Shown here: in pieces, positions 1-64,000 of the stretch
Position numbering within the stretch: position 1 is the stretch's first letter
How the letters are laid out: every line of letters begins with the position of its first letter
Assembly: GCA_045615385.1 (NCBI GenBank)
Contig: JAZLES010000008.1
Location: 2,601-66,600 of the forward strand
DNA length: 64,000 nucleotides
Reading direction: 5' to 3'
DNA from: Candidatus Nanosyncoccus sp.
GTDB lineage: Bacteria; Patescibacteriota; Saccharimonadia; Saccharimonadales; Saccharimonadaceae
Program-made: the position numbers and the translations under genes
Notes under the pieces: model-generated
The model's input: only the letters and a program-made list of their open reading frames with translations
The model's database searches: none
Told to the model about the DNA's origin: nothing

Positions 1-5
1 GTTTT

Positions 6-392
6 ATGCTAGAACATAACGGCAGATTTAATTCTCGCGATTACGACAAGTTTGAGCGCATGGAGCTAATGGAATCGTCCGTTCGTGACGCGATTCACGA
101 GCTGAAGACCTATTCCCTAGAAACACTAGCACAGCGCTTTGATGCACGCCTTTTTGGGCGCGGTAAGCGCGTTTTTGCGAGGTTAGACACCGAAGACGAC
201 AAATGGTACTACTTTTCCCTCGCATACATTCCACGCGCGCTAAATAACCGCGATGTAAATGACGCAATAGTTCAGATGTTCTTCATTGGCAAATGGCGCG
301 TCCACAAGCTTTCGCTCTGGGCCGAGCCAGAAGATATTAACCATTACGGCAACGATTTTAACAAAACATTCCATCATTTAGTCAATAGATAG
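6..392 (+). CDS. Hypothetical protein of the island (may be 5'-truncated by the window edge)
   Basis: 128-aa ORF with island-like codon style; no recognisable motif. Confidence 0.6.
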   Translation: MLEHNGRFNSRDYDKFERMELMESSVRDAIHELKTYSLETLAQRFDARLFGRGKRVFARLDTEDDKWYYFSLAYIPRALNNRDVNDAIVQMFFIGKWRVHKLSLWAEPEDINHYGNDFNKTFHHLVNR

Positions 393-500
393 TATCCACT
401 TGGACACAATCGGGTTTTGAAAGTTATTGTGCAGAAAATAGGGGTGGGATTTTTTCTTGACACGAAACGGCGAAATATGTCATACAACACCTTGCGCATC

Positions 501-529
501 TTCAAAAAGTATACGCTTCATGGTATAAT
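501..529 (+). promoter_or_regulatory. Sigma70-type promoter for the MTase-helicase-nuclease operon
   Basis: TTCAAA (501-506), 17 bp, TATAAT (524-529) with extended TG; predicted start near 535-536. Confidence 0.65.
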
Positions 530-535
530 TAAAGA

Positions 536-772
536 GTCCTAATCAAATTAAAAATTGCAACAGATACGAGAGCAGAGAGTATTTTTCTGCCAAGACGCAC
601 GTAAACTAGGGCGTCTTGGATCAATAGGAACGTACGTCTCTGTTGCAAAAACGATTAGGACCGGCCAAGGCGTCCTAATTTAAGATTAGTTTTGAATTAA
701 TTACAAGGACGTGGTCGCGTCCTAATTTTGTTATTTGAGTTCTTGTTCTGTTGCAAAGAAAGCGCAACAGAG
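536..772 (+). ncRNA. Candidate structured cis-regulatory leader RNA (unknown class)
   Basis: Nested inverted repeats 536-544/653-661, 555-568/635-648, 572-576/586-590, 590-598/611-619, and a hairpin 747-754/764-771 abutting the ATG at 773. Confidence 0.55.
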
Positions 773-3547
773 ATGCCAAGAATCAGCTACCAGCAGATTC
801 AGCAGAACATTGCTGAAATTGCGAACCGCGATGCGTACGAGTCGACGGTTATCTACGATCTTCTTTTGGCCTATGGAAAACCAAAGGCTACAATTACGAA
901 ACTGCAAGGCGGAATTAATAATTTCGCAAAAGACGATGGCGTCCTGCTTAAAGATGCCGTCTTTTTTAAGGTTTTTCCTGCTGGTACAGTGCTAGAATCA
1001 AAAGTTGAACAATTAAAACACAACGAACTAACTGAACGTTATCGACCACGTTACCTAATCGCAACAGATCTTCAGAATATCGCCGCCTATGATCGTCGCC
1101 AGGAAGCATCTCTTTCCACAAAAATTCGCGACCTAGATAAAGATTTCACATTCTTCTACGGCCTTAGCGGCAACGAAGTAAACACCGACCAAAAAGAAGA
1201 AGCCTATGCGGATCGTAAAGCCGCAGAGCGCATGAAAGAGCTCTACGACGAAATCGTAAAATGCAATACGCAACGCATTATTGATAAAGATTTAAACTTC
1301 CGTCACGACCTAAACATCTTCTTTAGTCGTCTCCTCTTCTGCTACTTCGCAGAAGACACTGATTTGTTTGAGCCAAAGCAATTCACGAATTCGATTAAAA
1401 ATTACACAAAACTGGACGGATCAGACACGCCTTACTTCTTTGAGCAACTATTTAAATCACTTGATTCGAAACCTTACGAAAAGCAGGATATGCCGGATCC
1501 GTTCAATAAATTCCCATACGTCAACGGCACGATTTTCGACACAAAACAACATTCGATTCTTATTCCGCAATTCAATGCACAAGCCCATCATTTGTTAATT
1601 CAATTAGCGGAGTCGGACTGGTCAGATGTTAATCCCGATATCTTCGGCACCATTTTCCAGGGCATCGTTGACACACAGAAACGCGACGAGAACGGCATGG
1701 ACTACACTAGCGTCACTAATATCGAAAAAGTCATCAACCCACTCTTTATGGACGATTTATGGGCCGAATACGACAAAGCAAAAGACAATGTCAACAAACT
1801 AAACAAGCTTTGGATAAGAATTAGCAAAATTAAAATCTTCGACCCGGCTTGTGGCTCTGGTAATTTCTTAATTATTGCCTATAAACGTCTGCGCGAACTC
1901 GAACAAGAAATTATTCGTACAATCGACGAAATCTCCCCTGCTGGAATTGGAATTAGATTAGATAGCCAAATCAAACTCGATCATTTCTTCGGCATCGAGC
2001 TAGAAGATTTCCCTAGAGAGTTGGCGGTTCTTTCTATGTTTATCGCCGCGCATCAAATGAATATCAAATTCGAGGAAGAGTTTGGTAAAAAACTTACAAT
2101 TATTCCTATTATCGATATGCCGACAATTATTTGCGGCAATTCAGCGAGATTAGATTGGAACTCCGTATGCCCTAACGTTCCGCACGAGATATCGTCGGTC
2201 CATATGGTAAGTATGTTCGATGAACTTAATGACGAATCAGAATCGCAAAAATCCGAAGCGGTTTATGACGAAATTTATGTAATAGGAAATCCGCCATATA
2301 AAGGCACTAGAAATCAAACAGATGATCAAAAACGTGATAAAGCGGCCGTCATGGCAAACATTGATGGTTCAAAAAATCTTGATTATGTAGCTATCTGGTT
2401 CGTAAAAGCAGCTAAGTATATCGGCAATAGTATAGCTAAGGCATGTTTTGTATCTACAAATTCCATCACTCAGGGCGACCAGGTCCATATATTATGGCCA
2501 CATATCCTCACAAACAATATAGAAATAGGCTTTGCATATACATCATTTAAGTGGACAAATAATGCAAAGGACCAAGCCGGTGTCACTGTGGTTATTATTT
2601 CACTGCAAAGACATACGACAAAGAAGAAAAAACTATTCAGCAATACTACTATTGACGAATGTGACGCAATCAACGGCTTCCTAATCCCTATGCCGCCAAT
2701 ATATATAGAGCGACATAATACTTCTATTTCTGGTTTACCTGAAATGAGTTATGGTAATCACACGGGAGGCTCAAAAGACTTGTTCATAACTCCAGAACAA
2801 AAGAGCGTGATTTTACGCGAGTATCCTAATGCTTCGAAATTTATTAGGCCTACTGCAGGATCCGCAGAATATATCCGCGGAATTGAGCGCTACTGCTTAT
2901 GGATTGAGGACAAGGATCTAGAAGAAGCAAAAGCAATCAAACCTATTAATGATTTAATTGAAAAAATAAGATTGGACAGAATTTCCTCCAAAGAGCCTGG
3001 TAAGAAAAAACTCGCTTCTCGACCGCATCAATTTAGAGATTTAAATACGGCCATCAATAATGAGATCATAGTTCCTATTGTCTCTTCTGAAAATCGAGAA
3101 TATTTTGTATGTGGTGTCTTAGACGCTAGTGTAATTATTCCAAATTCCGCTCAAGCAATATATGATCCAGAAATTTATGTGTTTGCCTTAATAGAGTCGA
3201 AAATGCATACGATTTGGATTCGTACGGTTTGCGGAAAACTAGAGACTCGATATCGTTATTCTTCGTCGCTCGGCTACAATACATTTCCTGTGCCACCGCT
3301 TAATCCAACTCAGAAACAAAAGCTGAATGATTCGGCCATGAATATCCTTATGGCGCGCGAAAACCATACCGAAATGACGCTTGCCCAAATGTACGATCCA
3401 GACAAAATGCCAGAAGATCTTCGTAATGCACACGACGCAAATGACCTGCTCGTAGATAAGCTATACCAAGACAAGGCTTTTCTGAACGACGAAGAACGTC
3501 TAGCCAAGCTTTTCACAATGTATGAAGAATTAACAAAAGATAAATAA
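773..3547 (+). CDS. MmeI/YeeA-like N6-adenine DNA methyltransferase (type IIL-like, with target-recognition domain)
   Basis: Motif I FDPACGSGNF, motif IV GNPPY, MmeI-like C-terminus (RYRYSSSLGYNTFP). ATG 773 preferred over TTG 728. Confidence 0.9.
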   Translation: MPRISYQQIQQNIAEIANRDAYESTVIYDLLLAYGKPKATITKLQGGINNFAKDDGVLLKDAVFFKVFPAGTVLESKVEQLKHNELTERYRPRYLIATDLQNIAAYDRRQEASLSTKIRDLDKDFTFFYGLSGNEVNTDQKEEAYADRKAAERMKELYDEIVKCNTQRIIDKDLNFRHDLNIFFSRLLFCYFAEDTDLFEPKQFTNSIKNYTKLDGSDTPYFFEQLFKSLDSKPYEKQDMPDPFNKFPYVNGTIFDTKQHSILIPQFNAQAHHLLIQLAESDWSDVNPDIFGTIFQGIVDTQKRDENGMDYTSVTNIEKVINPLFMDDLWAEYDKAKDNVNKLNKLWIRISKIKIFDPACGSGNFLIIAYKRLRELEQEIIRTIDEISPAGIGIRLDSQIKLDHFFGIELEDFPRELAVLSMFIAAHQMNIKFEEEFGKKLTIIPIIDMPTIICGNSARLDWNSVCPNVPHEISSVHMVSMFDELNDESESQKSEAVYDEIYVIGNPPYKGTRNQTDDQKRDKAAVMANIDGSKNLDYVAIWFVKAAKYIGNSIAKACFVSTNSITQGDQVHILWPHILTNNIEIGFAYTSFKWTNNAKDQAGVTVVIISLQRHTTKKKKLFSNTTIDECDAINGFLIPMPPIYIERHNTSISGLPEMSYGNHTGGSKDLFITPEQKSVILREYPNASKFIRPTAGSAEYIRGIERYCLWIEDKDLEEAKAIKPINDLIEKIRLDRISSKEPGKKKLASRPHQFRDLNTAINNEIIVPIVSSENREYFVCGVLDASVIIPNSAQAIYDPEIYVFALIESKMHTIWIRTVCGKLETRYRYSSSLGYNTFPVPPLNPTQKQKLNDSAMNILMARENHTEMTLAQMYDPDKMPEDLRNAHDANDLLVDKLYQDKAFLNDEERLAKLFTMYEELTKDK

Positions 3548-3559
3548 TAAAGGAGCGCC

Positions 3560-5773
3560 ATGGACCATTTAGATCGATATAACACCATATTAGAAAAAAT
3601 CGCCGAGCAGCCGATTTTTGATGTAAATGACGTGCGCGAATGGTTAAAAAGCGGCGACAGAGTTGCTACAGACTGCATTAAATGGCTTCTGGATCACGAC
3701 CAAATTGAACTTTGCGAAGATGAGTCTGGCGACGCAAAATATATTTCAAAAGAAGCAGCTATAAATAACGACTCTAACGCAGAACGCGCAAGCGAACAAA
3801 CTATTAATGTCGTAAATGTCGGCTACGGACAAACTGGTCAGAGCACGAACACGAATGAGCTCGGCATGCGCGAAATGCAACAGCGAGCATATGAAAAACG
3901 CGCAAGCCAAAGGCTACTTATAAAAGCTCCACCAGCATCTGGTAAATCACGCGCCCTAATGTTCCTTGCCCTCGACAAGCTCCATAACCAAGGTATTAAA
4001 AAAGTCATTATTGCCGTTCCGGAACGGTCAATCGGCGCATCTTTCCGCGACGAAGACTTAACCAAGTACGGCTATTATTGGGATTGGCGTATTGCACAAT
4101 ATAACAACCTTTGTAACGATGATGGCCTAGACGACAAGAGTAAAGTTGGTGCGTTCATGAAATTCATGGATAGCGACGACGACATTCTATTATGCACGCA
4201 TGCTACCCTTCGCTTCGCGTGTGAATATGTTCCAGTTGAAAAATTTCAAGATTGCCTGCTTGCAATTGACGAATTCCATCATGCGTCCACATCCGAAAAT
4301 AGCGTACTAGGAAGTGTTTTGCATAATATTATGCAAGAAACAAACGCCCATATTATAGCCATGACTGGCACTTACTTCCGTGGCGATTCTGTAGCCATTC
4401 TTACACCAGAAGACGAAGCAACTTTCGATAAAGTAACCTATACGTATTACGAACAATTAAATGGTTATACATACCTCAGAACGCTCGGAATTGGCTATCA
4501 TTTCTACACCGGTCACTACTTGGATGACGGCGCACTTTCTGAAGTATTAGACACGCATAAAAAGACCATTATCCACATACCAAATGTCCAATCTAATGCC
4601 GCTGGAAACATTAATAAGCATCAACAGGTTGATGAGATATATAGCGTAATTGGCGAATGGAAAAGAAAGGATAAAGATACTTGCATCGATTATATTGAAA
4701 CTGAAGATGGTCGTATGCTAAAAGTCGCAAATCTTGTAGAAGACGACCCACGTCACCGCGAGCCACTTCGTAGATACATTTCTGACGTAGCACGGAACGA
4801 TATCGACGGACTCGACATAATCGTCGCCCTAGGCATGGCGAAAGAGGGCTTTGACTGGCCATTCTGCGAGCACGCATTAACGATTGGCTATCGTGGATCA
4901 TTTACGGAAGTCGTGCAGATTATAGGTCGTTGTACGCGCGATAGCTACAATAAGACTCACGCACAGTTCACGAATTTGATCGTCAAGCCTGCGGGAACGC
5001 AAAGTGATGTAACAGTTGCCGTAAATAATATGCTAAAAGCTATTACAGTTTCATTACTCATGGAACAAGTATTGGCGCCAGAGTTTAAATTTACGCCAAC
5101 GCCAAGAGAGCCACGTGAGGCAAAACCGGGCGAAATGTTTATCAAAGGGCTGAAGATTCCAAAATCGGAGCGCGGTAAGCAAATCTTACAAACCGATCTT
5201 GAAGACCTGGTTGCCAAGACGTTACAAGACGAACGCATTGAACGTGCTGGCGCAAACAATATAGCAGGCCCATATCTACGCCAAGTTCAAACAGATATTA
5301 TTCGCGAAAATTATCCTGGACTTGAAGATGACGATATAGAAGCTATCCGCCAAAATGTAGCTGTTAAGATGGCGATGACAACGGCTAAGATCGTATCCGA
5401 AAAAGACGACAAAACCGGCAAGGACAATCAGTTTGTAGTCTTAGCAAATCGATTCGTAAAGATAGACGAGCTCGATATGAACCTTATCGACTCAGTGAAC
5501 CCATTCCACCATGCGTTTGAGGTCCTATCGAAGAAGATGGATGGTCAAACATTTAAGCTGATTCAGGATGTTATTAAGAGCGACAACGTCAGCTTTACCG
5601 ACGACGACGCGCTTGCATTAGTTCCACAAATTCAAGAATTCGTAAATGAACATGGCGGAAAATATCCTTCACCGCATTCAAACGATTCAAACGAACGCCT
5701 ATTGGCAAGCGCACAAGCGTATCTAACGCGCAGAATCTATGAAAATAGTAAGTTAAGTCCGGAGAATTCATAA
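3560..5773 (+). CDS. YeeB-like superfamily 2 DEAD/DEAH helicase
   Basis: APPASGKS (Walker A), DEFHH, MTGT, QIIGRCTR; RBS AAGGAG upstream. Confidence 0.9.
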   Translation: MDHLDRYNTILEKIAEQPIFDVNDVREWLKSGDRVATDCIKWLLDHDQIELCEDESGDAKYISKEAAINNDSNAERASEQTINVVNVGYGQTGQSTNTNELGMREMQQRAYEKRASQRLLIKAPPASGKSRALMFLALDKLHNQGIKKVIIAVPERSIGASFRDEDLTKYGYYWDWRIAQYNNLCNDDGLDDKSKVGAFMKFMDSDDDILLCTHATLRFACEYVPVEKFQDCLLAIDEFHHASTSENSVLGSVLHNIMQETNAHIIAMTGTYFRGDSVAILTPEDEATFDKVTYTYYEQLNGYTYLRTLGIGYHFYTGHYLDDGALSEVLDTHKKTIIHIPNVQSNAAGNINKHQQVDEIYSVIGEWKRKDKDTCIDYIETEDGRMLKVANLVEDDPRHREPLRRYISDVARNDIDGLDIIVALGMAKEGFDWPFCEHALTIGYRGSFTEVVQIIGRCTRDSYNKTHAQFTNLIVKPAGTQSDVTVAVNNMLKAITVSLLMEQVLAPEFKFTPTPREPREAKPGEMFIKGLKIPKSERGKQILQTDLEDLVAKTLQDERIERAGANNIAGPYLRQVQTDIIRENYPGLEDDDIEAIRQNVAVKMAMTTAKIVSEKDDKTGKDNQFVVLANRFVKIDELDMNLIDSVNPFHHAFEVLSKKMDGQTFKLIQDVIKSDNVSFTDDDALALVPQIQEFVNEHGGKYPSPHSNDSNERLLASAQAYLTRRIYENSKLSPENS

Positions 5774-6939
5774 TGGACTATTCCGAGAAAATCGCAGAGC
5801 TAGCAAAGAGTCCTTATGCGGATCTATTCAAGACAAAGCCAAAACAACAAAATATGACTGCCGATGATCGCTTGCTGGAATCGTTCGAAGAAATAAGAAC
5901 TTTCTACCATAATCATGGCCATGTTCCAATGATGAATGCCGTCGACATGAAAGAAAAACTACTCGCGGCACGCCTAAAAGGTCTGCGACAAGATAAAAAC
6001 AAAAAGGCTATGCTTGCCGAAAATGATCCAGACGGTATTCTAGAAGATGATATGGAGGCTCCAAAAGATTTTAAAGAATTAGAAAAGAATTTCGGCGGCC
6101 TATTTAAAGGTGCTAAAGATCTTTTTAATGTTTCGTCGCTTCCAAACAATGGTCGAGTAAAGCGAACAGTCGAAAACGGCTACGAAGCAACGCGCCGTGA
6201 GCAATGTCCTAATTTTGATTCCGATTACAAAGATGCTTTCGATAATATACGCGTTAATCTTGAAAACGGCCAATTGAAAACCGTGAAATTTGTAGATGTC
6301 GAACAAATGCATCCTGGCGGATATTACGTTTATAAGGGCGAACTATGTTACGTAGTAAGCTTTGACGAAGTCGAACAGAAAGTCGGCTATTCACAACAAC
6401 GCATTACTGTAGTTTTCGAAAACAAAACTATGTCGCATATGTATCGTCGCTCTCTCGCTCAACGTCTATATGAAGATAGCGGATTCGCGGTGGTAGATAA
6501 AGACGCGCCAGAACAGCAAGAGCTAGAAACTAAAGTAACTGGCCGCATATATATCCTTCGCTCAAAAAGTACAGATGATAAAATCGCAACAATCAAAGAC
6601 CTATACAAAATCGGTATGGTCGAGAATGAGTCGGTAGCCTCGCGCATTGCGAATGCGAAAAACGAACCGACCTACTTAATGGCTGATGTTGAAGTTGTAA
6701 ATACTTATCGCGTCGAGGGTTTTAATACACAGAAATTAGAAGATTTAATTCACAAATTCTTCGGCGGTTCACAGCTGGAGATTGAAATTATCGGAAACGA
6801 TGGAAAACCGTATCATCCACGCGAATGGTATTGCGTGCCATACGAAGTCATAGATCAAACAATCCAAATGATTAGTAGCGGCGAAATCGTCAATTACTAT
6901 TACGACCAGAATGACCAGAAACTAAAAAAGAGACAATAG
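5773..6939 (+). CDS. YeeC-like GIY-YIG (T5orf172/MUG113-type) nuclease
   Basis: GRIYILRS...LYKIG...RI...LEDLIHKFF...REWY; 1-nt TAATG overlap with the helicase. Confidence 0.85.
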   Translation: MDYSEKIAELAKSPYADLFKTKPKQQNMTADDRLLESFEEIRTFYHNHGHVPMMNAVDMKEKLLAARLKGLRQDKNKKAMLAENDPDGILEDDMEAPKDFKELEKNFGGLFKGAKDLFNVSSLPNNGRVKRTVENGYEATRREQCPNFDSDYKDAFDNIRVNLENGQLKTVKFVDVEQMHPGGYYVYKGELCYVVSFDEVEQKVGYSQQRITVVFENKTMSHMYRRSLAQRLYEDSGFAVVDKDAPEQQELETKVTGRIYILRSKSTDDKIATIKDLYKIGMVENESVASRIANAKNEPTYLMADVEVVNTYRVEGFNTQKLEDLIHKFFGGSQLEIEIIGNDGKPYHPREWYCVPYEVIDQTIQMISSGEIVNYYYDQNDQKLKKRQ

Positions 6940-7060
6940 CTTCTCTTGCTCCACATTCCGGACAAATCTCCGTCTTATTATCCTCACGCGACAGCGCAGG
7001 ATAACCTACATAGTATTTACCGCATTTAGGGCATTTGCGGCACTTTTGACGAGCTTTCAT
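6890..7060 (-). CDS. Small Zn-ribbon-like protein (CxxC...CPEC)
   Basis: MKARQKCRKCPKCGKYY...ICPECG; ATG at 7060 overlaps the TGA of the upstream ORF (ATGA coupling). Confidence 0.6.
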   Translation of the reverse strand: MKARQKCRKCPKCGKYYVGYPALSREDNKTEICPECGAREAIVSFLVSGHSGRNSN

Positions 7061-7350
7061 AGATCCACCGAGCAAACATGCTCTAAACCAAACTTTCGAC
7101 CTAGATCTTCCCACATAGCGTCCGGCGCATCTTCGCCGAGAACGCGATAAAGCGCATAGTCGTAATCGACAAAGATTCTAGCAACCTCTTTCGGATCCAC
7201 CATAAGTTGGCAGAAATAACCAGCCGTAGTTTCGCCTTCGACCATTATTGGATCTTGTTCTTCCGCTTTCGCGACGGACTCGTATTTCTCACGCCACTTG
7301 CGAATCTCTTTCTGTACGACTGCGACAGCATCTTCTAACTTGATAGCCAT
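7057..7350 (-). CDS. Hypothetical protein
   Basis: 97-aa acidic ORF, RBS AGGAG upstream, translationally coupled to the next gene. Confidence 0.65.
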   Translation of the reverse strand: MAIKLEDAVAVVQKEIRKWREKYESVAKAEEQDPIMVEGETTAGYFCQLMVDPKEVARIFVDYDYALYRVLGEDAPDAMWEDLGRKFGLEHVCSVDL

Positions 7351-7648
7351 AATAAACTCCTAAAATGTTTTGCGTATTTAAGCTTACTTGCGAAACAATT
7401 GCAAGTTCGAACTCGCCAAATAACAGATATACGAAACGCCAAATACATATCTCCCCACCCTTCCAAAACGCTTATGCTTGGTGTTTTCGAACTTATGTAA
7501 TATACTTATGTTAATTGCGGTGCAGAGTTCTGCGCCTTTCTCCAGTAAGAGGGGTAGCCCCTCATATTTTATGCGCAGATTCTGCACTACAAGTGATACT
7601 TGCCGAATGGCAACACTTCGGGTGGAGAAAGAAAAGTATGTACCTTAA

Positions 7649-7804
7649 ATGCAAAAGGAACAGCCGGTCGTAGAAGACCGAAAAGAAGCCGTCAAAAACC
7701 TAGTGCAATTACTTTGCGCATTAGACGACATAGACGATTCGCCAGAGCGCGAGTCCAACAAAGCGAAAGGAGTGTGCGACGACGGAGTAGTTGTCGTGTT
7801 CTAA
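7649..7804 (+). CDS. Small 51-aa ORF immediately upstream of the recombinase
   Basis: MQKEQPVVEDRKEAVKNLVQLLCALDDIDDSPERESNKAKGVCDDGVVVVF; stop lies 4 nt before the recombinase ATG; too short for the ORF track. Confidence 0.35.
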   Translation: MQKEQPVVEDRKEAVKNLVQLLCALDDIDDSPERESNKAKGVCDDGVVVVF

Positions 7805-7808
7805 AGCT

Positions 7809-9467
7809 ATGAATAGAGCACTAATCAATGCGAGTAGCGGCATAGTTCAGAAGCCATTACGTTACGTACTTTACGTGCGCAAATCTTCTGAAGACGCCGA
7901 GGCTCAAGCCAAATCATTACCAGACCAAATCGCAGATTGTAAAGAATATGCGAATAATCATGGTTTGCTTCTAGTTGGCGAACCGATCCAGGAATCTAAG
8001 TCCGCGAAGAAATCCGGCAACCGTCCGCTTTTCTCGCAAATGCTAAAAGATATCGAGAAAGGCAAATACGATGCCATTCTCGCCTGGCACCCAGACCGCT
8101 TATCGCGTAACTCACTCGAAGCCGGAATGGTTGTCGATATGGTCGATAACGGCGTCATTAAAGACCTGCGTTTCCCGACTTTTGAATTCCATAACGATTC
8201 AAGTGGCAAGCTAACACTAAACATGCTCTTTGCGCTTTCAAAGCAATATTCAGAACATCTATCCGAAAGCGTGCAACGCGGCGTCGATTCTAACCTCGAA
8301 CAAGGTAAATCTGGCGGTATGCCGAAGTGGGGTTATATCCGCGACGACGTATCAGGCTATTACAAACCAGACAAGAACTTCAAGATGATCCAGAAAGGCT
8401 GGCAGATGATTCTAAATGGCGCGTCGCAAATGGAAGTCTACCGTTACTGGAAGATGAATAACGTGGAGCGTTCTACGAAACTCTCACGCCGAAACAAACA
8501 TGTTAGAAGCTACGGCGTCTGCGAAAGCACCGCGAACCGCATCTTCCACGATCCGTTCTACTACGGAATCCTTGAACAAGGTCGCAACTATGTAGATCTA
8601 CGCGTAGTAACACCAAACTTCAAACCAATGGTAACCGAAGAAGAATTCGACCAGGTTCAGAAAATGTTTAGAAAAGACCGTGGCTCGATCCAATCTTCCT
8701 GCTACGAAAACCAGAAAGCCACACATGGCAAATACTTCTTGCCGTTCCGCCACCTTATCAAATGCTCAGTGTGTGGCCATTATATGATTCCGGCTAGAAA
8801 CCGCGGACACTCTGGCACGTATTACCTCAATTATCGATGCCACAACAAAGCCTGTACGCGCCCAAAGAACAATATACGCATGCATGTTATCATGGATCAA
8901 CTCTACGAGGAATTCGGCCGTATCAGCCAGAAATACGATTTTACCGAATATGTAAACGCCATGAGCGAATATGCCGACAAGAAGATGCAAGAAGCGACCG
9001 TCGAAAAACACGAGCTCCTCGGCCAGAAAACACAGAAACAAAGAAAGATCGACGACCTTGCGGAAAAGTACGCCGAACTAGACAAAGAGTCGCCAAAAGC
9101 CGTCAAAGACAAACTCAAAAAGGACATGGCGGATTTGCAAAATGATGTTGTAAATATCGACGAAAGAATCAAGCAAATTGAAGCCAAAATCAAGAATCCT
9201 GAAAAATTACGCATGACCATCGAAAAGTTTTCGAACTCGCTAAATTCGCTAATTAACAGATTAGAAAAAGGAGATCTCGTTGAAAAGGACATTTTGGTCA
9301 GAAATATGGTTTCGAACCTTGAAATTGATGCACAAAAAAGGGTGATTTACAGATATAAATCACCATTTAATTTCATCTTCGAACCTGAGTTTTCCACAGG
9401 TTCCCCTGTTGGTGAGCCGGGAGGGACTCGAACCCTCGACACCAAGCTTAAGAGGCTCGTGCTCTAA
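7809..9467 (+). CDS. Large serine recombinase (integrase)
   Basis: YVRKSSED catalytic Ser motif, DRLSRN, recombinase domain, CxxC...C...C zinc ribbon, coiled coil; ATG 7809. Confidence 0.92.
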   Translation: MNRALINASSGIVQKPLRYVLYVRKSSEDAEAQAKSLPDQIADCKEYANNHGLLLVGEPIQESKSAKKSGNRPLFSQMLKDIEKGKYDAILAWHPDRLSRNSLEAGMVVDMVDNGVIKDLRFPTFEFHNDSSGKLTLNMLFALSKQYSEHLSESVQRGVDSNLEQGKSGGMPKWGYIRDDVSGYYKPDKNFKMIQKGWQMILNGASQMEVYRYWKMNNVERSTKLSRRNKHVRSYGVCESTANRIFHDPFYYGILEQGRNYVDLRVVTPNFKPMVTEEEFDQVQKMFRKDRGSIQSSCYENQKATHGKYFLPFRHLIKCSVCGHYMIPARNRGHSGTYYLNYRCHNKACTRPKNNIRMHVIMDQLYEEFGRISQKYDFTEYVNAMSEYADKKMQEATVEKHELLGQKTQKQRKIDDLAEKYAELDKESPKAVKDKLKKDMADLQNDVVNIDERIKQIEAKIKNPEKLRMTIEKFSNSLNSLINRLEKGDLVEKDILVRNMVSNLEIDAQKRVIYRYKSPFNFIFEPEFSTGSPVGEPGGTRTLDTKLKRLVL

Positions 9468-9486
9468 CCAGCTGAGCTACCGGCCC
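9410..9486 (-). tRNA. tRNA-Lys(CTT)
   Basis: GGGCCGG acceptor stem, anticodon arm CGAGC-CTCTTAA-GCTTG, GGTTCGAGTCC T-arm, encoded CCA; 77 nt. Confidence 0.95.
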
Positions 9487-9609
9487 AAAACTCACTCCTA
9501 TAATTATATCACAAAACCCAGATTTAACAAATATCAAAACTCTAGATACTTCATTCCTAACGACCGATAAAAATCCATCGCCGTCGGTTCATTCAAAGCC
9601 CATATCATC

Positions 9610-11127
9610 TTATTTCGCGTACTCAACTGCGCGCGTTTCGCGAATTACATTCACCTTAATCACGCCAGGATACGACATTGTTGCTTCAATTTTATTCGCA
9701 ATGTCTCGCGCTAACTTCAACGCCGACAAATCATCAATCGATTTTGGTTCCACAATAATTCTAATTTCCCGACCTGCTGAAATCGCATAGGCTTTATCCA
9801 CACCCGGAAAACCAGTCGCAATATTCTCAAGATCTCGCATTCTTTCCGCAAAATTCTCCGCCGAAATATTTCTCGCTCCTGGCCTAGCTGCCGAAATCGC
9901 ATCCACAATTTTCACAATAATAGCTTCCGGCGTTGTCGGTTCAATATCATCATGGTGCGCCGCAATCGCATGCACTACATTATCCGGCATACCATATTTC
10001 TTAGCTAACTCTGCCCCAATTTCCGCATGCTTTCCTTCAATTTTATGTGTCACGGCTTTACCAATATCATGTAATAAAGTTGCAGTTTTCGTCACACGTT
10101 TATCCGCTCCAATTTCTTCTGCAATCATTCCGGCAATATGCGCCATCTCAATCGAATGCAAAAGCACATTCTGGCCATACGACGTCCTAAATTTTAATTC
10201 GCCAAGTAAATGCAAAATCTCGCGCGGGATTCCGACCACGCCAACTTCCCTTGCTGCATCTTCACCCGCACGTACTACTTCTTTTTCAATTTCCTTTTCC
10301 GCCTTTGCTACCGACTCTTCAATTGACGCCGGATTAATCCGCCCGTCTTTCATCAAACGCTCCAAAGCATATCTTGCTACTTGCCTTCTAATTGGATCAA
10401 ACGAAGACAAAACTACCATTCCTGGCGTATCGTCTACCATGATATCTACTCCAGTTGCCCGTTGTAAACTCTGAATATTTCGCCCTTCCTTACCAATAAT
10501 TCTCCCCTTCATATCGTCATCTGGCAATTTCAAAGCCGTAATCGTTCGGTCCGCCGTTACTTCCGACGACATTCTTTCCATCGCCGTAAGTAGCATTGCT
10601 TGTGCCGTTTCATCAACCTCGTGTTTAATTTCCTTTTGTTCCTTCATAATCAAACCAGCCAAATCCTGTTTAATATCGTTCTCCGTCATCATCATCAGCT
10701 TATCTCGCGCTTCTTGCTTAGAAAGTCCCGCAATCTTCTCCAATTTTTCATGTTGCTTCACCCGTATTTCCTTAATTTCATTTTTTAAATCTTCGAGTTC
10801 TTTTTCTTCTTTATTTAATTTATCCGACTTCTTTTCTAGCTGGTCTAGTTTCGCATCCAAAGTCGTTTCTCTCTCCGCCAAACGATTTTCCGTTCTCTTC
10901 CATTCCTTTCTGCGCTCATTTTCTTCCGCCTGATTTTTTTCACTAATTTTAGTCGCCTCTTTTTTCGCATTCAAAACTATCTCACTAGCTTCATGCTTGG
11001 CTTTTCTAACTAAGTCTTCCGCCTTATTCTTACCCCCGTTCTCATTCCGCTTATTATATGCAAAAATCCCGCCAGCCCCAGCAGCTATACCTACTACGGC
11101 GGCAATAATTGGGATCACTATTTCCAT
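9610..11127 (-). CDS. rny: Ribonuclease Y
   Basis: N-terminal TM, coiled coil, KH (GRIIGKEGRNI), HD (LLHDIGK); start MEIVIP at 11127. Confidence 0.95.
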   Translation of the reverse strand: MEIVIPIIAAVVGIAAGAGGIFAYNKRNENGGKNKAEDLVRKAKHEASEIVLNAKKEATKISEKNQAEENERRKEWKRTENRLAERETTLDAKLDQLEKKSDKLNKEEKELEDLKNEIKEIRVKQHEKLEKIAGLSKQEARDKLMMMTENDIKQDLAGLIMKEQKEIKHEVDETAQAMLLTAMERMSSEVTADRTITALKLPDDDMKGRIIGKEGRNIQSLQRATGVDIMVDDTPGMVVLSSFDPIRRQVARYALERLMKDGRINPASIEESVAKAEKEIEKEVVRAGEDAAREVGVVGIPREILHLLGELKFRTSYGQNVLLHSIEMAHIAGMIAEEIGADKRVTKTATLLHDIGKAVTHKIEGKHAEIGAELAKKYGMPDNVVHAIAAHHDDIEPTTPEAIIVKIVDAISAARPGARNISAENFAERMRDLENIATGFPGVDKAYAISAGREIRIIVEPKSIDDLSALKLARDIANKIEATMSYPGVIKVNVIRETRAVEYAK

Positions 11128-11326
11128 ATTGCCCTTTCTAATTGTTTTGCCGATATTTTCCTGATACCAGCGATTTAACAAATAAAATCAAATTAATAAA
11201 TTTCCTTCTCTATTATAACACAAAATCCCATTTTTTCCTAGTCAAAATCAAAAATCTTATCCTTGCATTTTTAATTTTGAAAAGTTAAACTTGTATAAAA
11301 TAAAATATAAGTGGAGGTAAATCTAA

Positions 11327-11554
11327 GTGGGATGTTTAGAAGAAATGTTAGTCAAAAATGGAGTCATCTATCGTTCATCAGATGGCTCCAAGTCCTATAT
11401 TGAGGGCAGCTTAGTCTCAAATTCATTAGTAGTTCGTAATTCTTCTGGCTGGGTCACTCATAGAATCGAACGTGCCGCAAACGGTGTCGATTTAGTCGTC
11501 AGAAATACCTCCACCGGCATGGTAGAAACTCGTATTAGTGGCGCAATTCTTTAA
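11327..11554 (+). CDS. Small hypothetical protein with an internal beta-hairpin-like repeat
   Basis: Strong RBS GGAGGT, GTG start, LVVRN repeated twice. Confidence 0.55.
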
Positions 11555-12453
11555 CCCCAAAATCCGCGCTTTTTACTCTTTTTAAATTCTTCTAATAATT
11601 CTTTTTGCTTGCGCGATAAGTTTTTCGGCGTCTCAACAATAATTGTTACGATATGCGGTCCCCTATCTCCATCCGCCCTATACGGCACTCCGTGCCCAGA
11701 CAATTTAAACGGTGTTCCACTTTGAGTTCCAGCTGGCACTTTCATCGTAATTGGTCCATCTACCGTCTCAACTTCAACCTCACATCCAAGCGCCGCGTCA
11801 ATCATATCGATTCTTTCTTCTGAAAGAATAATTACACCCTCTCTTGTCAAATTCTTGTGAGGTTTTACACGTACCCTTACATAAAGATCGCCCTTCTCGC
11901 CTCCCTCCGGAGCTTCACCGCCTCTTCCTTTTAGTCTAATCGACATACCATCATCAATCCCTGCCGGAATTTTTACTTTAATATCTGCTCCATTCGTCGT
12001 CACATTTTTTGTCGTGCCAAAAATCGCTTCCTCAAAAGTAATTGTTACCGCAGTTTGATAGTCAGCTCCCCGCCTCGGTCTTCTCGCCCCTCCGCCAAAT
12101 CCAAAAATATTACCCAAAATATCATCTAATCCCCCGCCAAAATCAAAGTTAAAAGTTTGTCCATTAAAATTAAAGTTTCCACCTTGGCCAAACGGATTTC
12201 CACCCGCAAACGGATTACCTGCCGCACCCCCTACACCCGCATGTCCAAATTGATCATACCGCGCTCGCTTTTGTTTATCCGACAAAACATCATGCGCCTC
12301 GTTCACTTCCTTAAACTTTGCTTCAGCTTCCTTATCCCCCGGATTTTTATCCGGATGGTATTTAATCGCTAACTTTCGATAAGCCTTTTTAATTTCATCA
12401 TCTGACGCATTCTTAGAAACGCCCAAAACTTCATAATAATCACGTTTTGCCAT
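11551..12453 (-). CDS. dnaJ: DnaJ chaperone (J domain, G/F region, C-terminal domain, no Zn finger)
   Basis: [13 protein letters not shown] motif, G/F-rich linker, C-terminal domain; no CxxCxGxG repeats. Confidence 0.9.
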
Positions 12454-12474
12454 AATAATATATATTATATATGA

Positions 12475-12501
12475 TTAGCACTCAAAATACAAGAGTGCTA
12501 G
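12475..12501. promoter_or_regulatory. CIRCE element upstream of dnaJ
   Basis: TTAGCACTC-N9-GAGTGCTAG, 1 mismatch to the consensus TTAGCACTC-N9-GAGTGCTAA. Confidence 0.9.
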
Positions 12502-13445
12502 AAGCTATTCACTTGTGTCAATATTTCTACCGGTACCCCAACCGTATTGTAAATCGTCAAAATCGGTTCCGGATTAGACATCAAAACAAATTTCCCACTT
12601 TCATCTTTTTTCACAATAGCTCTATAAGTTACTAGCGAATACTTTTCTTCTGACCCAGTCGTTACTACGAAACAATAATAATCGTCACTTTCTTCTACTC
12701 TTTTAATATCAAAACTAGTTACCTCGCTATAACCATTTTTCAGAAAAGCTCTAGGACCATCTTCATCATTTTCTTTAAAACTCTCTTCTAATGGATTATT
12801 AAAACTCAAAAACTCAATATTATAATTAACCAAATTCTCATCCTCAGAAACTAACGATTTTAATTTGGCTACCGCCTCATCCATATAAGTAGTTGAAGCA
12901 GAAATTGTTAAAGTTGGTTTTTCCTCATCTAATAAATAATTCAGGCTAAAAAGCGCATTAGAAAACGGCAATTTACTAGCAACTGGAGCTTCGTTAATTA
13001 ATTTTTCGTAAAGATTCTGTCTCTCCACATCACTAGCTCCCCCAGAAGCAATCTTTATTTCATCAAACTCAGCTTGATGACTAATAATATAAGCTCTTCC
13101 TTCATCGTTAATCGCCGTCAAAATCCCACCAATATAATCAGTATTTTTATCTACATTAACCGTCACTTCATGCTTTTCAAAATTTTCAAATTCAACCGTT
13201 ACTACATGCTCTCCAATTTGGATATAATTTCGCTCATTATTTTTTACCACTTCACCATCAATTTTTACAACCGCTTCGTTCGGCGCAAACTGAATTTTCA
13301 CTAAAGCCCTACCTTGATTTATCACGAATAAAACTACTACATATATTACTACTGCCAAAATCATTAGACCAAAGAAAATCGCAATCTTTTTAAACCCAAT
13401 CTTTCCTAATAAATCTGACCAATCTCTTGCTTCTGTTTCCATCAT
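12498..13445 (-). CDS. Membrane-anchored protein with a PEGA-like beta domain (T4SS-cluster associated)
   Basis: One N-terminal TM, AVVKIDG...GEHVVTVEFENF pattern. Confidence 0.6.
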   Translation of the reverse strand: MMETEARDWSDLLGKIGFKKIAIFFGLMILAVVIYVVVLFVINQGRALVKIQFAPNEAVVKIDGEVVKNNERNYIQIGEHVVTVEFENFEKHEVTVNVDKNTDYIGGILTAINDEGRAYIISHQAEFDEIKIASGGASDVERQNLYEKLINEAPVASKLPFSNALFSLNYLLDEEKPTLTISASTTYMDEAVAKLKSLVSEDENLVNYNIEFLSFNNPLEESFKENDEDGPRAFLKNGYSEVTSFDIKRVEESDDYYCFVVTTGSEEKYSLVTYRAIVKKDESGKFVLMSNPEPILTIYNTVGVPVEILTQVNSF

Positions 13446-13454
13446 TCCTCCTTA

Positions 13455-14792
13455 TTAACTTCCTTTCGCCTCAACGTGCCAATTTTCAGGACTACCAAAA
13501 TTCCGCCCATCTTTTAAGCCAAATTCACTTAAGAAGTCACTATTCAAATAACAACTCCCGCCAATCCAAGTGCATAATCCAGTATTACCATTATAGAACC
13601 CACCAGTATTAAAATCTACTGCTAACCCCATTTGGTGATTAGAATAACCCGGACTTGCCGCTAAATTACCGCCATTACACGAACCACTTACGTAACAATT
13701 ATAAAAATATTGCTGCTCTCCCATTGTTCTAAACCCTTCACTCGCCGTCAAATAATTCCCATACCTCGCCTTATGTGCTTCATTAAAGGCATAAAACGCT
13801 CCCGAAACTCTTGAATTTACCACAATGTATTGGTTATCTAAAGGAGAGCCATCCGTGTCTCTAGTATTTGGCAACGCACAAAGCCGAATTGTAATTTTAG
13901 TCCCATTCGAATATCCATCCGCCGTACCCTTATCAATCGTTCTACTATCGCATGGCACATCAGCCGATGATTCATAAACAGAACCTACCGGTTGGTCCGA
14001 ACTCCCTCCCACACAAGTTATTCCATCGCTTCCTACTAATCCACTATATTTTTCATAAAATCTTAGTGCATTTTCAGTTCGGCCTGCTGCCTTACTTTCC
14101 ATGTCCGCTGGTATTTCCACACGTGTTAAGAAAAAATATGCTGCCTCCTCAACAGTCTTAGTATCAAAAATTCCACTATAACTAGGATTATTTACTAATT
14201 CATCTCTTAAAAATTGCAACTCTAGCAATGCCAACTCACTGGCTACATCCCTTCCTGCTAATTCTAAAAAGGTTTCACCACTAGTATAAGTTGGACTATA
14301 AGTCTGCCAATCTTCTAAATATTGTACTAAAGAAGCATTTTGGGATTTCACATAATTATACATATTCACTCTGCGCCCATAAGACCATTGTATTAAACCC
14401 AACCCATACGAATCTTTCGTGTTAGTACCTATATCAATTCCCGAACCTAAAAGACTCACTTCATGTTGTGCTGGATTGAAGTTCGACTCACTTACCATAT
14501 TTCCCATCACGCCAGCCGCTTGCTCCGGAGTCATAAAACTCGTTAATCCAGTCCAAATAATCTCTTCCATCGTCGAACCAGAAACCGTTATCTCTCCATT
14601 CGAATAGGCTAATCCATTCGAACAAACCGTACCAGTTCCTCCCCCCGTCTCATCTGGATCATAAAAAAGAATATTATTTTGTGAAAATTCGTCAAATCTT
14701 GTACTGCTCAAAGCATAAATCGGAGTAACATAAAGAATATTTAACAAAAACACTAATGAAATAGCCACTACTCTTTCAAAAGCCTTTTTCAT
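13455..14792 (-). CDS. Secreted peptidoglycan hydrolase: phage-tail-lysozyme domain plus M15B (VanY-like) peptidase
   Basis: Signal peptide; AAGVMGNMVSESNFNP...GLIQWS; SEGFRT, PGYSNHQMGLAVD, ENWHVE. Confidence 0.8.
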   Translation of the reverse strand: MKKAFERVVAISLVFLLNILYVTPIYALSSTRFDEFSQNNILFYDPDETGGGTGTVCSNGLAYSNGEITVSGSTMEEIIWTGLTSFMTPEQAAGVMGNMVSESNFNPAQHEVSLLGSGIDIGTNTKDSYGLGLIQWSYGRRVNMYNYVKSQNASLVQYLEDWQTYSPTYTSGETFLELAGRDVASELALLELQFLRDELVNNPSYSGIFDTKTVEEAAYFFLTRVEIPADMESKAAGRTENALRFYEKYSGLVGSDGITCVGGSSDQPVGSVYESSADVPCDSRTIDKGTADGYSNGTKITIRLCALPNTRDTDGSPLDNQYIVVNSRVSGAFYAFNEAHKARYGNYLTASEGFRTMGEQQYFYNCYVSGSCNGGNLAASPGYSNHQMGLAVDFNTGGFYNGNTGLCTWIGGSCYLNSDFLSEFGLKDGRNFGSPENWHVEAKGS

Positions 14793-14808
14793 TAATTACG
14801 CCCCACCA

Positions 14809-16629
14809 TCATTGCTTATTTCCCGGATTAGTCGTAATTAACCCTTCCTCCGTCTCTGATGCAATAACCTGAATATGCACGTGATTAGAACCAGCAAAGA
14901 ACAAGCCCTGCCCAACCGGGAAATTTGCCAACCTTCTCTTCTCTTCCTCTGTTAATTTAAAGACATCCGACAAAACATCCACCGCCGAAGCATTCTGCTT
15001 TAATAGAAGCTGCATTGACGAGTTATTGACAATCGCCCGCCCCATCTTGTTCCCCATGAAATCTTCTACGTCTTGCGTAATCGTCGTCAAACCTAGATAA
15101 TATTTTCTTGCGCGTTTTGCTAATGAGAACAAGAAATTCGCTGAATCTTCAAATTGCATTAACTGCCATGCCTCATCTACGATTAGTAATCGCTTTTTCT
15201 GTTCCGCCCTTACAATATTCCAAATGTGTGAAAGCACAATATACATTGCCACCGGTCTTAATTCTTCCTCAAGATCCCGAATATTAAATACTACCATCTG
15301 ATTATTAATATCAATATTCGATTGTTGCGAGAAAATCCCCGCGAAAGTCCCTGTAGTATATTTACGTAATCTCTGCGCTAATTGTGGGCCCGTCCCTTCC
15401 ATATGTAGAAGCGTATCGTATAAATTCATAATTGTCGGTGGCACCGACTGATGCGTCAAAGGATCTGATGTAATACCTGCTCTCGCATATGTGTCTATCA
15501 ACGCCTGGTCAAGATCAGCTTCTTCACTTGCAGTTAAAGCCGGTACTACCTGACCAGTAGCGGTAGCCTGACTACCACCAAGCATCGTTCTAAACAACCC
15601 ATGCAGAACTACTAAATTAGCCCTCAAAGCATCATTCGCATCTTCCGAATCAATTACTTTCGGCAAATCAAACGGATTAATTCTCACATCCGAATTTAAT
15701 GACAATCTTATATACGAACCGCCCACCGCATCACAAAGTTTTTGATACTCATTTTCTGGGTCGATAATCAAAATCTCCGTTCCTACCATCATTGACCTTA
15801 ATGCTTCTAGCTTCACCGTAAACGACTTACCAGCACCCGACTTCGCAAACACCACCATATTCGCATTCTCTAAGCTAAACCGGTCAAAAATTACTAACCC
15901 ATTATTATGCATATTAATACCATACAGAATACCTTTATCCTGAGTTAAATCTGCCGATGTAAATGGGAATGATGTTGAAATCGCACCCGTATTCATATTC
16001 CGGCGAATTTGTAGCTGATCCGAACATTGTGGCATTGTCGAATTCATACCTTGTTCCTGTTGCGAATTCGCCACCTTCGAGAAAATCATTTGTTGCCCAA
16101 AAATCGTTTCGATTTTCTGTTGTACAAATTTCATCTCATCCAAAGAATCTGCCCAAATCGTTACATAAAGACCAAACCGGAAGAATCTTTCCGCGCCTAC
16201 CTGCAACTGATCCCGTAGTTCCTCTGCATCGTTAATTGCTGCCTCAAGTTCTGGATCACGTACCCGTCCCTTTTCCGCATTAAGATTCATTGACGCTTCA
16301 AGCTGAGTTACTTTCGTCCTTAAGTTCTTCATCACTACTGCTGACTCAACCGGATAAATATACATCGACACATCAATTACTTCGTCAATATTAATAATCG
16401 GTGACAGCCAACCCGTATAAAGACTTCTCGGATAACCATAGACATATAAAGTTCGTCCGTATTTGTTTCCTAACCTAAAATAATCTGAATGAATTTCAAT
16501 TGCCGACGGCGAAATCAAATCCCTTAAAGTATTTGTGCCTTGTTCAAACGCTCTCTGAATTTCCGCTGCTTCCGTCGCCTCTGCCTGCACCGCAATCTCT
16601 GCCGCCGTCAATTTTTTCTTCTTACCCAT
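14809..16629 (-). CDS. virB4: VirB4/TraC-like T4SS ATPase
   Basis: AKSGAGKS Walker A, IIDPENEY, IVDEAWQL, LTTITQDVEDF. Confidence 0.9.
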   Translation of the reverse strand: MGKKKKLTAAEIAVQAEATEAAEIQRAFEQGTNTLRDLISPSAIEIHSDYFRLGNKYGRTLYVYGYPRSLYTGWLSPIINIDEVIDVSMYIYPVESAVVMKNLRTKVTQLEASMNLNAEKGRVRDPELEAAINDAEELRDQLQVGAERFFRFGLYVTIWADSLDEMKFVQQKIETIFGQQMIFSKVANSQQEQGMNSTMPQCSDQLQIRRNMNTGAISTSFPFTSADLTQDKGILYGINMHNNGLVIFDRFSLENANMVVFAKSGAGKSFTVKLEALRSMMVGTEILIIDPENEYQKLCDAVGGSYIRLSLNSDVRINPFDLPKVIDSEDANDALRANLVVLHGLFRTMLGGSQATATGQVVPALTASEEADLDQALIDTYARAGITSDPLTHQSVPPTIMNLYDTLLHMEGTGPQLAQRLRKYTTGTFAGIFSQQSNIDINNQMVVFNIRDLEEELRPVAMYIVLSHIWNIVRAEQKKRLLIVDEAWQLMQFEDSANFLFSLAKRARKYYLGLTTITQDVEDFMGNKMGRAIVNNSSMQLLLKQNASAVDVLSDVFKLTEEEKRRLANFPVGQGLFFAGSNHVHIQVIASETEEGLITTNPGNKQ

Positions 16630-17527
16630 TCTTTTCTCCCTTCTTCACATACATTGTCGCTAGCTTAGAAAAATCCACTAATGGCTCTCTCACCGCCGTG
16701 TCCGGATTATTAAAGTTATAATAAAGTTCCGCCAATTCTCTCGTATTTAATCTCACTGAATGAATACCAATCTGGAACAAGCCCGACATTACTGTATCTA
16801 CCCGATTCGTTAATTCTGTCAAAGCTTTATCGTAGGTCACCCGATCAATATGTGTAATTTCCGGCGGCTTCGCCTTAGAAAACGTCTTAAACAAATTTTT
16901 CGTTTGTTGTACTACTTTTTCCGCATCTACCGATGAATAATAAGGCACCACAATAAAAAATGATTTATCCATGATATTTGCTTCCTGTGACAAAATATCA
17001 ATAAAATTGATATAATCATCCATCAATACGCCTAGAAGCATATTATCATTATTCCGCCGAATCTCAGAAAGCCTTTCAATATATGGACCAATATCTACTC
17101 TTTGTGATCTCACTAGAATCTGCGTCGTAAACTTTAACGAATTCAAGAAGTTTTGATAAGAATATTCTACCCCTTCTCGCTCCATATCCGACATTAAATC
17201 AAAGTTAATCGATTTACAAGCCACTACTGCCCTAAACGAGCCGTCTTTCATAATCACAACATTATCCCGAAGCTCCGATATTAACAAAGTCGCCTGTGTT
17301 GATGTTGGTAATTCCTGATTTGGCGAAACTGGTGCCATCTGATTAGCTTGCATTGCTACCGAACCTAAATTTGCCGCATTTGGATTCTGTTGAGCCATCT
17401 GATTTGGCATTATCATTTGCGGTACAGCTTGAGCCTGCATCGGCTGTGCCATCATATTTTGATTTGGCGCTTGCATCGGTTGCGCCATCATATTTTGATT
17501 ATTTGGATAATTTTGTTGCGGGTTCAT
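16622..17527 (-). CDS. T4SS accessory protein (TraC/VirB4-N-terminal-like) with Q/M/P-rich N-terminus
   Basis: STQATLLISELRDNVVIMKDGSFRAV...SINFDL; overlaps the virB4 start. Confidence 0.7.
   Translation of the reverse strand: MNPQQNYPNNQNMMAQPMQAPNQNMMAQPMQAQAVPQMIMPNQMAQQNPNAANLGSVAMQANQMAPVSPNQELPTSTQATLLISELRDNVVIMKDGSFRAVVACKSINFDLMSDMEREGVEYSYQNFLNSLKFTTQILVRSQRVDIGPYIERLSEIRRNNDNMLLGVLMDDYINFIDILSQEANIMDKSFFIVVPYYSSVDAEKVVQQTKNLFKTFSKAKPPEITHIDRVTYDKALTELTNRVDTVMSGLFQIGIHSVRLNTRELAELYYNFNNPDTAVREPLVDFSKLATMYVKKGEKNG
17436..17506. repeat. Imperfect 36-nt tandem duplication (QNMMAQPMQA x2)
   Basis: TGCATCGGYTGYGCCATCATATTTTGATT occurs twice in tandem. Confidence 0.8.
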
Positions 17528-17530
17528 CTT

Positions 17531-18484
17531 TTAGTGTAACGAGATAAAAACCTCACCCTCGTCCCTTTCTTTTATTCTGTTAGCTTCTTTCGCGATTGTC
17601 GCAACCGAAAAATCAGGATTATTCGCTAATTCCATTATACTAGGTTTTGGCGAAGTTTGAGCATTTTCAAATTCTTGTTCCAATTCTGGCTCTGGTTCTG
17701 ACTCAGGTTCAGGTTCAGGTTTCTCTTCCAGCTCTGGCTTGGGTTCTTCAACTTTCTCATTCTGTTTCCCCTCATCCAATGACCCTGGTAAAACTACCGA
17801 CGCAGAATCAAAAATTGATTTTTCTTCTTCAGGTCCATCATCCATCCTTTTATTTATATTCGCCTGCGTTCTAATCCCAGCCGCGCTCAAATTCTCACTT
17901 TTTGCAATTGCATTCTTCATACTCTCTACCACTTCAGAATGTCTCTCATTTTCTTCTCTCACAATCGTATTATTTAAATTATTAAATTGGCTCGTCTCGA
18001 ACATATCCATCGTTGCATTGGCTTCTGCTACCAAATCTTCTCGCATTGGACTCATACTAGCTCCCTTAATTGCATATCCACCTGTATCTACAATATCTGC
18101 TAGAAACGAGAGCCTATGCGTAGCTTCCTCTCCCGTAATATTTCTAGTCCTGCTTTCTTCAGCAATCTTTGGCGCCGTAATCATAATTGTCGATTCTCTC
18201 TGACCTGGCGTCCAAACTCTGTTATGTGGCTTTAAATAATATGAAACAATTGCCGCAAGATATGTTTCCATCGGCTGATCCTTCTTTAATGGCAAAGCCA
18301 AAGCTGCAAAAAGCAACACCGGTGGTAATGGAATAATCGCAAGTAAAGGAAATATCTGAAAAAGCCCTACCGCCAGCGCAATTAATCCACCCGCAATCAA
18401 AAGATAAACAAATTGCCGAAAACTAAACGGCCCTAGAAGCTTATCATCCGCCTCAACATCCTGAGGTACTTTATACTGCGCCAT
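17531..18484 (-). CDS. PrgI-family (VirB3-like) membrane protein
   Basis: MAQYKVPQDVEADDKLLGPFSFRQF, two TMs, acidic PE-rich tail. Confidence 0.85.
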   Translation of the reverse strand: MAQYKVPQDVEADDKLLGPFSFRQFVYLLIAGGLIALAVGLFQIFPLLAIIPLPPVLLFAALALPLKKDQPMETYLAAIVSYYLKPHNRVWTPGQRESTIMITAPKIAEESRTRNITGEEATHRLSFLADIVDTGGYAIKGASMSPMREDLVAEANATMDMFETSQFNNLNNTIVREENERHSEVVESMKNAIAKSENLSAAGIRTQANINKRMDDGPEEEKSIFDSASVVLPGSLDEGKQNEKVEEPKPELEEKPEPEPESEPEPELEQEFENAQTSPKPSIMELANNPDFSVATIAKEANRIKERDEGEVFISLH

Positions 18485-18551
18485 ATAGTGTATATTATAA
18501 CATAAAACCCAAATTAAGCATAAGAAAAATTACTAAACTATACTTATATTA

Positions 18552-21500
18552 TTAAGAATTGCTATCAAAGAAACGAATTAATATCTTTTCTAACTCTTCC
18601 CACAATTCACTTCTGCTCGCCTGTAAATTATTTTTTCTAAAGTCCTTATAAAACCCAACTACTTCACTTTCTTTACCAAATTCTTTTTCTATCATAGCGA
18701 GTGATTCATTATAAAATTCCTCATCCGGGTCAGCCGAGTCACCAGTTTTTTCAAACGTATTATTTAATTCTGACATCACTCTTTTTCTAAAACCTTCGTC
18801 GTTATATATAAAATCAGTCTGCGCATCATCACCAGAAGTCTGTTGGTTATTTTTCTCTTCTTTATCTTTTTTCTTTATACCACGTTGTCGATCTTTCTCA
18901 TCTAAATACTTATAAATTTCATCTTTATCGTCTAGATTAAGCATTTGCCTCAACCAGTCTTTTGCATTGATTGCCGTACCAGACCTACGTGTGTTATAAA
19001 TCTGTTCGAGCTTACCAGTTTTATCAAGAATCTTACGTAATTCTTTACCAGCAACTCTTCTCCTTAATTCAGCCAAATCTTTCTCGCGTTTCTTCTTCGC
19101 GTCCTCAGGTTTTTCATCCCCATACCTAGTTTGAATGTCTGCTACTTCCTTATCATACTCTTCCTTATGACGCAAATTAGTCGCTTTATCTTGATCTTCA
19201 TCGTTAAAATACATTGCCAATAAATGCTCAATAGCAGGTTCACGATAGTCCGTTCTCATATTCAAAATCTGACCAGTCGTCTGATCCTTAAAATAATCAT
19301 ACGTTTTCTTTCTGTAATATTCTTCAACTTCATTTTGATGGCCATCAAAGGCTTTATCTTCCCAAACTGGTTTTAACCCAAATACCAACGCATCATCCAC
19401 AACTTTATTATTCCCCTCGTCATCCTTCTCTGGTTTTATATCATAACCAGTCCAAAACTTCACACCGCTATTAATTTGTTCACTACCGGATAGCCATTTC
19501 AAACTAGCTGACAAGAAAGCCGGTTCAAATGCAGTTTGAATTTTTTCACGTCTTTTCAAATAATCACTAACAGACCATGCCTGATCTTCACCATCGCTAT
19601 TCTTATTATAACCATACGCTTTCTTTAAACTATCATCTAAGCTAGAGAGAGCAGTACGCTCTATATCATCAAGCGAAGTGCCCTCTAATAATTTTATTAC
19701 ATCCTTTTTAGCATACATCCTTTTGCCATCAGGCTCCTCATGAAAACCCTTAAGATACTCATCAAAAGTTACATATTTTTCTTTTCTCATATCATCGCTT
19801 TCGTTAAACATTCGCGCCGTCTCTAAATTTATATATTTTCCAAATCGTCGCAACATTGGATCATTACCTTTAACTTCGAACATTAGAAAACTTGCAAGCT
19901 TCTGAGATGCATGCGTCCCTAGTTCAACCCCGCCACCTAAATCTTTATCAAGTACGTTATCAAGCTGTTCCTTTAATAAATCTGTATCCCCACGCTGGTT
20001 CAAAACCCTCATACCAGCTATAATTGCATCTATACTATTCGACGCTCTTTGCCCATTAAGAAGTTCTGTTTTATTCAATATTGTCAACTCATTCATTCGA
20101 TTAACCACATCCTGTGTCGGCGGCGTCATCTCAAAATACTTTTGCATCTTGGCTTCATAAATTTTCTTTTGTGTATCATAACCCTGCGCGGCCGTTGCTG
20201 CAGCAAATTGGACATCTTTGACATCCCCCTCCATAATCTGAAGTGCCTCATTATATCTTGATAGTTCCGTTGATCCTACTAATTTATTTGGATCAAAATG
20301 GAATCTATATTGACTATTCAACTGCGTCTTTCCATCTTTAATTATATTTCCATTCTCCATATCCATATGTGCATCAACAGCTTCCTCCATCCTTCTATGG
20401 AAGCCCATCGCATTTTCATAATCAATTTTCTCACCACGCGCACGCTCAACTTTTAGCATATCTGCCGCATTCACCATCTTCATATCAAGTTTTTCTAATC
20501 TCGCATGCTCCGCAGTTCCTTCCTTTGCTAAATAACTTAACCCCTTATTCATCGTATTCTTATCACGCTCAATCACTCGCTGATATTCTAAGCTTCGAGC
20601 CTGATTTTCATAAGCCTTTCTACCATGCTCCGTCGGCAACCCCGTAGCATCAATCCCTTGCCAATTTCTTCTCGCTCGATACGCCATTCCTCGTTCTCTA
20701 GCCAGTTGCGCATTTTCCTCTATTTCTGCTTCCCTATCAATCCTTCGATTTGACATAAACTGCATTAATCTTAACGAAGGCGTCGTTGCTCTTCCTGAAG
20801 CCAAATGTTTCTGCTTCGTCAACTGTCGATGGGAATCCGCCCACGCCCGATTTGTTGCCAACGGCCCAGCTGCCATTCCTCGTAATCTCGTATTAATATT
20901 GCCAAGGAATGTCCCTGACATCTTCATTAGACTCCAGGCAAAAAACAATGGAAAAATCTGCACCGCTATACCAAGTAAAACTCCAAAACCATTCCTAGCG
21001 CTAGTAATAATCGCAAAACCTGCCAAATTTGACGCCCCAAACAAAAGCGAAAACATCGGGAAAAACACCAACATTTTTATTAACAAATCTTTCCACTTTT
21101 TGAACATACTCTCTGTATTTGGTAACATATATGCCACCATCGCAAGTGGCGAAATCATAATTAAGAGTGCCACCACAGCTTGACGCAATGCGATAGTAAT
21201 TAGCCCAGTTACTACTGCAACGATTGCACCTAATACCGTCGGTATTAACATCCAAATTGCCCCAAGCTCAAGTGCAATTACCCCTCCAGCCACTGCTAAA
21301 GACGATCCACTTATTAATGCTCCATACGTACTCGCAATCGATACCGACGATGCCTCACCTCCCTCTAAAGCTGATTCTCCAACCGATGCAAATAATCCCC
21401 GTATACCATTTCCAGTAATATTCGAAACGTCAACCGCAAGAGAACAAATCAAAAAGCTCAAATTCACTAAAACTGCCGCTATAATCAATTTTGGCAAAGC

Positions 21501-21989
21501 CCTTTTTATTCCATAATTAGAAATCCCTATCCCAGTAATTTGCGAGTAAATCACAATCAACAAGAAAATAATAAACAAAATATTTGTTAGCCCTCGACAA
21601 TATTTCCAGATCTCATAAATCGGCGATCCATCCTCCATCGCTATTGGATTTATCACCAAAATATCTTCAATTTTCTCATATAACCAGTCTACCGCCTCCG
21701 CAATCTTCCCAGTTGTCGGACAAACTAACCACCCAATCGCACCCAAGCTATTTTTACAGCCATCACCACTTTGCCCAGTAGTAACTTCCAAACCTTCTCC
21801 CTCTGTGGTCTCAGTATTACTTGTCTCCGTTACTTCAGTAGAAGTCTCACTACTAGACTCAGTTGGGATTGCAAAAGTCGTTTGACTGTCAAAAATTGGA
21901 CCCATTAAGCTAAATAAACCTATAATAACGAAAAAGAAACCAAAAATGGCCCTTTTTAAGTCTATTTTTAATCTTTTTTTCATTACCAT
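18552..21989 (-). CDS. Large VirB6-like polytopic membrane protein with a long cytoplasmic tail
   Basis: About 8 TMs (RQAVVALLIMISPLAMVAYMLPNT...W), then several hundred charged helical residues; start 21989 preferred. Confidence 0.7.
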   Translation of the reverse strand: MVMKKRLKIDLKRAIFGFFFVIIGLFSLMGPIFDSQTTFAIPTESSSETSTEVTETSNTETTEGEGLEVTTGQSGDGCKNSLGAIGWLVCPTTGKIAEAVDWLYEKIEDILVINPIAMEDGSPIYEIWKYCRGLTNILFIIFLLIVIYSQITGIGISNYGIKRALPKLIIAAVLVNLSFLICSLAVDVSNITGNGIRGLFASVGESALEGGEASSVSIASTYGALISGSSLAVAGGVIALELGAIWMLIPTVLGAIVAVVTGLITIALRQAVVALLIMISPLAMVAYMLPNTESMFKKWKDLLIKMLVFFPMFSLLFGASNLAGFAIITSARNGFGVLLGIAVQIFPLFFAWSLMKMSGTFLGNINTRLRGMAAGPLATNRAWADSHRQLTKQKHLASGRATTPSLRLMQFMSNRRIDREAEIEENAQLARERGMAYRARRNWQGIDATGLPTEHGRKAYENQARSLEYQRVIERDKNTMNKGLSYLAKEGTAEHARLEKLDMKMVNAADMLKVERARGEKIDYENAMGFHRRMEEAVDAHMDMENGNIIKDGKTQLNSQYRFHFDPNKLVGSTELSRYNEALQIMEGDVKDVQFAAATAAQGYDTQKKIYEAKMQKYFEMTPPTQDVVNRMNELTILNKTELLNGQRASNSIDAIIAGMRVLNQRGDTDLLKEQLDNVLDKDLGGGVELGTHASQKLASFLMFEVKGNDPMLRRFGKYINLETARMFNESDDMRKEKYVTFDEYLKGFHEEPDGKRMYAKKDVIKLLEGTSLDDIERTALSSLDDSLKKAYGYNKNSDGEDQAWSVSDYLKRREKIQTAFEPAFLSASLKWLSGSEQINSGVKFWTGYDIKPEKDDEGNNKVVDDALVFGLKPVWEDKAFDGHQNEVEEYYRKKTYDYFKDQTTGQILNMRTDYREPAIEHLLAMYFNDEDQDKATNLRHKEEYDKEVADIQTRYGDEKPEDAKKKREKDLAELRRRVAGKELRKILDKTGKLEQIYNTRRSGTAINAKDWLRQMLNLDDKDEIYKYLDEKDRQRGIKKKDKEEKNNQQTSGDDAQTDFIYNDEGFRKRVMSELNNTFEKTGDSADPDEEFYNESLAMIEKEFGKESEVVGFYKDFRKNNLQASRSELWEELEKILIRFFDSNS

Positions 21990-22175
21990 AATAAGTCCCG
22001 CCTCCCTTATAAGGCGCCCATTAATTATAGCACGCATAAGCATTTCTGTCAAGAGTAAATACAGATTATTTTACATATAGTCAAAACTATGTTAATAATG
22101 CTTAAGCTCTTAATATTTTATTAGACTTTTTTTTTATAAAATGTTAATATTAAACTAGCTTAATATGGATTTAAA

Positions 22176-22946
22176 ATGAAACAACATTTCTCTAAAACAT
22201 TCCTAACCATCATCTTGCCATTATTCCTCATTTCTAGCCTAATTACCTCCTTTTTCATCACTTCCCACGCTTATGCAGATACCGGATTTGGTGGCAGACC
22301 TTGCCCAAGTTTTCTCGGTCTAACCTCTTGGGATTGTGGCTTGCCATCAACTATCAATAGCGAACAAACTCTTAAAGCCAACATTTGGACTATTGCCGCC
22401 AATATTGCTACCGACATTGCTGTCATTGCCGCCTATCTTGTTCTTGGCTACGTCATTTATGGTGGCTATCTCTATACTTTCTCAGCTGGCGATCCTAGTA
22501 AAGTTGCCACTGCCCGCAAAACTCTCGCTCAAGCCTTTATCGGTCTCGCTATCGTCATGTCTGCTAACCTAATTATGGGTTCTCTCCGTATCGCTCTAGT
22601 CAGCCAAAACGGTAATATCGGCAACTGCGCTGTTAGCGAAAATGCCTGTGTCAACCCAGACGATTTAGTCCAAAACCTCATTAACTGGTTTATCGCTCTT
22701 GCCGGCGTTGCCTCCGCTATTTTCCTTGTCTATGGCGGTATTGCTTATATGACATCTTCCGGCGATGCTGCTAAAACTCAAAAGGCCAAACAAATGATTA
22801 CTTATGCTCTTATCGGTCTAGCCATTGTCGCTCTTTCCGTCATTATTACAGCCTTTGTTTCTAATATTATTCGTGAATCTAATAAAAATGCATATATCAA
22901 TCAATCAATTATTTCAAAGGAGGTCCATGAAAACAAAATTTATTAA
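22176..22946 (+). CDS. VirB2/TrbC-like pilin with two tandem pilin domains
   Basis: Signal peptide ending HAYA; GGYLYTFSAGDPSKVATARK and GGIAYMTSSGDAAKTQKAK. Confidence 0.8.
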   Translation: MKQHFSKTFLTIILPLFLISSLITSFFITSHAYADTGFGGRPCPSFLGLTSWDCGLPSTINSEQTLKANIWTIAANIATDIAVIAAYLVLGYVIYGGYLYTFSAGDPSKVATARKTLAQAFIGLAIVMSANLIMGSLRIALVSQNGNIGNCAVSENACVNPDDLVQNLINWFIALAGVASAIFLVYGGIAYMTSSGDAAKTQKAKQMITYALIGLAIVALSVIITAFVSNIIRESNKNAYINQSIISKEVHENKIY

Positions 22947-23418
22947 AAGTATTATTCTAGCCTTTATTGCTATATTGGGATTATCTATCTTTACTTCAGC
23001 CCCGAGTTTCGCAGCTGCCGATGCCTGCACAACTCTAAAATCTGGAACTGCTGCCTGGGAAGCCGCCGGATGCGGAAACAGCAAAAACAGCCTTCCAAAT
23101 ATCATTACTGGTATCTTAAATGCCATCATCGCCATCTCCGGCCTTGTCGCCGTCATTTTTGTTGTCATCGGTGGCATTAATTACATGACCTCTACTGGCG
23201 ATGCCGCTAAAGTTAAAAAAGCCAAAGACACTATTCTCTACGCTCTCATTGGTCTCGTCATTTGTGTCCTTTCCTTTGCCATTGTTAACTGGGTTATTAT
23301 CCGTGCCATTGGAGGACAGACCACTAACCCAACAAACAACCAAACCACTAACCCAACAAACAACCAAACCACAACCTTTATTATCGAAGAAAAACCTATT
23401 GCATTTTTGAAAAAATAA
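22927..23418 (+). CDS. VirB2/TrbC-like pilin
   Basis: Signal peptide ending SFA; GGINYMTSTGDAAKVKKAKDTILYALIG; RBS AGGAGG before ATG 22927. Confidence 0.8.
   Translation: MKTKFIKSIILAFIAILGLSIFTSAPSFAAADACTTLKSGTAAWEAAGCGNSKNSLPNIITGILNAIIAISGLVAVIFVVIGGINYMTSTGDAAKVKKAKDTILYALIGLVICVLSFAIVNWVIIRAIGGQTTNPTNNQTTNPTNNQTTTFIIEEKPIAFLKK
23320..23370 (+). repeat. 24-nt tandem repeat encoding QTTNPTNN
   Basis: ACCACTAACCCAACAAACAACCAA x2 plus a partial third copy. Confidence 0.9.
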
Positions 23419-23456
23419 TTATACAATATAATCAAATTAATCATAAAGGATATAAA

Positions 23457-23789
23457 ATGAAAGAATTATTTACAAAATTTGCCGCTCCTGGGCAACTTGT
23501 TCAACCATCTGGCAATAGTGGACAAACAGGCGTATTAACTGTCGGTGACGGAAGTGATAATTTAATCGAAAATGTTACCGGTATTATCAACGCAGTTATT
23601 GGTATACTCGGTCTTGTCTGTGTAGTCGTCATGATTATCGGCGGCGTAAACTATATGACCTCTTCTGGCGACGCTGCTAAAGTTAAAAAAGCTAAAGATA
23701 CTATCCTTTATGGTCTTATTGGTCTTGTAGTTTGCGTCCTCGCTTTCGCTCTTGTTAATTTCGTCATTATCAACATCATCGGAAATTAA
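23457..23789 (+). CDS. VirB2/TrbC-like pilin (very short leader)
   Basis: GGVNYMTSSGDAAKVKKAKDTILYGLIG; RBS AAGGA. Confidence 0.8.
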   Translation: MKELFTKFAAPGQLVQPSGNSGQTGVLTVGDGSDNLIENVTGIINAVIGILGLVCVVVMIIGGVNYMTSSGDAAKVKKAKDTILYGLIGLVVCVLAFALVNFVIINIIGN

Positions 23790-23798
23790 AATCAAATC

Positions 23799-23828
23799 AA
23801 AAAATACTCCCCTTCGGGAGTATTTTTT
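23799..23828. terminator. Bidirectional intrinsic terminator (pilins / hsp20)
   Basis: AAAAAATACTCCC-CTTC-GGGAGTATTTTTT. Confidence 0.85.
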
Positions 23829-23842
23829 TACTATCTTTTAAT

Positions 23843-24346
23843 TTATTGTATCGCAATTTTCTTTGGCGCCTCAGTTTTTTCTTTTTCAAACGTAATCGTT
23901 AGAACACCATCCTTTAATTCCGCTTTTACGCTATTTTCATCTTCCTTTACTTGTACCGGAAGCGCAATTGTTCTAGAAAACTCACCCCAATAGCATTCCT
24001 GAATATGCCATCTCGTCGTTTGTTCATCTTCCCCACCAGACAAAACACCTGAGATTGTCAAAATATTGTCGGAAATACTAACATCGAGATCAGACTTCGA
24101 GATGCCAGCGGTCCGAGCTTTTACTACTAATTTATCGGCGGTTTCGTAGACATCTACAGCAAGTTGTCCAGGAAAGTCGTCGGTATTTTCCCACTCATCT
24201 TCGACAGGTTCGCTTAACTCTTGAGGTACATCTCCTTCTACTGTTTCCTCGGTCTCAACCGGAGCGACAACTTCATCGTCTCCCCCAAGGAAAGCAGCGG
24301 CGAGATCATCCTCCATCAGCAAATCGTCACTGTTTGTACGAGCCAT
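23843..24346 (-). CDS. Hsp20/alpha-crystallin small heat-shock protein
   Basis: LAVDVYET...GEFSRTIALP...AELKDGVLTI. Confidence 0.9.
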   Translation of the reverse strand: MARTNSDDLLMEDDLAAAFLGGDDEVVAPVETEETVEGDVPQELSEPVEDEWENTDDFPGQLAVDVYETADKLVVKARTAGISKSDLDVSISDNILTISGVLSGGEDEQTTRWHIQECYWGEFSRTIALPVQVKEDENSVKAELKDGVLTITFEKEKTEAPKKIAIQ

Positions 24347-24410
24347 ATTTCCTCCACTTATATTGTTATGCTTTATTATAAAGCATCCTTATAGTAAAAT
24401 CAAGAGAAAT

Positions 24411-25100
24411 ATGAGTTTTATTGTAAAAAATACAACAATTATCCATCCTTTTGACCTCCTCGCCCCTCACTCCTGTAGGGGTTGCGGGCGTATCGGAAAT
24501 GCGCTGTGCGATTGTTGTAAAAATAACATTATTATTAATCACGAAAATTATTGCCCAAATTGCAAAAGTTTAAACCCAACTGGAAAATGTTCAAAATGCC
24601 AAAACCTACCTCCCATTTTTGTTGCTGATAAGCGCTCCGAGTTAATTGGCCAATTAATTCATGATTATAAATATCATTCCGTTCGCGCGCTCTCCAAATC
24701 TTTTGCTGAAATCTTTGATCATATCCTGCCCCTAATTGACGGGCCCGTCGTCGTCATCCCCCTCCCCACCATCAATCAACACATCCGCGAACGCGGCTTT
24801 GATCATACTTATCTTATCGCTAAAAAACTAGCTAAAATGCGCTCAGGCTGGCACATAGAAAAACTCCTTCTTCGCCTAAATAATTCCATCCAAGTCGGAA
24901 CTGATGAAAAAAATCGCCTCAAGCAAGCTAAAAACGCCTATTCTGTCAACCCTAAAATCTCCATTGACCAGAATACTACCTATTTACTTCTAGACGATGT
25001 CTGGACTACCGGCGCTTCCATGAAATCAGCTCTAAAAAAGCTCCGAGAGACCGGAGCTTCTAAAATCATTATTGCAATCTTAGCCGTTAACCGACTCTAA
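24411..25100 (+). CDS. comF: ComF-family (double Zn ribbon plus phosphoribosyltransferase fold)
   Basis: CRGC...CDCC...CPNC...CSKC; RERGFD; LLLDDVWTTGAS. Confidence 0.85.
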   Translation: MSFIVKNTTIIHPFDLLAPHSCRGCGRIGNALCDCCKNNIIINHENYCPNCKSLNPTGKCSKCQNLPPIFVADKRSELIGQLIHDYKYHSVRALSKSFAEIFDHILPLIDGPVVVIPLPTINQHIRERGFDHTYLIAKKLAKMRSGWHIEKLLLRLNNSIQVGTDEKNRLKQAKNAYSVNPKISIDQNTTYLLLDDVWTTGASMKSALKKLRETGASKIIIAILAVNRL

Positions 25101-25508
25101 ATAAAGACTCGTTTCTTTTTCATCCTTATCCGACGATGGTAACGCCGAAATCACAAAGTTTACAATCGCAAATGCCAAAAAAGCAATTACTAACCCAATA
25201 ATCGCATAAAGCACCGTATTTTTCGCATCCGTCACTTTCTTTGAATCTCCCCCCGAAATTACATACTTAATCCCACCAATAATCAACATAATTACCGCAA
25301 TAATCCCTACGATATAAAGTATCGTATTCGTTACTTGCTTAAATACACCAGTATCACCAAATAAATCTGCCGGGCAACCATCACATCTCGCCGCTTCCGC
25401 ACCCTCTTGCAAAGTCAATGCTGAAACTGACGAAAAACCCGTCAATGCTATCGCTCCCACTACTAAAACTGATAAAATAAGTTTTACTACATTTTTCATA
25501 ATTACCAT
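25080..25508 (-). CDS. VirB2/TrbC-like pilin
   Basis: Signal peptide; GGIKYVISGGDSKKVTDAKNTVLYAIIG. Confidence 0.8.
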   Translation of the reverse strand: MVIMKNVVKLILSVLVVGAIALTGFSSVSALTLQEGAEAARCDGCPADLFGDTGVFKQVTNTILYIVGIIAVIMLIIGGIKYVISGGDSKKVTDAKNTVLYAIIGLVIAFLAFAIVNFVISALPSSDKDEKETSLYLESVNG

Positions 25509-25558
25509 TATATCACACTTCCTTAAAAATCAAAAGGTGTAATCAAACCCATAAAAAA

Positions 25559-25651
25559 TGGCGGAGGGTGAGGGATTTGAACCCTCGCTCCAGGTTGCCC
25601 CAGACTATCTCGTTAGCAATGAGACCCCTTCAACCACTTGGGTAACCCTCC
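25559..25651 (-). tRNA. tRNA-Ser(GCT)
   Basis: GGAGGGT acceptor stem, loop TTGCTAA, long variable arm, GGTTCAAATCC, CCA. Confidence 0.93.
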
Positions 25652-25708
25652 ATCCTCCCAATTTTAACACATTTTTCACTTTTTTTTAAATTATGCTATA
25701 ATCAACTT

Positions 25709-26176
25709 ATGGTAAAAACTATAGAGGATACCTCTTGGGAAACAGAAGAATATATTGTTAGAGATCGTAATACTTGGTGGTATATTGGTCTTTTCGCTGT
25801 CGGTATAGCTTTATCAGCCCTCGCAGTTGTCTTGAAATGGTGGACCTTCCTCGTCCTAGTTATTTTAAGCGTTGTCGCCATTCTTGTTTCAACTTTTCGT
25901 CCTCCTCGTAAAATTAAATATACTCTTAATAAAGAAGGCTTAGTCGAAGGTGACAAACTTCATAAATACGAAGAATTTAGGGCTTTTGGTATTTTAAAAG
26001 AAGGACCACATTTTTCTGCCGTACTAATTCCTAAAAAACGCTTCGGTCTTAGCGTAAAAGTTTATTTCAAAGAAGGCAACGGTGAAGCCATTGTTGACGC
26101 ACTCGGCGCTAGACTACCTATGGAAGAAGTAAAACTTGATTTTCTCGATAAAATTGTAAATTTCTTGCGTATTTAA
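25709..26176 (+). CDS. Conserved hypothetical membrane protein (two TMs plus PH-like beta domain)
   Basis: Two hydrophobic helices followed by KYTLNKEGLVEG...YEEF. Confidence 0.7.
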   Translation: MVKTIEDTSWETEEYIVRDRNTWWYIGLFAVGIALSALAVVLKWWTFLVLVILSVVAILVSTFRPPRKIKYTLNKEGLVEGDKLHKYEEFRAFGILKEGPHFSAVLIPKKRFGLSVKVYFKEGNGEAIVDALGARLPMEEVKLDFLDKIVNFLRI

Positions 26177-26226
26177 AACAATCGTGCTACTATTAACATA
26201 AGTATAATATAAAGGTGGGCAAAATA

Positions 26227-26823
26227 ATGGACCAAAATCAAACTCAAACTGTAGATAACGATCTACAAAAAGCAATCGACGATATTACTAACACGACTAA
26301 TGTTGACCCGGTTTTTTCCGACCCAGTCGCTGCTCCATCTTCAGTTCCTGAAGGCGATACTGGCGAGCTTGGTGAACCTGTTGGTCCTTTCCCTGAACCA
26401 AAAGTCCAAATGGTCACCCAAGGTCCAGAACCAATAGCTCCATTAGATTCCATCAACATTCCAGATTTGGATGTCCCAGCCCCTGCCCCTAATCCTGCTC
26501 CAGGTACCATGCCAGAACCAGCTCTCGCTCCGGAAGTTAATCTTACTCCCGAAGCTCCTGCTCCAGAAACTCCCGCCCCAGAAATCAACACTAATCTCAA
26601 TATGCGTCAAATTAAAGAGTCCGCTCTTCGCGATTTAGTTCCTCTCCTTGACCACTTAAATCTAACCCCTGATCAAAAATTCAACATCTATCGCAATATC
26701 TTTGAAGAACTACGTGATTACACTGTTCTCGAACCAGCTTACCTCGCTGCCAAAGAAATCGCTGACGAAACCGACCGCGCTGAAGCCCTCCTCTATCTCG
26801 TCGAATCTATCGATAAAATGTAA
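26227..26823 (+). CDS. Hypothetical Pro/acidic-rich protein with a helical C-terminal domain
   Basis: Long ORF with host codon style, followed by a terminator. Confidence 0.7.
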   Translation: MDQNQTQTVDNDLQKAIDDITNTTNVDPVFSDPVAAPSSVPEGDTGELGEPVGPFPEPKVQMVTQGPEPIAPLDSINIPDLDVPAPAPNPAPGTMPEPALAPEVNLTPEAPAPETPAPEINTNLNMRQIKESALRDLVPLLDHLNLTPDQKFNIYRNIFEELRDYTVLEPAYLAAKEIADETDRAEALLYLVESIDKM

Positions 26824-26833
26824 AATCGTATTT

Positions 26834-26861
26834 AAAATAAACCCCCTAGGGGGTTTATTTT
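26834..26861. terminator. Bidirectional terminator (perfect 28-bp palindrome) at the groEL 3' end
   Basis: AAAATAAACCCCC-TA-GGGGGTTTATTTT between convergent genes. Confidence 0.85.
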
Positions 26862-28477
26862 TAATACATTCCTCCCATATCAGATTGAGTTGGCTTGTCT
26901 TCAGGTATCTCACAAATCAAAGCCCCCATCGTAATCGCCGTTGCCGCAATACTAGTCGCATTCTTCACCGCCTCTTTCGCAACTTTTGCCGGATCAATCA
27001 CTCCCGCTTTTTTCATATCCACCAACCCTTTTTCTGGCGTCATCACATTAATCCCATAACCTGTTTTAGTTGATTTCTCAACTTCATACAATAATGCCTG
27101 CGCATTTAATCCCGCATTTTCCATAATATGTACGAACGGAGCTTTCAAAGCATTTTTGACAATTCTTTCCCCATCTTCACTATCCGATAATGAGGCTGCG
27201 AGATTTACTAACGTTACACCTCCACCCGCAACAATTCCCTCCGCCAGTGCCGCCTTCGTCGCCGCTACCGCATCATCAACTCTAAATTTTTTCTCATCAA
27301 TTTCAGTTTCCGTCGCCCCTCCGACTTTTATCACTGCCACTTTCCCAGACAAAGCCGCCGCTCGCTTTCCAAATTCCTCTCTCTCATAATCCGATTTCGC
27401 CATCGACGCCAAAGAGTTAATCAATTCAATTCTTGCTTTAACCGCTTTAGCATCACCCGCACCTTTAATAATTGTCGTCTCATCCTTCGTGGCAATCACT
27501 TTTGCCGCCGAACCTAACACTTCTAATCCAACTTCCTCAAGTTTCAACCCTTTGTCCGCAGAAATTACTGTCGCATCCGTTAAGATAGCAATGTCTTCCA
27601 TGATTTCTTTACGTCTCTCTCCAAACGCCGGCGCCTTTAACACTAATGAATTAAATACACCTTTCAACTTATTTAAGACTAGAAGCGACAAAGCCTCGCC
27701 TTCTACTTCTTCCGCAATAATTACTAAATCTTTCTTTCCCGCCTGTGCGCATTTCTCTAGTAATGATAATATATCATTCGCTGCTGAAATTTTTCGATCC
27801 GTAATCAAAACTAATGGTTTTTCAAAAATCGCTTCTTGCCGGTTTACGTCTGTGACAAAAAACGGTGATGAATAACCTTTATCATAGCTAAAGCCTTCGA
27901 CAATTTCCTGTTCCATTTCTAGACCTTGACCCGCTTCAACTGTAACTACGCCATCCTTGCCAATTTTTGAAATCACTTCCGCAATCAATGCGCCAATTTT
28001 TTCATCTCCAGCCGAAATCGTCGCTACTTCCGCCACTTTCTTTGAATCACCCTCAATTTTCTCCGCCACTTTATCAATCTTCGCTACAATCTCCGCCCCT
28101 GCCTTTTCAATTCCATGTCTTAATTCCATCGGGTTTATTCCCGCCGCAATCAACTTATTTGCTTCATTCAAAATATTATAAGTTAGTACCGTAACCGTCG
28201 TCGTACCATCTCCTGCTACCTTATTTAATTTTTGCGCTGCTGTTTTAATTAGTTTAGCTCCTACCGCCTCACCTAACGATTCATCCTTATTCGGCAATTC
28301 TACCGCTTCCGCAACCGTTACTCCATCATGCGTAATAACCGGCGCACCATATTCTTTTTCAATAATCACGTTTTTACCTTTTGGTCCAAAAGTAACTTTT
28401 ACCGCATCATATAATTGTTTCGCACCCTTTAATACTTTTTCTCTTGCTTCCCCTTCGTAATAAATTTTTTTAGCCAT
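26861..28477 (-). CDS. groEL: Chaperonin GroEL
   Basis: TFGPKG, ITHDGVTVA, AGDGTTT, GGM tail. Confidence 0.97.
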   Translation of the reverse strand: MAKKIYYEGEAREKVLKGAKQLYDAVKVTFGPKGKNVIIEKEYGAPVITHDGVTVAEAVELPNKDESLGEAVGAKLIKTAAQKLNKVAGDGTTTVTVLTYNILNEANKLIAAGINPMELRHGIEKAGAEIVAKIDKVAEKIEGDSKKVAEVATISAGDEKIGALIAEVISKIGKDGVVTVEAGQGLEMEQEIVEGFSYDKGYSSPFFVTDVNRQEAIFEKPLVLITDRKISAANDILSLLEKCAQAGKKDLVIIAEEVEGEALSLLVLNKLKGVFNSLVLKAPAFGERRKEIMEDIAILTDATVISADKGLKLEEVGLEVLGSAAKVIATKDETTIIKGAGDAKAVKARIELINSLASMAKSDYEREEFGKRAAALSGKVAVIKVGGATETEIDEKKFRVDDAVAATKAALAEGIVAGGGVTLVNLAASLSDSEDGERIVKNALKAPFVHIMENAGLNAQALLYEVEKSTKTGYGINVMTPEKGLVDMKKAGVIDPAKVAKEAVKNATSIAATAITMGALICEIPEDKPTQSDMGGMY

Positions 28478-28490
28478 ATTTTCTCCTTAT

Positions 28491-28745
28491 TTATAAAGTA
28501 GCTAATATATCTTCTTCCTTCAAGATGATATAATCTACTTCCTCTACTTTTATTTCTGTTGTTGAATATTCCTTATAAACAATCTTGTCACCTTTTTTCA
28601 CACTGGTTACTTCCGGACCTACCGACTCAACCACCGCATAAGCCGGTTTTTCCTTCGCCTCTCCTAATAAGATTCCCGCTTTCGTTTTTTCCAGTGGTTT
28701 TTCAATCCTAGCTACCACCCGGTCTTTTAATGGTTTTAACGCCAT
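28491..28745 (-). CDS. groES: Co-chaperonin GroES
   Basis: LKPLKDRVV...AGILLG...EEDILA; ATG 28745. Confidence 0.95.
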   Translation of the reverse strand: MALKPLKDRVVARIEKPLEKTKAGILLGEAKEKPAYAVVESVGPEVTSVKKGDKIVYKEYSTTEIKVEEVDYIILKEEDILATL

Positions 28746-28785
28746 GATTATTATCTCCTTTTCTTCCCTCATTATAGCACAAAAA

Positions 28786-28812
28786 TTAGCACTGTAAACA
28801 CCCGAGTGCTAA
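28786..28812. promoter_or_regulatory. CIRCE element upstream of groES
   Basis: TTAGCACTG-N9-GAGTGCTAA, 1 mismatch. Confidence 0.9.
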
Positions 28813-28821
28813 TTTTTCTTT

Positions 28822-29400
28822 TTATTTTACTGAAATTTTCGCTAAACTCTTATATACTTCTAAATCTACTCCTTTCTCTTCTCTCCACTCATTTACTGCC
28901 TGACTCACTCCTGGCAAAGCCGAATTATTATAATCATGAATCATGATTACTCCACCTTTAACCATTTTATCTGCTACTAACCTCAGCGAATCTTTTATTG
29001 ATTGATATAAATCTCCATCTAAAAATGCCAACGCAATTTTCTCTGGCAAATCTTCCTGCCCTAATTCAGAAAACCAAGCCTTTTTGATTATTGGCAGCTT
29101 AAATCCTGCCCTTAAAAACCTTTGTTTCACTTCTCTTTTTGAAACCGTTAAAACTCCTTCCTGAAAATCCTTCCCTATCTCCGAATCATCTTCCTTACTT
29201 TTTTTCGGCAATCCCTCAAACGAATCATAAAGCCATAATTTTTTATTTGTTCCTTTTAAAACTTCCGCAAGCAAAAGCGAAGTGTCCCCTTTATAACACC
29301 CTAGTTCTACAAAATCTCCCTCTTTTAATAAACATTCTCTCGCAATTTCAATTATTTTTCTAGTTTCTGCTTCCGAAACCTGATCATTTCGCCAAACCAT
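28822..29400 (-). CDS. TylF/MycF/NovP-family O-methyltransferase
   Basis: GDFVELGCYKG, YDSFEGLP, FLDGDLYQS, IHDY. Confidence 0.85.
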   Translation of the reverse strand: MVWRNDQVSEAETRKIIEIARECLLKEGDFVELGCYKGDTSLLLAEVLKGTNKKLWLYDSFEGLPKKSKEDDSEIGKDFQEGVLTVSKREVKQRFLRAGFKLPIIKKAWFSELGQEDLPEKIALAFLDGDLYQSIKDSLRLVADKMVKGGVIMIHDYNNSALPGVSQAVNEWREEKGVDLEVYKSLAKISVK

Positions 29401-30583
29401 CCAGCAGTTCTCCTGCCTTTTTAATCATATAAGCCGCCTCATTCGTTGGGATAATATAAACCGGCTTCGAACCTTCTTCAGCAATATTTACATAGCCCTT
29501 TGTCTTATCCAAAATCGCATCATTCTTAATCTTAAAGCCCATAAATTCCAATTTACTCATTACCGAACTTCTCACCGGAATTGAACGTTCTCCAATCGTT
29601 GCTGTAAAGATGATCGCATCAACTCCCCCCATCTTCGCCGCAAATTCACCAATCTTTCCTGCCACCCCGTCTACAAACATGTTATAAGCTGCTACCGCAT
29701 TTTCATTTCCGTCCTCCGCTCCCGCAATAATCTCTCTCATATCATTAGAACCTGCTACCGCTAGCAAACCTGATTCTTTAATCATGATTTTAATCGCTGC
29801 CTCCGCTCCTAATTTTTCACCAAGAAGCGCTCCAATTGTCGGATCGATCGAGCCAGCTCTCGTCGAAGACATTAAACCCTCAAGCGGCGTCTCGCCCATA
29901 GAAGTATAAGCCGGTTCTCCATCAATAAATCCAGTCACTGAACAACCTGAACCTAAATGACAAACAATCATCTTCTTTTCCAGGATTCCTAATTCTTTTA
30001 CCTTCCCTATAATATATCCGTACGAAGAACCATGCGCACCATATCTGCCTAAATCAAATTCTTTAATAATATCTTTTGGCAAAGCATATTCAACATCTTT
30101 ACGTGAATCTCTCGTCAAAGCCTCTGAATCGGATAGTGTTAAGACCGGTATACCTGGAAAAGCTTTTTGAGCATTTCTCAAACCTCTAATCGCTCCCGGA
30201 ACGTGTAACGGATAAGTCAGTTTTGCCTTTTCAAGTTCTTTAAACGTTTCTTCATCCGCAACATGATGCTTCGTGAAATATTTTCCTGCCGCCGGCGTTC
30301 TAACTAAAATCCCATCTAAAGGATGTGCCTCGTTAATAAAACCTTCCTTTTCAAAAATCTTTTTCGCTTCCGCAAAGGCTTCGTCTAAAGTATCCCACTT
30401 TTTATCCAACAATTCTTCTGAACCATCAGCTCGTGTCACTGTACAAATAAATTTCTTCTTACCGTTTTCTTCAATTCCCTCAAAATACAGTGAACATACT
30501 TCATCTTCGCCTTCATAAAGCGAAAATTTCTCACTACTCGATCCTGAATTTAAAACTAAAAAAATTTTTGTAATATTTGTCAT
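29384..30583 (-). CDS. ackA: Acetate kinase (divergent)
   Basis: LNSGSSSEK, PLHVP, RYGAHGSS, CHLGSGCS, TPLEGL. Confidence 0.85.
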   Translation of the reverse strand: MTNITKIFLVLNSGSSSEKFSLYEGEDEVCSLYFEGIEENGKKKFICTVTRADGSEELLDKKWDTLDEAFAEAKKIFEKEGFINEAHPLDGILVRTPAAGKYFTKHHVADEETFKELEKAKLTYPLHVPGAIRGLRNAQKAFPGIPVLTLSDSEALTRDSRKDVEYALPKDIIKEFDLGRYGAHGSSYGYIIGKVKELGILEKKMIVCHLGSGCSVTGFIDGEPAYTSMGETPLEGLMSSTRAGSIDPTIGALLGEKLGAEAAIKIMIKESGLLAVAGSNDMREIIAGAEDGNENAVAAYNMFVDGVAGKIGEFAAKMGGVDAIIFTATIGERSIPVRSSVMSKLEFMGFKIKNDAILDKTKGYVNIAEEGSKPVYIIPTNEAAYMIKKAGELLDGLAK

Positions 30584-30601
30584 TTCTTCTCCTTTCGACC
30601 A

Positions 30602-33481
30602 TTATAACATTTTTTTCAAATATTCACCTGTAGGAGTTTTGGCAGACTTCGCCAACATTTCCGGCGTTCCTTCCGCAATCACCTTCCCTCCCTTTAATCC
30701 TCCTTCTGGTCCCATATCAATCACCCAGTCTGCCGACTTTATCACATGTAAATTATGTTCAATAATAATCATCGAATTCCCCCCATCCACTAGCCGATTC
30801 AGAATTGTCAATAATCTTTTCACGTCATCCGTATGTAATCCCGTAGTCGGCTCATCTAATATATATAAAGTCCTACCCGTCGATCGTCTTGAAAGCTCCG
30901 CCGCTAGTTTAATTCTCTGCGCCTCACCCCCCGAAAATGTTGTCGCTGGTTGCCCTAATCGAATATATCCTAAACCAACTTCCTGAATTGTTTTTAATTT
31001 TGGCGCAATCGACGGAATATTTTTGAAAAATTCTACCGCCTCATCAATCGTCATATCTAAAACTTGAGAGATATCTTTGCCTTTATATTTTATTTCCAAC
31101 GCTTCACGATTATATCGTCGCCCATGGCAAGCTGGACAAGTCACATAAACATCTGGCAAAAAATGCATTTCAATTTTATTCACCCCATCCCCTTGACAAT
31201 GCTCACATCGCCCACCTTTTACATTGAACGAAAATCTTCCCGCCTTGTAACCTCTTACTTCTGCTTCCGGTTGCATCGCGAATAATTCCCGAATTGGCGT
31301 AAACACTCCCGTATAAGTCGCCGGATTCGAACGTGGCGTTCTTCCGATTGGACTTTGGTCTATTACTATAATCTTATTTAATTTCTCGACCCCATCAATT
31401 CTTTCATGCGTGCCCGAAACCGTCTGTGCTCGATTTAATCTTGCCGATAATTCATTTGCTAGAATCGAATTAACTAAAGTCGATTTTCCTGATCCCGAAA
31501 CACCTGAAACAACTGTCATCACCCCAAGTGGAAAATGTACATCAATATTTTTTAAATTATTTTCTCGCGCTCCTACAACAACTAGCTCATGTCCCTTTTT
31601 AATTTTTCTTCGTTTCTTTGGCACTGGAATTGTCATTTTCCCTGATAAATACTTTCCTGTAATCGAATTAGGATTATTTTCAATCTCTTCTGGTGCCCCC
31701 GCTGCTACTAAAAGCCCACCTTGATTTCCTGCCCCCGGCCCAATATCGATAATATAATCCGACTCTCTCATCGTATCTTCATCATGTTCAACTACTAAAA
31801 CTGTATTTTTTAAATCTCTTAAATGCTTCAAAGTATTAATTAGCTTATTATTATCTCTTTGGTGTAAGCCAATTGAAGGTTCATCTAAAACGTATAAAAC
31901 TCCCTGAAGCCCTGAACCAATTTGCGTCGCTAACCGGATTCGTTGTGCTTCACCCCCAGACAAAGTATTTGCCGCTCGTCCTAACTCCAAATAGCCTAAA
32001 CCTACATCCTTCATAAATTGCACCCGTTCCCGAATCTCTTTTAAAATTGGTTTCGCAATCATTTCCTCAGCTTCATTAAAGCCTAAATCTTGTCCTAAAA
32101 CCTCAAGTGCCGCATCCACATCTAAATTACAAATATCCACAATATTTAAATCATGTACCGTTACCGCCAAAACCGCTGGTTTTAATCTCGCCCCATGGCA
32201 TTCCTGACATTCTCTTACTCTCATAAATCTTTCAATATCATGTTTCATGAACTCCGAAATCTTTGGATCATTATATCTTCGCTCCAAAGTCGGAATTACC
32301 CCCTCGTAAGTAGTTTCGTAAACCGTTCCATCCGCAAACCTTCCCGAACCAGTAATCTTCATTTTATATCTCTCGCTCCCAGTCCCGTACATAATAATCT
32401 GTCTTGCTTCTTCCGTTAACTCTCCAATCGGCACATGAATTGAAAAATTATGCGCCTGACCTACTTGAATTAATCTCTTCAACCACCAAGAATCCTGTCC
32501 TACTCGATTAAATGGCCGAATTCCCCCTTCCGCTATTGTCAAATTATTATTAAAAATCAAACTCGGATCAATCTCCATCCTCGAACCTAACCCCATACAA
32601 ACCGGACAGGCTCCCTCTGGCGCATTAAAAGAAAAGAGTCTCGGCGTTAATTCTGGAATTAATTCATCTGGATGGTCTGGACAAGCATACCTTTGTGAAT
32701 AAGTTAAAACTTCTGTGTTTTCCTTCGAAATCCGATTTTCTCCTATCGCCGTTGAAGTATCATTAATCTTTAGCAGTTGTATAATCCCCTGCCCTAAATC
32801 TAATGCCTGCTCAATCGAACCAGCAATTCGTGTTCTCAGCTCTGGATTTAAAACAAACCGATCTACCACAATCTCAATATCATGCCGTTCATTTTTATTT
32901 AATTCCGGAAATTCATCTAATGCATAAATAATTCCATCAACTCGCACTCTCGAAAAACCTTTAGCCGAATATTGTTCCGGAATGTGCAAAAACTCACCTT
33001 TTTTAGAAGACACAATCGGTGCTAGTAACATCAATTTCGCCCCCAAAGGTAGCTTCATTACTTCGTTTACGATATCCTCAACCGTTCGTCTAGAAACTTC
33101 CTTGTGACAAATCGGACAATGTGGTATCCCTACCCTTGCGAATAACAAACGTAAATAATCATAAACTTCTGTCACCGTCGCTACCGTTGAACGCGGATTC
33201 CTCGAAGTAGATTTTTGGTCAATTGAAATCGCTGGCGAAAGCCCTGTAATTGAATCCACATCCGGTTTATCCATCACTCCAAGAAACATTCTCGCATAAG
33301 ATGATAATGATTCTACATATCGTCTCTGTCCCTCCGCATAAATCGTATCAAAAGCCAAACTTGATTTTCCCGACCCCGATAATCCTGTGATAATTACTAA
33401 CTTATCCCGCGGAATATCTACATCTAAATCCTTCAAGTTATTCTGTCTTGCTCCTCTAACTCGTATATAATCATCTTTCAT
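30602..33481 (-). CDS. uvrA: Excinuclease ABC subunit A
   Basis: Two ABC modules (GLSGSGKSS, LSGGEAQR, GVSGSGKS), Zn fingers. Confidence 0.98.
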   Translation of the reverse strand: MKDDYIRVRGARQNNLKDLDVDIPRDKLVIITGLSGSGKSSLAFDTIYAEGQRRYVESLSSYARMFLGVMDKPDVDSITGLSPAISIDQKSTSRNPRSTVATVTEVYDYLRLLFARVGIPHCPICHKEVSRRTVEDIVNEVMKLPLGAKLMLLAPIVSSKKGEFLHIPEQYSAKGFSRVRVDGIIYALDEFPELNKNERHDIEIVVDRFVLNPELRTRIAGSIEQALDLGQGIIQLLKINDTSTAIGENRISKENTEVLTYSQRYACPDHPDELIPELTPRLFSFNAPEGACPVCMGLGSRMEIDPSLIFNNNLTIAEGGIRPFNRVGQDSWWLKRLIQVGQAHNFSIHVPIGELTEEARQIIMYGTGSERYKMKITGSGRFADGTVYETTYEGVIPTLERRYNDPKISEFMKHDIERFMRVRECQECHGARLKPAVLAVTVHDLNIVDICNLDVDAALEVLGQDLGFNEAEEMIAKPILKEIRERVQFMKDVGLGYLELGRAANTLSGGEAQRIRLATQIGSGLQGVLYVLDEPSIGLHQRDNNKLINTLKHLRDLKNTVLVVEHDEDTMRESDYIIDIGPGAGNQGGLLVAAGAPEEIENNPNSITGKYLSGKMTIPVPKKRRKIKKGHELVVVGARENNLKNIDVHFPLGVMTVVSGVSGSGKSTLVNSILANELSARLNRAQTVSGTHERIDGVEKLNKIIVIDQSPIGRTPRSNPATYTGVFTPIRELFAMQPEAEVRGYKAGRFSFNVKGGRCEHCQGDGVNKIEMHFLPDVYVTCPACHGRRYNREALEIKYKGKDISQVLDMTIDEAVEFFKNIPSIAPKLKTIQEVGLGYIRLGQPATTFSGGEAQRIKLAAELSRRSTGRTLYILDEPTTGLHTDDVKRLLTILNRLVDGGNSMIIIEHNLHVIKSADWVIDMGPEGGLKGGKVIAEGTPEMLAKSAKTPTGEYLKKML

Positions 33482-33529
33482 AAGCGCGTATATTATACCA
33501 AAAAAATCAAGTTTTGTCTATGGTATAAT

Positions 33530-34483
33530 ATGTATATGAATCCAAAAATCTCAATTATCGTCCCCATTTATAATACCGCAAAATACCTCCCAACCTGTTT
33601 AGACTCAATTTTGAACCAAACCTACCAAAATCTCGAAATCATCCTTATAGACGATGGTTCTACTGACAATTCAAGTCAAATCATTGAAGAATATACTAAA
33701 AAAGATCGACGTATTAAATCCCTTCATCAAAAAAACGCCGGCCTCTCCTCTACTCGTAACACCGGGCTCAAAACCGCTACCGGAGATTACGTTACTTTTA
33801 TTGATTCTGACGACGAAATCGATATAAAAATGATTAAAAAAATGGTGGAAGCACTTTCGTCTTCAAAAGCAGATGTTGCAGTTTGCTCATTTAAAGAAAT
33901 CTATCCTAACGGCAAAGTCCTATATTTTAATCACGATTACCCTCAAAAAATCTATGATACCGAAGCAGCCCTCCGTGCCATGTTACTAGAAAGAGGTTTT
34001 ATGCTCTCATCTACTATGAAATTATTTCCTAAAAAATACTTCAAAGATATTCAATTCCCAATAGATAAACTTCACGAAGATGTTGATACTACTTATAAAC
34101 TAATCCTCAAAGCCGATAGAATTATCTTTTTACCAGACGCATATTATATATATCATCATCACGACGACTCAATTATCGAAAGTAAGTTCGACCGTCGCAA
34201 ACTTGATCTCATCTCTTTTACCGACAAAATGTGTGATGCTATTGATCAAAAATATCCAAGCCTTAAAAATGTTACTAATGAACGCCGCATGCGTGCTAGA
34301 TTTTCCATCTTACGTCAAATCCCTATTCACTATCCAGAAACCAAAGTTCTCTTAAATTACCTCAAAACACACCAAAATTTCATTACGAAAAACCCCGAAG
34401 CCAGCAAAACCGACAAAATCGCCCTTAAACTCGCCCTAACTAACCTCAAACTTTTTCAACTATCTTATAAATTATTTAAATAA
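33530..34483 (+). CDS. GT2 glycosyltransferase
   Basis: SIIVPIYN, IDDGSTD, FIDSDD, HEDV. Confidence 0.9.
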   Translation: MYMNPKISIIVPIYNTAKYLPTCLDSILNQTYQNLEIILIDDGSTDNSSQIIEEYTKKDRRIKSLHQKNAGLSSTRNTGLKTATGDYVTFIDSDDEIDIKMIKKMVEALSSSKADVAVCSFKEIYPNGKVLYFNHDYPQKIYDTEAALRAMLLERGFMLSSTMKLFPKKYFKDIQFPIDKLHEDVDTTYKLILKADRIIFLPDAYYIYHHHDDSIIESKFDRRKLDLISFTDKMCDAIDQKYPSLKNVTNERRMRARFSILRQIPIHYPETKVLLNYLKTHQNFITKNPEASKTDKIALKLALTNLKLFQLSYKLFK

Positions 34484-35463
34484 CTCATTGTATCGCGCAT
34501 TGCATCTTCTACGGTCAATTCCGTTTTCCAACCCAATTCTTTTTCTGCTTTAGACGGATCAGCATACATTTCTGCTAAATCCCCCGCTCTTCTTCCTACT
34601 ACCTTATAAGGCAATTTCTTCCCACTCGCTTTATTAAAAGCTTCAATCATCTCAAATACCGATGTCCCTTTTCCTGTGCCTAAATTATAAATCAAAATTC
34701 CTGGTTTCATCCTATCAATCGCTGCTACATGTCCCTTTGCCAAATCTACAACATGAATATAGTCCCGAATTCCACTTCCATCTGGCGTCGGATAATCGTC
34801 TCCATAAACACTTAGCTCTTTTATTTCTCCACGAGACACTTTCATAATAATCGGCATCAAATTATTTGGAATATCATTTGGATCTTCACCGATTAAACCA
34901 GACGGATGATTCCCAACTGGATTAAAATATCTCAAAATCACTGCCTGGAATTCCGAATCAGATTCTGCCACATCTTTCAACATTTCTTCAATGATATGTT
35001 TCGTCTCACCATAAGGGTTTGTAATTCCCATCCCTGTTGGCATTGATTCATCATACCTCGGCGTATCCTGTTCACCATATACCGTTGCAGAAGACGAAAA
35101 TACTATTTTCTTTACACCATTTTCTTCCATACTCTCAAGCAAGTTTACTGTTCCACCCACATTATTTTCATAATATTTTAGCGGATTCTCAACTGATTCC
35201 CCCACTGCCTTCAATCCTGCAAAGTGCATTACTAAATCATATTTTTTTCTCTTAAAAACATCATTTAACTCTTCTTTATCACGAAGATCAACCTGATAAA
35301 ACCCTGGTCGTTTCCCACATATTTGTTCTATTTTATCCAACACTGTAATTTTCGAATTATAAAGATTGTCCACAATATCAATTTCATAACCCTTATTTAA
35401 AAGTTCAATAATTGTATGTGAACCGATATATCCGGTCCCTCCAGTAACTAAAATCTTCTCCAT
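34465..35463 (-). CDS. galE: UDP-glucose 4-epimerase
   Basis: GGTGYIGSH, HFAGLKAVGES, YxxxK (YGETK), RDYIHV. Confidence 0.95.
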   Translation of the reverse strand: MEKILVTGGTGYIGSHTIIELLNKGYEIDIVDNLYNSKITVLDKIEQICGKRPGFYQVDLRDKEELNDVFKRKKYDLVMHFAGLKAVGESVENPLKYYENNVGGTVNLLESMEENGVKKIVFSSSATVYGEQDTPRYDESMPTGMGITNPYGETKHIIEEMLKDVAESDSEFQAVILRYFNPVGNHPSGLIGEDPNDIPNNLMPIIMKVSRGEIKELSVYGDDYPTPDGSGIRDYIHVVDLAKGHVAAIDRMKPGILIYNLGTGKGTSVFEMIEAFNKASGKKLPYKVVGRRAGDLAEMYADPSKAEKELGWKTELTVEDAMRDTMSYLNNL

Positions 35464-35519
35464 ATGACAATTATAACATTTTGTGATAAAATATACAGAA
35501 GTAATCTGGAATATATTTT

Positions 35520-37418
35520 ATGTTTTTTGTCGATTTTCTTGGCTGGATTATGAAATTGTGTTACCAAATGGTAAATGATTTTGGTTGGGCTATCGTTTTG
35601 TTTACTCTCGTCAGCAAAATCATCTTGTTGCCGATTTCAATCTGGGTACAAAAAAATTCTATTAAAATGGTCAAAATGCAACCTGAAATTAACCAATTAA
35701 AAGTCAAATATTTTGGTGACAAAGATGCAATTGCCGAAGAAGAATCAAAAATTTATAAGAAATATAAATATAACCCATTTGCTTCGCTCGTACCTTTAAT
35801 TATTCAAATTGTCCTACTTTTAGGCGTAGTTGAGATTGTTAAAAATCCAGAACTCTATATTGGCCTTGAAAATATTAATTATAATTTCTTTGGTTTTGAT
35901 CTTAGATGGATCGCAATTGAAAATGGTGGTATGGCAATTTGGATTCCAATTATCGCCGGCTTATCAGCTCTAGCATTATGTATTGGTCAAAACATTATGA
36001 ATGTACTCCAAGCTGAACAATCTAAATGGAATCAATGGGGGATGCTGATTCTTTCAGTTGGGCTTTCCTTATATCTTGGTACTTTCGTTACCGCTGGTGT
36101 GGCGCTTTACTGGACCGCCAGTAATTTAATGGCCATTATCCAGCAATGGCTCCTCAATATTTTCATTAATCCGAAAAAACACGTTGATTACAAAGCGCTT
36201 GAAAAATCGCGCGCCGAATTAAAGGAGTTACGAGATCTTAATAAAACGGTCAAAAGAACGAAAGAACAAATCAAAAAAGAAAAAGAAGACTATAAAAAGT
36301 TTTTCTCAGTTGCAAATAAAAAACTTGTATTTTACTCCGAAAGCAATGGTTTCTATAAATATTATAAAGGAATCATTGAATATATATTAGAAAATACAAA
36401 TTTAACAATTCATTATATTACAAGTGATTATCATGATAATATTTTCGAGCTCGCTAAAACTGAAAAACATATCAAACCGTATTACATTGAAGAAAAGAAA
36501 CTCATTACGTTAATGATGAAAATGGATGCAGATGTTGTTGTAATGACAATGCCAGACATCAATAATTATCATATTAAACGTAGTTATGTCCGAAAAGATA
36601 TTGAATACATTTATTTACCACATGGTATTGATAGCCCAAATCTTACGATGCGCAAAGGTTCAATGGACCATTATGATTCAGTTTTTGTGACTGGGAAATA
36701 TCAACGTGAAGAATGTGAAAAGACTAATCAAGTTTACAATATTAAAGAACGTAAAATTATCAATTTAGGTTATCCGCTTCTGGATGACATGATTTTTGAT
36801 TATAAAAAGTCCAAAAAGAAACCTAGCAAAACTAAAACTATCATGATTGCTCCATCTTGGCAAAAAGACAATATTATTGACTTGTGCTTAGATAATCTCC
36901 TCAAAGCTCTTAAAGGTGAAGATTACCAAGTTATTGTGCGCCCTCATCCTCAACAGGTTCGCCACATGAAAGATGCTTTTGAAAAAATGAAAGAAAAATA
37001 TGCAGGAACCAATATTATTATCCAAACTGATTTTTCATCCACTGATTCCGTCTTTAACTCCGATTTATTAATCACCGACTGGTCTAGTATTGGTTATGAA
37101 TACGCCTTTACCACTGAAAAACCAGTTATATCAATTGATACACCCATGAAGATAATGAACCCAGAATATAAGAAAATCAAAGTTGAACCAATCAATATTT
37201 GGGCTCGTGAAAAAATTGGCGAAGTGGTTAAAGTCAAAGACGTTAAGAATATTAATTCCGTTGTCAAGAAAATTCTAAAAGATCCTAAAAAATACCAAAA
37301 GAAAATTTCTACTCTTAAGAAAGATTCGATGTATAATTTAGGTAATAGCGCGGAGGTAGGCGCTGAATATATTATTAAATGTGTTCAAGAAAAAATTAAA
37401 GAAAGGAAAAAACAATGA
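35520..37418 (+). CDS. YidC/Oxa1 insertase domain fused to a CDP-glycerol glycerophosphotransferase (TagF-like) domain
   Basis: N-terminal about 215 aa: KMQPEINQLK...YKYNPF...ALYWTASN; C-terminal: YLPHG, LGYPLLD, IAPSW, RPHP, LITDWSSIGYEYAF. Confidence 0.8.
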   Translation: MFFVDFLGWIMKLCYQMVNDFGWAIVLFTLVSKIILLPISIWVQKNSIKMVKMQPEINQLKVKYFGDKDAIAEEESKIYKKYKYNPFASLVPLIIQIVLLLGVVEIVKNPELYIGLENINYNFFGFDLRWIAIENGGMAIWIPIIAGLSALALCIGQNIMNVLQAEQSKWNQWGMLILSVGLSLYLGTFVTAGVALYWTASNLMAIIQQWLLNIFINPKKHVDYKALEKSRAELKELRDLNKTVKRTKEQIKKEKEDYKKFFSVANKKLVFYSESNGFYKYYKGIIEYILENTNLTIHYITSDYHDNIFELAKTEKHIKPYYIEEKKLITLMMKMDADVVVMTMPDINNYHIKRSYVRKDIEYIYLPHGIDSPNLTMRKGSMDHYDSVFVTGKYQREECEKTNQVYNIKERKIINLGYPLLDDMIFDYKKSKKKPSKTKTIMIAPSWQKDNIIDLCLDNLLKALKGEDYQVIVRPHPQQVRHMKDAFEKMKEKYAGTNIIIQTDFSSTDSVFNSDLLITDWSSIGYEYAFTTEKPVISIDTPMKIMNPEYKKIKVEPINIWAREKIGEVVKVKDVKNINSVVKKILKDPKKYQKKISTLKKDSMYNLGNSAEVGAEYIIKCVQEKIKERKKQ

Positions 37419-37642
37419 ATGGAGCTATTATATTTGGCTATATCGACCCCTCGGTTATGACTTATGCCATCCAAGCTGGTGCCGGTATCGTTATTGCAAT
37501 CGGAGCCTTTGTCGGTTTATATTTCCGAAAAGCCAAGAAAAAAGTTAATAAAAAACTCGGCATCGACGAGAACAAAAATAAAGAAGTCGAATCGGACGAA
37601 ATTGAAGTCAAGAAAACCAAAAAGTCTGACAAAAGTAACTAG
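37415..37642 (+). CDS. Small single-TM protein (YIDP motif, charged tail)
   Basis: ATGA-coupled to the YidC fusion; GYIDPSVMTYAIQAGAGIVIAIG. Confidence 0.7.
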   Translation: MNGAIIFGYIDPSVMTYAIQAGAGIVIAIGAFVGLYFRKAKKKVNKKLGIDENKNKEVESDEIEVKKTKKSDKSN

Positions 37643-37668
37643 TCAAATTTCAAAAATAGGAACATGTT

Positions 37669-38727
37669 ATGTATTACTTAAATCCTAAACTTAAAGATTT
37701 AAACCGAATCTTCGACCAAAACGACAGAAGTAATTATTTGCGCCTAGACCTGAACGAAAATCCTGGAGGATTACCAAAAGATTTAATTGAAAAAGCCCTA
37801 AACGAAATTACACCAGAGTTGGTTGCTGAATATCCAGAAACTAGACATTTTCAAGAAATACTAGCCGATCATCTAGGCGCAAACCCCGAAAATATTTGCC
37901 TAGTTAACGGCTCCGCAGAAGGTATACGTTATATTATTGAAGCTTTCACTAGCGAAGGAGGGCGCATCGTCGGAGTTGTGCCATCCTATCTTATGTTCCA
38001 AATCTATTCAGAAATGTATGGTAGAAACTTTATCAAGGTCCCATACAATGATGACCTGACTATGAATATTGATCATATCATTTCTAAACTTACCGATGAT
38101 ACCCAACTCTTAATCCTATTAAACCCAAATAATCCCATGGGGAATACTTATAGCGAAGAAGAATTCCAAAAAATCCTCAGTGTCGCTAGGGCTAAACAAA
38201 TTACAGTTCTCGTTGATGAAGCTTATCATTATTTCTACCCAAAAACTTTTATTAAATATGCCCTAAACAACGAACATATTTTTATTACGCGAACTTTTTC
38301 TAAATTATTCTCTATGGCCGGATGTAGACTTGGCTATGTCGTCGGTTGGCCACAAGGTATCAAGATGGTGCAAAAACTATGTACGCCGCACAATACTAAC
38401 GTATTTGCTTTAAAAATTGCCGAAACAATCTTTAAGACACCAGGCGCTCTAGACAATTTAATCAATGATTTTAACGAAGGTAGAAGCTATTTTATTGAAT
38501 GGTTAAACAAACACCACTATCAACATCAAGGTAAAGCTGGTAACTTCATCTTTATAAAACCAAAAACCGATGCTAATACCGTCGTTGATCGTATGAAAAA
38601 AGAAAAGAAAATTCTTATCAAAAGCTACCCAAATGTAGGTAGTCTGGGCGACTGCCTGCGTGTATCTATCGGTAGTAAAAAATACATGAAAATCTTCACA
38701 AAAGCATTGTCAGAAATTGATAAATAG
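37669..38727 (+). CDS. PLP-dependent fold-type-I enzyme (HisC/CobD-like aminotransferase or decarboxylase)
   Basis: LDLNENP, NGSAEGI, NPNNPMG, DEAY, RTFSK(PLP)...GCRLG. Confidence 0.85.
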   Translation: MYYLNPKLKDLNRIFDQNDRSNYLRLDLNENPGGLPKDLIEKALNEITPELVAEYPETRHFQEILADHLGANPENICLVNGSAEGIRYIIEAFTSEGGRIVGVVPSYLMFQIYSEMYGRNFIKVPYNDDLTMNIDHIISKLTDDTQLLILLNPNNPMGNTYSEEEFQKILSVARAKQITVLVDEAYHYFYPKTFIKYALNNEHIFITRTFSKLFSMAGCRLGYVVGWPQGIKMVQKLCTPHNTNVFALKIAETIFKTPGALDNLINDFNEGRSYFIEWLNKHHYQHQGKAGNFIFIKPKTDANTVVDRMKKEKKILIKSYPNVGSLGDCLRVSIGSKKYMKIFTKALSEIDK

Positions 38728-38738
38728 GAGTTCGCTAT

Positions 38739-40067
38739 ATGAAAAAAGTTATAACCTACGGCTCGTTCGATTTATTCCATTACGGACACCAACGACTATT
38801 AGAACGCGCCAAAAAACTTGGCGATTATCTCATAGTCGGAGTTACTAGTGACGATTATGATCGTGTCCGCGGAAAAATCAACGTAGCCCAATCGTTAGGT
38901 GAACGCATAGCATCAGTAAAAGCCACCGGTCTTGCTGATATGATCATAATAGAAGAATACGACGGCCAAAAAATTGATGACATCAAAAAATATAACGTTG
39001 ATGTCTTTGCTATTGGCTCTGACTGGAAAGGCAAATTCGATTATTTAGGCAATTATTGTAAAGTAGTTTACCTTGACCGAACCAAAGGCATTTCGAGTTC
39101 AAAAATCCGTTCAGAAAAACGCGCTACTAAACTTGGTCTAGTAGGTGATTCTTGTGCATTTTTTGAAAAATTCCTAAAAGAAAGTAAATTTGTCAATGGT
39201 TTAGAAATCGTTAGTGTTTATCCAGAAAAACTCAAGTCTACAGATCAAGCAATACAAAAGCTCAATCTTAAAGTTTATGAATCTTATGACAACATGTTAA
39301 AAAATGTTGATGCTGTTTATATAAAAACTGATTATTCTAAACGTTTCGATTATATTAAAAACGCTCTCAAAAATGGCAAAAATGTACTTTGCGAATCGCC
39401 AATTTGTCTTGACGAAAACAAATGCCAAGAACTTTTTAAGCTCGCTAAGAAAAACAAATGTGTCTTAATGGAAGCCATACGTACAGCATATACGACCGCT
39501 TATAAACGCCTCGCTCTTTTGTCCGAAATAGGAAAAATCGGAAACGTATTATCAATTGAAGCCACTTGTACAAGTATGCGGAGAAATGACCCTGATCACT
39601 TCGCAAGCCTCTATGAATGGGGACCTAATGCTCTACTTCCTGTTTTCCAAATCCTTGGTACAAACTATCAGACCAAAACAATTATCACACATAAAAATCT
39701 AAAGTTAGCACAAGGTGATGCTTTCACCAAAATTAATTTTATCTATGAACATGCTACTGCCAGTATTACTGTAGCAGAAGGAGCTAAATCAGAAGGTGAC
39801 CTCGTTATATCTGGAGATAAAGCCTATATTTATGTCCCCGCTCCTTGGTGGAAAACTGAGTATTTTGAACTACGCTACGAAGACCCAGCTTATAATCGTC
39901 GATACTTTTACCAGTTAGACGGCGAAGGAATCCGTTATGAGCTAGTTGAATTCCTTCAATCTATGAAAGATGGTAAAGATGTTCCTCGCATAGATTACAA
40001 TACTACTCTTGCAATTTGCAAAGTTATGCAAGATTTTAAAGCACAAAAAGATTTAATCAAAATTTAG
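38739..40067 (+). CDS. TagD-like cytidylyltransferase fused to a Gfo/Idh/MocA oxidoreductase
   Basis: YGSFDLFHYGH...GSDW...RTKGISSS; then GLVG...KNVLCESP...MEAIRT. Confidence 0.85.
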   Translation: MKKVITYGSFDLFHYGHQRLLERAKKLGDYLIVGVTSDDYDRVRGKINVAQSLGERIASVKATGLADMIIIEEYDGQKIDDIKKYNVDVFAIGSDWKGKFDYLGNYCKVVYLDRTKGISSSKIRSEKRATKLGLVGDSCAFFEKFLKESKFVNGLEIVSVYPEKLKSTDQAIQKLNLKVYESYDNMLKNVDAVYIKTDYSKRFDYIKNALKNGKNVLCESPICLDENKCQELFKLAKKNKCVLMEAIRTAYTTAYKRLALLSEIGKIGNVLSIEATCTSMRRNDPDHFASLYEWGPNALLPVFQILGTNYQTKTIITHKNLKLAQGDAFTKINFIYEHATASITVAEGAKSEGDLVISGDKAYIYVPAPWWKTEYFELRYEDPAYNRRYFYQLDGEGIRYELVEFLQSMKDGKDVPRIDYNTTLAICKVMQDFKAQKDLIKI

Positions 40068-40106
40068 CCAAATAGAATCTCCCAATTTTGTGGTAAAATT
40101 ATAGAT

Positions 40107-40919
40107 ATGAATATACCCCGTATATTAAATAAAAAAAATCGCGTTCTTCTAGCTGAGCTGACTAAGACCGATTTCAAACTCAGATACCAAGGCTCGGTCC
40201 TCGGTTACCTATGGGCTTTACTACGCCCACTCATGATGTTTGCTATTTTGTATATTGTTTTTGCAAAACTTTTAAAATTCGGTGGAGATATTCCTCATTA
40301 CCCAGTATACCTCTTAGCCGGAACTACTATGTGGAGCTTCTTTACAGAATGTACTTCTCAAGGCATCCAAGCAATGGTTGTCCGTGGTGATCTTATTCGA
40401 AAAATCAGCTTTCCTAAATATATTGTTGTAGTTTCTGCTACTCTAACCGCCGTCATTAATATGCTCATTAATTTAGTCGTCGTTATTATTTTTGCTTTAA
40501 TTAACGGCGTGACAATTAGCTGGACCTGGTTACTCGTTCCGCTTTCCCTCGCTGAACTATATATTCTAGCCCTTGGTATCTCTTTCCTACTTGGAGCCAT
40601 TAATGTAAAGTATCGCGACGTCACTTCTATTTGGGACGTTTGTATTCAAGCTCTTTTCTATGCCGTTCCAATCATTTATCCAATTTCTATGGTTGTAGAA
40701 AGTAGCACCCTCGCCGCCAAAGTTATCCTCTTAAATCCAATTGCCCAAGCCATTCAAGATATTCGTCATAACCTTATCACGCCCGAAACTATTACTACTT
40801 GGAATTTTATCAATAACCACTTCTTCCAATTCTTACCAATTATTTTCATTATTGTCATTTTAATTTTTGCCGTTCTCTTTTTCCGTAAAAAATCTAAATA
40901 CTTTGCGGAGGAAATTTAA
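40107..40919 (+). CDS. wzm: ABC-2 polysaccharide exporter permease (Wzm/RgpC/TagG-like)
   Basis: FKLRYQGSVLGYLWALLRP, KYRD, FYAVPIIYP. Confidence 0.92.
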   Translation: MNIPRILNKKNRVLLAELTKTDFKLRYQGSVLGYLWALLRPLMMFAILYIVFAKLLKFGGDIPHYPVYLLAGTTMWSFFTECTSQGIQAMVVRGDLIRKISFPKYIVVVSATLTAVINMLINLVVVIIFALINGVTISWTWLLVPLSLAELYILALGISFLLGAINVKYRDVTSIWDVCIQALFYAVPIIYPISMVVESSTLAAKVILLNPIAQAIQDIRHNLITPETITTWNFINNHFFQFLPIIFIIVILIFAVLFFRKKSKYFAEEI

Positions 40920-42172
40920 TGAAAAAAAATCTTGGCACACGTACTGAAATAAATAATCCAAACGATAATACCGCTATAAAAGTAGAAAACCTTTCTAAGA
41001 GTTTTAAACTACCCATTAATCGCTCAAATAATCTAAAAAGCTCAATTTTTAATTTAATACGTGGCAATAAAGGTTATAAAAAACAGCAAGTTCTTAAAAA
41101 TATCGATTTAGAAATCAAACGTGGCGAATTTCTTGGTATTGTTGGTCGCAATGGTTCCGGAAAATCTACCCTTCTAAAAATTCTTGCCGGTATCTATTAT
41201 CCAGAAAAAGGCAAAATCACAATTAACGGTAATCTTATTCCCTTCATTGAGCTAGGCGTCGGCTTCAACCCAGATTTAACCGGTCGAGAAAACGTTTACT
41301 TAAATGGTGCATTGCTTGGCTTTTCTAATCACGAAATCGACAACATGTATGATGAAATTGTTAAGTTTGCTGAACTAGAAGAATTTATGGACCAAAAACT
41401 TAAAAACTTTTCCTCTGGCATGCAAGTCCGTCTCGCTTTTTCAATTGCTATTAAGGCCCAAGGAGATATCCTAGTACTCGACGAAGTTCTTGCCGTCGGT
41501 GACGAAGCTTTCCAAAACAAATGCAACCAATTCTTTAATAAAATAAAAAAAGATAAAACTAAAACTGTCGTTCTTGTCACGCATTCAATGGAAAACGTCC
41601 GTAAGTATTGTGATCATGCAATTCTCATACGTGATGGCATTATTACAATAGATGGTAGCCCAGAAGATGTGGCAAATAATTATAGTCTTGAAAACACCGA
41701 ACGTTATTCCAGTAATTTTAACAGACTCAATCAAAAAGAATCCGTTATTGAAAACCTCAAAGTCACTCTCGAATCGCCAGACATCATCAGCCAAAAGGAT
41801 AAAATTAAAATTAATATTGCATATGACACCAACGAAGATATCGCTACTCACGTTGCAATAACTTTATGGGATATCATTCGTAGCCAATCATTAATAAATA
41901 GTAATTCGAAAAAATACCCAACTATTGGTAAGAAACACCACACTATTTCTTTTGAAGCAAATCTCGACGAATTAAACGACACCAATATCCGAGCTTACGT
42001 TTCGATTCGCAATCAAGACGGTGATATTTTAGCCTATAGCCAAGAAAACGAATCACCCACTTTTATCTTCCGACGTTCAGATTACCCAGATTCTAAGAAT
42101 AAAACTACAAATGCTATATTATTTAATCGTGGAGAGTACGAAAACCATGAGAAAAAATCCAGTCAACAATAA
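40919..42172 (+). CDS. wzt: ABC polysaccharide exporter ATPase with a C-terminal Wzt-C-like domain
   Basis: GRNGSGKS, FSSGMQVRLAF, LDEVLAVGD. Confidence 0.92.
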   Translation: MKKNLGTRTEINNPNDNTAIKVENLSKSFKLPINRSNNLKSSIFNLIRGNKGYKKQQVLKNIDLEIKRGEFLGIVGRNGSGKSTLLKILAGIYYPEKGKITINGNLIPFIELGVGFNPDLTGRENVYLNGALLGFSNHEIDNMYDEIVKFAELEEFMDQKLKNFSSGMQVRLAFSIAIKAQGDILVLDEVLAVGDEAFQNKCNQFFNKIKKDKTKTVVLVTHSMENVRKYCDHAILIRDGIITIDGSPEDVANNYSLENTERYSSNFNRLNQKESVIENLKVTLESPDIISQKDKIKINIAYDTNEDIATHVAITLWDIIRSQSLINSNSKKYPTIGKKHHTISFEANLDELNDTNIRAYVSIRNQDGDILAYSQENESPTFIFRRSDYPDSKNKTTNAILFNRGEYENHEKKSSQQ

Positions 42173-43361
42173 TATTGCAGTTGTCTGTGATGATTTAACC
42201 GAATTTTTCGTCATCAAAAGTATTATTGATAGACTAAATAAATTAGATATTCCAGTTGACATCATCGTTCCTTCAGACAGTGGATATAATAATTTAGCTA
42301 ATCATACTATTACAAAAATCAAAGAATTAGGTTATTCTCCTTTAGATAATGCTCCTAAAGACAAATTATATAAAATACTCCTCACGCCATATCCGGGTTT
42401 AGATGTAGTAAAACGACTAAAATATATTTATCACATACGTTATCCCTATGGAGCCGTCTCTACCAAACCTAACCCCACTTATTTACCCAGTACTAGAATA
42501 GATTATGATGCTATCATATCTTTTAATACTTTTGATCAGACTTTTCTTAATGCCTACGGAGCTACAGTCTACCCTGTACCATATTGGCGTTATCATAATT
42601 TTAAAAAAGATGCCAAGACTCATTCAAAACCGGTCCTCCTTATCCTTCCTACTTTTGGAGCAGATACCAGCTGCGCCAATAAGTTTACTGATTCAGCTAT
42701 CGATGAAATCAAAAAACATTTTTTTGTCATAGTTAAAGCTCACCATGCTATTCATTTCGGTTATGACGGAGATCAAACCATCAATAATCTCAAAAAAATA
42801 GCAGACGAGTATTATGATTCAGACATCCCGATTGATCAATTATTAAAAAAAGCCGATCTAGTCCTGTCCGACAATTCAGGAGCAATTTTCGAAGCAATTT
42901 GTGCCGACACTCCTGTTGCTTTATTCGCCGACAATCTCAATGCCAGAAAATTCCACACAATCGACACTCCTCAATATATTTATGCTCATCAAGGCATCTT
43001 ACCCCACACCAACCAAGCTGAACAGGTTCTACCAATGCTTCTATCGATTCAACCTTTTTATAAAAAACAGCAAACTCTTAAAAAACAATTGTTTTTACAG
43101 ATATCAAACAATCCATATAAAAATTTTATTAAAATTATCAAATACTATCTAACCTTAGACGAAACCAAAGATTTTCATAAAGTCTTACATGATGCCATGG
43201 TTAAAGAATGGTATCATGATAAACAAACAATTTTAGATCAAAAAACTAAAATTGAAGAACTAACTGCCACTATCAATAATCTCTATAATTCAAATAGTTG
43301 GAAGATTACAAAACCCTTAAGGACTATCAAAATACGGAGTAAAAATCATGTTAAAAAATAA
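42147..43361 (+). CDS. CDP-glycerol glycerophosphotransferase-like (GT-B) protein with a coiled-coil tail
   Basis: LILPTF, VKAHH, ADLVLSDNSGAIFEA; ends NSNSWKITKPLR. Confidence 0.7.
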   Translation: MRKNPVNNNIAVVCDDLTEFFVIKSIIDRLNKLDIPVDIIVPSDSGYNNLANHTITKIKELGYSPLDNAPKDKLYKILLTPYPGLDVVKRLKYIYHIRYPYGAVSTKPNPTYLPSTRIDYDAIISFNTFDQTFLNAYGATVYPVPYWRYHNFKKDAKTHSKPVLLILPTFGADTSCANKFTDSAIDEIKKHFFVIVKAHHAIHFGYDGDQTINNLKKIADEYYDSDIPIDQLLKKADLVLSDNSGAIFEAICADTPVALFADNLNARKFHTIDTPQYIYAHQGILPHTNQAEQVLPMLLSIQPFYKKQQTLKKQLFLQISNNPYKNFIKIIKYYLTLDETKDFHKVLHDAMVKEWYHDKQTILDQKTKIEELTATINNLYNSNSWKITKPLRTIKIRSKNHVKK

Positions 43362-44637
43362 ACGTATTCTTATTACACAACCAATTATTCGGGGTTTTAA
43401 TGGCTCTACTCTCTTAACACTAGAGCTAGCCGACGCTCTTCAAAAAATCGGAGCCAAAGTTACTCTATATACCTGCAACTATACAAAACCAGCTTCCACT
43501 TTTTTTCAAAAAGCCAATCTCCACGTCGATACACTTCAAGATAATCCAGATTACAAATTATCAGATTTTGACTATATCTGGATTCATTCACAAATCTTAC
43601 CGACTAGCATTATTAAGGATTTATCCTATAAACATTCTAAAATACCTTCATTTATCTTTTTGCATATGTCTGGTATGGATTGGATCCCCGATGAAAAACC
43701 TTGGATTTATAATTTAGAAAATCAACTCTCTGGCTTATCACTCTTTATTTCTGAAGAAGTATTAGAAGTTAATAAACCATTTCTTGATTCTTCAATCCCT
43801 ACTGCATTCTTCCGTAATCCAGCTCCAAAAGAATATCTCCAAATCGGATCAACCCCTTCTCCGAACCTACAAAAACTTCTCATCGTTTCCAATCATCCAC
43901 CCAAAGAAGTTTTAGAAGCCAAAAAAATACTTATCGAAAAATACCATCTCAACGTTTCTATTCTTGGCGAAAGCCAAGACAAATATACCCTCATGAGCCC
44001 ATCAATCCTCAACCAATATGATGCCGTACTCACAATTGCTAAAACCGTCCCTTATTGTTTACTCGCTAACAAACCGGTATATATATATGATGCCTTTGGT
44101 GGCGGTCCAGGTTGGCTTAATAAAAATAATTATAACCAAGCCAAATATCGTAATTTTTCTGGCTATCAAAACCACCTTTTCCCTAATTATGAAGGCAAAT
44201 GTTTTTCCTTTAAAAAACCTGAACAAATTTCACAAGAAATTATCAATGGTTATAAAGACGCTTTGCTTTTTCAAACATCACAACACGAAGAATTTATCCA
44301 AGATTTTTCTCTAGAACAAGTTATTCCTAACATTTTTCAATCCGTCCAACAAAGAAATATTACACCCTTTCCTAAATCATATACCGAATCTGTTATCGCT
44401 TCTCAATTGTTTGCATTTAATCGTTTTGAAGCAGTTAGCCTCTTATATGAACGCGATGCAAATATTAACCATTTACTCAAAGAGGTCAACAAACTCCGCA
44501 TATCCAATACAACTCTTTCTCATTATAAAAAATCTGCCGAAGCCGTCTTCTCATCTCGAGCATATCGTTTATTTAACCAATTTATTAAACCATATCAAAA
44601 AATAAAGTATCGGCAAGATAGAGGTAAAAAACCATGA
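43348..44637 (+). CDS. Putative GT-B glycosyltransferase
   Basis: GFNGSTLLTLELA N-terminus, LLIVSNH, YDAFGGGPGW; coiled-coil tail. Confidence 0.6.
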   Translation: MLKNKRILITQPIIRGFNGSTLLTLELADALQKIGAKVTLYTCNYTKPASTFFQKANLHVDTLQDNPDYKLSDFDYIWIHSQILPTSIIKDLSYKHSKIPSFIFLHMSGMDWIPDEKPWIYNLENQLSGLSLFISEEVLEVNKPFLDSSIPTAFFRNPAPKEYLQIGSTPSPNLQKLLIVSNHPPKEVLEAKKILIEKYHLNVSILGESQDKYTLMSPSILNQYDAVLTIAKTVPYCLLANKPVYIYDAFGGGPGWLNKNNYNQAKYRNFSGYQNHLFPNYEGKCFSFKKPEQISQEIINGYKDALLFQTSQHEEFIQDFSLEQVIPNIFQSVQQRNITPFPKSYTESVIASQLFAFNRFEAVSLLYERDANINHLLKEVNKLRISNTTLSHYKKSAEAVFSSRAYRLFNQFIKPYQKIKYRQDRGKKP

Positions 44638-45083
44638 CAAAAGAATCTAATAACAAAAAACCAATTATCGGCTACACTGCCGGCGTTTATGATATGTTTC
44701 ATATTGGGCATCTTAATGTCATTCGCAACGCAAAAGCCCAATGTGATTATTTAATCGTAGCAGTTAGCACTGATGAATTAGTAAAAAAAGAAAAAAACAA
44801 AACCCCAGTCATCCCATTTGAAGAGCGCAAAGAAATTGTCGCCGCCATAAAGTATGTAGATGAAGTTGTGCCCCAAACCGACAAAAACAAATTAGGTGCT
44901 TGGCAAAAATATAAATTCGATAAAATGTTCGTCGGTTCAGATTGGCAAAATACCCCTCAATGGAAAAAATACGAAGAAGAACTAAACCCTCATGGTGTAG
45001 AAATTGTCTACCTTCCACATACTGATGGTATATCTAGCACCGAATTAGCATCATTAATCAAAAAGCTTTTACCTCATGAATAA
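44634..45083 (+). CDS. tagD: Glycerol-3-phosphate cytidylyltransferase-like
   Basis: GVYDMFHIGHLN, GSDW, HTDGISST. Confidence 0.85.
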   Translation: MTKESNNKKPIIGYTAGVYDMFHIGHLNVIRNAKAQCDYLIVAVSTDELVKKEKNKTPVIPFEERKEIVAAIKYVDEVVPQTDKNKLGAWQKYKFDKMFVGSDWQNTPQWKKYEEELNPHGVEIVYLPHTDGISSTELASLIKKLLPHE

Positions 45084-46110
45084 GAATGAAAAATATCGCA
45101 TCAAATATGTTGATATTCTAAGGGCAATCGCAATCATTTTAGTCGTTGCTGGACATATACCCTATGTCAACTTCAACGCAGATCTCCACAAATGGATTTA
45201 TGCTTTTCACATCCCACTATTCTTTTTTATTTCCGGTATCTCACTTTCTTTTATCGATTATTCAAAAATAAGTTTTAAACAACTTTTTTTAAAACGATTT
45301 CATAGGATTTATTTACCATTTTTAATATGGGGGATTCTTCTAGCAATTCCTAGCTTTAGTCTATGGACAGTCCCAAAAATTCTTTATGGTACTCACCAAT
45401 CACTAGCCTCCGTCACGAATAGCTCTTTGTGGTTTTTACCCGTACTTTTTGTCAGTATAATCACAGCTGATTTTGTTTTAATTATATTAGCCAAGAAAAA
45501 GTCTCTTTCGAAACTTCCCCTTATCTTAATTATTTTCTTACTTTTAGCATTAATTGTACCATCACAACCAACAATTCAGAATATCCTAGGCGGACATAAT
45601 CTACCATTTGGCATTGATATCGCTCCAATGACAATAGTGTTTCTACTACTTGGCTATCTGTATCAAACCCATCAAAAAACTCCCAAAAAACCACTCAAAA
45701 TATATATTTCAATTCCAATTATCATTATTTCATTCTTGCTAACTCTTTATTTTGGCTTAAATAACAATATCAGCTATGTCCTCATGGCAGAAAACCGTTA
45801 TGGCAATTATTTGTTCTTTTTCATTGCAGCCTTTGCTGGAATAATTGCCAGCATTTTAATATCATTCATTATCGAAAAATATACCAAACATCTAGCAAAT
45901 CTCATGCAAAAAATCGGTTCAGATACTTTACTAACATTTATTCTACATAAATATCCGCTTCAATGGTCCATCAATCTTCTCGCTCTTATTACAACATCTT
46001 ATATTTCGAACTGGTTCATCGTTCCGTATTGTCTACTATTCACAATGCCAACCTGCATGCTGTTCTCATATTTAATCAAAAAGTATGCGCCCATTCTCGC
46101 CGGAAAATAA
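45076..46110 (+). CDS. Acyltransferase-3 family O-acyltransferase
   Basis: DILRAIAIILVVAGH, FHIPLFFFISG, LWFL; about 10 TMs. Confidence 0.9.
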   Translation: MNKNEKYRIKYVDILRAIAIILVVAGHIPYVNFNADLHKWIYAFHIPLFFFISGISLSFIDYSKISFKQLFLKRFHRIYLPFLIWGILLAIPSFSLWTVPKILYGTHQSLASVTNSSLWFLPVLFVSIITADFVLIILAKKKSLSKLPLILIIFLLLALIVPSQPTIQNILGGHNLPFGIDIAPMTIVFLLLGYLYQTHQKTPKKPLKIYISIPIIIISFLLTLYFGLNNNISYVLMAENRYGNYLFFFIAAFAGIIASILISFIIEKYTKHLANLMQKIGSDTLLTFILHKYPLQWSINLLALITTSYISNWFIVPYCLLFTMPTCMLFSYLIKKYAPILAGK

Positions 46111-46124
46111 ACTTTAATTTATTT

Positions 46125-47267
46125 CTAAATCAATTCTTCAACTAGGTCTAAAGCATTCTTAATTGCTTTGTCCATATCCCAATATTGATATGCTCCAAGT
46201 CGTCCACCTAAGGTTAAATTTGGGTATTTCTTTTTCGCTAGTTCCACATATTCTTCATACAATTTTGCCGACTCTTCATTATTCACCGGATAATAAGCTT
46301 CTCCGCCTTTCTCAAAATCCGCCGGATACTCTCGCGCGACATAAGATATCTTTTGTCTAATTATTTCTAGCTGATGCACTTGATAATATTTATAATCATG
46401 TGCTCTCGTATATGGTACATCCTTATCGGCCTCATTTATCACCGCTTCACCAAGACCACTTTCTGTTCTTTCTTCTTCAAATTTTAACGATCTCCAAGGC
46501 AACACACCTAATTCGTAATCACAAAGTTCATCAATTTGCCCACAATAAATTATTTTTACATTTTTAAGCAATTTTTTTTCAATATTCCTAAAATCCGTAT
46601 TCAATTTTACTTCAATATTTTTTGAATCAAGCATCCTTTCGACTATCTTTGTGTAGCCATCTTTTGGAATACCTTGATATTTTGCCGTCATAAAATAGCG
46701 ATTATCATGTGAAAATCTCACTGGTATCCGACTTAGTATTTCTGCTGACAAATTTTTCGCAGAAGTATTCCACTGTTTTTCCGTATAATTTTTCAAAAAT
46801 GCCGTATAGAGTTTTTCTCCTACCAAACTAATTCCTTTTTCCTCAAAATTCTTTGGCCTAGTAATGCCATACTTCTCACTGTCCCGTTTTGCTTCCTTCG
46901 CCACATACTTCTCTGCCTCCTCCGCATCCATATCCATCCCATATAACAAATTAATCGTGTCAAGATTAATTGGCATCGGATACAATTTCCCATCATGCCG
47001 CGTATCTACCGTGTGTATATAATCATTAAACTCCGTGAATTTCGTAATATAACCCCAAACTTCATCCATTTCCGTATGAAAAATATGTGAGCCATATTTA
47101 TGTACTTCAATTCCCGTCTCTTCATCAGTATAAGAATAAATGTTTCCAGCTAGATGCGGTCGCCTTTCAATCACCAACACTTTTTTACCTAAGCTCGCCA
47201 ACCTTTCCGCTACCGTTGCACCAAAAATCCCCGCCCCCACTACCAAATAGTCATATTTAGTTTCCAT
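46125..47267 (-). CDS. glf: UDP-galactopyranose mutase
   Basis: GAGIFG, HKYGSHIFHT, YYPVN, GRLGAYQYWDMD. Confidence 0.95.
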   Translation of the reverse strand: METKYDYLVVGAGIFGATVAERLASLGKKVLVIERRPHLAGNIYSYTDEETGIEVHKYGSHIFHTEMDEVWGYITKFTEFNDYIHTVDTRHDGKLYPMPINLDTINLLYGMDMDAEEAEKYVAKEAKRDSEKYGITRPKNFEEKGISLVGEKLYTAFLKNYTEKQWNTSAKNLSAEILSRIPVRFSHDNRYFMTAKYQGIPKDGYTKIVERMLDSKNIEVKLNTDFRNIEKKLLKNVKIIYCGQIDELCDYELGVLPWRSLKFEEERTESGLGEAVINEADKDVPYTRAHDYKYYQVHQLEIIRQKISYVAREYPADFEKGGEAYYPVNNEESAKLYEEYVELAKKKYPNLTLGGRLGAYQYWDMDKAIKNALDLVEELI

Positions 47268-47268
47268 G

Positions 47269-48366
47269 CTATTTCTCCTTTTTTAAACCATCCAACCTAT
47301 CCGACAAATCAACAAATTTCTCGTAAGCATCATCTAAGAATACATTAATATAGTTTTGTTGCCGATAACCATAATTAACCTTCAAATAAAAATTCTTCAA
47401 CAATAACTTAGTCCTTTTCTTAATCTTATAGAACAAATTATAGTATGCAATTTCCCGTACTGAATTTTCTACTTTTCGGTTCAACGGTTTATACTTATCG
47501 TAATACTGATTGATAAAATCTTTTCCTAGCACCATAATCTTCTTATGATACTTTCTCGCTGAATGATTATACGAAAACCAAAAACTCTCCACAAATTGCG
47601 CCCAGGCCAAATCCTTATGCCTCTCCAAAAAACCATTTTCCTTGTAAAACTTAAACAATTTCTCCGCAATTAGTAAATGATCCGGAGAATACAAATCTTT
47701 ATCAAAAAACTCCGACATAATTGAACCTTCATGACGAATATACTTATATAATTTACGGTTCAAATAATAACAAGTTTTTGCCACACTCATATATGCATTG
47801 TAAAAATAATAATCTTCGTTGTTTAATTTTTCAGGAAAATCAATCTTAAATTTTTGGATTAAATCCATCCTAAAAATCTTATTACATACCGAAGCATCCG
47901 TTTTTCTAATTATATTTTCATCAATATAATTTTTCCCATAAAACTTCAGCCTGTAATATGCCTCATCACTATTTTTAATTTCCGAATGCGCCTCATATTC
48001 TGTCGTAATTCCACACACGGCAAGATCTGTCTCATATTCTTCCAGTGCCTTCACCATCTTCTCGCACATCGTTAAATCATATTTATCATCCGAATCACAA
48101 AACATCACATAAGGAGAAGAGACCTTTTTTAATCCCTTATTCCTAGCTATAGAGCGTCCGCCATTTTGCTGATTCACTACTATAATACGACTATCTTTCT
48201 TTCTATATTCTTCCAAAATTTCCAGTGAACCATCCGTCGAACCGTCATTTACACAAATTATCTCAATATCTTTCAACGTCTGTTTGAGTAAACTATCCAG
48301 ACATATACCAACGTATTTCTCAACATTGTAAACTGGCACAATCACACTTACTTTACTTTTTTTCAT
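47269..48366 (-). CDS. GT2 glycosyltransferase
   Basis: SVIVPVYN, VNDGSTD, FCDSDD, NEDY. Confidence 0.9.
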   Translation of the reverse strand: MKKSKVSVIVPVYNVEKYVGICLDSLLKQTLKDIEIICVNDGSTDGSLEILEEYRKKDSRIIVVNQQNGGRSIARNKGLKKVSSPYVMFCDSDDKYDLTMCEKMVKALEEYETDLAVCGITTEYEAHSEIKNSDEAYYRLKFYGKNYIDENIIRKTDASVCNKIFRMDLIQKFKIDFPEKLNNEDYYFYNAYMSVAKTCYYLNRKLYKYIRHEGSIMSEFFDKDLYSPDHLLIAEKLFKFYKENGFLERHKDLAWAQFVESFWFSYNHSARKYHKKIMVLGKDFINQYYDKYKPLNRKVENSVREIAYYNLFYKIKKRTKLLLKNFYLKVNYGYRQQNYINVFLDDAYEKFVDLSDRLDGLKKEK

Positions 48367-49510
48367 TTTCTTCCTCTAATTTAGCTTCAATTTCCGAAAT
48401 TTTCACCGACAACTCACCTTGAACTTCGTTTAGCTTTTCAATTGTCTTTATTGTTTCTAACCTCTGCTTATACCTAGGAGAGATTACCCTTAACGCTTTC
48501 GAGGCTGCCGGTTTGACAGAATTTCTCAAATCATGTAATGGCCTCAAAAAAACATACATTTTAGGATGACGAATCGCAATTAACTTACTATTATATTTGC
48601 CTACCTCATCTAACTTCTTAACGTCCAAATACCCGCCAGCCTTTGCCCGCCCATAATCGCTCTTCACAACTTTCGTAAAAGCCATTGCAGGCTTAAACTT
48701 CAACCTATGCATATTCCAAATATAACCACCAAATCTACATGTGAAAACTAACGGTCCCAACTCTTCCATCAATCCGCGCTCACCCAAATATCTTTCAATT
48801 TCATCGTATTCTTCCTTTACACAATAAATCTTTCCTGCATCCTTCACAGAAGAATTGGAATTATCTTGGCGATAATGTAGAAATGCTCTCTGTACAAAAA
48901 ACACTCTCCTCGCCATCGCCCAAATCTTGAAATTAAAACCGGTATCTTGATACGATGCTCCTGGAGTCGGCAAAAACCTTATCTCATTCGAGTTCAAAAA
49001 CTCACGCCTATAAATCGCTGCCCAAATACAAGGTGGCTGATAAAAAATCTGATGCTCCTCCCTCGGATCAATCACCCTACCAATTTCACTCACTGGGAAC
49101 AAATTACTTACTCCTCTGTCAGTTTTTGTATCACCAAAGTATTCATAAAAATTGCTTTTCACTACTTCCACATTTTCAGTTTTTGCTATTTTGTAGAGCT
49201 TCTCGAATGCATCCAAATCAATAAAATCATCCGATTCAACAATCCCAACATACTCACCCGTAGCTTTTTCAAGCCCCCGATTCATCGAATCTCCATAACC
49301 AGAATTCTTTTTATTAATAATCACGATACGTTTATCTTTATCCGCATACCTTTTTATGATATTCAGCGAATCATCCTTAGAACCGTCATTAATACATATT
49401 ATTTCAATCTCCTTCAGAGTCTGATTCACCAGACTATCTAAACATTCCGGCAAAAATTCTTCCACATTATATATCGGCACCAACACCGACACTTTCACTC
49501 TACTACTCAT
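48353..49510 (-). CDS. GT2 glycosyltransferase
   Basis: SVLVPIYN, INDGSKD, IVESDD, YQDTGF. Confidence 0.9.
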   Translation of the reverse strand: MSSRVKVSVLVPIYNVEEFLPECLDSLVNQTLKEIEIICINDGSKDDSLNIIKRYADKDKRIVIINKKNSGYGDSMNRGLEKATGEYVGIVESDDFIDLDAFEKLYKIAKTENVEVVKSNFYEYFGDTKTDRGVSNLFPVSEIGRVIDPREEHQIFYQPPCIWAAIYRREFLNSNEIRFLPTPGASYQDTGFNFKIWAMARRVFFVQRAFLHYRQDNSNSSVKDAGKIYCVKEEYDEIERYLGERGLMEELGPLVFTCRFGGYIWNMHRLKFKPAMAFTKVVKSDYGRAKAGGYLDVKKLDEVGKYNSKLIAIRHPKMYVFLRPLHDLRNSVKPAASKALRVISPRYKQRLETIKTIEKLNEVQGELSVKISEIEAKLEEENEKK

Positions 49511-49518
49511 AAATACAA

Positions 49519-51507
49519 TTATAACACTTCTTCTAAATCTTTTCTAACAATACACAGATTATAATCACTACTTGTATCTTCTTCTGTTCTAATACACCAA
49601 TTTCCATTATCATCTTCTACCTTTGTAACAAAATTTAGAATTGTTCCTTTTTTTACATAATCACCTTTTTCTAAAGTTTGAGGATTTACATAATATGTAT
49701 CTCTTATAATTCGCATTTTACGTGGCGCTGATGCTGGTATATAGGCCTCCACCTCTTTTAAATCAGCACGCTCTATACACTTATTATTATCACTTTTCGT
49801 ATCGCTCTCCGTTCTAATACACCAATTTCCGTTTGAATTAACGACTTTAGTATCAAAACTTAAAATTTTATTTTTTCGCACTAATTCGCCCTTTTCCCTA
49901 GTATACGGTATCGTATAATACACATCCCTCACAACCTGCATTTTACGCGGTGAAAGCACAGGTAAGTATTTATCGGCTTCATCCAAACTACTACGTTCTA
50001 TACATACATTATTGTTATTATCCGTATCACTCTTTGTTCTGATACACCAATTCCCGTCGGCATCTTTAATTTTAGTCACAAATAATAGCACTGTATCTTT
50101 CTTTACTTGCCCACCTTTTTCCATAATCTGTGGAATAATATAATTTGTATCTTCTGTTACTCTCATGTATCTCGACGTTACCACTTTTTCATATATTATT
50201 TCATCAATACTCTTTGCTGAAATACCTATTTCTGAACCATTATTTGCATCATATTCAGTAATATAATAAACATCATCATTAAACGTCGCCTTCTTCAAAA
50301 ACCTTTTAATCAATTTTTTATCGTAAGAAGTAATCTTTTCACCAGTTCTAATGTTAATCTTTATAGCTCCAGGTTTTATCACCTTTTCCTGCTCCGATTC
50401 CGAAATACTTTCAAAAGTTATTTTTACTTCATCCAAATCCTCCCTCTTAATACAACGATTCCTATTATTATTTGTGTCCTCTGCGGTTCTTATACACCAT
50501 TTATCCTCTTTATCAACTATTTTCGTAGAAAATTTTAAAATTGTTCCTTTCTTAACAGAAACATCATTCATGCCAGAATTTGGATTAATATAATAAGTAT
50601 CCTTAATGACTATCATATATCGTGGCGTCACAACATCGCTATAAGATGCATCATCAATAATCCCCCCAAACCAATCTTCAAAATACAAATAAAAATTCCT
50701 ATTTCCATATGCCCCACAATATGCAGTACCATATCCAGCCGCAAGCGCTCCATCATTCGGTTGGTATGGCGTATATCTATATAAAGCCGAAGTTGCCAAA
50801 CTCTTTATATTTACCACCGACCCCCCACATCCTGCATTCGGATTATATTGAATATAATTATTCCCTAACGGATAATTTGTCCAACCACCATCTAATACTG
50901 TTCTGAACAAAGCCGCTGCTTTTCTTACTTGGTTCTTAAACCCGTAATATTCTGCATTACATGGCGCCGTATCCGGACAACCATATCCCGTTGCCGAACG
51001 GAACTGACGATCATTCGGCCAAGAATCTGTAATCAGGCTCTGCTCTTTTTGTAACAAAACTATTAAAACTTGTGGGTTAATTTTATAATCCTGCGCCGCA
51101 CGATAAATAATATGTGCCGCTGAATTCCCATCAGGAGCATCATCGCCATAACTTGTCCCTTCTCCGAAAGTCTCCTCCGCGAGACAAACAAAATGCCCAT
51201 CTTTTATATGATATGAATAACTCGTATATTGATCCGCTAAATAAGTTCTCGTATCCCGACAGTTTCCTTTTGCCAACAAAAATGCCTGTATCTCTGCTTC
51301 ATCCATGGATTTATAATTCCCCATCTGATAATCCGAAATAATATATCCAGGATCAAAACTAGCCAAACTTGCTGCTTCTACCCCCTCATTATCTTTGAAC
51401 TTTTGTGTCATAAAACTGAATAAAAACATCGCCACAAAAATACCACCTAAAAGATACCAAATTCTCTTATCTGTTCGACGCGCTTGTTTTTGTCTAACGG
51501 CCATCAT
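49519..51507 (-). CDS. Membrane-anchored surface protein: putative lysozyme-like domain plus five SH3/GW-like repeats
   Basis: N-terminal TM; FDPGYIISD...INPQVLIVLLQKEQSL...GYGCPDTAPC; repeats PRxM...WCIRT...C. Confidence 0.7.
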   Translation of the reverse strand: MMAVRQKQARRTDKRIWYLLGGIFVAMFLFSFMTQKFKDNEGVEAASLASFDPGYIISDYQMGNYKSMDEAEIQAFLLAKGNCRDTRTYLADQYTSYSYHIKDGHFVCLAEETFGEGTSYGDDAPDGNSAAHIIYRAAQDYKINPQVLIVLLQKEQSLITDSWPNDRQFRSATGYGCPDTAPCNAEYYGFKNQVRKAAALFRTVLDGGWTNYPLGNNYIQYNPNAGCGGSVVNIKSLATSALYRYTPYQPNDGALAAGYGTAYCGAYGNRNFYLYFEDWFGGIIDDASYSDVVTPRYMIVIKDTYYINPNSGMNDVSVKKGTILKFSTKIVDKEDKWCIRTAEDTNNNRNRCIKREDLDEVKITFESISESEQEKVIKPGAIKINIRTGEKITSYDKKLIKRFLKKATFNDDVYYITEYDANNGSEIGISAKSIDEIIYEKVVTSRYMRVTEDTNYIIPQIMEKGGQVKKDTVLLFVTKIKDADGNWCIRTKSDTDNNNNVCIERSSLDEADKYLPVLSPRKMQVVRDVYYTIPYTREKGELVRKNKILSFDTKVVNSNGNWCIRTESDTKSDNNKCIERADLKEVEAYIPASAPRKMRIIRDTYYVNPQTLEKGDYVKKGTILNFVTKVEDDNGNWCIRTEEDTSSDYNLCIVRKDLEEVL
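49522..50643 (-). repeat. Five intragenic repeats of about 75 aa (four with a WCIRT-x-C cysteine pair)
   Basis: PRYMIV, (degenerate), SRYMRV, PRKMQV, PRKMRI units each ending in L-x-E-V/A/I. Confidence 0.85.
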
Positions 51508-52037
51508 ATTTCTAGATTCCCCCTTATCGTTCCCATCTTATCACTTGTTTCAACCTTTATAATTATTTCATAAGTACCACTGCTAAGTTCGCTCAGAGAA
51601 AAATCAAAGCCTTCACAAGTAGCCGTTGAAGCAGAATTTACTATATTAGCCACATCTTGATAAACAACCGTCCCACCAGACATTAAATCTAATTTACAGC
51701 TTCCCCCACTTAAATATTGATCAATATTTACCCTAATCATCACCTTATTATCGACTACTCCAGCATATGTCACCACACCAGAAAGCTCTTCTGCTTCATT
51801 TGGGTCTTCACCATCATATTGCTCAACCTTCTTATCATCCCCTTTAATTACCCCATCATCCTCCACTATAACTTCATCCTCAACTTGCTCTGAAGTTTCC
51901 GTCTCCGTCCTTTCATCATCCTTCTGATCATTAAAATAATTATCCCACACCAAAAAACAAATTACACCCGCCGCAATCAAAAGCACCAAAAAGATTAACC
52001 GATGTATCCATTTTTTATTTCGTTTTCGTTTAGGCAT
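51504..52037 (-). CDS. Membrane-anchored hypothetical protein (acidic linker, Ig-like beta domain)
   Basis: Basic N-terminus, TM, beta-rich C-terminus with a Cys pair; ATG 52037. Confidence 0.7.
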   Translation of the reverse strand: MPKRKRNKKWIHRLIFLVLLIAAGVICFLVWDNYFNDQKDDERTETETSEQVEDEVIVEDDGVIKGDDKKVEQYDGEDPNEAEELSGVVTYAGVVDNKVMIRVNIDQYLSGGSCKLDLMSGGTVVYQDVANIVNSASTATCEGFDFSLSELSSGTYEIIIKVETSDKMGTIRGNLEI

Positions 52038-52121
52038 AATCGTTTCCCAATTACATTGTAACATTTTTTTATCTTAAGTAAAGACAGCAAATTACATCAA
52101 CTCTGTGCTATAATAATAGCA

Positions 52122-53786
52122 ATGAAAAAAGGTGTATCACATTTTAAAATGCTTCTACCAGCTATGGTGTTATCATTAGCTATCAGTTTTATGTTCCTAA
52201 TTTTTGAGCCCATTTCTCTCTATGCAAACAACATCAATGATTTCTGGTTTGATTTATATGATATGCTTCCTTTACTTATATCAGCATTTATCTTATTCTT
52301 TTTAATATTTTTTGTAGTTCTATCAATCTGTTATTATATTTCTGTAAAACTGTTCAAAAAAAATAATATCTATCATGTCTTGCTATCCATTATTTTTTGT
52401 ATTTTCTTAATAACTTATATCCAAGGCAATTTCCTTGCCGGTTCACTACCAGGCGTCAACGGTGAAGTCTTTAATTGGCGCGACTACAAAACAGAATCAA
52501 TCATATCAATCATTTTATGGTTGGCCATCTTTATAGCTGCTTTCTTTATTATTAAAAAAATCAAATTCTCAAAATTTGTTTCATATATTGCGCCAATCAC
52601 AGGAACAATTCTTGTCATGCTTTTAGTTTCTCTTACCTCATCGCTTCTTACTACCAATGCCTTAGAAGATAAATTTACCGCAAAAGCCACCTTTGATTAC
52701 TATAATCAGGTATCTAACAATCGCAATTTCTTCATCTTCCTAGTTGACGCAATCGATTCTAGATCATTTGACAATCTCCTTAAAGATAATCCCGAATACC
52801 AAGACACCCTTAAAGATTTTACTTATTATCAAGACACCGTATCTTACTATCCCTACACAAGGGATTCAATACCTTACATTTTTTCCCAAATCCCCAATCA
52901 CAATGAAACTGATTTTAGTGACTATTCAAAAATGGCCTTTAGAGATTCCAAAATCCTTAATACTTTAAATGATGATCATTATAATTTATTTTTTTACGAT
53001 AATGACATTATCATAGACCGTGATACTGCTTCTAAACTCAAAAATATCTCTAACAAAACCAAAATTAATCGTGAAAACTTCTTTTTTGAAATCATGCGCT
53101 ATGACCTTTATAAATATCTTCCTTATCCTCTCAAAGGTAAAGCCCATATTGAAAACCTCAGTTTTTGGATTTCCGAACTAGAAGAAGGCAGAGCTGATTT
53201 TGATTGGCGCGATAGAACAAATTATGACATATACAAAAATGAGTCTCTCGAAATTGTAGACGAAAAAGTCTTTCATTTTATCCATCTCGAAGGAGCTCAT
53301 ATTTGGTTTAACCTTGACGAAGACCTCAATCCTATAGATAGAACTGTTGGCACCTATTCTCAAAAACAAATTGCCACCTTTAAAGTCATCCAGGCCTATC
53401 TTGATCGTCTTAAATCATCCGATGCTTATGATAACGCCTCCATAGTAATTATGTCCGACCACGGTTATAAAGACGGGGTATGGGAATATGATTACATTAA
53501 TAATCGCTTTAACCCTATACTATACATTAAAGGCCTAGAAGAAACCCATTCTAAAATGCATCGATCTGATAAACCAATCTCCTTTGAAGATTTAGGAGAT
53601 GCTTTCCAAGAACTATACGAAGGCAAGCCTAGTACAGAATTATTTAGCGATATTTCTTTACCTAGAGACCGCACAATAATATATTATGTCTGGAACAAAG
53701 AAGATCATATGGTAGAAGAAATTCAGACCGGTAAAGCCTGGGACGAAACTACCATCATAGAAACCGGTAATGTCTTTGACCGATAA
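52122..53786 (+). CDS. Polytopic alkaline-phosphatase/sulfatase-fold protein (LtaS/EptA-like phosphotransferase)
   Basis: Five TMs; LVDAIDS, YPYTRDS (catalytic Thr), HLEGAH, MSDHG. Confidence 0.75.
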   Translation: MKKGVSHFKMLLPAMVLSLAISFMFLIFEPISLYANNINDFWFDLYDMLPLLISAFILFFLIFFVVLSICYYISVKLFKKNNIYHVLLSIIFCIFLITYIQGNFLAGSLPGVNGEVFNWRDYKTESIISIILWLAIFIAAFFIIKKIKFSKFVSYIAPITGTILVMLLVSLTSSLLTTNALEDKFTAKATFDYYNQVSNNRNFFIFLVDAIDSRSFDNLLKDNPEYQDTLKDFTYYQDTVSYYPYTRDSIPYIFSQIPNHNETDFSDYSKMAFRDSKILNTLNDDHYNLFFYDNDIIIDRDTASKLKNISNKTKINRENFFFEIMRYDLYKYLPYPLKGKAHIENLSFWISELEEGRADFDWRDRTNYDIYKNESLEIVDEKVFHFIHLEGAHIWFNLDEDLNPIDRTVGTYSQKQIATFKVIQAYLDRLKSSDAYDNASIVIMSDHGYKDGVWEYDYINNRFNPILYIKGLEETHSKMHRSDKPISFEDLGDAFQELYEGKPSTELFSDISLPRDRTIIYYVWNKEDHMVEEIQTGKAWDETTIIETGNVFDR

Positions 53787-53791
53787 AAAGT

Positions 53792-54124
53792 CTATTCGTC
53801 TTCCAAGTCCAAACCTAAAATCTCTGCCGCTTTTTCTAAAACCTTCTTTTCTTCTTCCGTAGCAGTAGTTATCTTCATTTTAAATAATACTACCGTCTCT
53901 TCATGTTTATAGTTTAAAACTTCTAGCGATCTCGCCGCCCCCGGTACTTTTCTCAATACTCCTTTTGAAACTAAATTATCAATATGTTCTGCTACTGCTG
54001 AGACTGAAGAAAGCCCCAACCCTGCCTGAATTTCCCTATAAGAAGGCGAATAACCATTTTCCTCCGTAAAATCCTGTAGAAAATCTAAAACCGCTAATTG
54101 TTTCTTTGTTAACTTTACCGCCAT
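53792..54124 (-). CDS. lexA: LexA-like repressor, DNA-binding domain only
   Basis: LTKKQ...GYSPSYREI...SVSAVAEHIDNLVSKG...ARSL; no Ser-Lys peptidase domain. Confidence 0.8.
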   Translation of the reverse strand: MAVKLTKKQLAVLDFLQDFTEENGYSPSYREIQAGLGLSSVSAVAEHIDNLVSKGVLRKVPGAARSLEVLNYKHEETVVLFKMKITTATEEEKKVLEKAAEILGLDLEDE

Positions 54125-54142
54125 ATGTTATAATTATAAACA

Positions 54143-55789
54143 ATGGAAAAAAATAAATCAATTGATGGGCTTGTATCTCGTCACTCAAAAAAGACGGTTT
54201 CTCAAACTACACCTAAAAAGCCCACCCCAAAATCTTCTAAATCTAAAACTCCTCGTCCTAAAAAAACTACCCCTAAAGCCTCTCTCGAATCCCTTACTAA
54301 TGAACTTAATCCTTCTCCCACTCCAGAAACTCCATCAATACAAAAAACTCCTAACGTTACTGAAGATTTTCTCCAACCTGTCCAAGCCTTTGACTTTGAT
54401 GAAGAAACCGGTGAGCTTAAAGCAGCTCAAACACCTGTAGAAGAATCACCAAAACTCAAAAAGGAGAAAAAGAAGATTTCTAAAAAACGTAAGATTATCA
54501 CTAGTATCATTTTATTCATCGTCCTATTACTAATTGGCGCAGTTATCTGGCTCATCCTCTGGGGCAACGACATTATTGCTAAAATCACCGGTGGACAAGG
54601 CAACGTTCTTAGTCTACTTAATCTCACCAGCGAAACCTATGAACCCCTAAAAACTGACGAAAATGGACGCACTAATATCCTCGCCTTCGGTACTAGTGGC
54701 TATAACATGGATGGCGAAGAAGGTAATGGAGTTCACGATGGCGCCCAACTAACCGACTCTATTATGGTCATTAGCCTCAATCAAGAAACTGGCGATGTCG
54801 CCATGTTATCTCTTCCACGCGACTTAAAAGTCTCTTCTACTTGTACGGCAACCGGTAAAATTAACGAAATCTATTGGTGTAATAACATGGATAACAATGA
54901 TGAACAAGCCGGCGCCGAGGCACTTATGAACGAAGTTGGTACCATCCTCGGTCTTGATTTTCAATATTACGCCCACCTTAACTGGGGCTCACTCGTCCAA
55001 ATCGTTAATACTTTAGATGGAATCAATGTTACTCTAGATGAAGATATCGCCGACTATTATTATACCGGCGCCGTTTTTAACGCCGGAGTCGAATATACTA
55101 TCGACGGCGAACAAGCTCTCGGCCTTGCTCGCGCGAGACACGGTACCACGAGCGGAGATTTTACCCGTGGCGCCAGCCAACAAAAAATCCTCATCGGAAT
55201 TAAAGATAAGATTTTTGAAAAAAATCTTTCCCTTTCTGATATCATGAGTCTCGCATCTACACTAGGCGATAATCTTCGTACCAATTTCTCTCTCGAAGAA
55301 ATGAAAACTCTGGCCCACTTAACCTTTGATTTTGACTTTGACACCATCCGCCAAGTTTCTCTCATCGAGCCAAATCGTCTCATGACTACTGGCGATATTA
55401 ATGGTATTTCTTATGTCTTACCTTCTGGTGGCGCTAATTATTATCTCAAAATTCAAGATTATGTTGCCACAATGTTTTCTAACGATCCTCGTTCCTATGA
55501 AGACTCAACTATCTTAGTCTTAAATGGCGGTGACTTAGCAGGTGTTGCTTCTACCGAAAAAGAACGTCTTGAGGAGGCTGGCTATACCAGTATTTATGTT
55601 GACGATGCTCCAGAAGGTGAATATTCTGAAGGTTATACTCTTTACGCCCTCACCAATTCTGCTCCTGGCACCCAAAAACTCCTTGAAGAAAAATATGAAC
55701 AAACTGCTAAAACCCTCGAAGAATTACCCGAAGGTATCACCACAGACTATGATTTCGTCATTATTATTAACAAAACAGACTATAATTAG
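54143..55789 (+). CDS. LCP (LytR-CpsA-Psr) family glycopolymer-peptidoglycan ligase with a LytR_C domain
   Basis: TM; RTNILAFG, LTDSIMV, SLPRDL, KINE, LARAR, DFTRGASQQ; VLNGG LytR_C. Confidence 0.9.
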   Translation: MEKNKSIDGLVSRHSKKTVSQTTPKKPTPKSSKSKTPRPKKTTPKASLESLTNELNPSPTPETPSIQKTPNVTEDFLQPVQAFDFDEETGELKAAQTPVEESPKLKKEKKKISKKRKIITSIILFIVLLLIGAVIWLILWGNDIIAKITGGQGNVLSLLNLTSETYEPLKTDENGRTNILAFGTSGYNMDGEEGNGVHDGAQLTDSIMVISLNQETGDVAMLSLPRDLKVSSTCTATGKINEIYWCNNMDNNDEQAGAEALMNEVGTILGLDFQYYAHLNWGSLVQIVNTLDGINVTLDEDIADYYYTGAVFNAGVEYTIDGEQALGLARARHGTTSGDFTRGASQQKILIGIKDKIFEKNLSLSDIMSLASTLGDNLRTNFSLEEMKTLAHLTFDFDFDTIRQVSLIEPNRLMTTGDINGISYVLPSGGANYYLKIQDYVATMFSNDPRSYEDSTILVLNGGDLAGVASTEKERLEEAGYTSIYVDDAPEGEYSEGYTLYALTNSAPGTQKLLEEKYEQTAKTLEELPEGITTDYDFVIIINKTDYN

Positions 55790-56256
55790 TTTTCTTCTAT
55801 CTTGCTTATAATTAGTTTTCGCTCACGCCCTTCCCCTTCCGAGTGTGTTTCAATATCCGAATAATCCCCCGCTAACTTATGTACCACCCTTCGGTCCGCC
55901 GCATTTAGATTAATCTCCATCGGCTTTCCCGTTTCTCTAACTTTTTTAATCCATCCTTCTGCTTTTTCTGTAATCCTATCCGCTCTCTGTCTCTTGTAAT
56001 TTGCCACATCAACATTCACCCTAACAATCTCCGCTTCCTTTGAAACTAAAGCCATCGATACAATATGTTGAAGCGCCCTCAAATTATCCGCATTTCGCCC
56101 AATTAAAAGCGAGTTTAATGACGTTGAAGGTACCGATAATTGAATCACCTCATCGTCAATCGTTGAAGAAACTGCTACATTGATGCCAAAAAAGCTCAGC
56201 AAATCCTCCAAATATCGTGCTGCGAACCTTATGGATTCATCTTTATTCATATTCAT
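55786..56256 (-). CDS. jag: Jag/EloR(KhpB)-like KH-R3H RNA-binding protein
   Basis: LLIGRNADNLRALQ (KH), DRRVVH...SEGEGRER (R3H). Confidence 0.85.
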   Translation of the reverse strand: MNMNKDESIRFAARYLEDLLSFFGINVAVSSTIDDEVIQLSVPSTSLNSLLIGRNADNLRALQHIVSMALVSKEAEIVRVNVDVANYKRQRADRITEKAEGWIKKVRETGKPMEINLNAADRRVVHKLAGDYSDIETHSEGEGRERKLIISKIEEN

Positions 56257-57362
56257 CTCCTTTTCTTTTTATTATCTTTCGCGGAGATTCTTGTGATTTT
56301 TGTTCCTGTCTTTTTATTTTCTACCACCTGGGCTTCTTGTATATTTCTAAGTTCTTTTAAGACGGCCTTATCCGTCATGTCGTCAATCTCATTATCAACT
56401 CTTTTCAGCACCATCCTCTGTTGAATAATGGTTATCACGTTACTTAAGAAATAATAAAAGGCTAACGCCCCATTTAAATTGAACATAATAATGAACATCA
56501 TAATTGGCATCATCGCCGACATCTGTCCCGTTGCAAAACTATTCACATCTGAAGTTTCCAAATCCTTACCATTCTTAGCGTCATCAAGTAAATCACGGAA
56601 TTTCTTTTTCTTCTCTGATTTTCCTGAAGGCATCTGTTGTTTTACTGCCCAATATTGAATTACCGAAGCCATCACCGCACAAATCAAAATAAATAATGCA
56701 CTAAAACTAAAGTTTCCCATTAAAACATCGCTAGCTTTTACGTCTAATCTAATCTTTCCAAATAGTTGTGGATGAAAATCATATTCCACTTTTTCCTCAG
56801 CTAGAATTTCGTCATTCTTTAAATCATCTAAATAGATTTCTTGCTTTTCTTCCAGCACACCTATTTCTGATCCCTCATACGCCACAATATCATATGCCCG
56901 ATTCATTAAGTTATCTATCGGCATCGGCGTCGCAATCACCCTAATCGCCGAAAAAATGGCGATAAAAATTGGTAATTGAATACATAAAGTTAAAATCGAA
57001 GCAAACGGTTTGACATTATATCTCTTATAAAGATCCATCGTCTGTAACGATTCTAGCTGTTTATTACCCTTACAATTTTTCTTAATTTGCGTCAGCTCTG
57101 GCTGTAGTTTTCTCATCAATTTAGTCTGATCGAACTGCTTTTTTGTTAGCGGCCACATTAAAAGCTTCACTAAAATTGTAAAGATAATAATAGCTAAACC
57201 AAAGTCGTGTACTAGATTAAAAATTACAAACAAAATGTTTACGATTGGGCGCACTAAAATCATATCAATAAAATTAAAAGGACCACCCGTCATAATTGAG
57301 CCCACTATAAAAGCAATAAAGAGCCCCCAATAAATCTTCTTCTTCACACTCTTTTTATCCAT
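56253..57362 (-). CDS. yidC: Membrane protein insertase YidC (housekeeping)
   Basis: KLLMWPL, KLQPEL, IQLPIF, LAFYYFLSN; canonical rnpA-yidC-jag context. Confidence 0.92.
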   Translation of the reverse strand: MDKKSVKKKIYWGLFIAFIVGSIMTGGPFNFIDMILVRPIVNILFVIFNLVHDFGLAIIIFTILVKLLMWPLTKKQFDQTKLMRKLQPELTQIKKNCKGNKQLESLQTMDLYKRYNVKPFASILTLCIQLPIFIAIFSAIRVIATPMPIDNLMNRAYDIVAYEGSEIGVLEEKQEIYLDDLKNDEILAEEKVEYDFHPQLFGKIRLDVKASDVLMGNFSFSALFILICAVMASVIQYWAVKQQMPSGKSEKKKKFRDLLDDAKNGKDLETSDVNSFATGQMSAMMPIMMFIIMFNLNGALAFYYFLSNVITIIQQRMVLKRVDNEIDDMTDKAVLKELRNIQEAQVVENKKTGTKITRISAKDNKKKRR

Positions 57363-57375
57363 TCCTCTTATTATA

Positions 57376-57714
57376 TCACATCTTACTTTCTTCTACTAAT
57401 TTCTTCAGCATCTTCTCCAATTCATTAAAAGGCGTCTCTATCAAATCCTTCGTATATATAATAAATATATAATCCTTCTCTTTCGGAATACTATCTATGT
57501 TTAATCTTAGCGCCTCATAAACTCTTCGCCTAATTCGGTTTCTCTTTACCGCCGACTTTTCAATCTTTTTTGAAATCACCACCGCAAATCTCGTAAATCC
57601 TCGCGTATTATCGGCAAAAACTAACGACATCTTCGGCAACCGAATCGTCTTCCCTTTTTGATAGACATATCTCACTCCCCCTCGTGAATGAAACCGATAT
57701 TTCTTTTCCAACAT
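57376..57714 (-). CDS. rnpA: Ribonuclease P protein component
   Basis: RFAVVISKK...AVKRNRIRRR. Confidence 0.93.
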   Translation of the reverse strand: MLEKKYRFHSRGGVRYVYQKGKTIRLPKMSLVFADNTRGFTRFAVVISKKIEKSAVKRNRIRRRVYEALRLNIDSIPKEKDYIFIIYTKDLIETPFNELEKMLKKLVEESKM

Positions 57715-57747
57715 ACAACCTAATCATAACACATTAAGTTTATGTTT

Positions 57748-57885
57748 TTACGCTGCGAGTCTTGCACGACCTTTCAAGCGACGACGCGCTAATACTTTGC
57801 GGCCATTTTTAGTAGCATTTCTCTTCATAAAGCCATGCTCAACCTTGCGTTGCCTCTTATGTGGCTGGTATGTTCGTTTTGGCAT
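57748..57885 (-). CDS. rpmH: 50S ribosomal protein L34 (absent from the ORF track)
   Basis: Translated by hand: [45 protein letters not shown]. Confidence 0.95.
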
Positions 57886-57942
57886 AAAATATTATTCCTT
57901 AAACTTTTATTAATTTCAAATTCTTTATATAGTATACCTCAT

Positions 57943-58071
57943 TTTTCCACAATTTTCAAGAAGTTTTCCACACCATTTTTAGAGATTCTTTTCTTGCTGT
58001 GGAAACTTTTTTCCCTGTTTCATTTCCAACATATTAAAACATAATTTAATCCCATATTTTCCTGTGGAAAA
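57943..58071. promoter_or_regulatory. DnaA-box cluster upstream of dnaA (oriC left part / autoregulation)
   Basis: TTTTCCACA at 57943 and 57964; reverse-strand boxes at 57998-58006 and 58063-58071. Confidence 0.75.
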
Positions 58072-58116
58072 CTCAATTTTCTGTGCTATACTATAAAAAA
58101 GGAGGTTTAATAAAAT

Positions 58117-59475
58117 ATGTACGACGTTTGGAAGAACGCACTTGCTGAGATTGAGCAACAAGTCCCTGCCGCAAATTTTTCTACCTGGTTCCAAGACACT
58201 TCCCTCCTCTCTACTGAAAATGGTAATATTAAAATCGGTGTTAAAAATTCCTTCTATATTAAACAACTTCGTACTCGTTATCTCGAGCTGATTATTACTG
58301 CCTTAAAAAACAATAATGTTGAAGTTGCTGAAATTGATTTCGAAATCAAATCTACCCCTAAAACTAAAGTTGAACCTCGTGAAGTTACTAAAAGCCCAGA
58401 AACTCTTAAAGACCGTCTTAAAACTATTCATCTTACACCCAAAAAGAATCCAATTAATAATGGACTCAATGATAAATACACTTTGGACAATTTCGTCATT
58501 GGCTCCAATAACGATTTAGCTGTATCTGCCGCTAAAAGCATCATCGCTGCTCCTGGTACTCGTTATAATCCTTTCTTTCTTTATGGTGGCCCCGGTCTAG
58601 GCAAAACTCACCTCGTCCAAGCTATTGGTAATGAACTTCTTAAAAATAATCCAAATTATAAAATTCTCTATACTCCTATTTCCCACTTCTATTCTGATTT
58701 TGTTGAAGCTATTCGCAGTGGTAAAGGTAAAGAATTTAATCGTAAGTTCGAAAAACTAGATTGTCTCATCATCGATGATTTTCAATTTATCGTTGGTAAG
58801 GAAAAATCCCAAGAAGAATTCTTTAATATATTCAATGATCTTTATCAACTCAATAAACAAATCATTATTACCAGCGACCGTCTCCCCTCCCAAATTAAGT
58901 CTGTAGATGAACGCCTTGCTTCTCGTCTTACTATGGGTGGAGCCTTTGATATCCAACTCCCTAAATTTGAAGATAAATGCGCTATTCTCCGCGCTAAGGC
59001 CGAACTCATGGGAGCCGAAATTGAACCTGAAGCTATTGAATATATTGCCGAAAACGTGAATACTAATATTCGTGACCTTGAAGGAGAATTTTCTACCATT
59101 CTCCTTATGTCCGAGGTACGTGGACTTACCCCCTTAGAATTAATCCATAATGGCTCAGTTAATGTTAATAAAACTTCTAAACTTCGCCCGGTTTCCCCTA
59201 AACAAATCTTAGAAAAAGTTGCAAAATATTACAGCCTAACTACTAAGGAAATGTGTAGTAAGACACGTGTAGCCAATATTAAAACCGCCCGCCAAATCGC
59301 CATGTTCCTTTTATCCAAAGAACTTAACCTTAGTACTAATAAAATCGCTTCCGAGGTTGGTGTCAAGGATCATACTACTGTTATGCATGGAATTAAAAAG
59401 ATTGAAAAAGATCTTAAACTAAATTTCACTCTTCGTGATCAAATTGAAGCTATTAAGGAAAAACTCTATGGCTAA
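58117..59475 (+). CDS. dnaA: Chromosomal replication initiator DnaA
   Basis: YGGPGLGKTHL, IIDDFQ, RLASRL, KDHTTVMHG. Confidence 0.97.
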   Translation: MYDVWKNALAEIEQQVPAANFSTWFQDTSLLSTENGNIKIGVKNSFYIKQLRTRYLELIITALKNNNVEVAEIDFEIKSTPKTKVEPREVTKSPETLKDRLKTIHLTPKKNPINNGLNDKYTLDNFVIGSNNDLAVSAAKSIIAAPGTRYNPFFLYGGPGLGKTHLVQAIGNELLKNNPNYKILYTPISHFYSDFVEAIRSGKGKEFNRKFEKLDCLIIDDFQFIVGKEKSQEEFFNIFNDLYQLNKQIIITSDRLPSQIKSVDERLASRLTMGGAFDIQLPKFEDKCAILRAKAELMGAEIEPEAIEYIAENVNTNIRDLEGEFSTILLMSEVRGLTPLELIHNGSVNVNKTSKLRPVSPKQILEKVAKYYSLTTKEMCSKTRVANIKTARQIAMFLLSKELNLSTNKIASEVGVKDHTTVMHGIKKIEKDLKLNFTLRDQIEAIKEKLYG

Positions 59476-59730
59476 CCTATTGAACCAAATTGTGAAAAAC
59501 CCGTGTAAAAACCCTTGGAAATCTTGGTTTAAAAAATGTGTTCATTTTAGTGCAAAAAATTTCTTCTTTCAAAAAGCTGTGTATAACCCTACTTTTTCCT
59601 CCACTTTTACTAATCATTCCACTATTTTTCCCACATTAATTTTACCCCTATTTTTTATCAATCTTTTCCACTATTCCACAAAGCTTACTATAACTACTAT
59701 TAAATTAAATAATATAAAAGGAGCTTTTTA
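59476..59730. other. Probable oriC unwinding region (DnaA boxes, DnaA-trios, AT-rich DUE)
   Basis: TGTGTATAA (59578), tandem TTTTCCACT/TATTCCACA (59664-59680), then TTACTATAACTACTATT and an AT run. Confidence 0.75.
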
Positions 59731-60831
59731 ATGAAAATAAAAGTTACACAAGAAAAACTAAGTAAAGCCTTAAATAATATTAGTCGTATTGCAATCGGAA
59801 AAGTCACTCTTCCTATCCTTAATAATGTCCTCATTAGAGTGAATCATAAAAAGGTCTCCTTAATTACCACTAATCTAGAAATGGCTATGGTTGATTTTCT
59901 TCCAGTCTCTAATTCCGAAGATGGTGTTGTTACAGTACCCGCTAAACTCCTTGCTGAATTTGTATCCAACCTACCTAAAGGTGAAACCATCGAAATCTCC
60001 TCAACCGATACTAAAGTTACCATTTCTGCTGGCAAATATTCCTCAGTTATTAATGGTAGTCTCGCTGATGATTTTCCAGAACTTCCAGAAATAGTTGAAA
60101 AAGAAGCCGTCACTTTCAAGATAGGTATAGAGGAGTTTAAACACAGTTTAAGCCAAGTTATTATTGCTAGTTCTAACGATTTAACTAGGCCAGCTTTAAC
60201 TGGTGTTTATTTTAATACGTATGATAATATTTTAGCTATTGCTGCTACGGATGGTTATCGTTTAGCGGAGAAACAACTAATTAATAAAGTAGAAAGTGAT
60301 GTTAGCGCAATTGTTCCAGCTAGTTCTCTTCAGGAAGTTCTTCGTTCAATTAGTGATGATATAGAAGAAATCGAGATATCATTTAATGATGACCTAGTTA
60401 GATTTAGGCTGGGAGAAATTGAAATAATTTCTAAATTAATTGACGATAGTTTTCCAGATTACCAAAAATTAATTCCTAAAGAGTGCTCCATTAAAACTGT
60501 CCTTAATCGTGAAGAATTGGTTCGGATTACTAAACTTGCTGCCCTCTTTGCTAGATCGGTAGGTGGCTCCATTATTTGTGAAGCTAAAACCCCAGATACT
60601 TTCTCGGTTAAATCTATTGCTAATGAATTTGGTGAAAATGATTCTAATATTGAAGCAACTGTTAGTAAGCCTGGTAAAATTAATCTTAATTCTCGTTTTC
60701 TCCTTGATGCTCTTAATGCTCTTGAAGAAAAAGAGATTAGCTTTAATTTCTCCGATCGCATAGCTCCAATTCTTCTCAAAAACAAGAAGGATAAGAAATA
60801 TACTCATATTATAATGCCATTAAATTCATGA
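59731..60831 (+). CDS. dnaN: DNA polymerase III beta clamp
   Basis: TTNLE, RPALTGVYF, ATDGYRLA, FPDYQKLIP, IIMP. Confidence 0.96.
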   Translation: MKIKVTQEKLSKALNNISRIAIGKVTLPILNNVLIRVNHKKVSLITTNLEMAMVDFLPVSNSEDGVVTVPAKLLAEFVSNLPKGETIEISSTDTKVTISAGKYSSVINGSLADDFPELPEIVEKEAVTFKIGIEEFKHSLSQVIIASSNDLTRPALTGVYFNTYDNILAIAATDGYRLAEKQLINKVESDVSAIVPASSLQEVLRSISDDIEEIEISFNDDLVRFRLGEIEIISKLIDDSFPDYQKLIPKECSIKTVLNREELVRITKLAALFARSVGGSIICEAKTPDTFSVKSIANEFGENDSNIEATVSKPGKINLNSRFLLDALNALEEKEISFNFSDRIAPILLKNKKDKKYTHIIMPLNS

Positions 60832-61832
60832 TTATTAAATCTATTAAACTTACTAATTTTCGTAATCACACTGACTATTTTTTAGAATGTGATCAGGAAA
60901 CCTCGCTCATTTTAGGTAAAAATGGTAGTGGTAAAACTTCTGTCCTTGAAGCTATCTATATTTTAACGCGTGGTAAAAGTTTTCGGGCTACCGACCCAGA
61001 AATTATTAAACGCGGTACTGATTTTTATCGAATTGAACTTGAATATATGAATGGTGAAAAAAATATTGCAACTTATGATGGCAACCATAAAACCTTTATA
61101 ATTCTCGATAAAAAAAGTAGACGACTCCCTAAAAAGAACCAATATCCTATCGTTCTCTTTCTTCCATCTGATCTCCATCTTATCAGTTCCTCACCGAGCC
61201 GTCGGCGTGATTATTTTGACCATATTTTTAATGAATTTGATGAAAATTATAATCATAGCCTCTTAAAATATGAAAAAGCCTTAAAACAACGTAATGAATT
61301 ACTAAAACAAGAAAACATTAATAATGAAGCAGTTTTTTCCTGGAATATCCTTCTCGCGAAATATGGAATAGATTTATACAATTATCGCAAAAACTTTATT
61401 CAAGATATTAATTATTCACTCACTAAGACTTATCAATCAATCGCTAAAAACCATGATGAAGTTGAAATTATTTATCAAACCGAAGTAAAAAGTCCATTAG
61501 ATAATGATTATCTTCATCAATTAGAAGCGAATTTTCAGAAAGATTCCTATCTTGGTTATACTAGTTTTGGTATTCATCGAGACGATTTTGTTTTTCAATT
61601 TAATCATCAAGAAGCTGACGGCTCAGCTTCAAGGGGAGAAGCTCGCTCTGTTATTTTAGCCTTAAAATTTATTGAAGCCAATCTTATTTATCAAAAAACC
61701 AACTTAAAACCAATCATCCTATTAGATGATGTTTTCTCAGAGCTCGATGAAACTCATCGTAAATGTCTAGTTAAAAACTTCAAAAATAACCAAGTTATTA
61801 TTACTAGTGTAGAAAATTTCAAAAAGCCTTAA
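60828..61832 (+). CDS. recF: DNA replication/repair protein RecF
   Basis: NFRN, GKNGSGKTS, RRDYFD, SRGE, LLDDVFSELD. Confidence 0.93.
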   Translation: MIIKSIKLTNFRNHTDYFLECDQETSLILGKNGSGKTSVLEAIYILTRGKSFRATDPEIIKRGTDFYRIELEYMNGEKNIATYDGNHKTFIILDKKSRRLPKKNQYPIVLFLPSDLHLISSSPSRRRDYFDHIFNEFDENYNHSLLKYEKALKQRNELLKQENINNEAVFSWNILLAKYGIDLYNYRKNFIQDINYSLTKTYQSIAKNHDEVEIIYQTEVKSPLDNDYLHQLEANFQKDSYLGYTSFGIHRDDFVFQFNHQEADGSASRGEARSVILALKFIEANLIYQKTNLKPIILLDDVFSELDETHRKCLVKNFKNNQVIITSVENFKKP

Positions 61833-63994
61833 TCTTTGAGTGCGTAATAATCTTTTAAGAAAGCCACTACTGGGTTTTCGCTTCCCTCAAAGAATTTTAT
61901 ATTATTGTAAGCCGAAGAATCACCGGCATATTGTCTTAAGGTTGCGGTCGCCCTTGCTAGTGAGACATATCTCTGCGCATATTTATATGTTTGCCATTCA
62001 GGGTTATTTGTTGAATTAACAAATGCTGCCCCCGAAGCAATCCTTTTCTTCGTATTGGAAGAGTCTAAGAAAGTTTTAATCATTTCTAAAATATTCTTTA
62101 AGAAAGGAATGGAAGAAGATTCTTTATCTAGAGAATCTAAAATTCCTCCATCAACTACCCCTAATGGTGTTTTTCTTTCATTATTATATAGAATAAATTT
62201 AGCTAAAACTGAATTTTTCTTCACTGTCCTTGTTCCTGTTGAGCTCAAATCTGTATTTTCTTCCACAAACTTAATAAATTCACTATTATTAAAAGTATTG
62301 TCAAGAGTCGAAGTATCAAAAGTCGCAATTTCAGAACAATGCGCTGAGCCTGCGGCTCCTATGGTTGCATAAGTCTCACAATCACCAAAAGTCGATAAGT
62401 ATCCTGCTGTTTCTTCTGCATAAGAAGCTGGTAATAATGAGATTGCTGACGAATTTGTCAAATTAGCAAAAGACTTTATTCCTGCTAATCCCGAACCTGA
62501 AAACTTCATACTAACAATCGCAAAATTATAAATAATTGAACCTAGGAAAGTATTTTTAGAAGTGATATCAAACGGACTTCGATTTTTCCTATCAATTTCT
62601 GCATCCATTGCTAAGATTTTTGTATTCAGCCTATTATAACTAATTACTGCCACTTCATCTCCTGCTGTTGCTCCACTCTTCTTTGCTAATTCTTTCCCTA
62701 CATTTACGGCGCCTTCAACTAAATATTCTCCTGCATTAATACCTTTTATTGTTTCATATGAATTATCCATTAATGAACTAGCAACAATCGGGCTTAATAG
62801 TTTTAATAATGCTTGAGATGCTAATGCTATTCCATCACTAATAAAACGCCCAATTCTCCCCTTTGTCTTTTTTTCAGTAGAAGTAATTGTACCCGAAATT
62901 GTTTCAATCCCTCCCTTTTGACCGACCTTATTTTCAATTATTTTTAATATACGATCTGAAGAATAATTTTCTACTTCTTCTGCCTTCACTTTACTACCAG
63001 ATAATACCGCATAGAGGCTTGGAGACTCTAGCGGTGTTCCACTGACTTTTTTAGGCTCACCAGTTTTTACATCTATTACTTCCACTTCGCTATCTTCATA
63101 TAAATAATTCATAGCTTCATTTATCTTTGAGTCACTTCCCTCCCCCGCTTTCATTTTGCTAATATTTTCCATAAAAGTTAGAAAGAATAAACTCGATCGC
63201 TGTTCTTTCGAAATTGTATCAGCAACCTTCAGTGCGTCAGCTGTATTTAAGGCTGACCTATTTTCATTTATTGCTGGATTTTTAGTCCTGACCGCATCAA
63301 TAAATCCTTCAGCATTACCGTTGCTAGAATTAGCCTCTTCCCCATTTTCTTCATATTCATAATAAACTTCTACTTCGCCAGTTTTCTCATTTTCCTTAGT
63401 CTTTTCCACCAAGGATACACTATTTACACTTATGTCGCTTCCCTCACCCATCACCAACGACATTACTTCACCGAAATCCGATTTGCTCGTATAATTATCT
63501 CTATCCGTACCAATTTCTTGAAATACTTCTTTAGCCGCTTCATCATAATAATACGCCGCTCTCCCATAAGTCGCATTATTAAAAGCTTCATATAATTTAA
63601 TGTTATTATTTACTTCTGTAATAAAATCTTCCGCTGTAATAGTTTTATCCTCCATTTGTAAAGCTAATCCACCTTCATGTTTATTCGTCGTGACAAATTC
63701 GCCTCCATTTAAATAACCCACGAGCACCCCATTCTGTTCCAATATTCTTGCAGTGTCCTCTGGCACGTCCCCATCTTTTAATGCTTGCTGGAAAACTAAC
63801 TCTTTACTTCTTACCGCATCACCATATTGTACGTCAGTTTCCTCTATCAATCTCTCAGAAATCGCCGAAGGCACAATATTCCCCGTTCCAAAAAGCACCA
63901 AAAAAACTATAATCATCAAAGTAATAAAGCCTGCTGCCCCCAAAGACTTTAATAATCCAAAAGATTTTTTCTGAATCACATTTTTCCCGGTCAC
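61829..63994 (-). CDS. Large hypothetical membrane protein; frame stays open to the window edge, so probably 5'-truncated
   Basis: At least 721 aa with a TM near the visible N-terminus; no stop between 63994 and 64000 in frame. Confidence 0.7.
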   Translation of the reverse strand: MTGKNVIQKKSFGLLKSLGAAGFITLMIIVFLVLFGTGNIVPSAISERLIEETDVQYGDAVRSKELVFQQALKDGDVPEDTARILEQNGVLVGYLNGGEFVTTNKHEGGLALQMEDKTITAEDFITEVNNNIKLYEAFNNATYGRAAYYYDEAAKEVFQEIGTDRDNYTSKSDFGEVMSLVMGEGSDISVNSVSLVEKTKENEKTGEVEVYYEYEENGEEANSSNGNAEGFIDAVRTKNPAINENRSALNTADALKVADTISKEQRSSLFFLTFMENISKMKAGEGSDSKINEAMNYLYEDSEVEVIDVKTGEPKKVSGTPLESPSLYAVLSGSKVKAEEVENYSSDRILKIIENKVGQKGGIETISGTITSTEKKTKGRIGRFISDGIALASQALLKLLSPIVASSLMDNSYETIKGINAGEYLVEGAVNVGKELAKKSGATAGDEVAVISYNRLNTKILAMDAEIDRKNRSPFDITSKNTFLGSIIYNFAIVSMKFSGSGLAGIKSFANLTNSSAISLLPASYAEETAGYLSTFGDCETYATIGAAGSAHCSEIATFDTSTLDNTFNNSEFIKFVEENTDLSSTGTRTVKKNSVLAKFILYNNERKTPLGVVDGGILDSLDKESSSIPFLKNILEMIKTFLDSSNTKKRIASGAAFVNSTNNPEWQTYKYAQRYVSLARATATLRQYAGDSSAYNNIKFFEGSENPVVAFLKDYYALKD

Positions 63995-64000
63995 GTGCGA

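What the first reader, a model, noticed from the sequence alone, without database searches (positions are those of the whole stretch)
536..772. Riboswitch-like leader with mutually exclusive pairings in front of a defence methyltransferase operon
Seen: the predicted transcript starts almost exactly at the 5' arm of an outer stem, GTCCTAATC(536-544)/GATTAGGAC(653-661). This encloses TTGCAACAGATACG(555-568)/CGTCTCTGTTGCAA(635-648, 1 mismatch) and two inner hairpins (572-576/586-590; CCAAGACGC 590-598/GCGTCTTGG 611-619), giving a multi-stem junction. Two arms recur downstream. TCTGTTGCAA appears again at 747-756, where it forms a hairpin with GCAACAGA(764-771) that buries the region just before ATG 773. 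GTCCTAAT appears at 536, 672 and 719, so ATTAGGAC(654-661) has three possible partners. If 555-564 pairs with 747-756 instead of 639-648, the start-codon hairpin opens. Inference: a sensor domain plus expression platform that keeps a potentially toxic MTase-helicase-nuclease translationally gated, possibly opened by a phage protein. The closest analogy is the structured leader of lactococcal abiD1, which is activated by a phage RNA-binding protein. I recognise no SAM-I or T-box consensus here.
Basis: partly seen in the sequence, partly recalled or inferred. Interest (0 to 1): 0.75.

Follow-up and report, generated by a model that had tools for sequence, protein, structure and literature searches.

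The report
Switch-like leader RNA before methyltransferase operons
The 237 bases ahead of this restriction-enzyme gene encode a conserved, uncatalogued folded RNA leader, carrying a transcription stop signal and a start-codon mask, that recurs before many different DNA-methyltransferase genes on mobile islands of ultra-small Saccharibacteria.

Summary
In detail: every stem and repeat exists. The + strand folds far better than shuffles (z -6.6).

The region is one member of a leader-RNA family. It is absent from Rfam 15 and I found no paper on it. It occurs in about 13% of genomes of the genus (Candidatus Nanosyncoccus) and in at least 5 genera of its family.

Shared plan of the family:
- an extended -10 promoter;
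- helix P1, which starts at the first transcribed base;
- variable inner stems carrying a segment "I";
- an intrinsic terminator fused to the P1 3' arm;
- a start codon embedded in a second copy of one of the switch strands.

I pairs with the terminator loop and 3' arm (160 Watson-Crick, 21 G.U and 0 A.C pairs in 17 variants), so it acts as RNA on the + strand.

In the window, the P2 3' strand (635-646) can also cover the AUG (764-775). This pairing covaries in 14 variants.

Downstream genes are mostly DNA methyltransferases of five families.

Best reading: a cis-acting attenuator plus translational mask, ON when the 5' domain is folded. The effector is unknown. The phage-protein and abiD1 analogy is untested.

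The parts
501..529 (+). Promoter: -35-like TTCAAA (501-506), 17-nt spacer, extended -10 TGgTATAAT (521-529). Predicted transcription start at G536.
   Evidence: Consensus scan, 10 of 12 plus TG. The block TGnTATAAT-TAAAGA-GTC is conserved in 50 sites of 47/369 genus genomes, against 1 control hit.
536..544 (+). P1 5' arm GUCCUAAUC, beginning at the first transcribed base.
   Evidence: Pairs with 653-661. Across 40 leaders there are 17 distinct covarying arm pairs, 99.3% paired against 78.6% when shuffled, 0 of 2000 shuffles as high.
545..554 (+). A/U-rich linker (AAAUUAAAAA) between P1 and P2. An AAAUUAA-like tract is conserved across the family.
   Evidence: Seen in the sequences (by eye).
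555..568 (+). Segment A, the P2 5' strand (UUGCAACAGAUACG).
   Evidence: Pairs with 635-648. Alternative 10-bp partner at 747-756. The variants CAACAGA, CAGCAGA and CAACGGA change in concert in all related segments.
572..590 (+). P3 hairpin (GCAGAGA / UUUCUGC), a further CAGA/UCUG helix.
   Evidence: MFE fold. A 'CAGAG' element lies at the same place in all methyltransferase-type leaders.
590..619 (+). P4 hairpin (590-598/611-619). Its loop and 3' arm form segment I (607-619, UAGGGCGUCUUGG).
   Evidence: 9 bp. I aligns with the family-wide motif (A)CUAGGGCRYC.
635..648 (+). Segment B, the P2 3' strand (CGUCUCUGUUGCAA). Also the long-range mask of the start codon.
   Evidence: 635-646 pairs with 764-775 (12 bp, 1 G.U). 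There are 14 distinct covarying B:A' helices of 11-17 bp, 11 of which cover part of the start codon.
653..661 (+). P1 3' arm GAUUAGGAC. It is also the 5' arm of hairpin T1.
   Evidence: In the rest of the family the last GAC of P1 is the first GAC of the terminator.
665..679 (+). Segment X (CCAAGGCGUCCUAAU). It is the homologue of the family terminator's loop and 3' arm. It pairs with I (607-619), with 654-661 (forming T1), or with 706-712.
   Evidence: X aligns with T3 of type-B leaders, and the RNAalifold consensus of that alignment is the I:X helix. I:X is 9-17 bp in 5 covarying variants.
706..736 (+). Terminator T2: AGGACGU-GGUC-GCGUCCU (706-723) followed by AAUUUUGUUAUUU.
   Evidence: Terminator scan. 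A hairpin plus U-run lies at the same place in all type-A homologues. Its energy is balanced against an antiterminator.
746..772 (+). Start hairpin: B' (746-754) and A' (764-772), with the SD-like AAAGAAAGC in the loop. It ends one base before the AUG.
   Evidence: In relatives the loop is AGGAAA(G), a Shine-Dalgarno sequence.
773..3547 (+). First regulated gene: an MmeI-family type IIG restriction-modification enzyme (924 aa). A helicase (3560-5773) and a T5orf172 protein (5773-6939) follow.
   Evidence: Pfam MmeI_N/hel/Mtase/TRD/C, E values 1e-18 to 4e-97; PADLOC REase_MTase_IIG 1.9e-269.

Best explanation
Positions 536-772 are the 5' leader of the mRNA of the MmeI-type operon. They belong to a conserved, uncatalogued family of cis-acting leader RNAs on mobile islands of Saccharibacteria (Candidatus Nanosyncoccus and neighbouring genera).

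Shown:
- A strong extended -10 promoter starts the RNA exactly at the 5' arm of P1.
- P1 encloses a variable multi-stem domain.
- The 3' arm of P1 overlaps the 5' arm of a terminator hairpin. In the window this is T1, 654-661/672-679. A second, better terminator, T2, follows at 706-736.
- An inner segment I (607-619) is complementary to the loop and 3' arm of that terminator (665-677).
- The start codon lies in a second copy of one of the switch strands. That copy pairs locally (746-754/764-772) or over a long range with the P2 3' strand (635-646/764-775).

Inferred:
- When the 5' domain is folded (P1 and P2 closed), the P1 3' arm is not available for T1. Segment X is then free to pair with the 5' arm and loop of T2, so the polymerase reads through.
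- In the same state, strand B is locked in P2 and cannot cover the AUG. The SD is displayed in the loop of the local hairpin, so the operon is ON.
- When the domain is open, T1 and T2 form and B masks the AUG, so the operon is OFF at both levels.

What shifts the balance is not known. The inner stems are not conserved, so I favour a macromolecular effector (a protein or RNA of the island or host) or purely kinetic co-transcriptional control over a small-molecule ligand.
For: - Promoter and terminator.
- Fold stability and strand bias.
- Family size: 50 promoter-plus-arm sites in 47/369 genus genomes against 1 control hit. Covariance-model hits at E 1e-15 to 1e-25 in 13/401 genomes and 5/95 genera of the family. 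One member in another family of the order. A second member in the window's own genome on contig C15.
- P1: 17 covarying arm pairs.
- I:T3: each of 17 short-type leaders has p <= 0.05 against shuffles. Pair content is 160 WC, 21 G.U and 0 A.C.
- Formal counts on alignment A2: I:T3 has 12 pairs, 3 with double changes, 95% paired. T5:T3 has 9 pairs, 3 with double changes, 98.9% paired. Slid controls give 26-51%.
- X is the homologue of T3, and I:X is the alifold consensus.
- B:A' covers the AUG and covaries in the extension next to it: GAUG/CGUC, GAUGC/GUAUC, GAUAUGC/GUAUGUC, GCGAUA/UAUCGC. Three concerted motif variants occur across all related segments.
- Genes start 20-40 nt after the terminator, which leaves no room for a promoter of their own.
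- Window energetics at the decision point: P1 plus antiterminator -64.8, P1 plus T2 -62.4, T1 plus T2 -62.5 kcal/mol. The leader is poised between states.
- The leader is a portable module: 94% identical between two loci whose flanks are unrelated.
Against: - There is no transcript data.
- The effector is unknown.
- The I:T3/X pairing is a pseudoknot relative to P1, so nearest-neighbour energies cannot rank it.
- In type-A leaders such as the window, I:X would favour T2, whereas in the short type I:T3 opposes the terminator. My ON/OFF assignment for the window therefore rests on energy estimates that differ by only about 2.4 kcal/mol.
- T1 lacks a good U-run.
- The local start hairpin might itself be inhibitory, so 'folded = ON' may be only relative.
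- Some members precede non-methyltransferase ORFs.
Confidence: 0.6

Rival explanations
1. It is a true riboswitch. The P1-closed junction together with the I:T3 pseudoknot binds a small molecule, for example SAM or SAH, the cofactor and product of every downstream methyltransferase. Binding stabilises P1 and turns the operon ON, as in the pbuE adenine ON-switch.
For: The architecture matches a transcriptional ON-riboswitch: the P1 3' strand is shared with the terminator. Most downstream genes are SAM-dependent DNA methyltransferases of five unrelated families. A few short motifs are conserved: 5' GUC, the AAAUUAA linker, and A-rich + UAGGGC.
Against: Inner stems differ in number, length and sequence between subtypes; cores range from 85 to 160 nt. 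That is unlike known aptamers. No SAM, SAH or other riboswitch model matches, even at E <= 10. Some members precede membrane or unknown ORFs.
Confidence: 0.15
2. There is no switch. The leader is a constitutive expression-setting device. The flush 5' stem stabilises the mRNA. A leaky terminator passes a fixed small fraction of transcripts, as the terminator between toxI and toxN does in type III toxin-antitoxin loci. The start hairpin then damps translation of potentially harmful enzymes.
For: The order promoter, structured RNA, terminator, gene with no second promoter is present. P1 includes the very first nucleotide. No effector was found.
Against: A fixed attenuator does not need an antiterminator strand that covaries with the terminator loop. 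It also does not need start regions built as copies of switch strands with covarying long-range partners. There are no tandem RNA repeats.
Confidence: 0.15
3. The main product is a stand-alone small RNA of about 145-200 nt, ending at T1 or T2, which acts in trans on island or host targets. Downstream expression is a by-product of read-through.
For: A strong promoter and terminator delimit a stable, highly structured RNA. Short-type members end in a canonical terminator.
Against: The genes follow immediately and carry copies of leader strands at their start codons, which ties the RNA to cis control. No complementary targets were found elsewhere in the genome for the conserved strands.
Confidence: 0.07
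4. The repeats act as DNA: operator half-sites for a repressor, or recombination or inversion sites for exchanging cassettes.
For: GTCCTAAT occurs three times and CAACAGA four times, in direct and inverted orientation. Leaders are recombination junctions between unrelated flanks. One locus (L016) is broken right after segment A. A serine recombinase lies downstream.
Against: Non-Watson-Crick pairs are all G.U on the + strand and never A.C. Helices covary as RNA stems with loops of varying length. A U-run terminator and an SD in a loop are RNA features. The genome holds no silent cassettes with the CAACAGAGATG junction. No inverted arrangement appears among about 45 leaders.
Confidence: 0.03

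Closest known systems
Transcriptional ON-riboswitch expression platforms (e.g. the pbuE/ydhL adenine riboswitch) and classical multi-segment attenuators (trp-type 1:2, 2:3, 3:4)
   Same: The leader starts at the promoter. A closing helix P1 shares its 3' strand with an intrinsic terminator. There is a chain of mutually exclusive helices, and the gene follows directly with no promoter of its own.
   Different: There is no conserved aptamer core, no Rfam match, no leader peptide and no known ligand. An extra inner strand pairs with the terminator loop and 3' arm as a pseudoknot. The start codon is embedded in a duplicated switch strand.
Antisense-RNA-controlled attenuation of plasmid rep mRNAs (pT181, pIP501/pAMbeta1)
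   Same: It is a mobile-element leader in which an upstream 'preemptor' strand competes with the terminator 5' arm for the terminator 3' arm.
   Different: No promoter-like site for a countertranscript was found on the opposite strand. The downstream genes are methyltransferase or restriction genes, not replication genes.
Type III toxin-antitoxin loci (toxIN)
   Same: The order is the same: promoter, structured non-coding RNA, terminator that limits read-through, then a potentially harmful defence gene.
   Different: There are no tandem repeats. No endoribonuclease toxin follows. A covarying antiterminator and a start-codon mask are present.
Controller (C) proteins and antisense RNAs that regulate restriction-modification operons
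   Same: The biological task is the same: to gate expression of R-M genes carried on mobile DNA.
   Different: Here the conserved element is an RNA structure in cis. No small HTH controller gene sits next to the operon.
Structured leader of lactococcal abiD1
   Same: A structured 5' leader limits expression of a defence gene.
   Different: No sequence or structural homology was tested or found. Activation by a phage protein is not addressed by any result here.
Leaders upstream of orthologous EcoRI-family methyltransferase genes in gut and rumen Bacteroidales
   Same: They share the blueprint. A long-range P1 has its 3' arm ending 0-2 nt before a terminator. An inner hairpin strand is complementary to the terminator loop and 3' arm (8-10 bp, p <= 0.05). 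A 10-11 bp hairpin ends 4-7 nt before the ATG.
   Different: The sequence and promoter type differ. The covariance model of the Saccharibacteria leaders does not detect them. Whether the resemblance is homology or convergence is open.

Membership tests
Any Rfam 15 family | Match to a curated covariance model | tested here: not met
   No match in 1-3000 of the window even at E <= 10 within the leader. No match in 10 related loci at E <= 1.
Intrinsic-terminator attenuator leaders (generic kind) | Promoter, then a G+C-rich hairpin with U-run upstream of the gene, with no room for a second promoter | tested here: met
   Promoter at 501-529. Terminator at 706-723 plus U-run. ATG at 773. The layout is the same in about 45 homologues.
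Intrinsic-terminator attenuator leaders (generic kind) | A mutually exclusive antiterminator pairing maintained by covariation | tested here: met
   I:T3 has 160 WC, 21 G.U and 0 A.C pairs in 17 variants. Double changes are shared by I:T3 and T5:T3 on the same T3 columns. P1 overlaps the terminator.
Intrinsic-terminator attenuator leaders (generic kind) | Condition-dependent termination or read-through | not testable with these tools
Riboswitch (small-molecule sensing) | A conserved ligand-binding core with invariant unpaired nucleotides | tested here: not met
   Inner stems differ in number, length and sequence between subtypes. Only 5' GUC, an A/U linker and UAGGGC-type I are conserved.
Riboswitch (small-molecule sensing) | Direct ligand binding | not testable with these tools
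   This needs in-line probing, ITC or transcription assays.
T-box leaders | Stem I specifier loop and the conserved T-box antiterminator sequence | tested here: not met
   No Rfam T-box match. No T-box sequence was seen in the leader.
Leader-peptide attenuators | A conserved short ORF whose translation sets the hairpin choice | tested here: not met
   The only ORF in the leader (555-683, TTG start, no SD) is not conserved in homologues.
Type III toxin-antitoxin RNA | Tandem repeats of the antitoxin RNA upstream of the terminator | tested here: not met
   Tandem Repeats Finder found nothing in 400-900.
Antisense-controlled plasmid attenuators (pT181 type) | A countertranscript promoter on the opposite strand within the leader | tested here: not met
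   No promoter-like site on the - strand in 300-1000. This was a consensus scan only.
MITE / insertion sequence / dispersed repeat | Many copies per genome with terminal inverted repeats | tested here: not met
   BLAST finds one copy in the 755-kb genome. The motifs are not repeated elsewhere. A second, divergent family member exists, but it is again a promoter-leader-gene unit.
C-protein controlled R-M operon | A small HTH controller gene and C-box next to the R-M genes | tested here: inconclusive
   The ORF directly upstream (154 aa) has no Pfam, PHROG or NCBIfam match. A MerR-like ORF lies two genes upstream. C-boxes were not searched for specifically.

The most novel reading that the evidence does not exclude
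The leader could belong to a widespread, so far unrecognised class of RNA-only control devices for restriction-modification and methyltransferase operons. The same blueprint appears independently in Saccharibacteria and in gut and rumen Bacteroidales: P1 fused to a terminator, a pseudoknot-forming inner strand, and a start codon placed in a copied switch strand. In this reading the device senses a general cellular signal. One candidate is SAM availability, which would stop new nuclease synthesis when methylation cannot keep up. Another is the arrival of the island in a new cell. The device would thus replace the controller proteins of classical R-M systems.
Probability: 0.2. Interest if true: 0.9.

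Novelty: new variant of a known kind. Interest (0 to 1): 0.72.

Why it matters
Restriction-modification genes on mobile DNA must be tightly timed and dosed. The known solutions are controller proteins, methyltransferase autoregulation and antisense RNAs. This finding points to a conserved cis-acting RNA that combines a terminator/antiterminator switch with a start-codon mask. It travels as a portable promoter-leader module and sits in front of at least five unrelated methyltransferase families. That would be a new regulatory principle for R-M and defence islands.

It also offers one of the few handles on gene regulation in Saccharibacteria, ultra-small epibionts whose regulation is almost unknown. 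The family gives a ready set of natural compensatory variants for designing experiments. The parallel blueprint in Bacteroidales suggests the principle may be general in gut and rumen microbiomes.

Tried and rejected
- **Phage and plasmid collections:** blastn of 400-800 found nothing.
- **IMG/VR pattern scan:** 27 hits, none with P1 closure, so they are chance matches. Most non-Saccharibacteria hits in genome contigs are also chance matches.
- **Expression site with silent cassettes (Mycoplasma vsa/vpma type):** rejected. There is no other CAACAGAGATG junction in the genome.
- **Repeats as the enzyme's own recognition site (methylation autoregulation):** rejected. Near-identical leaders precede different methyltransferase families.
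- **Leader peptide:** rejected. There is no conserved ORF.
- **Antisense promoter:** none found.
- **Trans partners for the conserved strands in the own genome:** none found, apart from a second family member on C15.
- **Upstream 154-aa ORF as a candidate regulator:** no family match. The AlphaFold model was too poor to use (pLDDT 48.5), so no fold search was run.
- **Homology to the Bacteroidales leaders:** not detected with covariance model R1.
- **Simple chain model for type A** (P4 | I | X | T2 5' arm | T2 3' arm): X:T2-5' is only 5-7 bp, so I keep it only as supported by the window's energy estimates.
- **Literature:** three searches found no description of such a leader.

Full report
**1. 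Observation**

The consensus scan finds a promoter (TTCAAA 501-506, 17 nt, TGgTATAAT 521-529; 10 of 12 plus TG) that would start the RNA at about G536, the first base of the outer stem.

The + strand of 536-790 folds at -86.8 kcal/mol against -55.7 +/- 4.7 for shuffles (z -6.6). The - strand gives z -4.1. No Rfam 15 family matches, even at E <= 10.

**2. Context**

The downstream genes are:
- an MmeI-family type IIG restriction-modification enzyme (773-3547);
- a helicase (3560-5773);
- a T5orf172-domain protein (5773-6939);
- a large serine recombinase (7791-9467) that abuts tRNA-Lys (9410-9486);
- then rny.

This is the end of an integrated island. The genome is 755 kb and scored as complete. 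Named public records of the same family members are 'Candidatus Saccharibacteria' or 'Candidatus Nanosyncoccus' MAGs, mostly from ruminant guts.

**3. The region belongs to a family**

- BLAST in relatives found leaders 70-72% identical in the same genus.
- The promoter-plus-5'-arm pattern occurs at 50 sites in 47 of 369 genus genomes, against one control hit.
- In 22 of 29 distinct loci, the exact reverse complement of the first 8 transcribed bases lies 107-142 nt downstream.
- Over 40 leaders there are 17 distinct P1 arm pairs, 99.3% paired against 78.6% after shuffling (0 of 2000 shuffles as high).
- A covariance model built from 14 leaders (A4, R1) finds full-length matches (E 1e-15 to 1e-25) in 13 of 401 genomes sampled from the whole family, in 5 of 95 genera.
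- One member sits in another family of the order (L200).
- The window's own genome holds a second, divergent member on contig C15.
- None of 27 IMG/VR pattern hits is a member.
- Nothing matched in the phage or plasmid collections.

**4. Shared anatomy**

- The RNA starts with GUC(C/U)(A/U)A. P1 closes a domain of 85-160 nt whose inner stems vary greatly.
- The last GAC of the P1 3' arm is also the first GAC of the terminator 5' arm (typically GACACC-loop-GGUGUC followed by a U-run).
- An inner segment I, (A)CUAGGGCRYC..., is complementary to the terminator loop, its 3' arm and a few further bases.
- In 17 short-type leaders this complementarity is 8-13 bp, each with p <= 0.05 against shuffled cores.
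- The pooled pairs are 160 Watson-Crick, 21 G.U and no A.C, in 17 distinct variants. The helix is therefore read as RNA on the + strand.
- On the type-B alignment A2, I:T3 has 12 pairs (3 with changes on both sides, 95% paired) and T5:T3 has 9 pairs (3 with changes on both sides, 98.9% paired). Both use the same T3 columns. Sliding the partners by 1-3 columns gives 26-51% paired.

**5. The window's subtype (type A)**

In the joint alignment, segment X (665-679) aligns with T3 of the other subtypes. RNAalifold picks I:X as the consensus helix. Hairpin T1 (654-661/672-679), whose 5' arm is the whole P1 3' arm, is therefore the homologue of the family terminator. Here it has only a poor U-run, and a second terminator, T2, has been added downstream.

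I:X is 13 bp in the window (607-619/665-677). It is 9-17 bp in five covarying variants among type-A leaders.

Energy estimates at the T2 decision point are close:
- P1 plus an antiterminator (X with the T2 5' arm, and CGGCC with the T2 loop): -64.8 kcal/mol;
- P1 plus T2: -62.4 kcal/mol;
- T1 plus T2: -62.5 kcal/mol.

The leader is thus poised. P1 formation favours read-through and P1 opening favours termination. This step is inference.

**6. Translation start**

In 20 or more methyltransferase-type leaders, four segments share one motif:
- A, the P2 5' strand;
- B, the P2 3' strand;
- B' and A', the two arms of the start hairpin, which carries the SD (AGGAAA) in its loop.

The motif changes in concert in all of them: CAACAGA, CAGCAGA in five leaders, and CAACGGA in L239.

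B is complementary to A' over 11-17 bp. That is longer than P2 or the local hairpin. In 11 of 14 distinct variants the pairing covers part or all of the start codon. The extension next to the AUG, which is not shared with P2, covaries: GAUG/CGUC, GAUGC/GUAUC, GAUAUGC/GUAUGUC, GGCAUAUGU/AUGUAUGUC, GCGAUA/UAUCGC. In the window this pairing is 635-646 with 764-775.

Short-type members follow the same rule with other strands. The start codon lies in a copy of the P1 5' arm (L006, and the C15 member) or of the terminator 3' arm (L013, L074, where the GUG start is inside GGUGUC).

**7. Cargo and portability**

The genes behind the leaders include:
- MmeI-type enzymes;
- EcoRI-family adenine methyltransferases (often followed by a GmrSD_N/HNH nuclease);
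- Eco57I-type enzymes;
- a Dam-like methyltransferase;
- C5 cytosine methyltransferases;
- some unknown or membrane ORFs.

The genes start 20-40 nt after the terminator. Two loci share a 94% identical promoter-leader while both flanks are unrelated. The leader therefore moves, or recombines, as a module.

Near-identical leaders precede different enzyme families. The repeats therefore cannot be the enzyme's own target sites.

**8. Mechanism proposed**

The leader is a cis-acting attenuator combined with a translational mask.

With the 5' domain folded (P1 and P2 closed):
- the terminator 5' arm is occupied;
- in most subtypes the terminator 3' arm is additionally captured by I as a pseudoknot;
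- B is unavailable, so the mRNA is completed and its start is accessible, with the SD shown in a loop.

With the domain open:
- the terminator(s) form;
- B covers the AUG.

*Shown:* the elements, their competition and their covariation. *Inferred:* the ON/OFF assignment. *Unknown:* the effector.

The variable inner stems and the lack of any riboswitch match argue against a classical aptamer. I found no leader peptide, no antisense promoter and no trans partner.

**9. Relation to known systems**

- It works like ON-type riboswitch platforms and multi-segment attenuators.
- It resembles the pT181-type 'preemptor' logic.
- Its gene order recalls type III toxin-antitoxin loci, but it fails their defining features: no repeats and no countertranscript promoter.
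- I found no publication describing it.
- Earlier unchecked notes of this scan report similar leaders before R-M operons in Saccharibacteria and Bacteroidales. I tested this in part. Bacteroidales orthologues (60-74% identical) of the EcoRI-type methyltransferase carry leaders of different sequence but the same blueprint. My covariance model does not detect them, so homology is open.

**10. Limits**

- Pseudoknots are not scored by the folding tools.
- The type-A logic rests on small energy differences.
- The upstream 154-aa ORF, conserved next to six leaders, could not be characterised.

Noticed in passing
outside the window: own genome contig C15, about 15,610-15,790 (+): A second, divergent family member lies in the same genome. 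It has the promoter TGCTATAAT-TAAAGA and a P1 (GUCUCAAUCC.../...GGAUUAAGAC) with one A.C mismatch. Its I (UAGGGCACCG) pairs perfectly with GGUGCCCUA, while the terminator stem GACACC/GGUGCC has a mismatch, so it may be a 'locked-on' variant. A copy of the 5' arm (CUCAAUC) sits right after the AUG of an unknown ORF.
   Followed up: partly
L201, L203, L204, L209, L211, L225 (Bacteroidales genomes): Orthologues (60-74% aa identity) of the EcoRI-family methyltransferase are preceded by leaders of about 250 nt. The sequence is different but the blueprint is the same: a long-range helix ending at a GAAAGG-loop-CCTTTC terminator, an inner strand complementary to the terminator loop, and a GATTGATAG...CTATCAATC hairpin just before the ATG. 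There is no Rfam match.
   Followed up: partly
L003 vs L004 (also L190, L196): The promoter-leader (-45 to +237) is 94% identical, while the upstream and downstream DNA is unrelated. The conserved block ends at ATGCCTA. The leader behaves as a portable or recombinogenic module.
   Followed up: partly
L016 (G171:C14): This leader is intact up to segment A (…TTACAGCAGAA) and then continues into unrelated sequence. It is a recombination breakpoint exactly at the end of the CAGCAGA motif.
   Followed up: no
window 3-392 (full ORF at own contig C8:2528-2992): A 154-aa ORF lies directly upstream of the leader. It is conserved (63-95% identity) next to six leaders of different subtypes. It has no Pfam, PHROG or NCBIfam match, and the AlphaFold model is poor (pLDDT 48.5). 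It could be island backbone or a candidate regulator.
   Followed up: partly
window 7791-9486: The large serine recombinase ORF runs into the tRNA-Lys gene (9410-9486, opposite strand), followed by rny. This marks the island end and attachment site. Upstream of the window, the contig carries MerR-like, flavodoxin-like and aldo-keto reductase genes.
   Followed up: partly
L014, L020, L021, L038, L073 and others: An EcoRI-family methyltransferase is followed by a GmrSD_N (DUF262) + HNH nuclease. It is a recurrent two-gene cassette behind the leader in Saccharibacteria, and the same methyltransferase family occurs in rumen Bacteroidales. This suggests cross-phylum exchange of the cargo with lineage-specific leaders.
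   Followed up: partly
L013, L029, L036, L037 (short-type leaders before methyltransferases): A second hairpin plus U-run follows the first terminator. Its loop or stem copies the P1 3' arm or the I/T3 pair (e.g. GGCACC-GAAA-GGUGUC). This looks like tandem attenuators in series.
   Followed up: no

Follow-up and report, generated by a model that had tools for sequence, protein, structure and literature searches.

A YidC-TagF fusion gene and its most likely role as the hub of a three-gene envelope-decoration module

The fusion gene and its locus

The window, by which we mean the whole stretch of 64,000 nucleotides of Candidatus Nanosyncoccus sp. that was analyzed, carries a gene that joins a YidC/Oxa1 core, a helical linker, and a TagF-like domain in one reading frame (Table 1). 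The frame has no internal stops. Its stop, TGA at 37416-37418, and the start of a microprotein gene, ATG at 37415-37417, overlap as ATGA, with a Shine-Dalgarno sequence, AAGGA, 7 nt upstream of the microprotein ORF. An ATGA-coupled mini-protein with a YIDP motif, one transmembrane (TM) helix, and a Lys/Glu tail had been described in the initial annotation of this DNA, and this is what we found. The promoter-like site before the fusion, recognized by consensus match (10 of 12 positions), is the best one on the forward strand near the fusion start. Terminator-like sites downstream of the fusion are no more frequent than in shuffled sequence, so the region from 35520 to about 46110 is consistent with a single operon.

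The two genes that follow the microprotein gene are the probable head-group supply, of inferred substrate, and 39 of 53 long loci have analogous nucleotidyltransferase or PLP genes beside the module. Judging from the neighboring genes, the TagF-like half may take a CDP-activated head group of amino-alcohol or glycerol type as its donor. As context, the TagG/TagH-type exporter moves a wall polymer that is the presumed acceptor. Two other ORFs were considered as further TagF-like enzymes; ORF 42111-43361 gave only a weak match (hhalign probability 42%), and ORF 43348-44637 gave no match at all. The genome also encodes CdsA and two CDP-alcohol phosphatidyltransferases.

Table 1. Features of the window around the YidC-TagF fusion gene (positions in the window)
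Feature	Position	Strand	Basis
Promoter-like site, ATGACA-17 nt-TAAAAT with TG extension	35464..35492	+	Divergent galE/fusion intergenic region
YidC-TagF fusion gene (632 aa)	35520..37418	+	Pfam, NCBIfam, homologues, AlphaFold2, Foldseek
YidC/Oxa1 core (aa 21-216): TM1, C1 coiled-coil hairpin, TM2-TM5	35580..36167	+	Pfam, model, Foldseek
Lys/Glu-rich helical linker, cytoplasmic (aa 217-263)	36168..36308	+	Model helices 224-241, 248-263
TagF-like GT-B phosphotransferase domain, cytoplasmic (aa 264-632)	36309..37415	+	Pfam, Foldseek, invariant columns
Microprotein (75 aa)	37415..37642	+	ATGA overlap, homologues, locus survey, natural fusions
HisC/CobD-type PLP enzyme	37669-38727	+	Same putative operon, 27-nt gap behind microprotein gene
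TagD-type cytidylyltransferase fused to Gfo/Idh/MocA oxidoreductase	38739-40067	+	Same putative operon
TagG/TagH-type ABC-2 exporter, permease	40107-40919	+	ABC2_membrane 7.9e-17
TagG/TagH-type ABC-2 exporter, ATPase	40919-42172	+	ABC_tran 1.4e-23
Second TagD-like cytidylyltransferase (149 aa)	44634..45083	+	g3p_cytidyltrns 1.6e-27, under equivalog cutoff
Sulfatase-fold partner (554 aa)	52122..53786	+	Pfam Sulfatase, fold search, homology to fused and abutting copies
LytR-CpsA-Psr ligase, glycopolymer to peptidoglycan (context)	54143..55789	+	LytR_cpsA_psr 5.1e-29
Housekeeping yidC (369 aa), comparison copy outside the machine	56253..57362	-	PF02096 2.8e-39

The two halves of the fusion protein

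The single-chain AlphaFold2 model of the fusion (mean pLDDT, 89.1) shows the helices of a Gram-positive-type YidC (TM1, C1 hairpin at 37-81, TM2 to TM5) followed by a GT-B domain. The core helices of the model span residues 21-35, 37-63/68-81, 90-108, 137-160, 169-189, and 192-215, which gives a core of five TM helices whose first two are joined by a cytoplasmic coiled-coil hairpin. Residues 21-213 match Pfam PF02096 (60KD_IMP) with an E value of 5.5e-32 and 111.4 bits (cutoff, 35), and NCBIfam yidC_oxa1_cterm (TIGR03592) scores 105.9 bits (cutoff, 84.3). Foldseek searches with the N-terminal half returned the YidC structures 3wo6, 3wo7, and 6al2 with target TM-scores of 0.72 to 0.75 and an rmsd of about 3.5 Å (for 3wo7, 0.72 and 3.4 Å). 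Sequence and model thus place the core in the YidC/Oxa1 family, and together with the results for the C-terminal half below they bear out the proposal that a YidC core continues in frame into a TagF-like domain.

The genome has exactly two YidC-family genes. The other one, adjoining jag, dnaA, dnaN, and recF, is the separate housekeeping yidC that the initial annotation had pointed to, and a housekeeping YidC is kept in every genome examined. The fusion YidC domain is only 28% identical to the housekeeping copy; it scores far under the cutoff of all NCBIfam YidC equivalog models (e.g., 73 versus 365) and lies in a glycopolymer operon instead of the rnpA/jag context. These results agree with the earlier view of a specialized second copy.

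The putative groove residues of the fusion YidC are K33, Q96, Y197, W198, S201, and N202. In a residue alignment with Escherichia coli YidC, K33 corresponds to R366, Q96 to Q429, Y197/W198 to Y516/Y517, and N202 to N521, so that K33 supplies the conserved groove positive charge (E. coli R366, Bacillus halodurans R72). Of 25 diverse members, 21 have K and 4 have R at position 33, and all have W198 and N202. Across members that are only 28 to 50% identical, K/R33, Q96, W198, and N202 vary little or not at all. Mean pairwise identity is 0.39 versus 0.42 across the two halves of the fusion in these members, i.e., the constraint is equal, and the sequences indicate purifying selection on both. The linker is less conserved (0.33), and the C1 hairpin is well conserved (0.41).

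Compared with the Gram-positive-type YidC proteins (SpoIIIJ/YidC1 and YqjG/YidC2; B. halodurans YidC2, 3WO6/3WO7; E. coli, 3WVF/6AL2), the fusion has the five-TM core, C1 hairpin, groove charge, and YW..SN motif in common. It does not have, however, a lipoprotein signal, and the ribosome-binding C-tail is replaced by a cytoplasmic enzyme of 370 residues. Also in contrast to them, it is accessory and patchy (3 of 61 relatives), sits outside the rnpA-yidC-jag context, and is obligatorily tied to the microprotein and a sulfatase-fold enzyme.

The C-terminal half matches Pfam PF04464 (Glyphos_transf) over residues 264-600 and profile positions 11-346 of 367, with an E value of 4.1e-17 and 62.6 bits (cutoff, 22.1). 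The best Foldseek match in the PDB was TagF 3l7j (E value, 2.8e-12), followed by 8qoy, 8a0c, and TarL 8va1, so the GT-B fold is closest to the solved TagF and TarL. Across 25 members, down to 28% identity, the invariant residues are K353-R354, H368, A444-P-S-W447, R474-P-H476-P477, D520-W-S522, and E527. In a sequence alignment, the C-lobe motifs APSW447, R474-P-H476-P, and D520-W-S..E527 fall on TarL APTF, KMH433P, and SDYS..E, which suggests that the CDP-binding motifs, including the second active-site His, are retained. A domain profile built from close relatives gave no TarL match, and a more diverse one matched the C-lobe only. The TarL alignment stops short of H368. All 25 members have this residue, its spacing from the aligned C-lobe that follows it is as expected, and it is the inferred counterpart of the catalytic base His (TagF H444, TarL H300).

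TagF, TagB, TarL, TarK, and the TagF-like capsule polymerases (3L7J, 8VA1, 8QOY, and 8A0C) share with the fusion the GT-B fold, the aligned C-lobe motifs (APSW/APTF, RPHP/KMHP, and TDWS..E/SDYS..E), and a locus with TagD-like and TagGH genes. The fusion is only about 15 to 17% identical to them, its amphipathic membrane-association region is replaced by the integral YidC core, and, unlike the classical wall teichoic acid polymerases, it is linked to an extracytoplasmic phosphotransferase.

Recurrent association with a microprotein and a sulfatase-fold enzyme

Genes for relatives of the fusion occur in the genomes of at least 579 species, most of them Bacillota from gut and rumen. Independent assemblies supplied over 100 full-length homologues, and about 50 representative clusters (50% identity level) span the full fusion length. 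The same architecture is seen in cultured isolates, among them Lachnospira eligens and Waltera hominis. In the tree, the Saccharibacteria copies are nested inside Bacillota, which indicates that Saccharibacteria acquired the module horizontally. Neither the spread in Bacillota nor this acquisition was part of the initial annotation. Our literature search found no publication describing YidC fused to TagF or a glycerophosphotransferase, in line with the earlier statement that no such fusion was known; the role of the fusion in a three-gene module is new here.

The microprotein consists of a short N-tail, the YIDPSVMTYAIQ... TM helix, an RKAKKK anchor, and the conserved tail KKLGIDENKNKEVESDEI. 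It has a single TM helix with a predicted N-out/C-in topology, a mature N-terminus YIDPSV..., and a Lys/Glu-rich tail with an invariant acidic part. All 1,709 homologues are annotated as hypothetical, and no Pfam family matched the microprotein. Between Clostridia and Saccharibacteria, it is 65 to 83% identical, and YIDPSV.TY, located at the outer boundary of the membrane, hardly varies. The microprotein comes either leaderless or with a leader and an AxA signal-peptidase site, which stays directly before the Tyr even inside a chain of 1,326 residues. Leaderless versions, among them that of the window, carry 3 to 10 further residues at the N-terminus, so not every microprotein starts with a free Tyr.

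The third part, which the initial annotation had not included as integral, is the sulfatase-fold protein encoded at 52122-53786. It has five TM helices followed by a predicted extracytoplasmic alkaline-phosphatase-superfamily domain and is the only PF00884 (Sulfatase) gene in the genome (2.3e-6; 27.6 bits; cutoff, 25). No NCBIfam model matched it, and a sequence search against the PDB gave no match even at an E value of 1; its class came only from the fold search. The model (pLDDT, 93.6) has long N-terminal helices, and Foldseek returned PbgA 6xlp, full-length MCR-1 9nww, and EptC 6a82 at 12 to 15% identity, with 6xlp and 9nww matching the full-length fold of TM bundle plus alkaline-phosphatase-superfamily domain.

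The catalytic set of the partner consists of D209, T246, H388, H393, D446, and H447. All 58 partner sequences have D209, H388, H393, D446, and H447; at position 246, 51 have Thr and 7 have Ser. The alignment therefore indicates a hydroxyl nucleophile with the metal-binding Asp/His set and a catalytically complete enzyme; we take T246 to be the nucleophile from the T-x-x-S-x-P context of EptA and MCR-1. The partner shares with EptA/MCR-1/EptC, LtaS, GacH, and PbgA/YejM the five-TM bundle, the outward domain, the Thr in T-x-x-S-x-P, the Asp/His ligands, and the DHG motif. Known members of this class, however, lack a dedicated cytoplasmic partner and take head groups from ordinary bulk phospholipids (EptA, MCR-1, LtaS, and GacH).

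The three genes co-occur closely. The microprotein was found in 72 of 78 assessable fusion loci and lies immediately 3' of the fusion in 65 of 80; a sulfatase-fold gene was found in 65 of 73. All three have an identical phyletic profile, being present in the same 3 of 61 related genomes. Over its full length, the partner of the window shares 33% identity with the module fused in one natural chain (P0241; 1e-94), and it is 40% identical to a gene abutting the fusion in another locus (L001; 2e-138). Natural single chains occur in both orders, YidC-TagF-Sulfatase and Sulfatase-YidC-TagF (L046, L060, P0242, P0244, P0250, and P0259). In four-part chains (e.g., L084) the microprotein is embedded between TagF and sulfatase, and it is also fused to the sulfatase protein alone. 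All fusion orders fit one predicted topology, with YidC and the microprotein N-out/C-in and the sulfatase module N-in/C-out. The microprotein as a conserved partner and the linkage to sulfatase-fold genes, both raised in the initial annotation, are thus backed by locus counts as well as by these Rosetta-stone fusions.

All the parts are present, with catalytic and groove residues retained; they occur together, are fused in nature in orders that agree with one topology, and lie in a wall-glycopolymer locus beside genes for enzymes that probably make a small CDP-activated head group. Most likely, a conserved three-gene module for envelope decoration is built around the fusion, with the microprotein and the sulfatase-fold phosphotransferase as its other members. 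In the window, the partner gene is 14.7 kb from the fusion and only 43% identical to the abutting partners of two congeners. Several loci have two or three sulfatase paralogues per single fusion, as expected if one donor generator serves several transferases.

A trans-membrane head-group relay and competing readings

The best explanation of the module, to which we give a chance slightly short of even, is a trans-membrane head-group relay that decorates a wall polymer. At the cytoplasmic face, the TagF-like domain would move a phospho-head group from a CDP-activated donor, made by the adjoining PLP enzyme and cytidylyltransferases, to a membrane lipid. The hydrophilic groove of the fused YidC, with the positive charge of K33, would pass the charged head group of the lipid to the outer leaflet. 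There, Thr246 of the sulfatase-fold enzyme would take the phospho-head group and then load the exported galactofuranose-containing wall polymer. The microprotein would be an adaptor, its TM helix and outer-face YIDPSV packing against the membrane modules and its invariant acidic tail docking on the cytoplasmic enzyme. The only near-conserved Ser of the cytoplasmic tail, considered as a modification site, is absent from the microprotein-sulfatase fusions, so we read the tail as a docking motif. Decoration of the microprotein by the fused enzyme, as proposed in the initial annotation, is unlikely, since the TagF domain is cytoplasmic and this Ser is not kept.

The logic of GtrB/GtrA/GtrV, CsbB/GtcA/YfhO, ArnC/ArnEF/ArnT, and Dlt/DltX is similar: a carrier is loaded in the cytoplasm, passes the membrane, and serves an outward transferase acting on an exported polymer. 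In Dlt, a tiny conserved membrane protein is obligatory, as for this module. No protein families are shared with Gtr, Arn, CsbB, or Dlt, however, the head group would be phosphodiester linked rather than a sugar or D-alanine, and the presumed conduit is an insertase fold. For YidC, one of two universal membrane-protein insertion machines, the recently reported lipid scrambling still lacks a physiological context, to our knowledge. As precedents for the relay, phospholipid scrambling has been seen with purified E. coli YidC in proteoliposomes (bioRxiv 10.1101/2023.09.01.555937), and GacH, which is of the sulfatase fold, puts glycerol phosphate on a wall polysaccharide outside the cell (bioRxiv 10.1101/337519).

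Some points speak against the relay. We know of no TagF-family enzyme that loads a simple membrane lipid for such a purpose. The C1 hairpin, an insertase feature, is well conserved although scrambling offers it no obvious task. With a TagGH exporter in the locus, the TagF domain could work on the polymer before it leaves the cell, and in the window the sulfatase gene stands apart from the fusion. CdsA and the two CDP-alcohol phosphatidyltransferases put ordinary phospholipid donors at hand, so a private donor lipid is not required; they also rule out a CPR host unable to make such donors. A self-contained version of the relay is rather unlikely in our estimate. In it, an insertase fold would have been co-opted for crossing the membrane: TagF would make a private donor lipid from a CDP-activated head group, the YidC groove and the polar outer half of the YIDPSV helix would pass the head group, and the sulfatase-fold enzyme would transfer it to the wall polymer and restore the lipid.

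An improbable alternative is a dedicated insertase or chaperone, whose YidC core would insert and assemble the microprotein and the multi-TM partner while TagF separately starts or extends a lipid-linked polymer in the cytoplasm. The fusion keeps all the hallmarks of an insertase, including the C1 hairpin and the groove charge. The microprotein belongs, in its leaderless and leader-plus-AxA forms, to the N-out/C-in topology class of the classical YidC-only substrates, the leaderless Pf3 coat and the leader-bearing M13 procoat, and its translation is coupled to that of the fusion. However, in the Sulfatase-YidC-TagF chains the TM bundle of the sulfatase part is synthesized ahead of the YidC of the same chain, a catalytic insertase has no obvious need for 1:1 fusion to an enzyme and a client, and a housekeeping YidC is present as well in every genome examined. 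Insertion also does not account for why a CDP-dependent enzyme in the cytoplasm should be tied so tightly to a phosphotransferase outside it.

With a similarly low probability, the YidC core could be a passive, transport-dead anchor or scaffold that tethers a TagF-like primase or polymerase near the exporter and nucleates the complex. TagF-family enzymes need membrane association, which is provided in the solved TagF (PDB 3L7J) and TarL by the amphipathic N-terminal regions that the fusion has replaced, and TagGH is in the locus. In a mere anchor, however, the groove polars could drift freely, yet K/R33, Q96, W198, and N202 are nearly invariant and the YidC half is constrained as much as the enzyme half.

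Quite improbable is a covalent, DltX-like carrier, in which the head group goes onto Tyr1, Ser5, Thr8, or Tyr9 on the outer face of the mature YIDPSVMTY and then to the polymer. The Dlt pathway is a precedent for a microprotein carrier, the near-invariant YIDPSV.TY lies at the outer boundary of the membrane, and the AxA site, kept even in the chain of 1,326 residues, suggests that an exposed N-terminal Tyr matters. Against this, leaderless versions such as the window's lack a free Tyr N-terminus, and a covalent Thr nucleophile is already present in the sulfatase-fold enzyme itself. An assembly or frameshift artifact, the refutation foreseen in the initial annotation, or a decaying pseudogene fusion has practically no chance: the homologue, cluster, and species counts refute it, the architecture recurs in hundreds of independent assemblies, including cultured isolates, and an uninterrupted frame, purifying selection on both halves, and a confident single-chain model speak against it too.

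If the self-contained version of the relay is true, the fusion would be the first YidC/Oxa1 protein with a lipid head group, not a polypeptide, as its physiological substrate, and the module would be a new route of phosphodiester decoration for Gram-positive-type envelopes. The fusion offers a natural system to test whether an Oxa1-family groove moves a lipid head group. From its distribution, which includes abundant cultured gut Lachnospiraceae, the module probably shapes the surface chemistry of a large share of the gut and rumen microbiota. The decorations may include zwitterionic or amino-alcohol phosphates relevant to recognition by phages, the immune system, and symbionts. Saccharibacteria live attached to host bacteria and have genomes of about 750 kb; that they keep a horizontally acquired module, whose three genes take up about 4 kb, in so small a genome suggests its importance for the episymbiont surface.

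The fusion and its coupled microprotein

The initial annotation described a YidC core continuing in frame into a TagF-like domain, and the domain searches and structural model bear this out. In the 632-aa YidC-TagF protein (the fusion), the YidC/60KD_IMP domain spans residues 21 to 213 (E value of 5.5e-32) and the Glyphos_transf (TagF/TagB) domain residues 264 to 600 (E value of 4.1e-17), both exceeding the curated Pfam cutoffs; the NCBIfam model of the YidC C-terminal domain was also above its cutoff. The AlphaFold2 model, with 55 homologues as input, is confident (mean pLDDT of 89.1). Its N-terminal half is predicted to be a Gram-positive-type YidC core, with TM1, a coiled-coil hairpin (residues 37 to 81), and four further TM helices, followed by a Lys/Glu-rich helical linker and a GT-B domain. 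Foldseek matched the N-terminal half to YidC (3wo6, 3wo7, and 6al2; target TM-scores of 0.72 to 0.75) and the C-terminal half to TagF (3l7j; E value of 2.8e-12), TagF-like capsule polymerases, and TarL. The database label of the fusion is YidC only. A full-text literature search found no published account of a YidC-TagF fusion, in agreement with the earlier statement that no characterized YidC-glycotransferase fusion was known.

The next small ORF had been described as translationally coupled to the fusion; the stop-start overlap is present, with an AAGGA Shine-Dalgarno sequence 7 nt 5' of the start. Its product is a 75-aa single-TM protein (the microprotein) with 1709 homologues, all of which are labeled "hypothetical" and lack a Pfam match. 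In a survey of 80 species-level loci, the microprotein gene immediately follows the fusion in 65, is elsewhere in the locus in 7, and is missing in 6, the other 2 being not assessable; the proposed linkage thus holds in 72 of the 78 assessable loci. Two loci, one from Clostridia and one from a distant member of Saccharibacteria, each have a small gene that overlaps the end of the fusion and encodes a product 65 to 83% identical to the microprotein; the blocks YIDPSV.TYAIQA..GI.IA.GA and KKLG.DENKNKEVE.DEI are invariant in this comparison. Judging by gene context, the microprotein is a conserved partner of the fusion. About two-thirds of the family carry a typical Sec leader with AxA immediately before YIDPSV, and the remainder, including all Saccharibacteria members, have only 3 to 10 residues ahead of this motif. 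From this pattern, we predict an N-out/C-in topology for the mature microprotein: the basic anchor and the invariant acidic tail would lie in the cytoplasm and the polar YIDPSV..TY..Q face at the outer leaflet.

The separate housekeeping yidC is corroborated by its chromosomal neighbors. The 755-kb, 100%-complete genome has exactly two YidC-family genes, the fusion and this copy, whose YidC domains are only 28% identical. Each sequence feature reported in the initial annotation is confirmed.

Features of the window
Feature	Position	Strand	Remarks
Promoter-like site	35464-35492		Ahead of the fusion
YidC-TagF fusion gene	35520-37418	+	Uninterrupted 632-codon ORF
Microprotein gene	37415-37642	+	75-codon ORF; ATG overlaps the TGA stop of the fusion (ATGA)
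HisC/CobD-type PLP enzyme, then TagD-type cytidylyltransferase-Gfo/Idh/MocA oxidoreductase fusion (TagD-GFO)	37669-40067		
Predicted operon		+	Fusion, microprotein, PLP enzyme, TagD-GFO fusion
Predicted operon, further members		+	TagG/TagH, two unknown proteins, second TagD-like enzyme, acyltransferase
Other-strand or more distal genes			Glf, two GT2s, sulfatase partner, LCP ligase
Overlapping ORFs	42111-43361; 43348-44637		416 and 429 aa
Repeat protein	49519-51507	-	662 aa, N-terminal TM
Sulfatase-fold partner	52122-53786		Sole PF00884 gene of the genome
Housekeeping yidC	56253-57362		Neighbors jag, dnaA, dnaN, recF
Large ORF	18552-22052	-	1166 aa
Large ORF	61829-63994	-	721 aa, N-terminal TM

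Distribution, origin, and the sulfatase-fold partner

More than 100 independent assemblies encode full-length homologues (63 to 99% identity) that carry both Pfam domains and that NCBI names simply "membrane protein insertase YidC", and an exhaustive search gave about 50 full-length clusters (50%-identity representatives). When one genome was scanned for each species, at least 579 species had a relative. An assembly or frameshift artifact is ruled out by the recurrence of this architecture. The carriers are mostly Lachnospiraceae (including the cultured Lachnospira eligens, Waltera hominis, and strains COE1 and G41), Oscillospiraceae, Ruminococcaceae, Erysipelotrichaceae, and Bacilli, together with gut and rumen Saccharibacteria. 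Among relatives of the window, the fusion is patchy: within the genus, 3 of 37 species have it, and it is absent from all 24 other families of the order examined. By maximum likelihood, the Saccharibacteria sequences are a single clade (100/100 support) deep within Bacillota, so the module was acquired horizontally from Bacillota.

The third component is a sulfatase-fold protein, represented in the window by a 554-aa protein. The co-occurrence of such genes with the fusion, raised in the initial annotation, was found in 65 of 73 assessable loci (<1 kb away in 52 of 80 loci and <10 kb in 13 more) and in natural fusions. Several loci have tandem sulfatase-fold paralogues for a single YidC-TagF and microprotein pair, with three copies in L022 and L028 and two in L008, L017, L026, L030, L045, L076, and L079. 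The window protein shares 40% identity with the product of a gene that abuts the fusion in one Clostridia locus (E value of 2e-138) and, along its entire length, 33% identity with the sulfatase module of the long protein P0241 (E value of 1e-94). Its model is excellent (pLDDT of 93.6) and resembles full-length PbgA/YejM, MCR-1, and EptC. The partner has an intact catalytic set: all 58 sequences compared share D209, H388, H393, D446, and H447, and residue 246 is Thr in 51 of them and Ser in the other 7.

Within 61 related genomes, the three genes occur in an identical set of 3. In the other two of these (G007:C2:131905-133518 and G027:C16:32416-34047 for the partner), the order is sulfatase-fusion-microprotein, all abutting; in the window, the sulfatase gene is 14.7 kb from the fusion. 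The window partner is only 43% identical to those of these congeners, compared with 81 to 85% for the fusion and 84 to 87% for the microprotein, which suggests that the partner was replaced or relocated within the genus.

Long relatives of the fusion (1185 to 1545 aa) carry a Pfam Sulfatase domain N- or C-terminal to the YidC-TagF core. In YidC-TagF-Sulfatase chains, the microprotein sequence sits between the TagF and sulfatase modules. Some species have the microprotein fused to the N terminus of the sulfatase protein; others have the sulfatase module joined directly to YidC-TagF. Every order fits one topology, in which YidC and the microprotein are both N-out/C-in and the sulfatase module, with its five TMs, is N-in/C-out. 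The single-chain four-part proteins (P0241, at L084 3972-7952, and P0262, P0280, and P0281) keep a leader-like hydrophobic segment and the AxA signal peptidase motif right before YIDPSV, which hints at internal cleavage by signal peptidase. Separately, Clostridia locus L001 contains a signal peptidase I gene (6038-6502).

Conserved residues and a possible trans-membrane relay

We compared 25 members of the fusion family, down to 28% identity. In the YidC half, the groove positive charge K33 is Lys in 21 and Arg in 4, W198 and N202 are each present in 25/25, and Y84, P92, Q96, and Y197 are also kept. Aligned residue by residue to E. coli YidC, K33 corresponds to R366, Q96 to Q429, Y197/W198 to Y516/Y517, S201 to S520, and N202 to N521. 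The TagF half keeps K353-R354, H368, A444-P-S-W447, R474-P-H476-P477, D520-W-S522, and E527. Its C-lobe motifs align with APTF, KMH433P, and SDYS..E of TarL; the TarL alignment covers only the C-lobe, and the invariant N-lobe His368 is a putative counterpart of the catalytic base. Mean pairwise identities of 0.39 (YidC core) and 0.42 (TagF domain) indicate that the membrane half is as constrained as the enzyme half. This equal constraint, together with the conserved groove residues, disfavors the YidC core as a passive anchor, a role we consider improbable.

By these comparisons, the three proteins co-occur, are found as natural fusions with each other, and have kept their catalytic and groove residues, and the YidC core joins a cytoplasmic CDP-dependent transferase to an extracytoplasmic phosphotransferase. 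The most likely working of the module, tentatively, is a trans-membrane head-group relay. At the inner face the TagF domain would load a head group onto a lipid, the YidC groove would hand the lipid-borne head group outward, and the sulfatase-fold enzyme, via Thr246, would move it to an exported polymer, with the microprotein bridging the modules. The relay has two precedents. In proteoliposomes, purified E. coli YidC acts as a phospholipid scramblase (bioRxiv 10.1101/2023.09.01.555937), and the sulfatase-fold enzyme GacH decorates a streptococcal wall polysaccharide extracellularly with glycerol phosphate (bioRxiv 10.1101/337519). Counting against the relay are the conserved C1 hairpin, with no obvious role in scrambling, the ordinary phospholipid synthesis genes of the genome, and the distance and divergence of the window's sulfatase gene.

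The YidC core might alternatively be an insertase dedicated to the microprotein and sulfatase partner, but chains exist with the sulfatase module ahead of this core, and we regard this role as unlikely. That the microprotein is a DltX-like covalent carrier is very doubtful. Beyond the relay itself, the bolder reading of an insertase fold serving as a lipid head-group conduit is possible, if somewhat unlikely. The module parts are known folds, and their logic resembles known three-component decoration systems. New in the window are a CPR (Saccharibacteria) instance of the module, its acquisition from Bacillota as seen in the tree, the leaderless microprotein variant, a detached sulfatase partner, and a perfect phyletic-profile match of the module genes within the genus.

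The glycopolymer locus and its probable head-group supply

Given the promoter-like site ahead of it, and terminator-like sites downstream that were no commoner than in shuffled sequences, the fusion is probably the first gene of a long plus-strand operon. The region is a wall-glycopolymer locus, and the polymer probably contains galactofuranose. The PLP enzyme and TagD-GFO genes are a candidate route to a CDP-activated amino-alcohol head group (serinol-phosphate- or aminopropanol-phosphate-like). TagD-GFO fusions also lie beside the module in L004, L008, L016, L043, L061, and L071. Other lineages have LicC-like nucleotidyltransferase-CobD/HisC-like PLP fusions, AEP-transaminase-like enzymes, or LicD flanking the module, and 39 of the 53 loci that span 15 kb or more include a nearby nucleotidyltransferase. 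What these supply genes appear to have in common is a CDP-activated head group that is small and often carries an amino group.

The two overlapping ORFs have no Pfam match. The first, with homologues in L003 and L005, weakly resembles TagF around an SDNSG..E motif (hhalign probability of 42%) and could be this locus's conventional primase or polymerase. The two large minus-strand ORFs likewise have no Pfam match. The 662-aa protein, also without one, contains five repeats of about 65 aa with the pattern ...GNWCIRTE.DT...N.CI.R.DL.EV; it could be a repeat protein of the locus that binds the wall.

Follow-up and report, generated by a model that had tools for sequence, protein, structure and literature searches.

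A HisC-like aminotransferase paralogue and a TagD-like fusion protein as candidate source of a CDP-activated amino-alcohol for surface glycopolymers

Two adjacent genes of a Saccharibacteria surface-glycan operon, which encode a HisC-fold PLP enzyme (P0001) and a fusion protein with a TagD-like cytidylyltransferase domain and a Gfo/Idh/MocA-fold domain (P0002), constitute a mobile module that is widespread and not peculiar to this locus. Judged from sequence and gene context, the module most likely supplies a teichoic-acid-like surface polymer with a CDP-activated amino-alcohol phosphate, which is probably of the CDP-serinol type, i.e. based on serinol phosphate. With middling confidence we propose that the pair forms the donor-synthesis core of a mobile cassette for the decoration of surface glycopolymers, in which dihydroxyacetone phosphate (DHAP) would be converted to serinol phosphate and this to CDP-serinol, which would then be used by a TagF-like transferase. 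A first-pass annotation of the same DNA had arrived at a related interpretation, which is partly supported by the present analysis: an amine is likely, we doubt the redox step, and no support was found for an amino-alditol derived from a sugar phosphate. The literature searched contained no report of this pathway or of CDP-serinol as an activated head group, and the searchable annotations, family models and papers contained no measured product for the module.

The operon and its surroundings

The ORFs of the PLP enzyme and the cytidylyltransferase fusion lie at positions 37669-38727 and 38739-40067 on the forward strand of the window, that is, the whole 64-kb stretch of DNA that was analyzed, exactly where they had been annotated as members of one operon. 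Pfam recovers the domains that had been named (for P0001, 352 aa, Aminotran_1_2 with 4e-41; for P0002, 442 aa, CTP_transf_like at residues 5-125 and GFO_IDH_MocA at 152-245). All genes from 35520 to 46110 are on the same strand with intergenic distances of -4 to 39 nt, and this spacing argues for one co-directional operon, which includes both genes, two TagF-like transferases, wzm/wzt and a second cytidylyltransferase. Just 5' of the first gene there is a promoter-like site (ATGACA-17-TAAAAT with TG; 35464..35492, forward strand) that agrees with the consensus at 10 of 12 positions; such sites are no commoner in the region than in shuffles, and we regard it as a weak candidate for the operon promoter.

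The first gene (35520..37418, forward strand like all further operon genes) had been described as TagF-like. It does encode a TagF-like CDP-alcohol phosphotransferase domain (aa 264-600; Glyphos_transf, PF04464, 4.1e-17, 62.6 bits with a cut-off of 22.1), but the protein is actually a fusion of this domain to a YidC-insertase-like membrane domain (aa 21-213; 60KD_IMP, 5.5e-32). This fusion is the probable transferase for the CDP-activated head group, and a 59%-identical YidC::TagF fusion is found with the same synteny in three related loci (L090-L092). Another YidC-like match is present elsewhere in the 64-kb window. The stop codon of the fusion gene is overlapped (ATGA) by a small ORF (37415..37642) for a 75-aa protein with a hydrophobic stretch, probably one membrane span, and a Lys-rich tail. 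This protein matches no Pfam family and is 73% identical to the product of the 91-aa ORF located after the YidC::TagF fusion gene of L090.

Downstream of the central pair, wzm and wzt are found as annotated before, encoding a Wzm-type ABC-2 permease for polymer export (40107..40919; ABC2_membrane, 7.9e-17; 82 bits with the galactan export permease model, below its cut-off) and a Wzt/TagH-type ABC ATPase (40919..42172; ABC_tran, 1.4e-23; 163-184 bits with the TagH and Wzt models, below their cut-offs) whose C-terminal extension of about 150 aa matches no Pfam family. P0290 (42111..43361) is a second, divergent TagF-like CDP-alcohol phosphotransferase that has no direct Pfam match and was identified via homologues (28-57% identity), which carry PF04464 and one of which is annotated as CDP-glycerol glycerophosphotransferase. 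The 429-aa protein P0291 (43348..44637) resembles by eye a GT-B glycosyltransferase at its N-terminus, has no match in Pfam, NCBIfam or the PDB sequences, and is conserved at 79% in another Saccharibacteria locus (L002). The last operon gene encodes a membrane acyltransferase (45076..46110; Acyl_transf_3, 9.1e-31), and a Pfam search of the operon returned no kinase-like gene. On one side the operon is flanked by a GT2 glycosyltransferase (33530-34483, forward strand) and the UDP-glucose 4-epimerase GalE (34465-35463, reverse strand; TIGR01179, 412 bits, above cut-off), and on the other by Glf, the UDP-galactopyranose mutase, and two GT2 glycosyltransferases (46125..49510, reverse strand; GLF 8.2e-65; Glycos_transf_2 3e-41 and 2e-36). 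The flanking Glf and GT2 genes suggest a polymer backbone that contains galactofuranose.

The PLP enzyme and its conserved partners

P0001 has hisC (TIGR01141) as its best NCBIfam match, and its nearest solved structures are HisC enzymes (1e-28 to 1e-30), as would be expected if it were simply the HisC of the host, or a CobD of cobamide synthesis, that lies in a glycan operon by chance. However, its 233.4 bits with the hisC model are below the cut-off of 276.55 and its 147 bits with the CobD model (TIGR01140) are below that of 290.55. That other his and cob genes are missing, as had been annotated, also holds genome-wide for two markers: hisD (TIGR00069; detected in 14 of 14 control genomes) and CobS are missing from the host genome, which is 100% complete with 755 kb, and P0001 is its sole HisC-like match. 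This answers the earlier caveat of a his pathway encoded elsewhere and leaves P0001 in a host without histidine and cobamide pathways. Furthermore, a separate canonical HisC is present in six of eight carrier genomes, with 279-350 bits on TIGR01141 as opposed to 224-230 bits for the P0001 homologues in these genomes, and the association of the PLP gene with the fusion is kept in different phyla. P0001 is therefore a paralogue and not a housekeeping HisC or CobD, a candidate that these observations effectively refute and to which we attach hardly any credence. In an alignment with the E. coli HisC structure 1fg3, Tyr55, Tyr110, Asn157, Asp184, Tyr187, Lys214, Arg222 and Arg335 are kept, and the Arg positions of the phosphate site are basic (Lys318 for Arg322, Arg kept at 335), whereas Asp85 of HisC is aligned to Ala83 of P0001; we take these residues to serve PLP binding, phosphate binding and, in the case of Asp85, imidazole binding.

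The gene neighborhoods of 80 related loci that carry homologues of the PLP enzyme, from at least six phyla, bear on its function. Represented are Saccharibacteria, Clostridia, Bacteroidales, Erysipelotrichales, Actinomycetaceae and Elusimicrobia, with 65-82% identity among family members across phyla. The PLP gene occurs together with the cytidylyltransferase::Gfo fusion in 69 of the loci, and in 50 the two are adjacent (within 150 nt), which indicates a functional unit and bears out the earlier suggestion that the PLP enzyme is tied to a cytidylyltransferase. LicD or TagF-like transferases are encoded in 56 of 80 loci (LicD in 42), and only about eight PLP homologues are situated away from glycan genes. 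In 12 of 80 loci a GNAT gene lies directly upstream of the aminotransferase gene, and an opine dehydrogenase gene adjoins the PLP gene in two (L087 and L088); both kinds of neighbor point to an amine-bearing product. Another set of fusion homologues (59-61% identity) adjoins a non-homologous class V aminotransferase instead, in five of five sampled proteins from eight loci (L090-L097), where a GNAT again precedes the aminotransferase in L093-L097 and the order of YidC::TagF, small ORF and aminotransferase recurs in L090-L092 as in the window. The nearest models of this class V enzyme are 2-aminoethylphosphonate (AEP) transaminase (PhnW/AepZ) and BhcA, with 154-168 bits, below the cut-offs. The neighbors that act on amines, together with the class V substitute, agree with the anticipated CDP-activated, amine-bearing phospho-alcohol for transfer by TagF-like or LicD enzymes.

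Whether P0001 transaminates or decarboxylates had been left open before. Transamination is favored by the substitution with a class V aminotransferase, by the score with HisC, which exceeds that with CobD by 86 bits, and by the retained PLP and phosphate-site residues, so that we think that P0001 is most likely a transaminase that would convert DHAP to serinol phosphate, and that decarboxylation is less likely. A precedent exists in Campylobacter jejuni NCTC 11168, where the HisC-like Cj1437 forms (S)-serinol phosphate from DHAP and the adjacent gene product, Cj1436, is a HisC-fold phosphoserine decarboxylase (PMC11800397). As far as fold and locus type are compared, P0001 and Cj1437 are both HisC-fold PLP enzymes from surface-polysaccharide loci, and the small three-carbon phosphate and the reaction proposed for P0001 are those of Cj1437. 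In C. jejuni, an ATP-dependent ligase couples serinol phosphate to glucuronate via an amide bond before the phosphate is removed (PMC11800397). In the module the constant partner is a cytidylyltransferase, with transferases of the LicD or TagF-like kind beside it, and this implies a head group in phosphodiester linkage rather than amide ligation.

Alternatively, P0001 could be a decarboxylase of the CobD/Cj1436 type that forms ethanolamine phosphate or aminopropanol phosphate from phosphoserine or phosphothreonine, so that CDP activation would lead to a decoration of the phosphoethanolamine type. The match to the CobD model and the existence of Cj1436 are in line with this, and the cytidylyltransferase superfamily includes ethanolamine-phosphate cytidylyltransferases, one of which is the best match of the second enzyme of the operon (see below). 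However, the higher HisC score and the transaminase clade of the syntenic class V substitute speak against it, the cobamide pathway is absent by the CobS marker, and no SerC-like gene that could supply phosphoserine is evident in the host genome, where the class V matches resemble cysteine desulfurases. We consider this alternative distinctly improbable.

The transamination proposal follows a more general logic. In the LicC/LicD phosphocholine and the AEP transaminase/PntC routes, a small cationic phospho(no)-alcohol is made, activated with CTP and attached by LicD. The module shares this make-activate-attach scheme, the frequent LicD genes and, in the loci with the class V partner, an aminotransferase nearest to AEP transaminases, but its cytidylyltransferase belongs to the TagD and not to the LicC/PntC class, with the LicC-like enzyme of L088 as exception, and neither choline kinase, choline transporter, PEP mutase nor phosphonopyruvate decarboxylase is encoded in the sampled loci.

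Cytidylyltransferases and the Gfo/Idh/MocA half

The N-terminal domain of P0002 (aa 1-128; 38739..39122) is the proposed CTP:phospho-amino-alcohol cytidylyltransferase. Residues 1-126 align over the full length with the TagD structures 1coz and 2b7l (1e-33 to 1e-34, 120-123 bits), with about half of the positions identical as judged by eye, and the motifs His14-x-Gly16-His17 (HxGH) and Arg114-Thr115-x-Gly117-x-Ser119-Ser120 (RTxGxSS) are invariant in 44 aligned homologues. Together with the TagF-like transferases and the TagGH/Wzm-Wzt-type exporter of the operon, this resembles the TagD/TarD and TagF/TagB system, and because of the close full-length alignment glycerol 3-phosphate may still be the substrate. 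In contrast to TagD, P0002 reaches just 113.5 bits with the TagD equivalog model (TIGR01518; cut-off 165.4), is fused to a Gfo fold and has an aminotransferase as constant companion. In addition, its family has an invariant Asp41, Arg44-Gly45-Lys46 and Glu72 and a near-invariant Glu73 in place of Asn41 and the PEKxW stretch of TagD. The acidic gains in this region, which in TagD presumably forms part of the lid and pocket, are Asn41 to Asp, Lys to Glu73 and Trp to Asp/Glu75. The predicted pocket thus differs from TagD at family-invariant positions, which supports the proposal of an amino-alcohol substrate.

The second, stand-alone TagD-like gene that had been noted at 44634 is confirmed as a 149-aa cytidylyltransferase (44634..45083; CTP_transf_like, 6.1e-21; 96.1 bits with TIGR01518, below the cut-off of 165.4). 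Its best PDB match is the human ethanolamine-phosphate cytidylyltransferase 3elb, with 99 bits over two domains; the first domain of 3elb alone gives 66.8 bits, against 73.5 bits for TagD. Glycerol phosphate and an amino-alcohol phosphate are both candidate substrates. Relatives of this enzyme adjoin the PLP gene in three loci (L055, L010 and L012), and it could be this enzyme, rather than P0002, that activates the amine, which counts against our main proposal.

The C-terminal half of P0002 (aa 129-442; 39123..40067) had been assigned an oxidoreduction step, which its sequence does not support. In the AlphaFold model (mean pLDDT 88.8) the two-domain Rossmann plus alpha/beta fold is kept, and Foldseek returns TM-scores of about 0.81-0.85 to 2o48, 4had, 3evn and 3rc1 and of about 0.83 to a group comprising dihydrodiol dehydrogenase, 3evn, 3e9m, 4had, KijD10 and GnnA. 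The GFO_IDH_MocA match (65.5 bits, above the cut-off of 24), however, starts at profile position 23 and so skips the first 22 positions with the Gly-rich loop. In the homologues the dinucleotide loop reads Gly133-x-x-Gly136-(Asp/Glu/Asn)-(Ser/Tyr/gap), is variable in length and lacks the later glycines of GxGxxG/A, the third among them. The EKP motif of the family is changed to ESP, and none of 192 homologues has a Lys at position 220, where 162 have Ser, 16 Ala, 8 Thr and 6 Asn. Compared with 4had, 3e9m and 3evn, the catalytic Asp position is gapped and the Tyr position is occupied by Phe303. This half thus lacks the family's catalytic residues and appears to be catalytically dead, although it could possibly catalyze via unconventional residues. 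As its C-terminal part is strongly conserved, with a nearly invariant motif PAPWWKTEYFE...RYFYQLDGEGIRYE, it clearly has some role, most likely as a non-redox domain for scaffolding, product handover or ligand binding. Because the catalytic Lys, Asp, Tyr and Gly-rich loop are missing, and because PLP relatives in L088 and L055 are paired with cytidylyltransferases without a Gfo domain, we think that no redox step is needed.

An amination at the nucleotide level would use this half differently. The TagD-like domain would form CDP-glycerol, the Gfo half would oxidize C2 to CDP-dihydroxyacetone and the PLP enzyme would aminate this to CDP-serinol, so that the same product would arise in another order of steps with an active oxidoreductase. 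The old and tight fusion points to consecutive steps, the cytidylyltransferase domain closely resembles TagD, GpsA is encoded in the host genome and makes glycerol 3-phosphate available, and the structural neighbors include two enzymes with nucleotide-linked substrates, KijD10 and GnnA. WbpB, WbpE and WbpD combine a dehydrogenase, an aminotransferase and an acetyltransferase in nucleotide-sugar amination, and the trio of GNAT, aminotransferase and Gfo domain mirrors this arrangement, which argues against our proposal. Nevertheless, although the fold, the neighboring aminotransferase and the frequent GNAT are shared, every module homologue examined lacks the EKP Lys, the Asp/Tyr(His) loop and the GxGxxG loop, and the Gfo-free loci have to be accommodated as well. 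Moreover, HisC-like and PhnW/SerC-like aminotransferases act on small phospho(no)-carbonyls and are not known to use nucleotide-linked substrates. We therefore regard an amination of CDP-dihydroxyacetone as unlikely.

A dehydrogenase-like domain and a nucleotidyl transferase beside a TagF-like (WchX-like) transferase also recall the capsule loci of pneumococcal serotypes 23F and 15, so that the two genes could be a fused version of gtp1/gtp2/gtp3, a donor pathway of three activities with a cytidylyltransferase as the last, which provides CDP-2-glycerol for glycerol-2-phosphate side groups. We find this very improbable, as the dehydrogenase-like domain is without catalytic residues, the aminotransferase is the constant partner here and amine-modifying neighbors recur, whereas the gtp set, compared by annotation, consists of a dehydrogenase, a nucleotidyl transferase and, with Gtp3, a phosphotransferase, and includes no PLP enzyme (PMC3493582).

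The proposed route and its meaning

As regards substrate, order of steps, product and the transferase that uses it, we infer the following route. P0001 would transaminate a phospho-ketone, most likely DHAP with glutamate as donor, to an amino-alcohol phosphate, for which serinol phosphate (2-amino-2-deoxyglycerol phosphate) is the likeliest candidate. DHAP should be available, since triose-phosphate isomerase is encoded in the host genome. The TagD-like domain of P0002 would then condense serinol phosphate with CTP to CDP-serinol, from which a TagF-like phosphotransferase would add the phospho-amino-alcohol onto the galactofuranose polymer, or polymerize it into the latter, at the cytoplasmic face. 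The first candidate for this step is the YidC-fused TagF, whose synteny with the aminotransferase is kept, and Wzm/Wzt would carry the polymer out. The Saccharibacteria locus contains no GNAT that could mask the amine. A tentative and rather doubtful extension is that the TagF-like enzymes would build unmasked serinol-phosphate units into the galactofuranose polymer or onto its end, which would render this teichoic-acid-like polymer intrinsically zwitterionic and D-alanylation unneeded, with the Gfo half as a pseudo-dehydrogenase for scaffolding or handover.

How immunity, phages and antimicrobial peptides recognize bacterial surface polymers is controlled by small charged head groups such as phosphocholine, phosphoethanolamine, D-alanine and aminoethylphosphonate. 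Thousands of homologues of the module are found in gut and rumen metagenomes, and cultured carriers include Bacteroides, Ruminococcus (R. albus AR67), Eggerthia (E. catenaformis DSM 20559), Oribacterium and Xylanibacter. The cassette is absent from 36 genomes of the same genus, and in this epibiotic member of the Saccharibacteria with a genome of 755 kb it is a species-variable and apparently horizontally acquired surface trait. With its Gfo half, P0002 provides a clear-cut and testable example of a conserved pseudoenzyme joined to an active partner. Should the product be a phospho-amino-alcohol, for instance phosphoserinol, the module would provide a new CDP-activated donor and a new zwitterionic motif among the glycans of the microbiota.

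The operon and its HisC-fold enzyme

The host genome comprises 754,982 bp on 22 contigs and is estimated to be 100% complete; the window sits in contig C8, and the closest matches to its proteins carry the name Candidatus Saccharibacteria. Eleven co-directional ORFs that overlap or lie at most 39 nt apart occupy positions 35520-46110. The first-pass annotation had placed a PLP enzyme and a cytidylyltransferase::Gfo/Idh/MocA fusion in one operon, which is accurate; they are the HisC-fold enzyme P0001 (37669-38727, plus strand) and the fusion protein P0002 (38739-40067, plus strand). The “TagF-like gene” described upstream of them does encode a TagF-like domain, and it can be refined to a fusion of a YidC-insertase-like domain with a TagF-like CDP-alcohol phosphotransferase domain (35520-37418, plus strand), the stop codon of which is overlapped by the gene for a small protein of 75 aa that contains a hydrophobic segment (37415-37642, plus strand). 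The P0002 gene is directly followed, on the same strand, by wzm and then wzt. Next come a divergent TagF-like protein (42111-43361, plus strand), assigned through homologues with PF04464, a 429-aa protein without family match (43348-44637, plus strand) that is conserved in the related locus L002, the further stand-alone cytidylyltransferase noted at 44634 (44634-45083, plus strand, 149 aa), and a membrane acyltransferase (plus strand). Pfam, NCBIfam and PDB sequence searches of the ORFs at 42111-43361 and 43348-44637 returned no match to either. The operon is flanked by genes for GT2 glycosyltransferases, GalE and UDP-galactopyranose mutase, and the G+C content is 0.33-0.36 over about 34-54 kb (0.364 in one 2-kb bin near 49 kb) compared with 0.37-0.45 for the initial 34 kb. 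A 662-aa ORF (49519-51507, minus strand), situated at the distal end of the glycan locus, has no significant Pfam match.

With 233.4 bits on the hisC equivalog model and 147 bits on the CobD model, P0001 falls short of both cut-offs (276.55 and 290.55, respectively). A profile search of the host genome, with positive control genomes, returned P0001 as the sole HisC-like hit and detected neither hisD nor CobS, so that the earlier statement that no other his or cob genes are present is borne out across the genome for these two markers. The converse case, a histidinol-phosphate aminotransferase with its pathway encoded elsewhere, is all but refuted, since hisD is absent from a genome estimated to be complete. 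In eight other carrier genomes the P0001 homologues reach 224-230 bits on the hisC model, and in six of these eight a canonical HisC, scoring 279-350 bits, is encoded as well. A housekeeping HisC or CobD was therefore rejected as the identity of P0001. When aligned to E. coli HisC, P0001 keeps Tyr55, Asn157, Asp184, Tyr187, Lys214 and Arg222, which we take to be the PLP-binding residues, as well as Arg335, and Arg322 is replaced by Lys. HisC Asp85, presumably the contact to the imidazole ring, aligns with Ala83 of P0001, and alanine is found there in at least 90% of the main P0001 family, which is unusually uniform (352 aa, 65-82% identity across phyla). Database and cluster names for family members and distant relatives are generic only. 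Judged from these sequence features, P0001 is a distinct paralogue, neither HisC nor CobD.

The gene pair in other genomes

With P0001 as query, 80 related loci were retrieved from Saccharibacteria, Clostridia, Lachnospiraceae, Ruminococcus albus, Eggerthia catenaformis, Bacteroides intestinalis, Prevotellaceae, Muribaculaceae, Actinomycetaceae, Elusimicrobiaceae and Desulfovibrionaceae. A full-length homologue of the fusion is present in 69 of them; it lies within 150 nt of the PLP gene in 50 and downstream of it in 59. A LicD-family transferase is encoded in 42 of these loci and a TagF-like one in 18, with at least one of the two in 56 of the 80. A search of 400 Bacilli-class genomes for an unfused arrangement turned up no more than three distant PLP relatives, with 39-43% identity, two adjoining the fusion and one adjoining a LicC-like cytidylyltransferase. 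The PLP gene and the fusion gene thus form a mobile module. As the fusion was detected in none of 36 genomes from the host's genus and none of 24 from its order, the cassette is an accessory and probably horizontally acquired trait.

About eight of the 80 PLP homologues are orphans in this sense, lying away from glycan genes. One of these, 70% identical to P0001, is found in a Lachnospiraceae MAG (L013, 1483-4690) directly upstream of flaG and fliD with no cytidylyltransferase nearby, and others lie near MatE, GH127 or PrmC genes; a second function, such as the modification of flagellin, is possible for the family. Locus L006 (5669-8001) and some 20 others encode a polysaccharide pyruvyl transferase together with an FrhB/FdhB-like 4Fe-4S protein, in Bacteroidales often just upstream of the PLP gene, and this pair is probably an independent decoration module.

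The fusion protein and the predicted amine product

Residues 1-126 of P0002 align over the full length of TagD from B. subtilis and S. aureus, and the HxGH and RTxGxSS motifs are invariant in the P0002 family, while the score against the TagD equivalog model is 113.5 bits (cut-off 165.4). At (near-)invariant positions the family differs from TagD by an Asn41 to Asp exchange, a gained Arg44-Gly45-Lys46-x-Asn48 lid, and the replacement of the PEK(N/G)W stretch by (I/V)EEY(D/E)G. A cationic substrate would be in keeping with the acidic residues gained around the alcohol-phosphate site.

The AlphaFold model of the Gfo half (mean pLDDT 88.8) superposes on dimeric dihydrodiol dehydrogenase, 3evn, 3e9m, 4had, KijD10 and GnnA with target-normalised TM values of about 0.81-0.85. 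At the position of the EKP lysine, Lys is found in none of the 192 aligned homologues, which carry Ser (162), Ala (16), Thr (8) or Asn (6) there; in alignments with 4had, 3e9m and 3evn, no residue stands opposite the catalytic Asp, and the near-invariant Phe303 takes the place of the Tyr. The dinucleotide loop, of variable length among the aligned homologues, has the form GxxG(D/E/N)(S/Y/gap), and the Pfam match starts only at profile position 23. From these alignments, the Gfo/Idh/MocA half looks catalytically dead. Its C-terminal stretch SEGxLxISG...YVPAPWWKTxYFE...RYFYQLDGEGIRYE is almost invariant, which indicates that the domain is under selection for another role. In two further loci, PLP relatives are accompanied by cytidylyltransferases without a Gfo domain, namely a LicC-like enzyme in L088 and a stand-alone enzyme like the window's second one in L055, so the amine can be made without a dedicated oxidoreductase. 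The main alternative, an active Gfo domain that oxidizes CDP-glycerol to CDP-dihydroxyacetone for subsequent amination to CDP-serinol, would resemble the nucleotide-sugar amination by WbpB/WbpE/WbpD; the fusion of the two domains and the recurring trio of GNAT, aminotransferase and Gfo genes favor such a route, but with the catalytic residues missing we consider it unlikely.

Evidence for transamination comes from five sampled fusion homologues (59-61% identity), each encoded immediately downstream of a class V aminotransferase of 357-360 aa. This enzyme is not a relative of HisC; the curated models closest to it, 2-aminoethylphosphonate aminotransferases and BhcA, all give scores below cut-off. 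In loci L090-L092 it is linked by synteny to a YidC::TagF fusion (59% identical to that of the window) and a small ORF (73% identical), in the order YidC::TagF, small ORF, aminotransferase, which repeats the window's gene order with a non-homologous aminotransferase. The replacement of one aminotransferase by a non-orthologous one argues that what is conserved is the transamination of a small phospho-carbonyl compound and not a decarboxylation. GNAT acetyltransferases and opine dehydrogenases both modify primary amines. In L093-L097 and in 12 of the 80 loci, a GNAT gene immediately precedes that of the aminotransferase, and genes of the opine (octopine/nopaline) dehydrogenase family adjoin 39-41%-identical PLP relatives in L087 (10382-11515, minus strand) and L088 (1836-2951, minus strand), in the latter with a LicC-like cytidylyltransferase, a TagF-like gene and LicD as neighbors. 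The opine dehydrogenase loci suggest N-(1-carboxyalkyl) amino-alcohol phosphate head groups. As the window contains no GNAT gene, its product would keep a free amine. We have good confidence in the prediction of a CDP-activated amino-alcohol phosphate; of the pathway proposed in the first-pass annotation, the class V aminotransferase, GNAT and opine dehydrogenase neighbors uphold the CDP-activated amine-bearing product, whereas the oxidoreduction step is not borne out by a Gfo half lacking catalytic residues.

The substrate of HisC is imidazole-acetol phosphate, and dihydroxyacetone phosphate (DHAP) is the central metabolite nearest to it. Genes for triose-phosphate isomerase and for a GpsA-like protein are present in the host. 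The three class V hits in its genome resemble cysteine desulfurases rather than SerC, so there is no evident source of phosphoserine for a route by decarboxylation. The HisC-fold enzyme Cj1437 of C. jejuni has been reported to turn DHAP into (S)-serinol phosphate (PMC11800397), and by analogy the same reaction is most likely for P0001. DHAP would then be transaminated first, CDP-serinol would be the product, and the Gfo domain would have no redox role, a combination that we regard as having an even chance of being correct as a whole.

Predicted transfer, export and surface polymer

The cassette belongs with the known systems that combine a CDP-activated head group with a LicD or TagF transferase. 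A CDP-2-glycerol pathway of the pneumococcal gtp1-3/wchX type was also considered; in a comparison by annotation, the gtp set consists of dehydrogenase, nucleotidyl transferase and phosphotransferase (Gtp3) without a PLP enzyme (PMC3493582), and we regard this identity as highly improbable. Among the papers searched, there was no mention of CDP-serinol, of this pathway or of the present combination of genes.

As the operon pairs two cytidylyltransferases with two TagF-like transferases, two CDP-alcohol donors may be in use. Per domain, the second cytidylyltransferase is about as close to human ethanolamine-phosphate cytidylyltransferase as to TagD, and in L002 it occurs together with the divergent TagF-like protein and the 429-aa protein. 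The YidC::TagF gene and the gene for the Lys-tailed hydrophobic small protein recur in another metagenomic lineage at L090 9481-11828 (59% and 73% identity). Between the fusion gene and the YidC::TagF gene, L090-L092 contain a signal-peptidase-like gene (S26) and a Sulfatase-family gene (7329-9465); LtaS and phosphoethanolamine transferases are members of the Sulfatase family. On the minus strand, near 57.0-57.2 kb of the window, there is a separate YidC-like hit. In Wzt (40919-42172, 417 aa), about 150 C-terminal residues are without Pfam family; extensions of this kind serve other Wzt proteins to bind the cap at the end of the exported polymer.

The Glf, GalE and GT2 genes suggest that the polymer is a galactofuranose-containing chain exported by Wzm/Wzt; the phospho-amino-alcohol may serve as a repeating backbone, as side groups or as a terminal cap.
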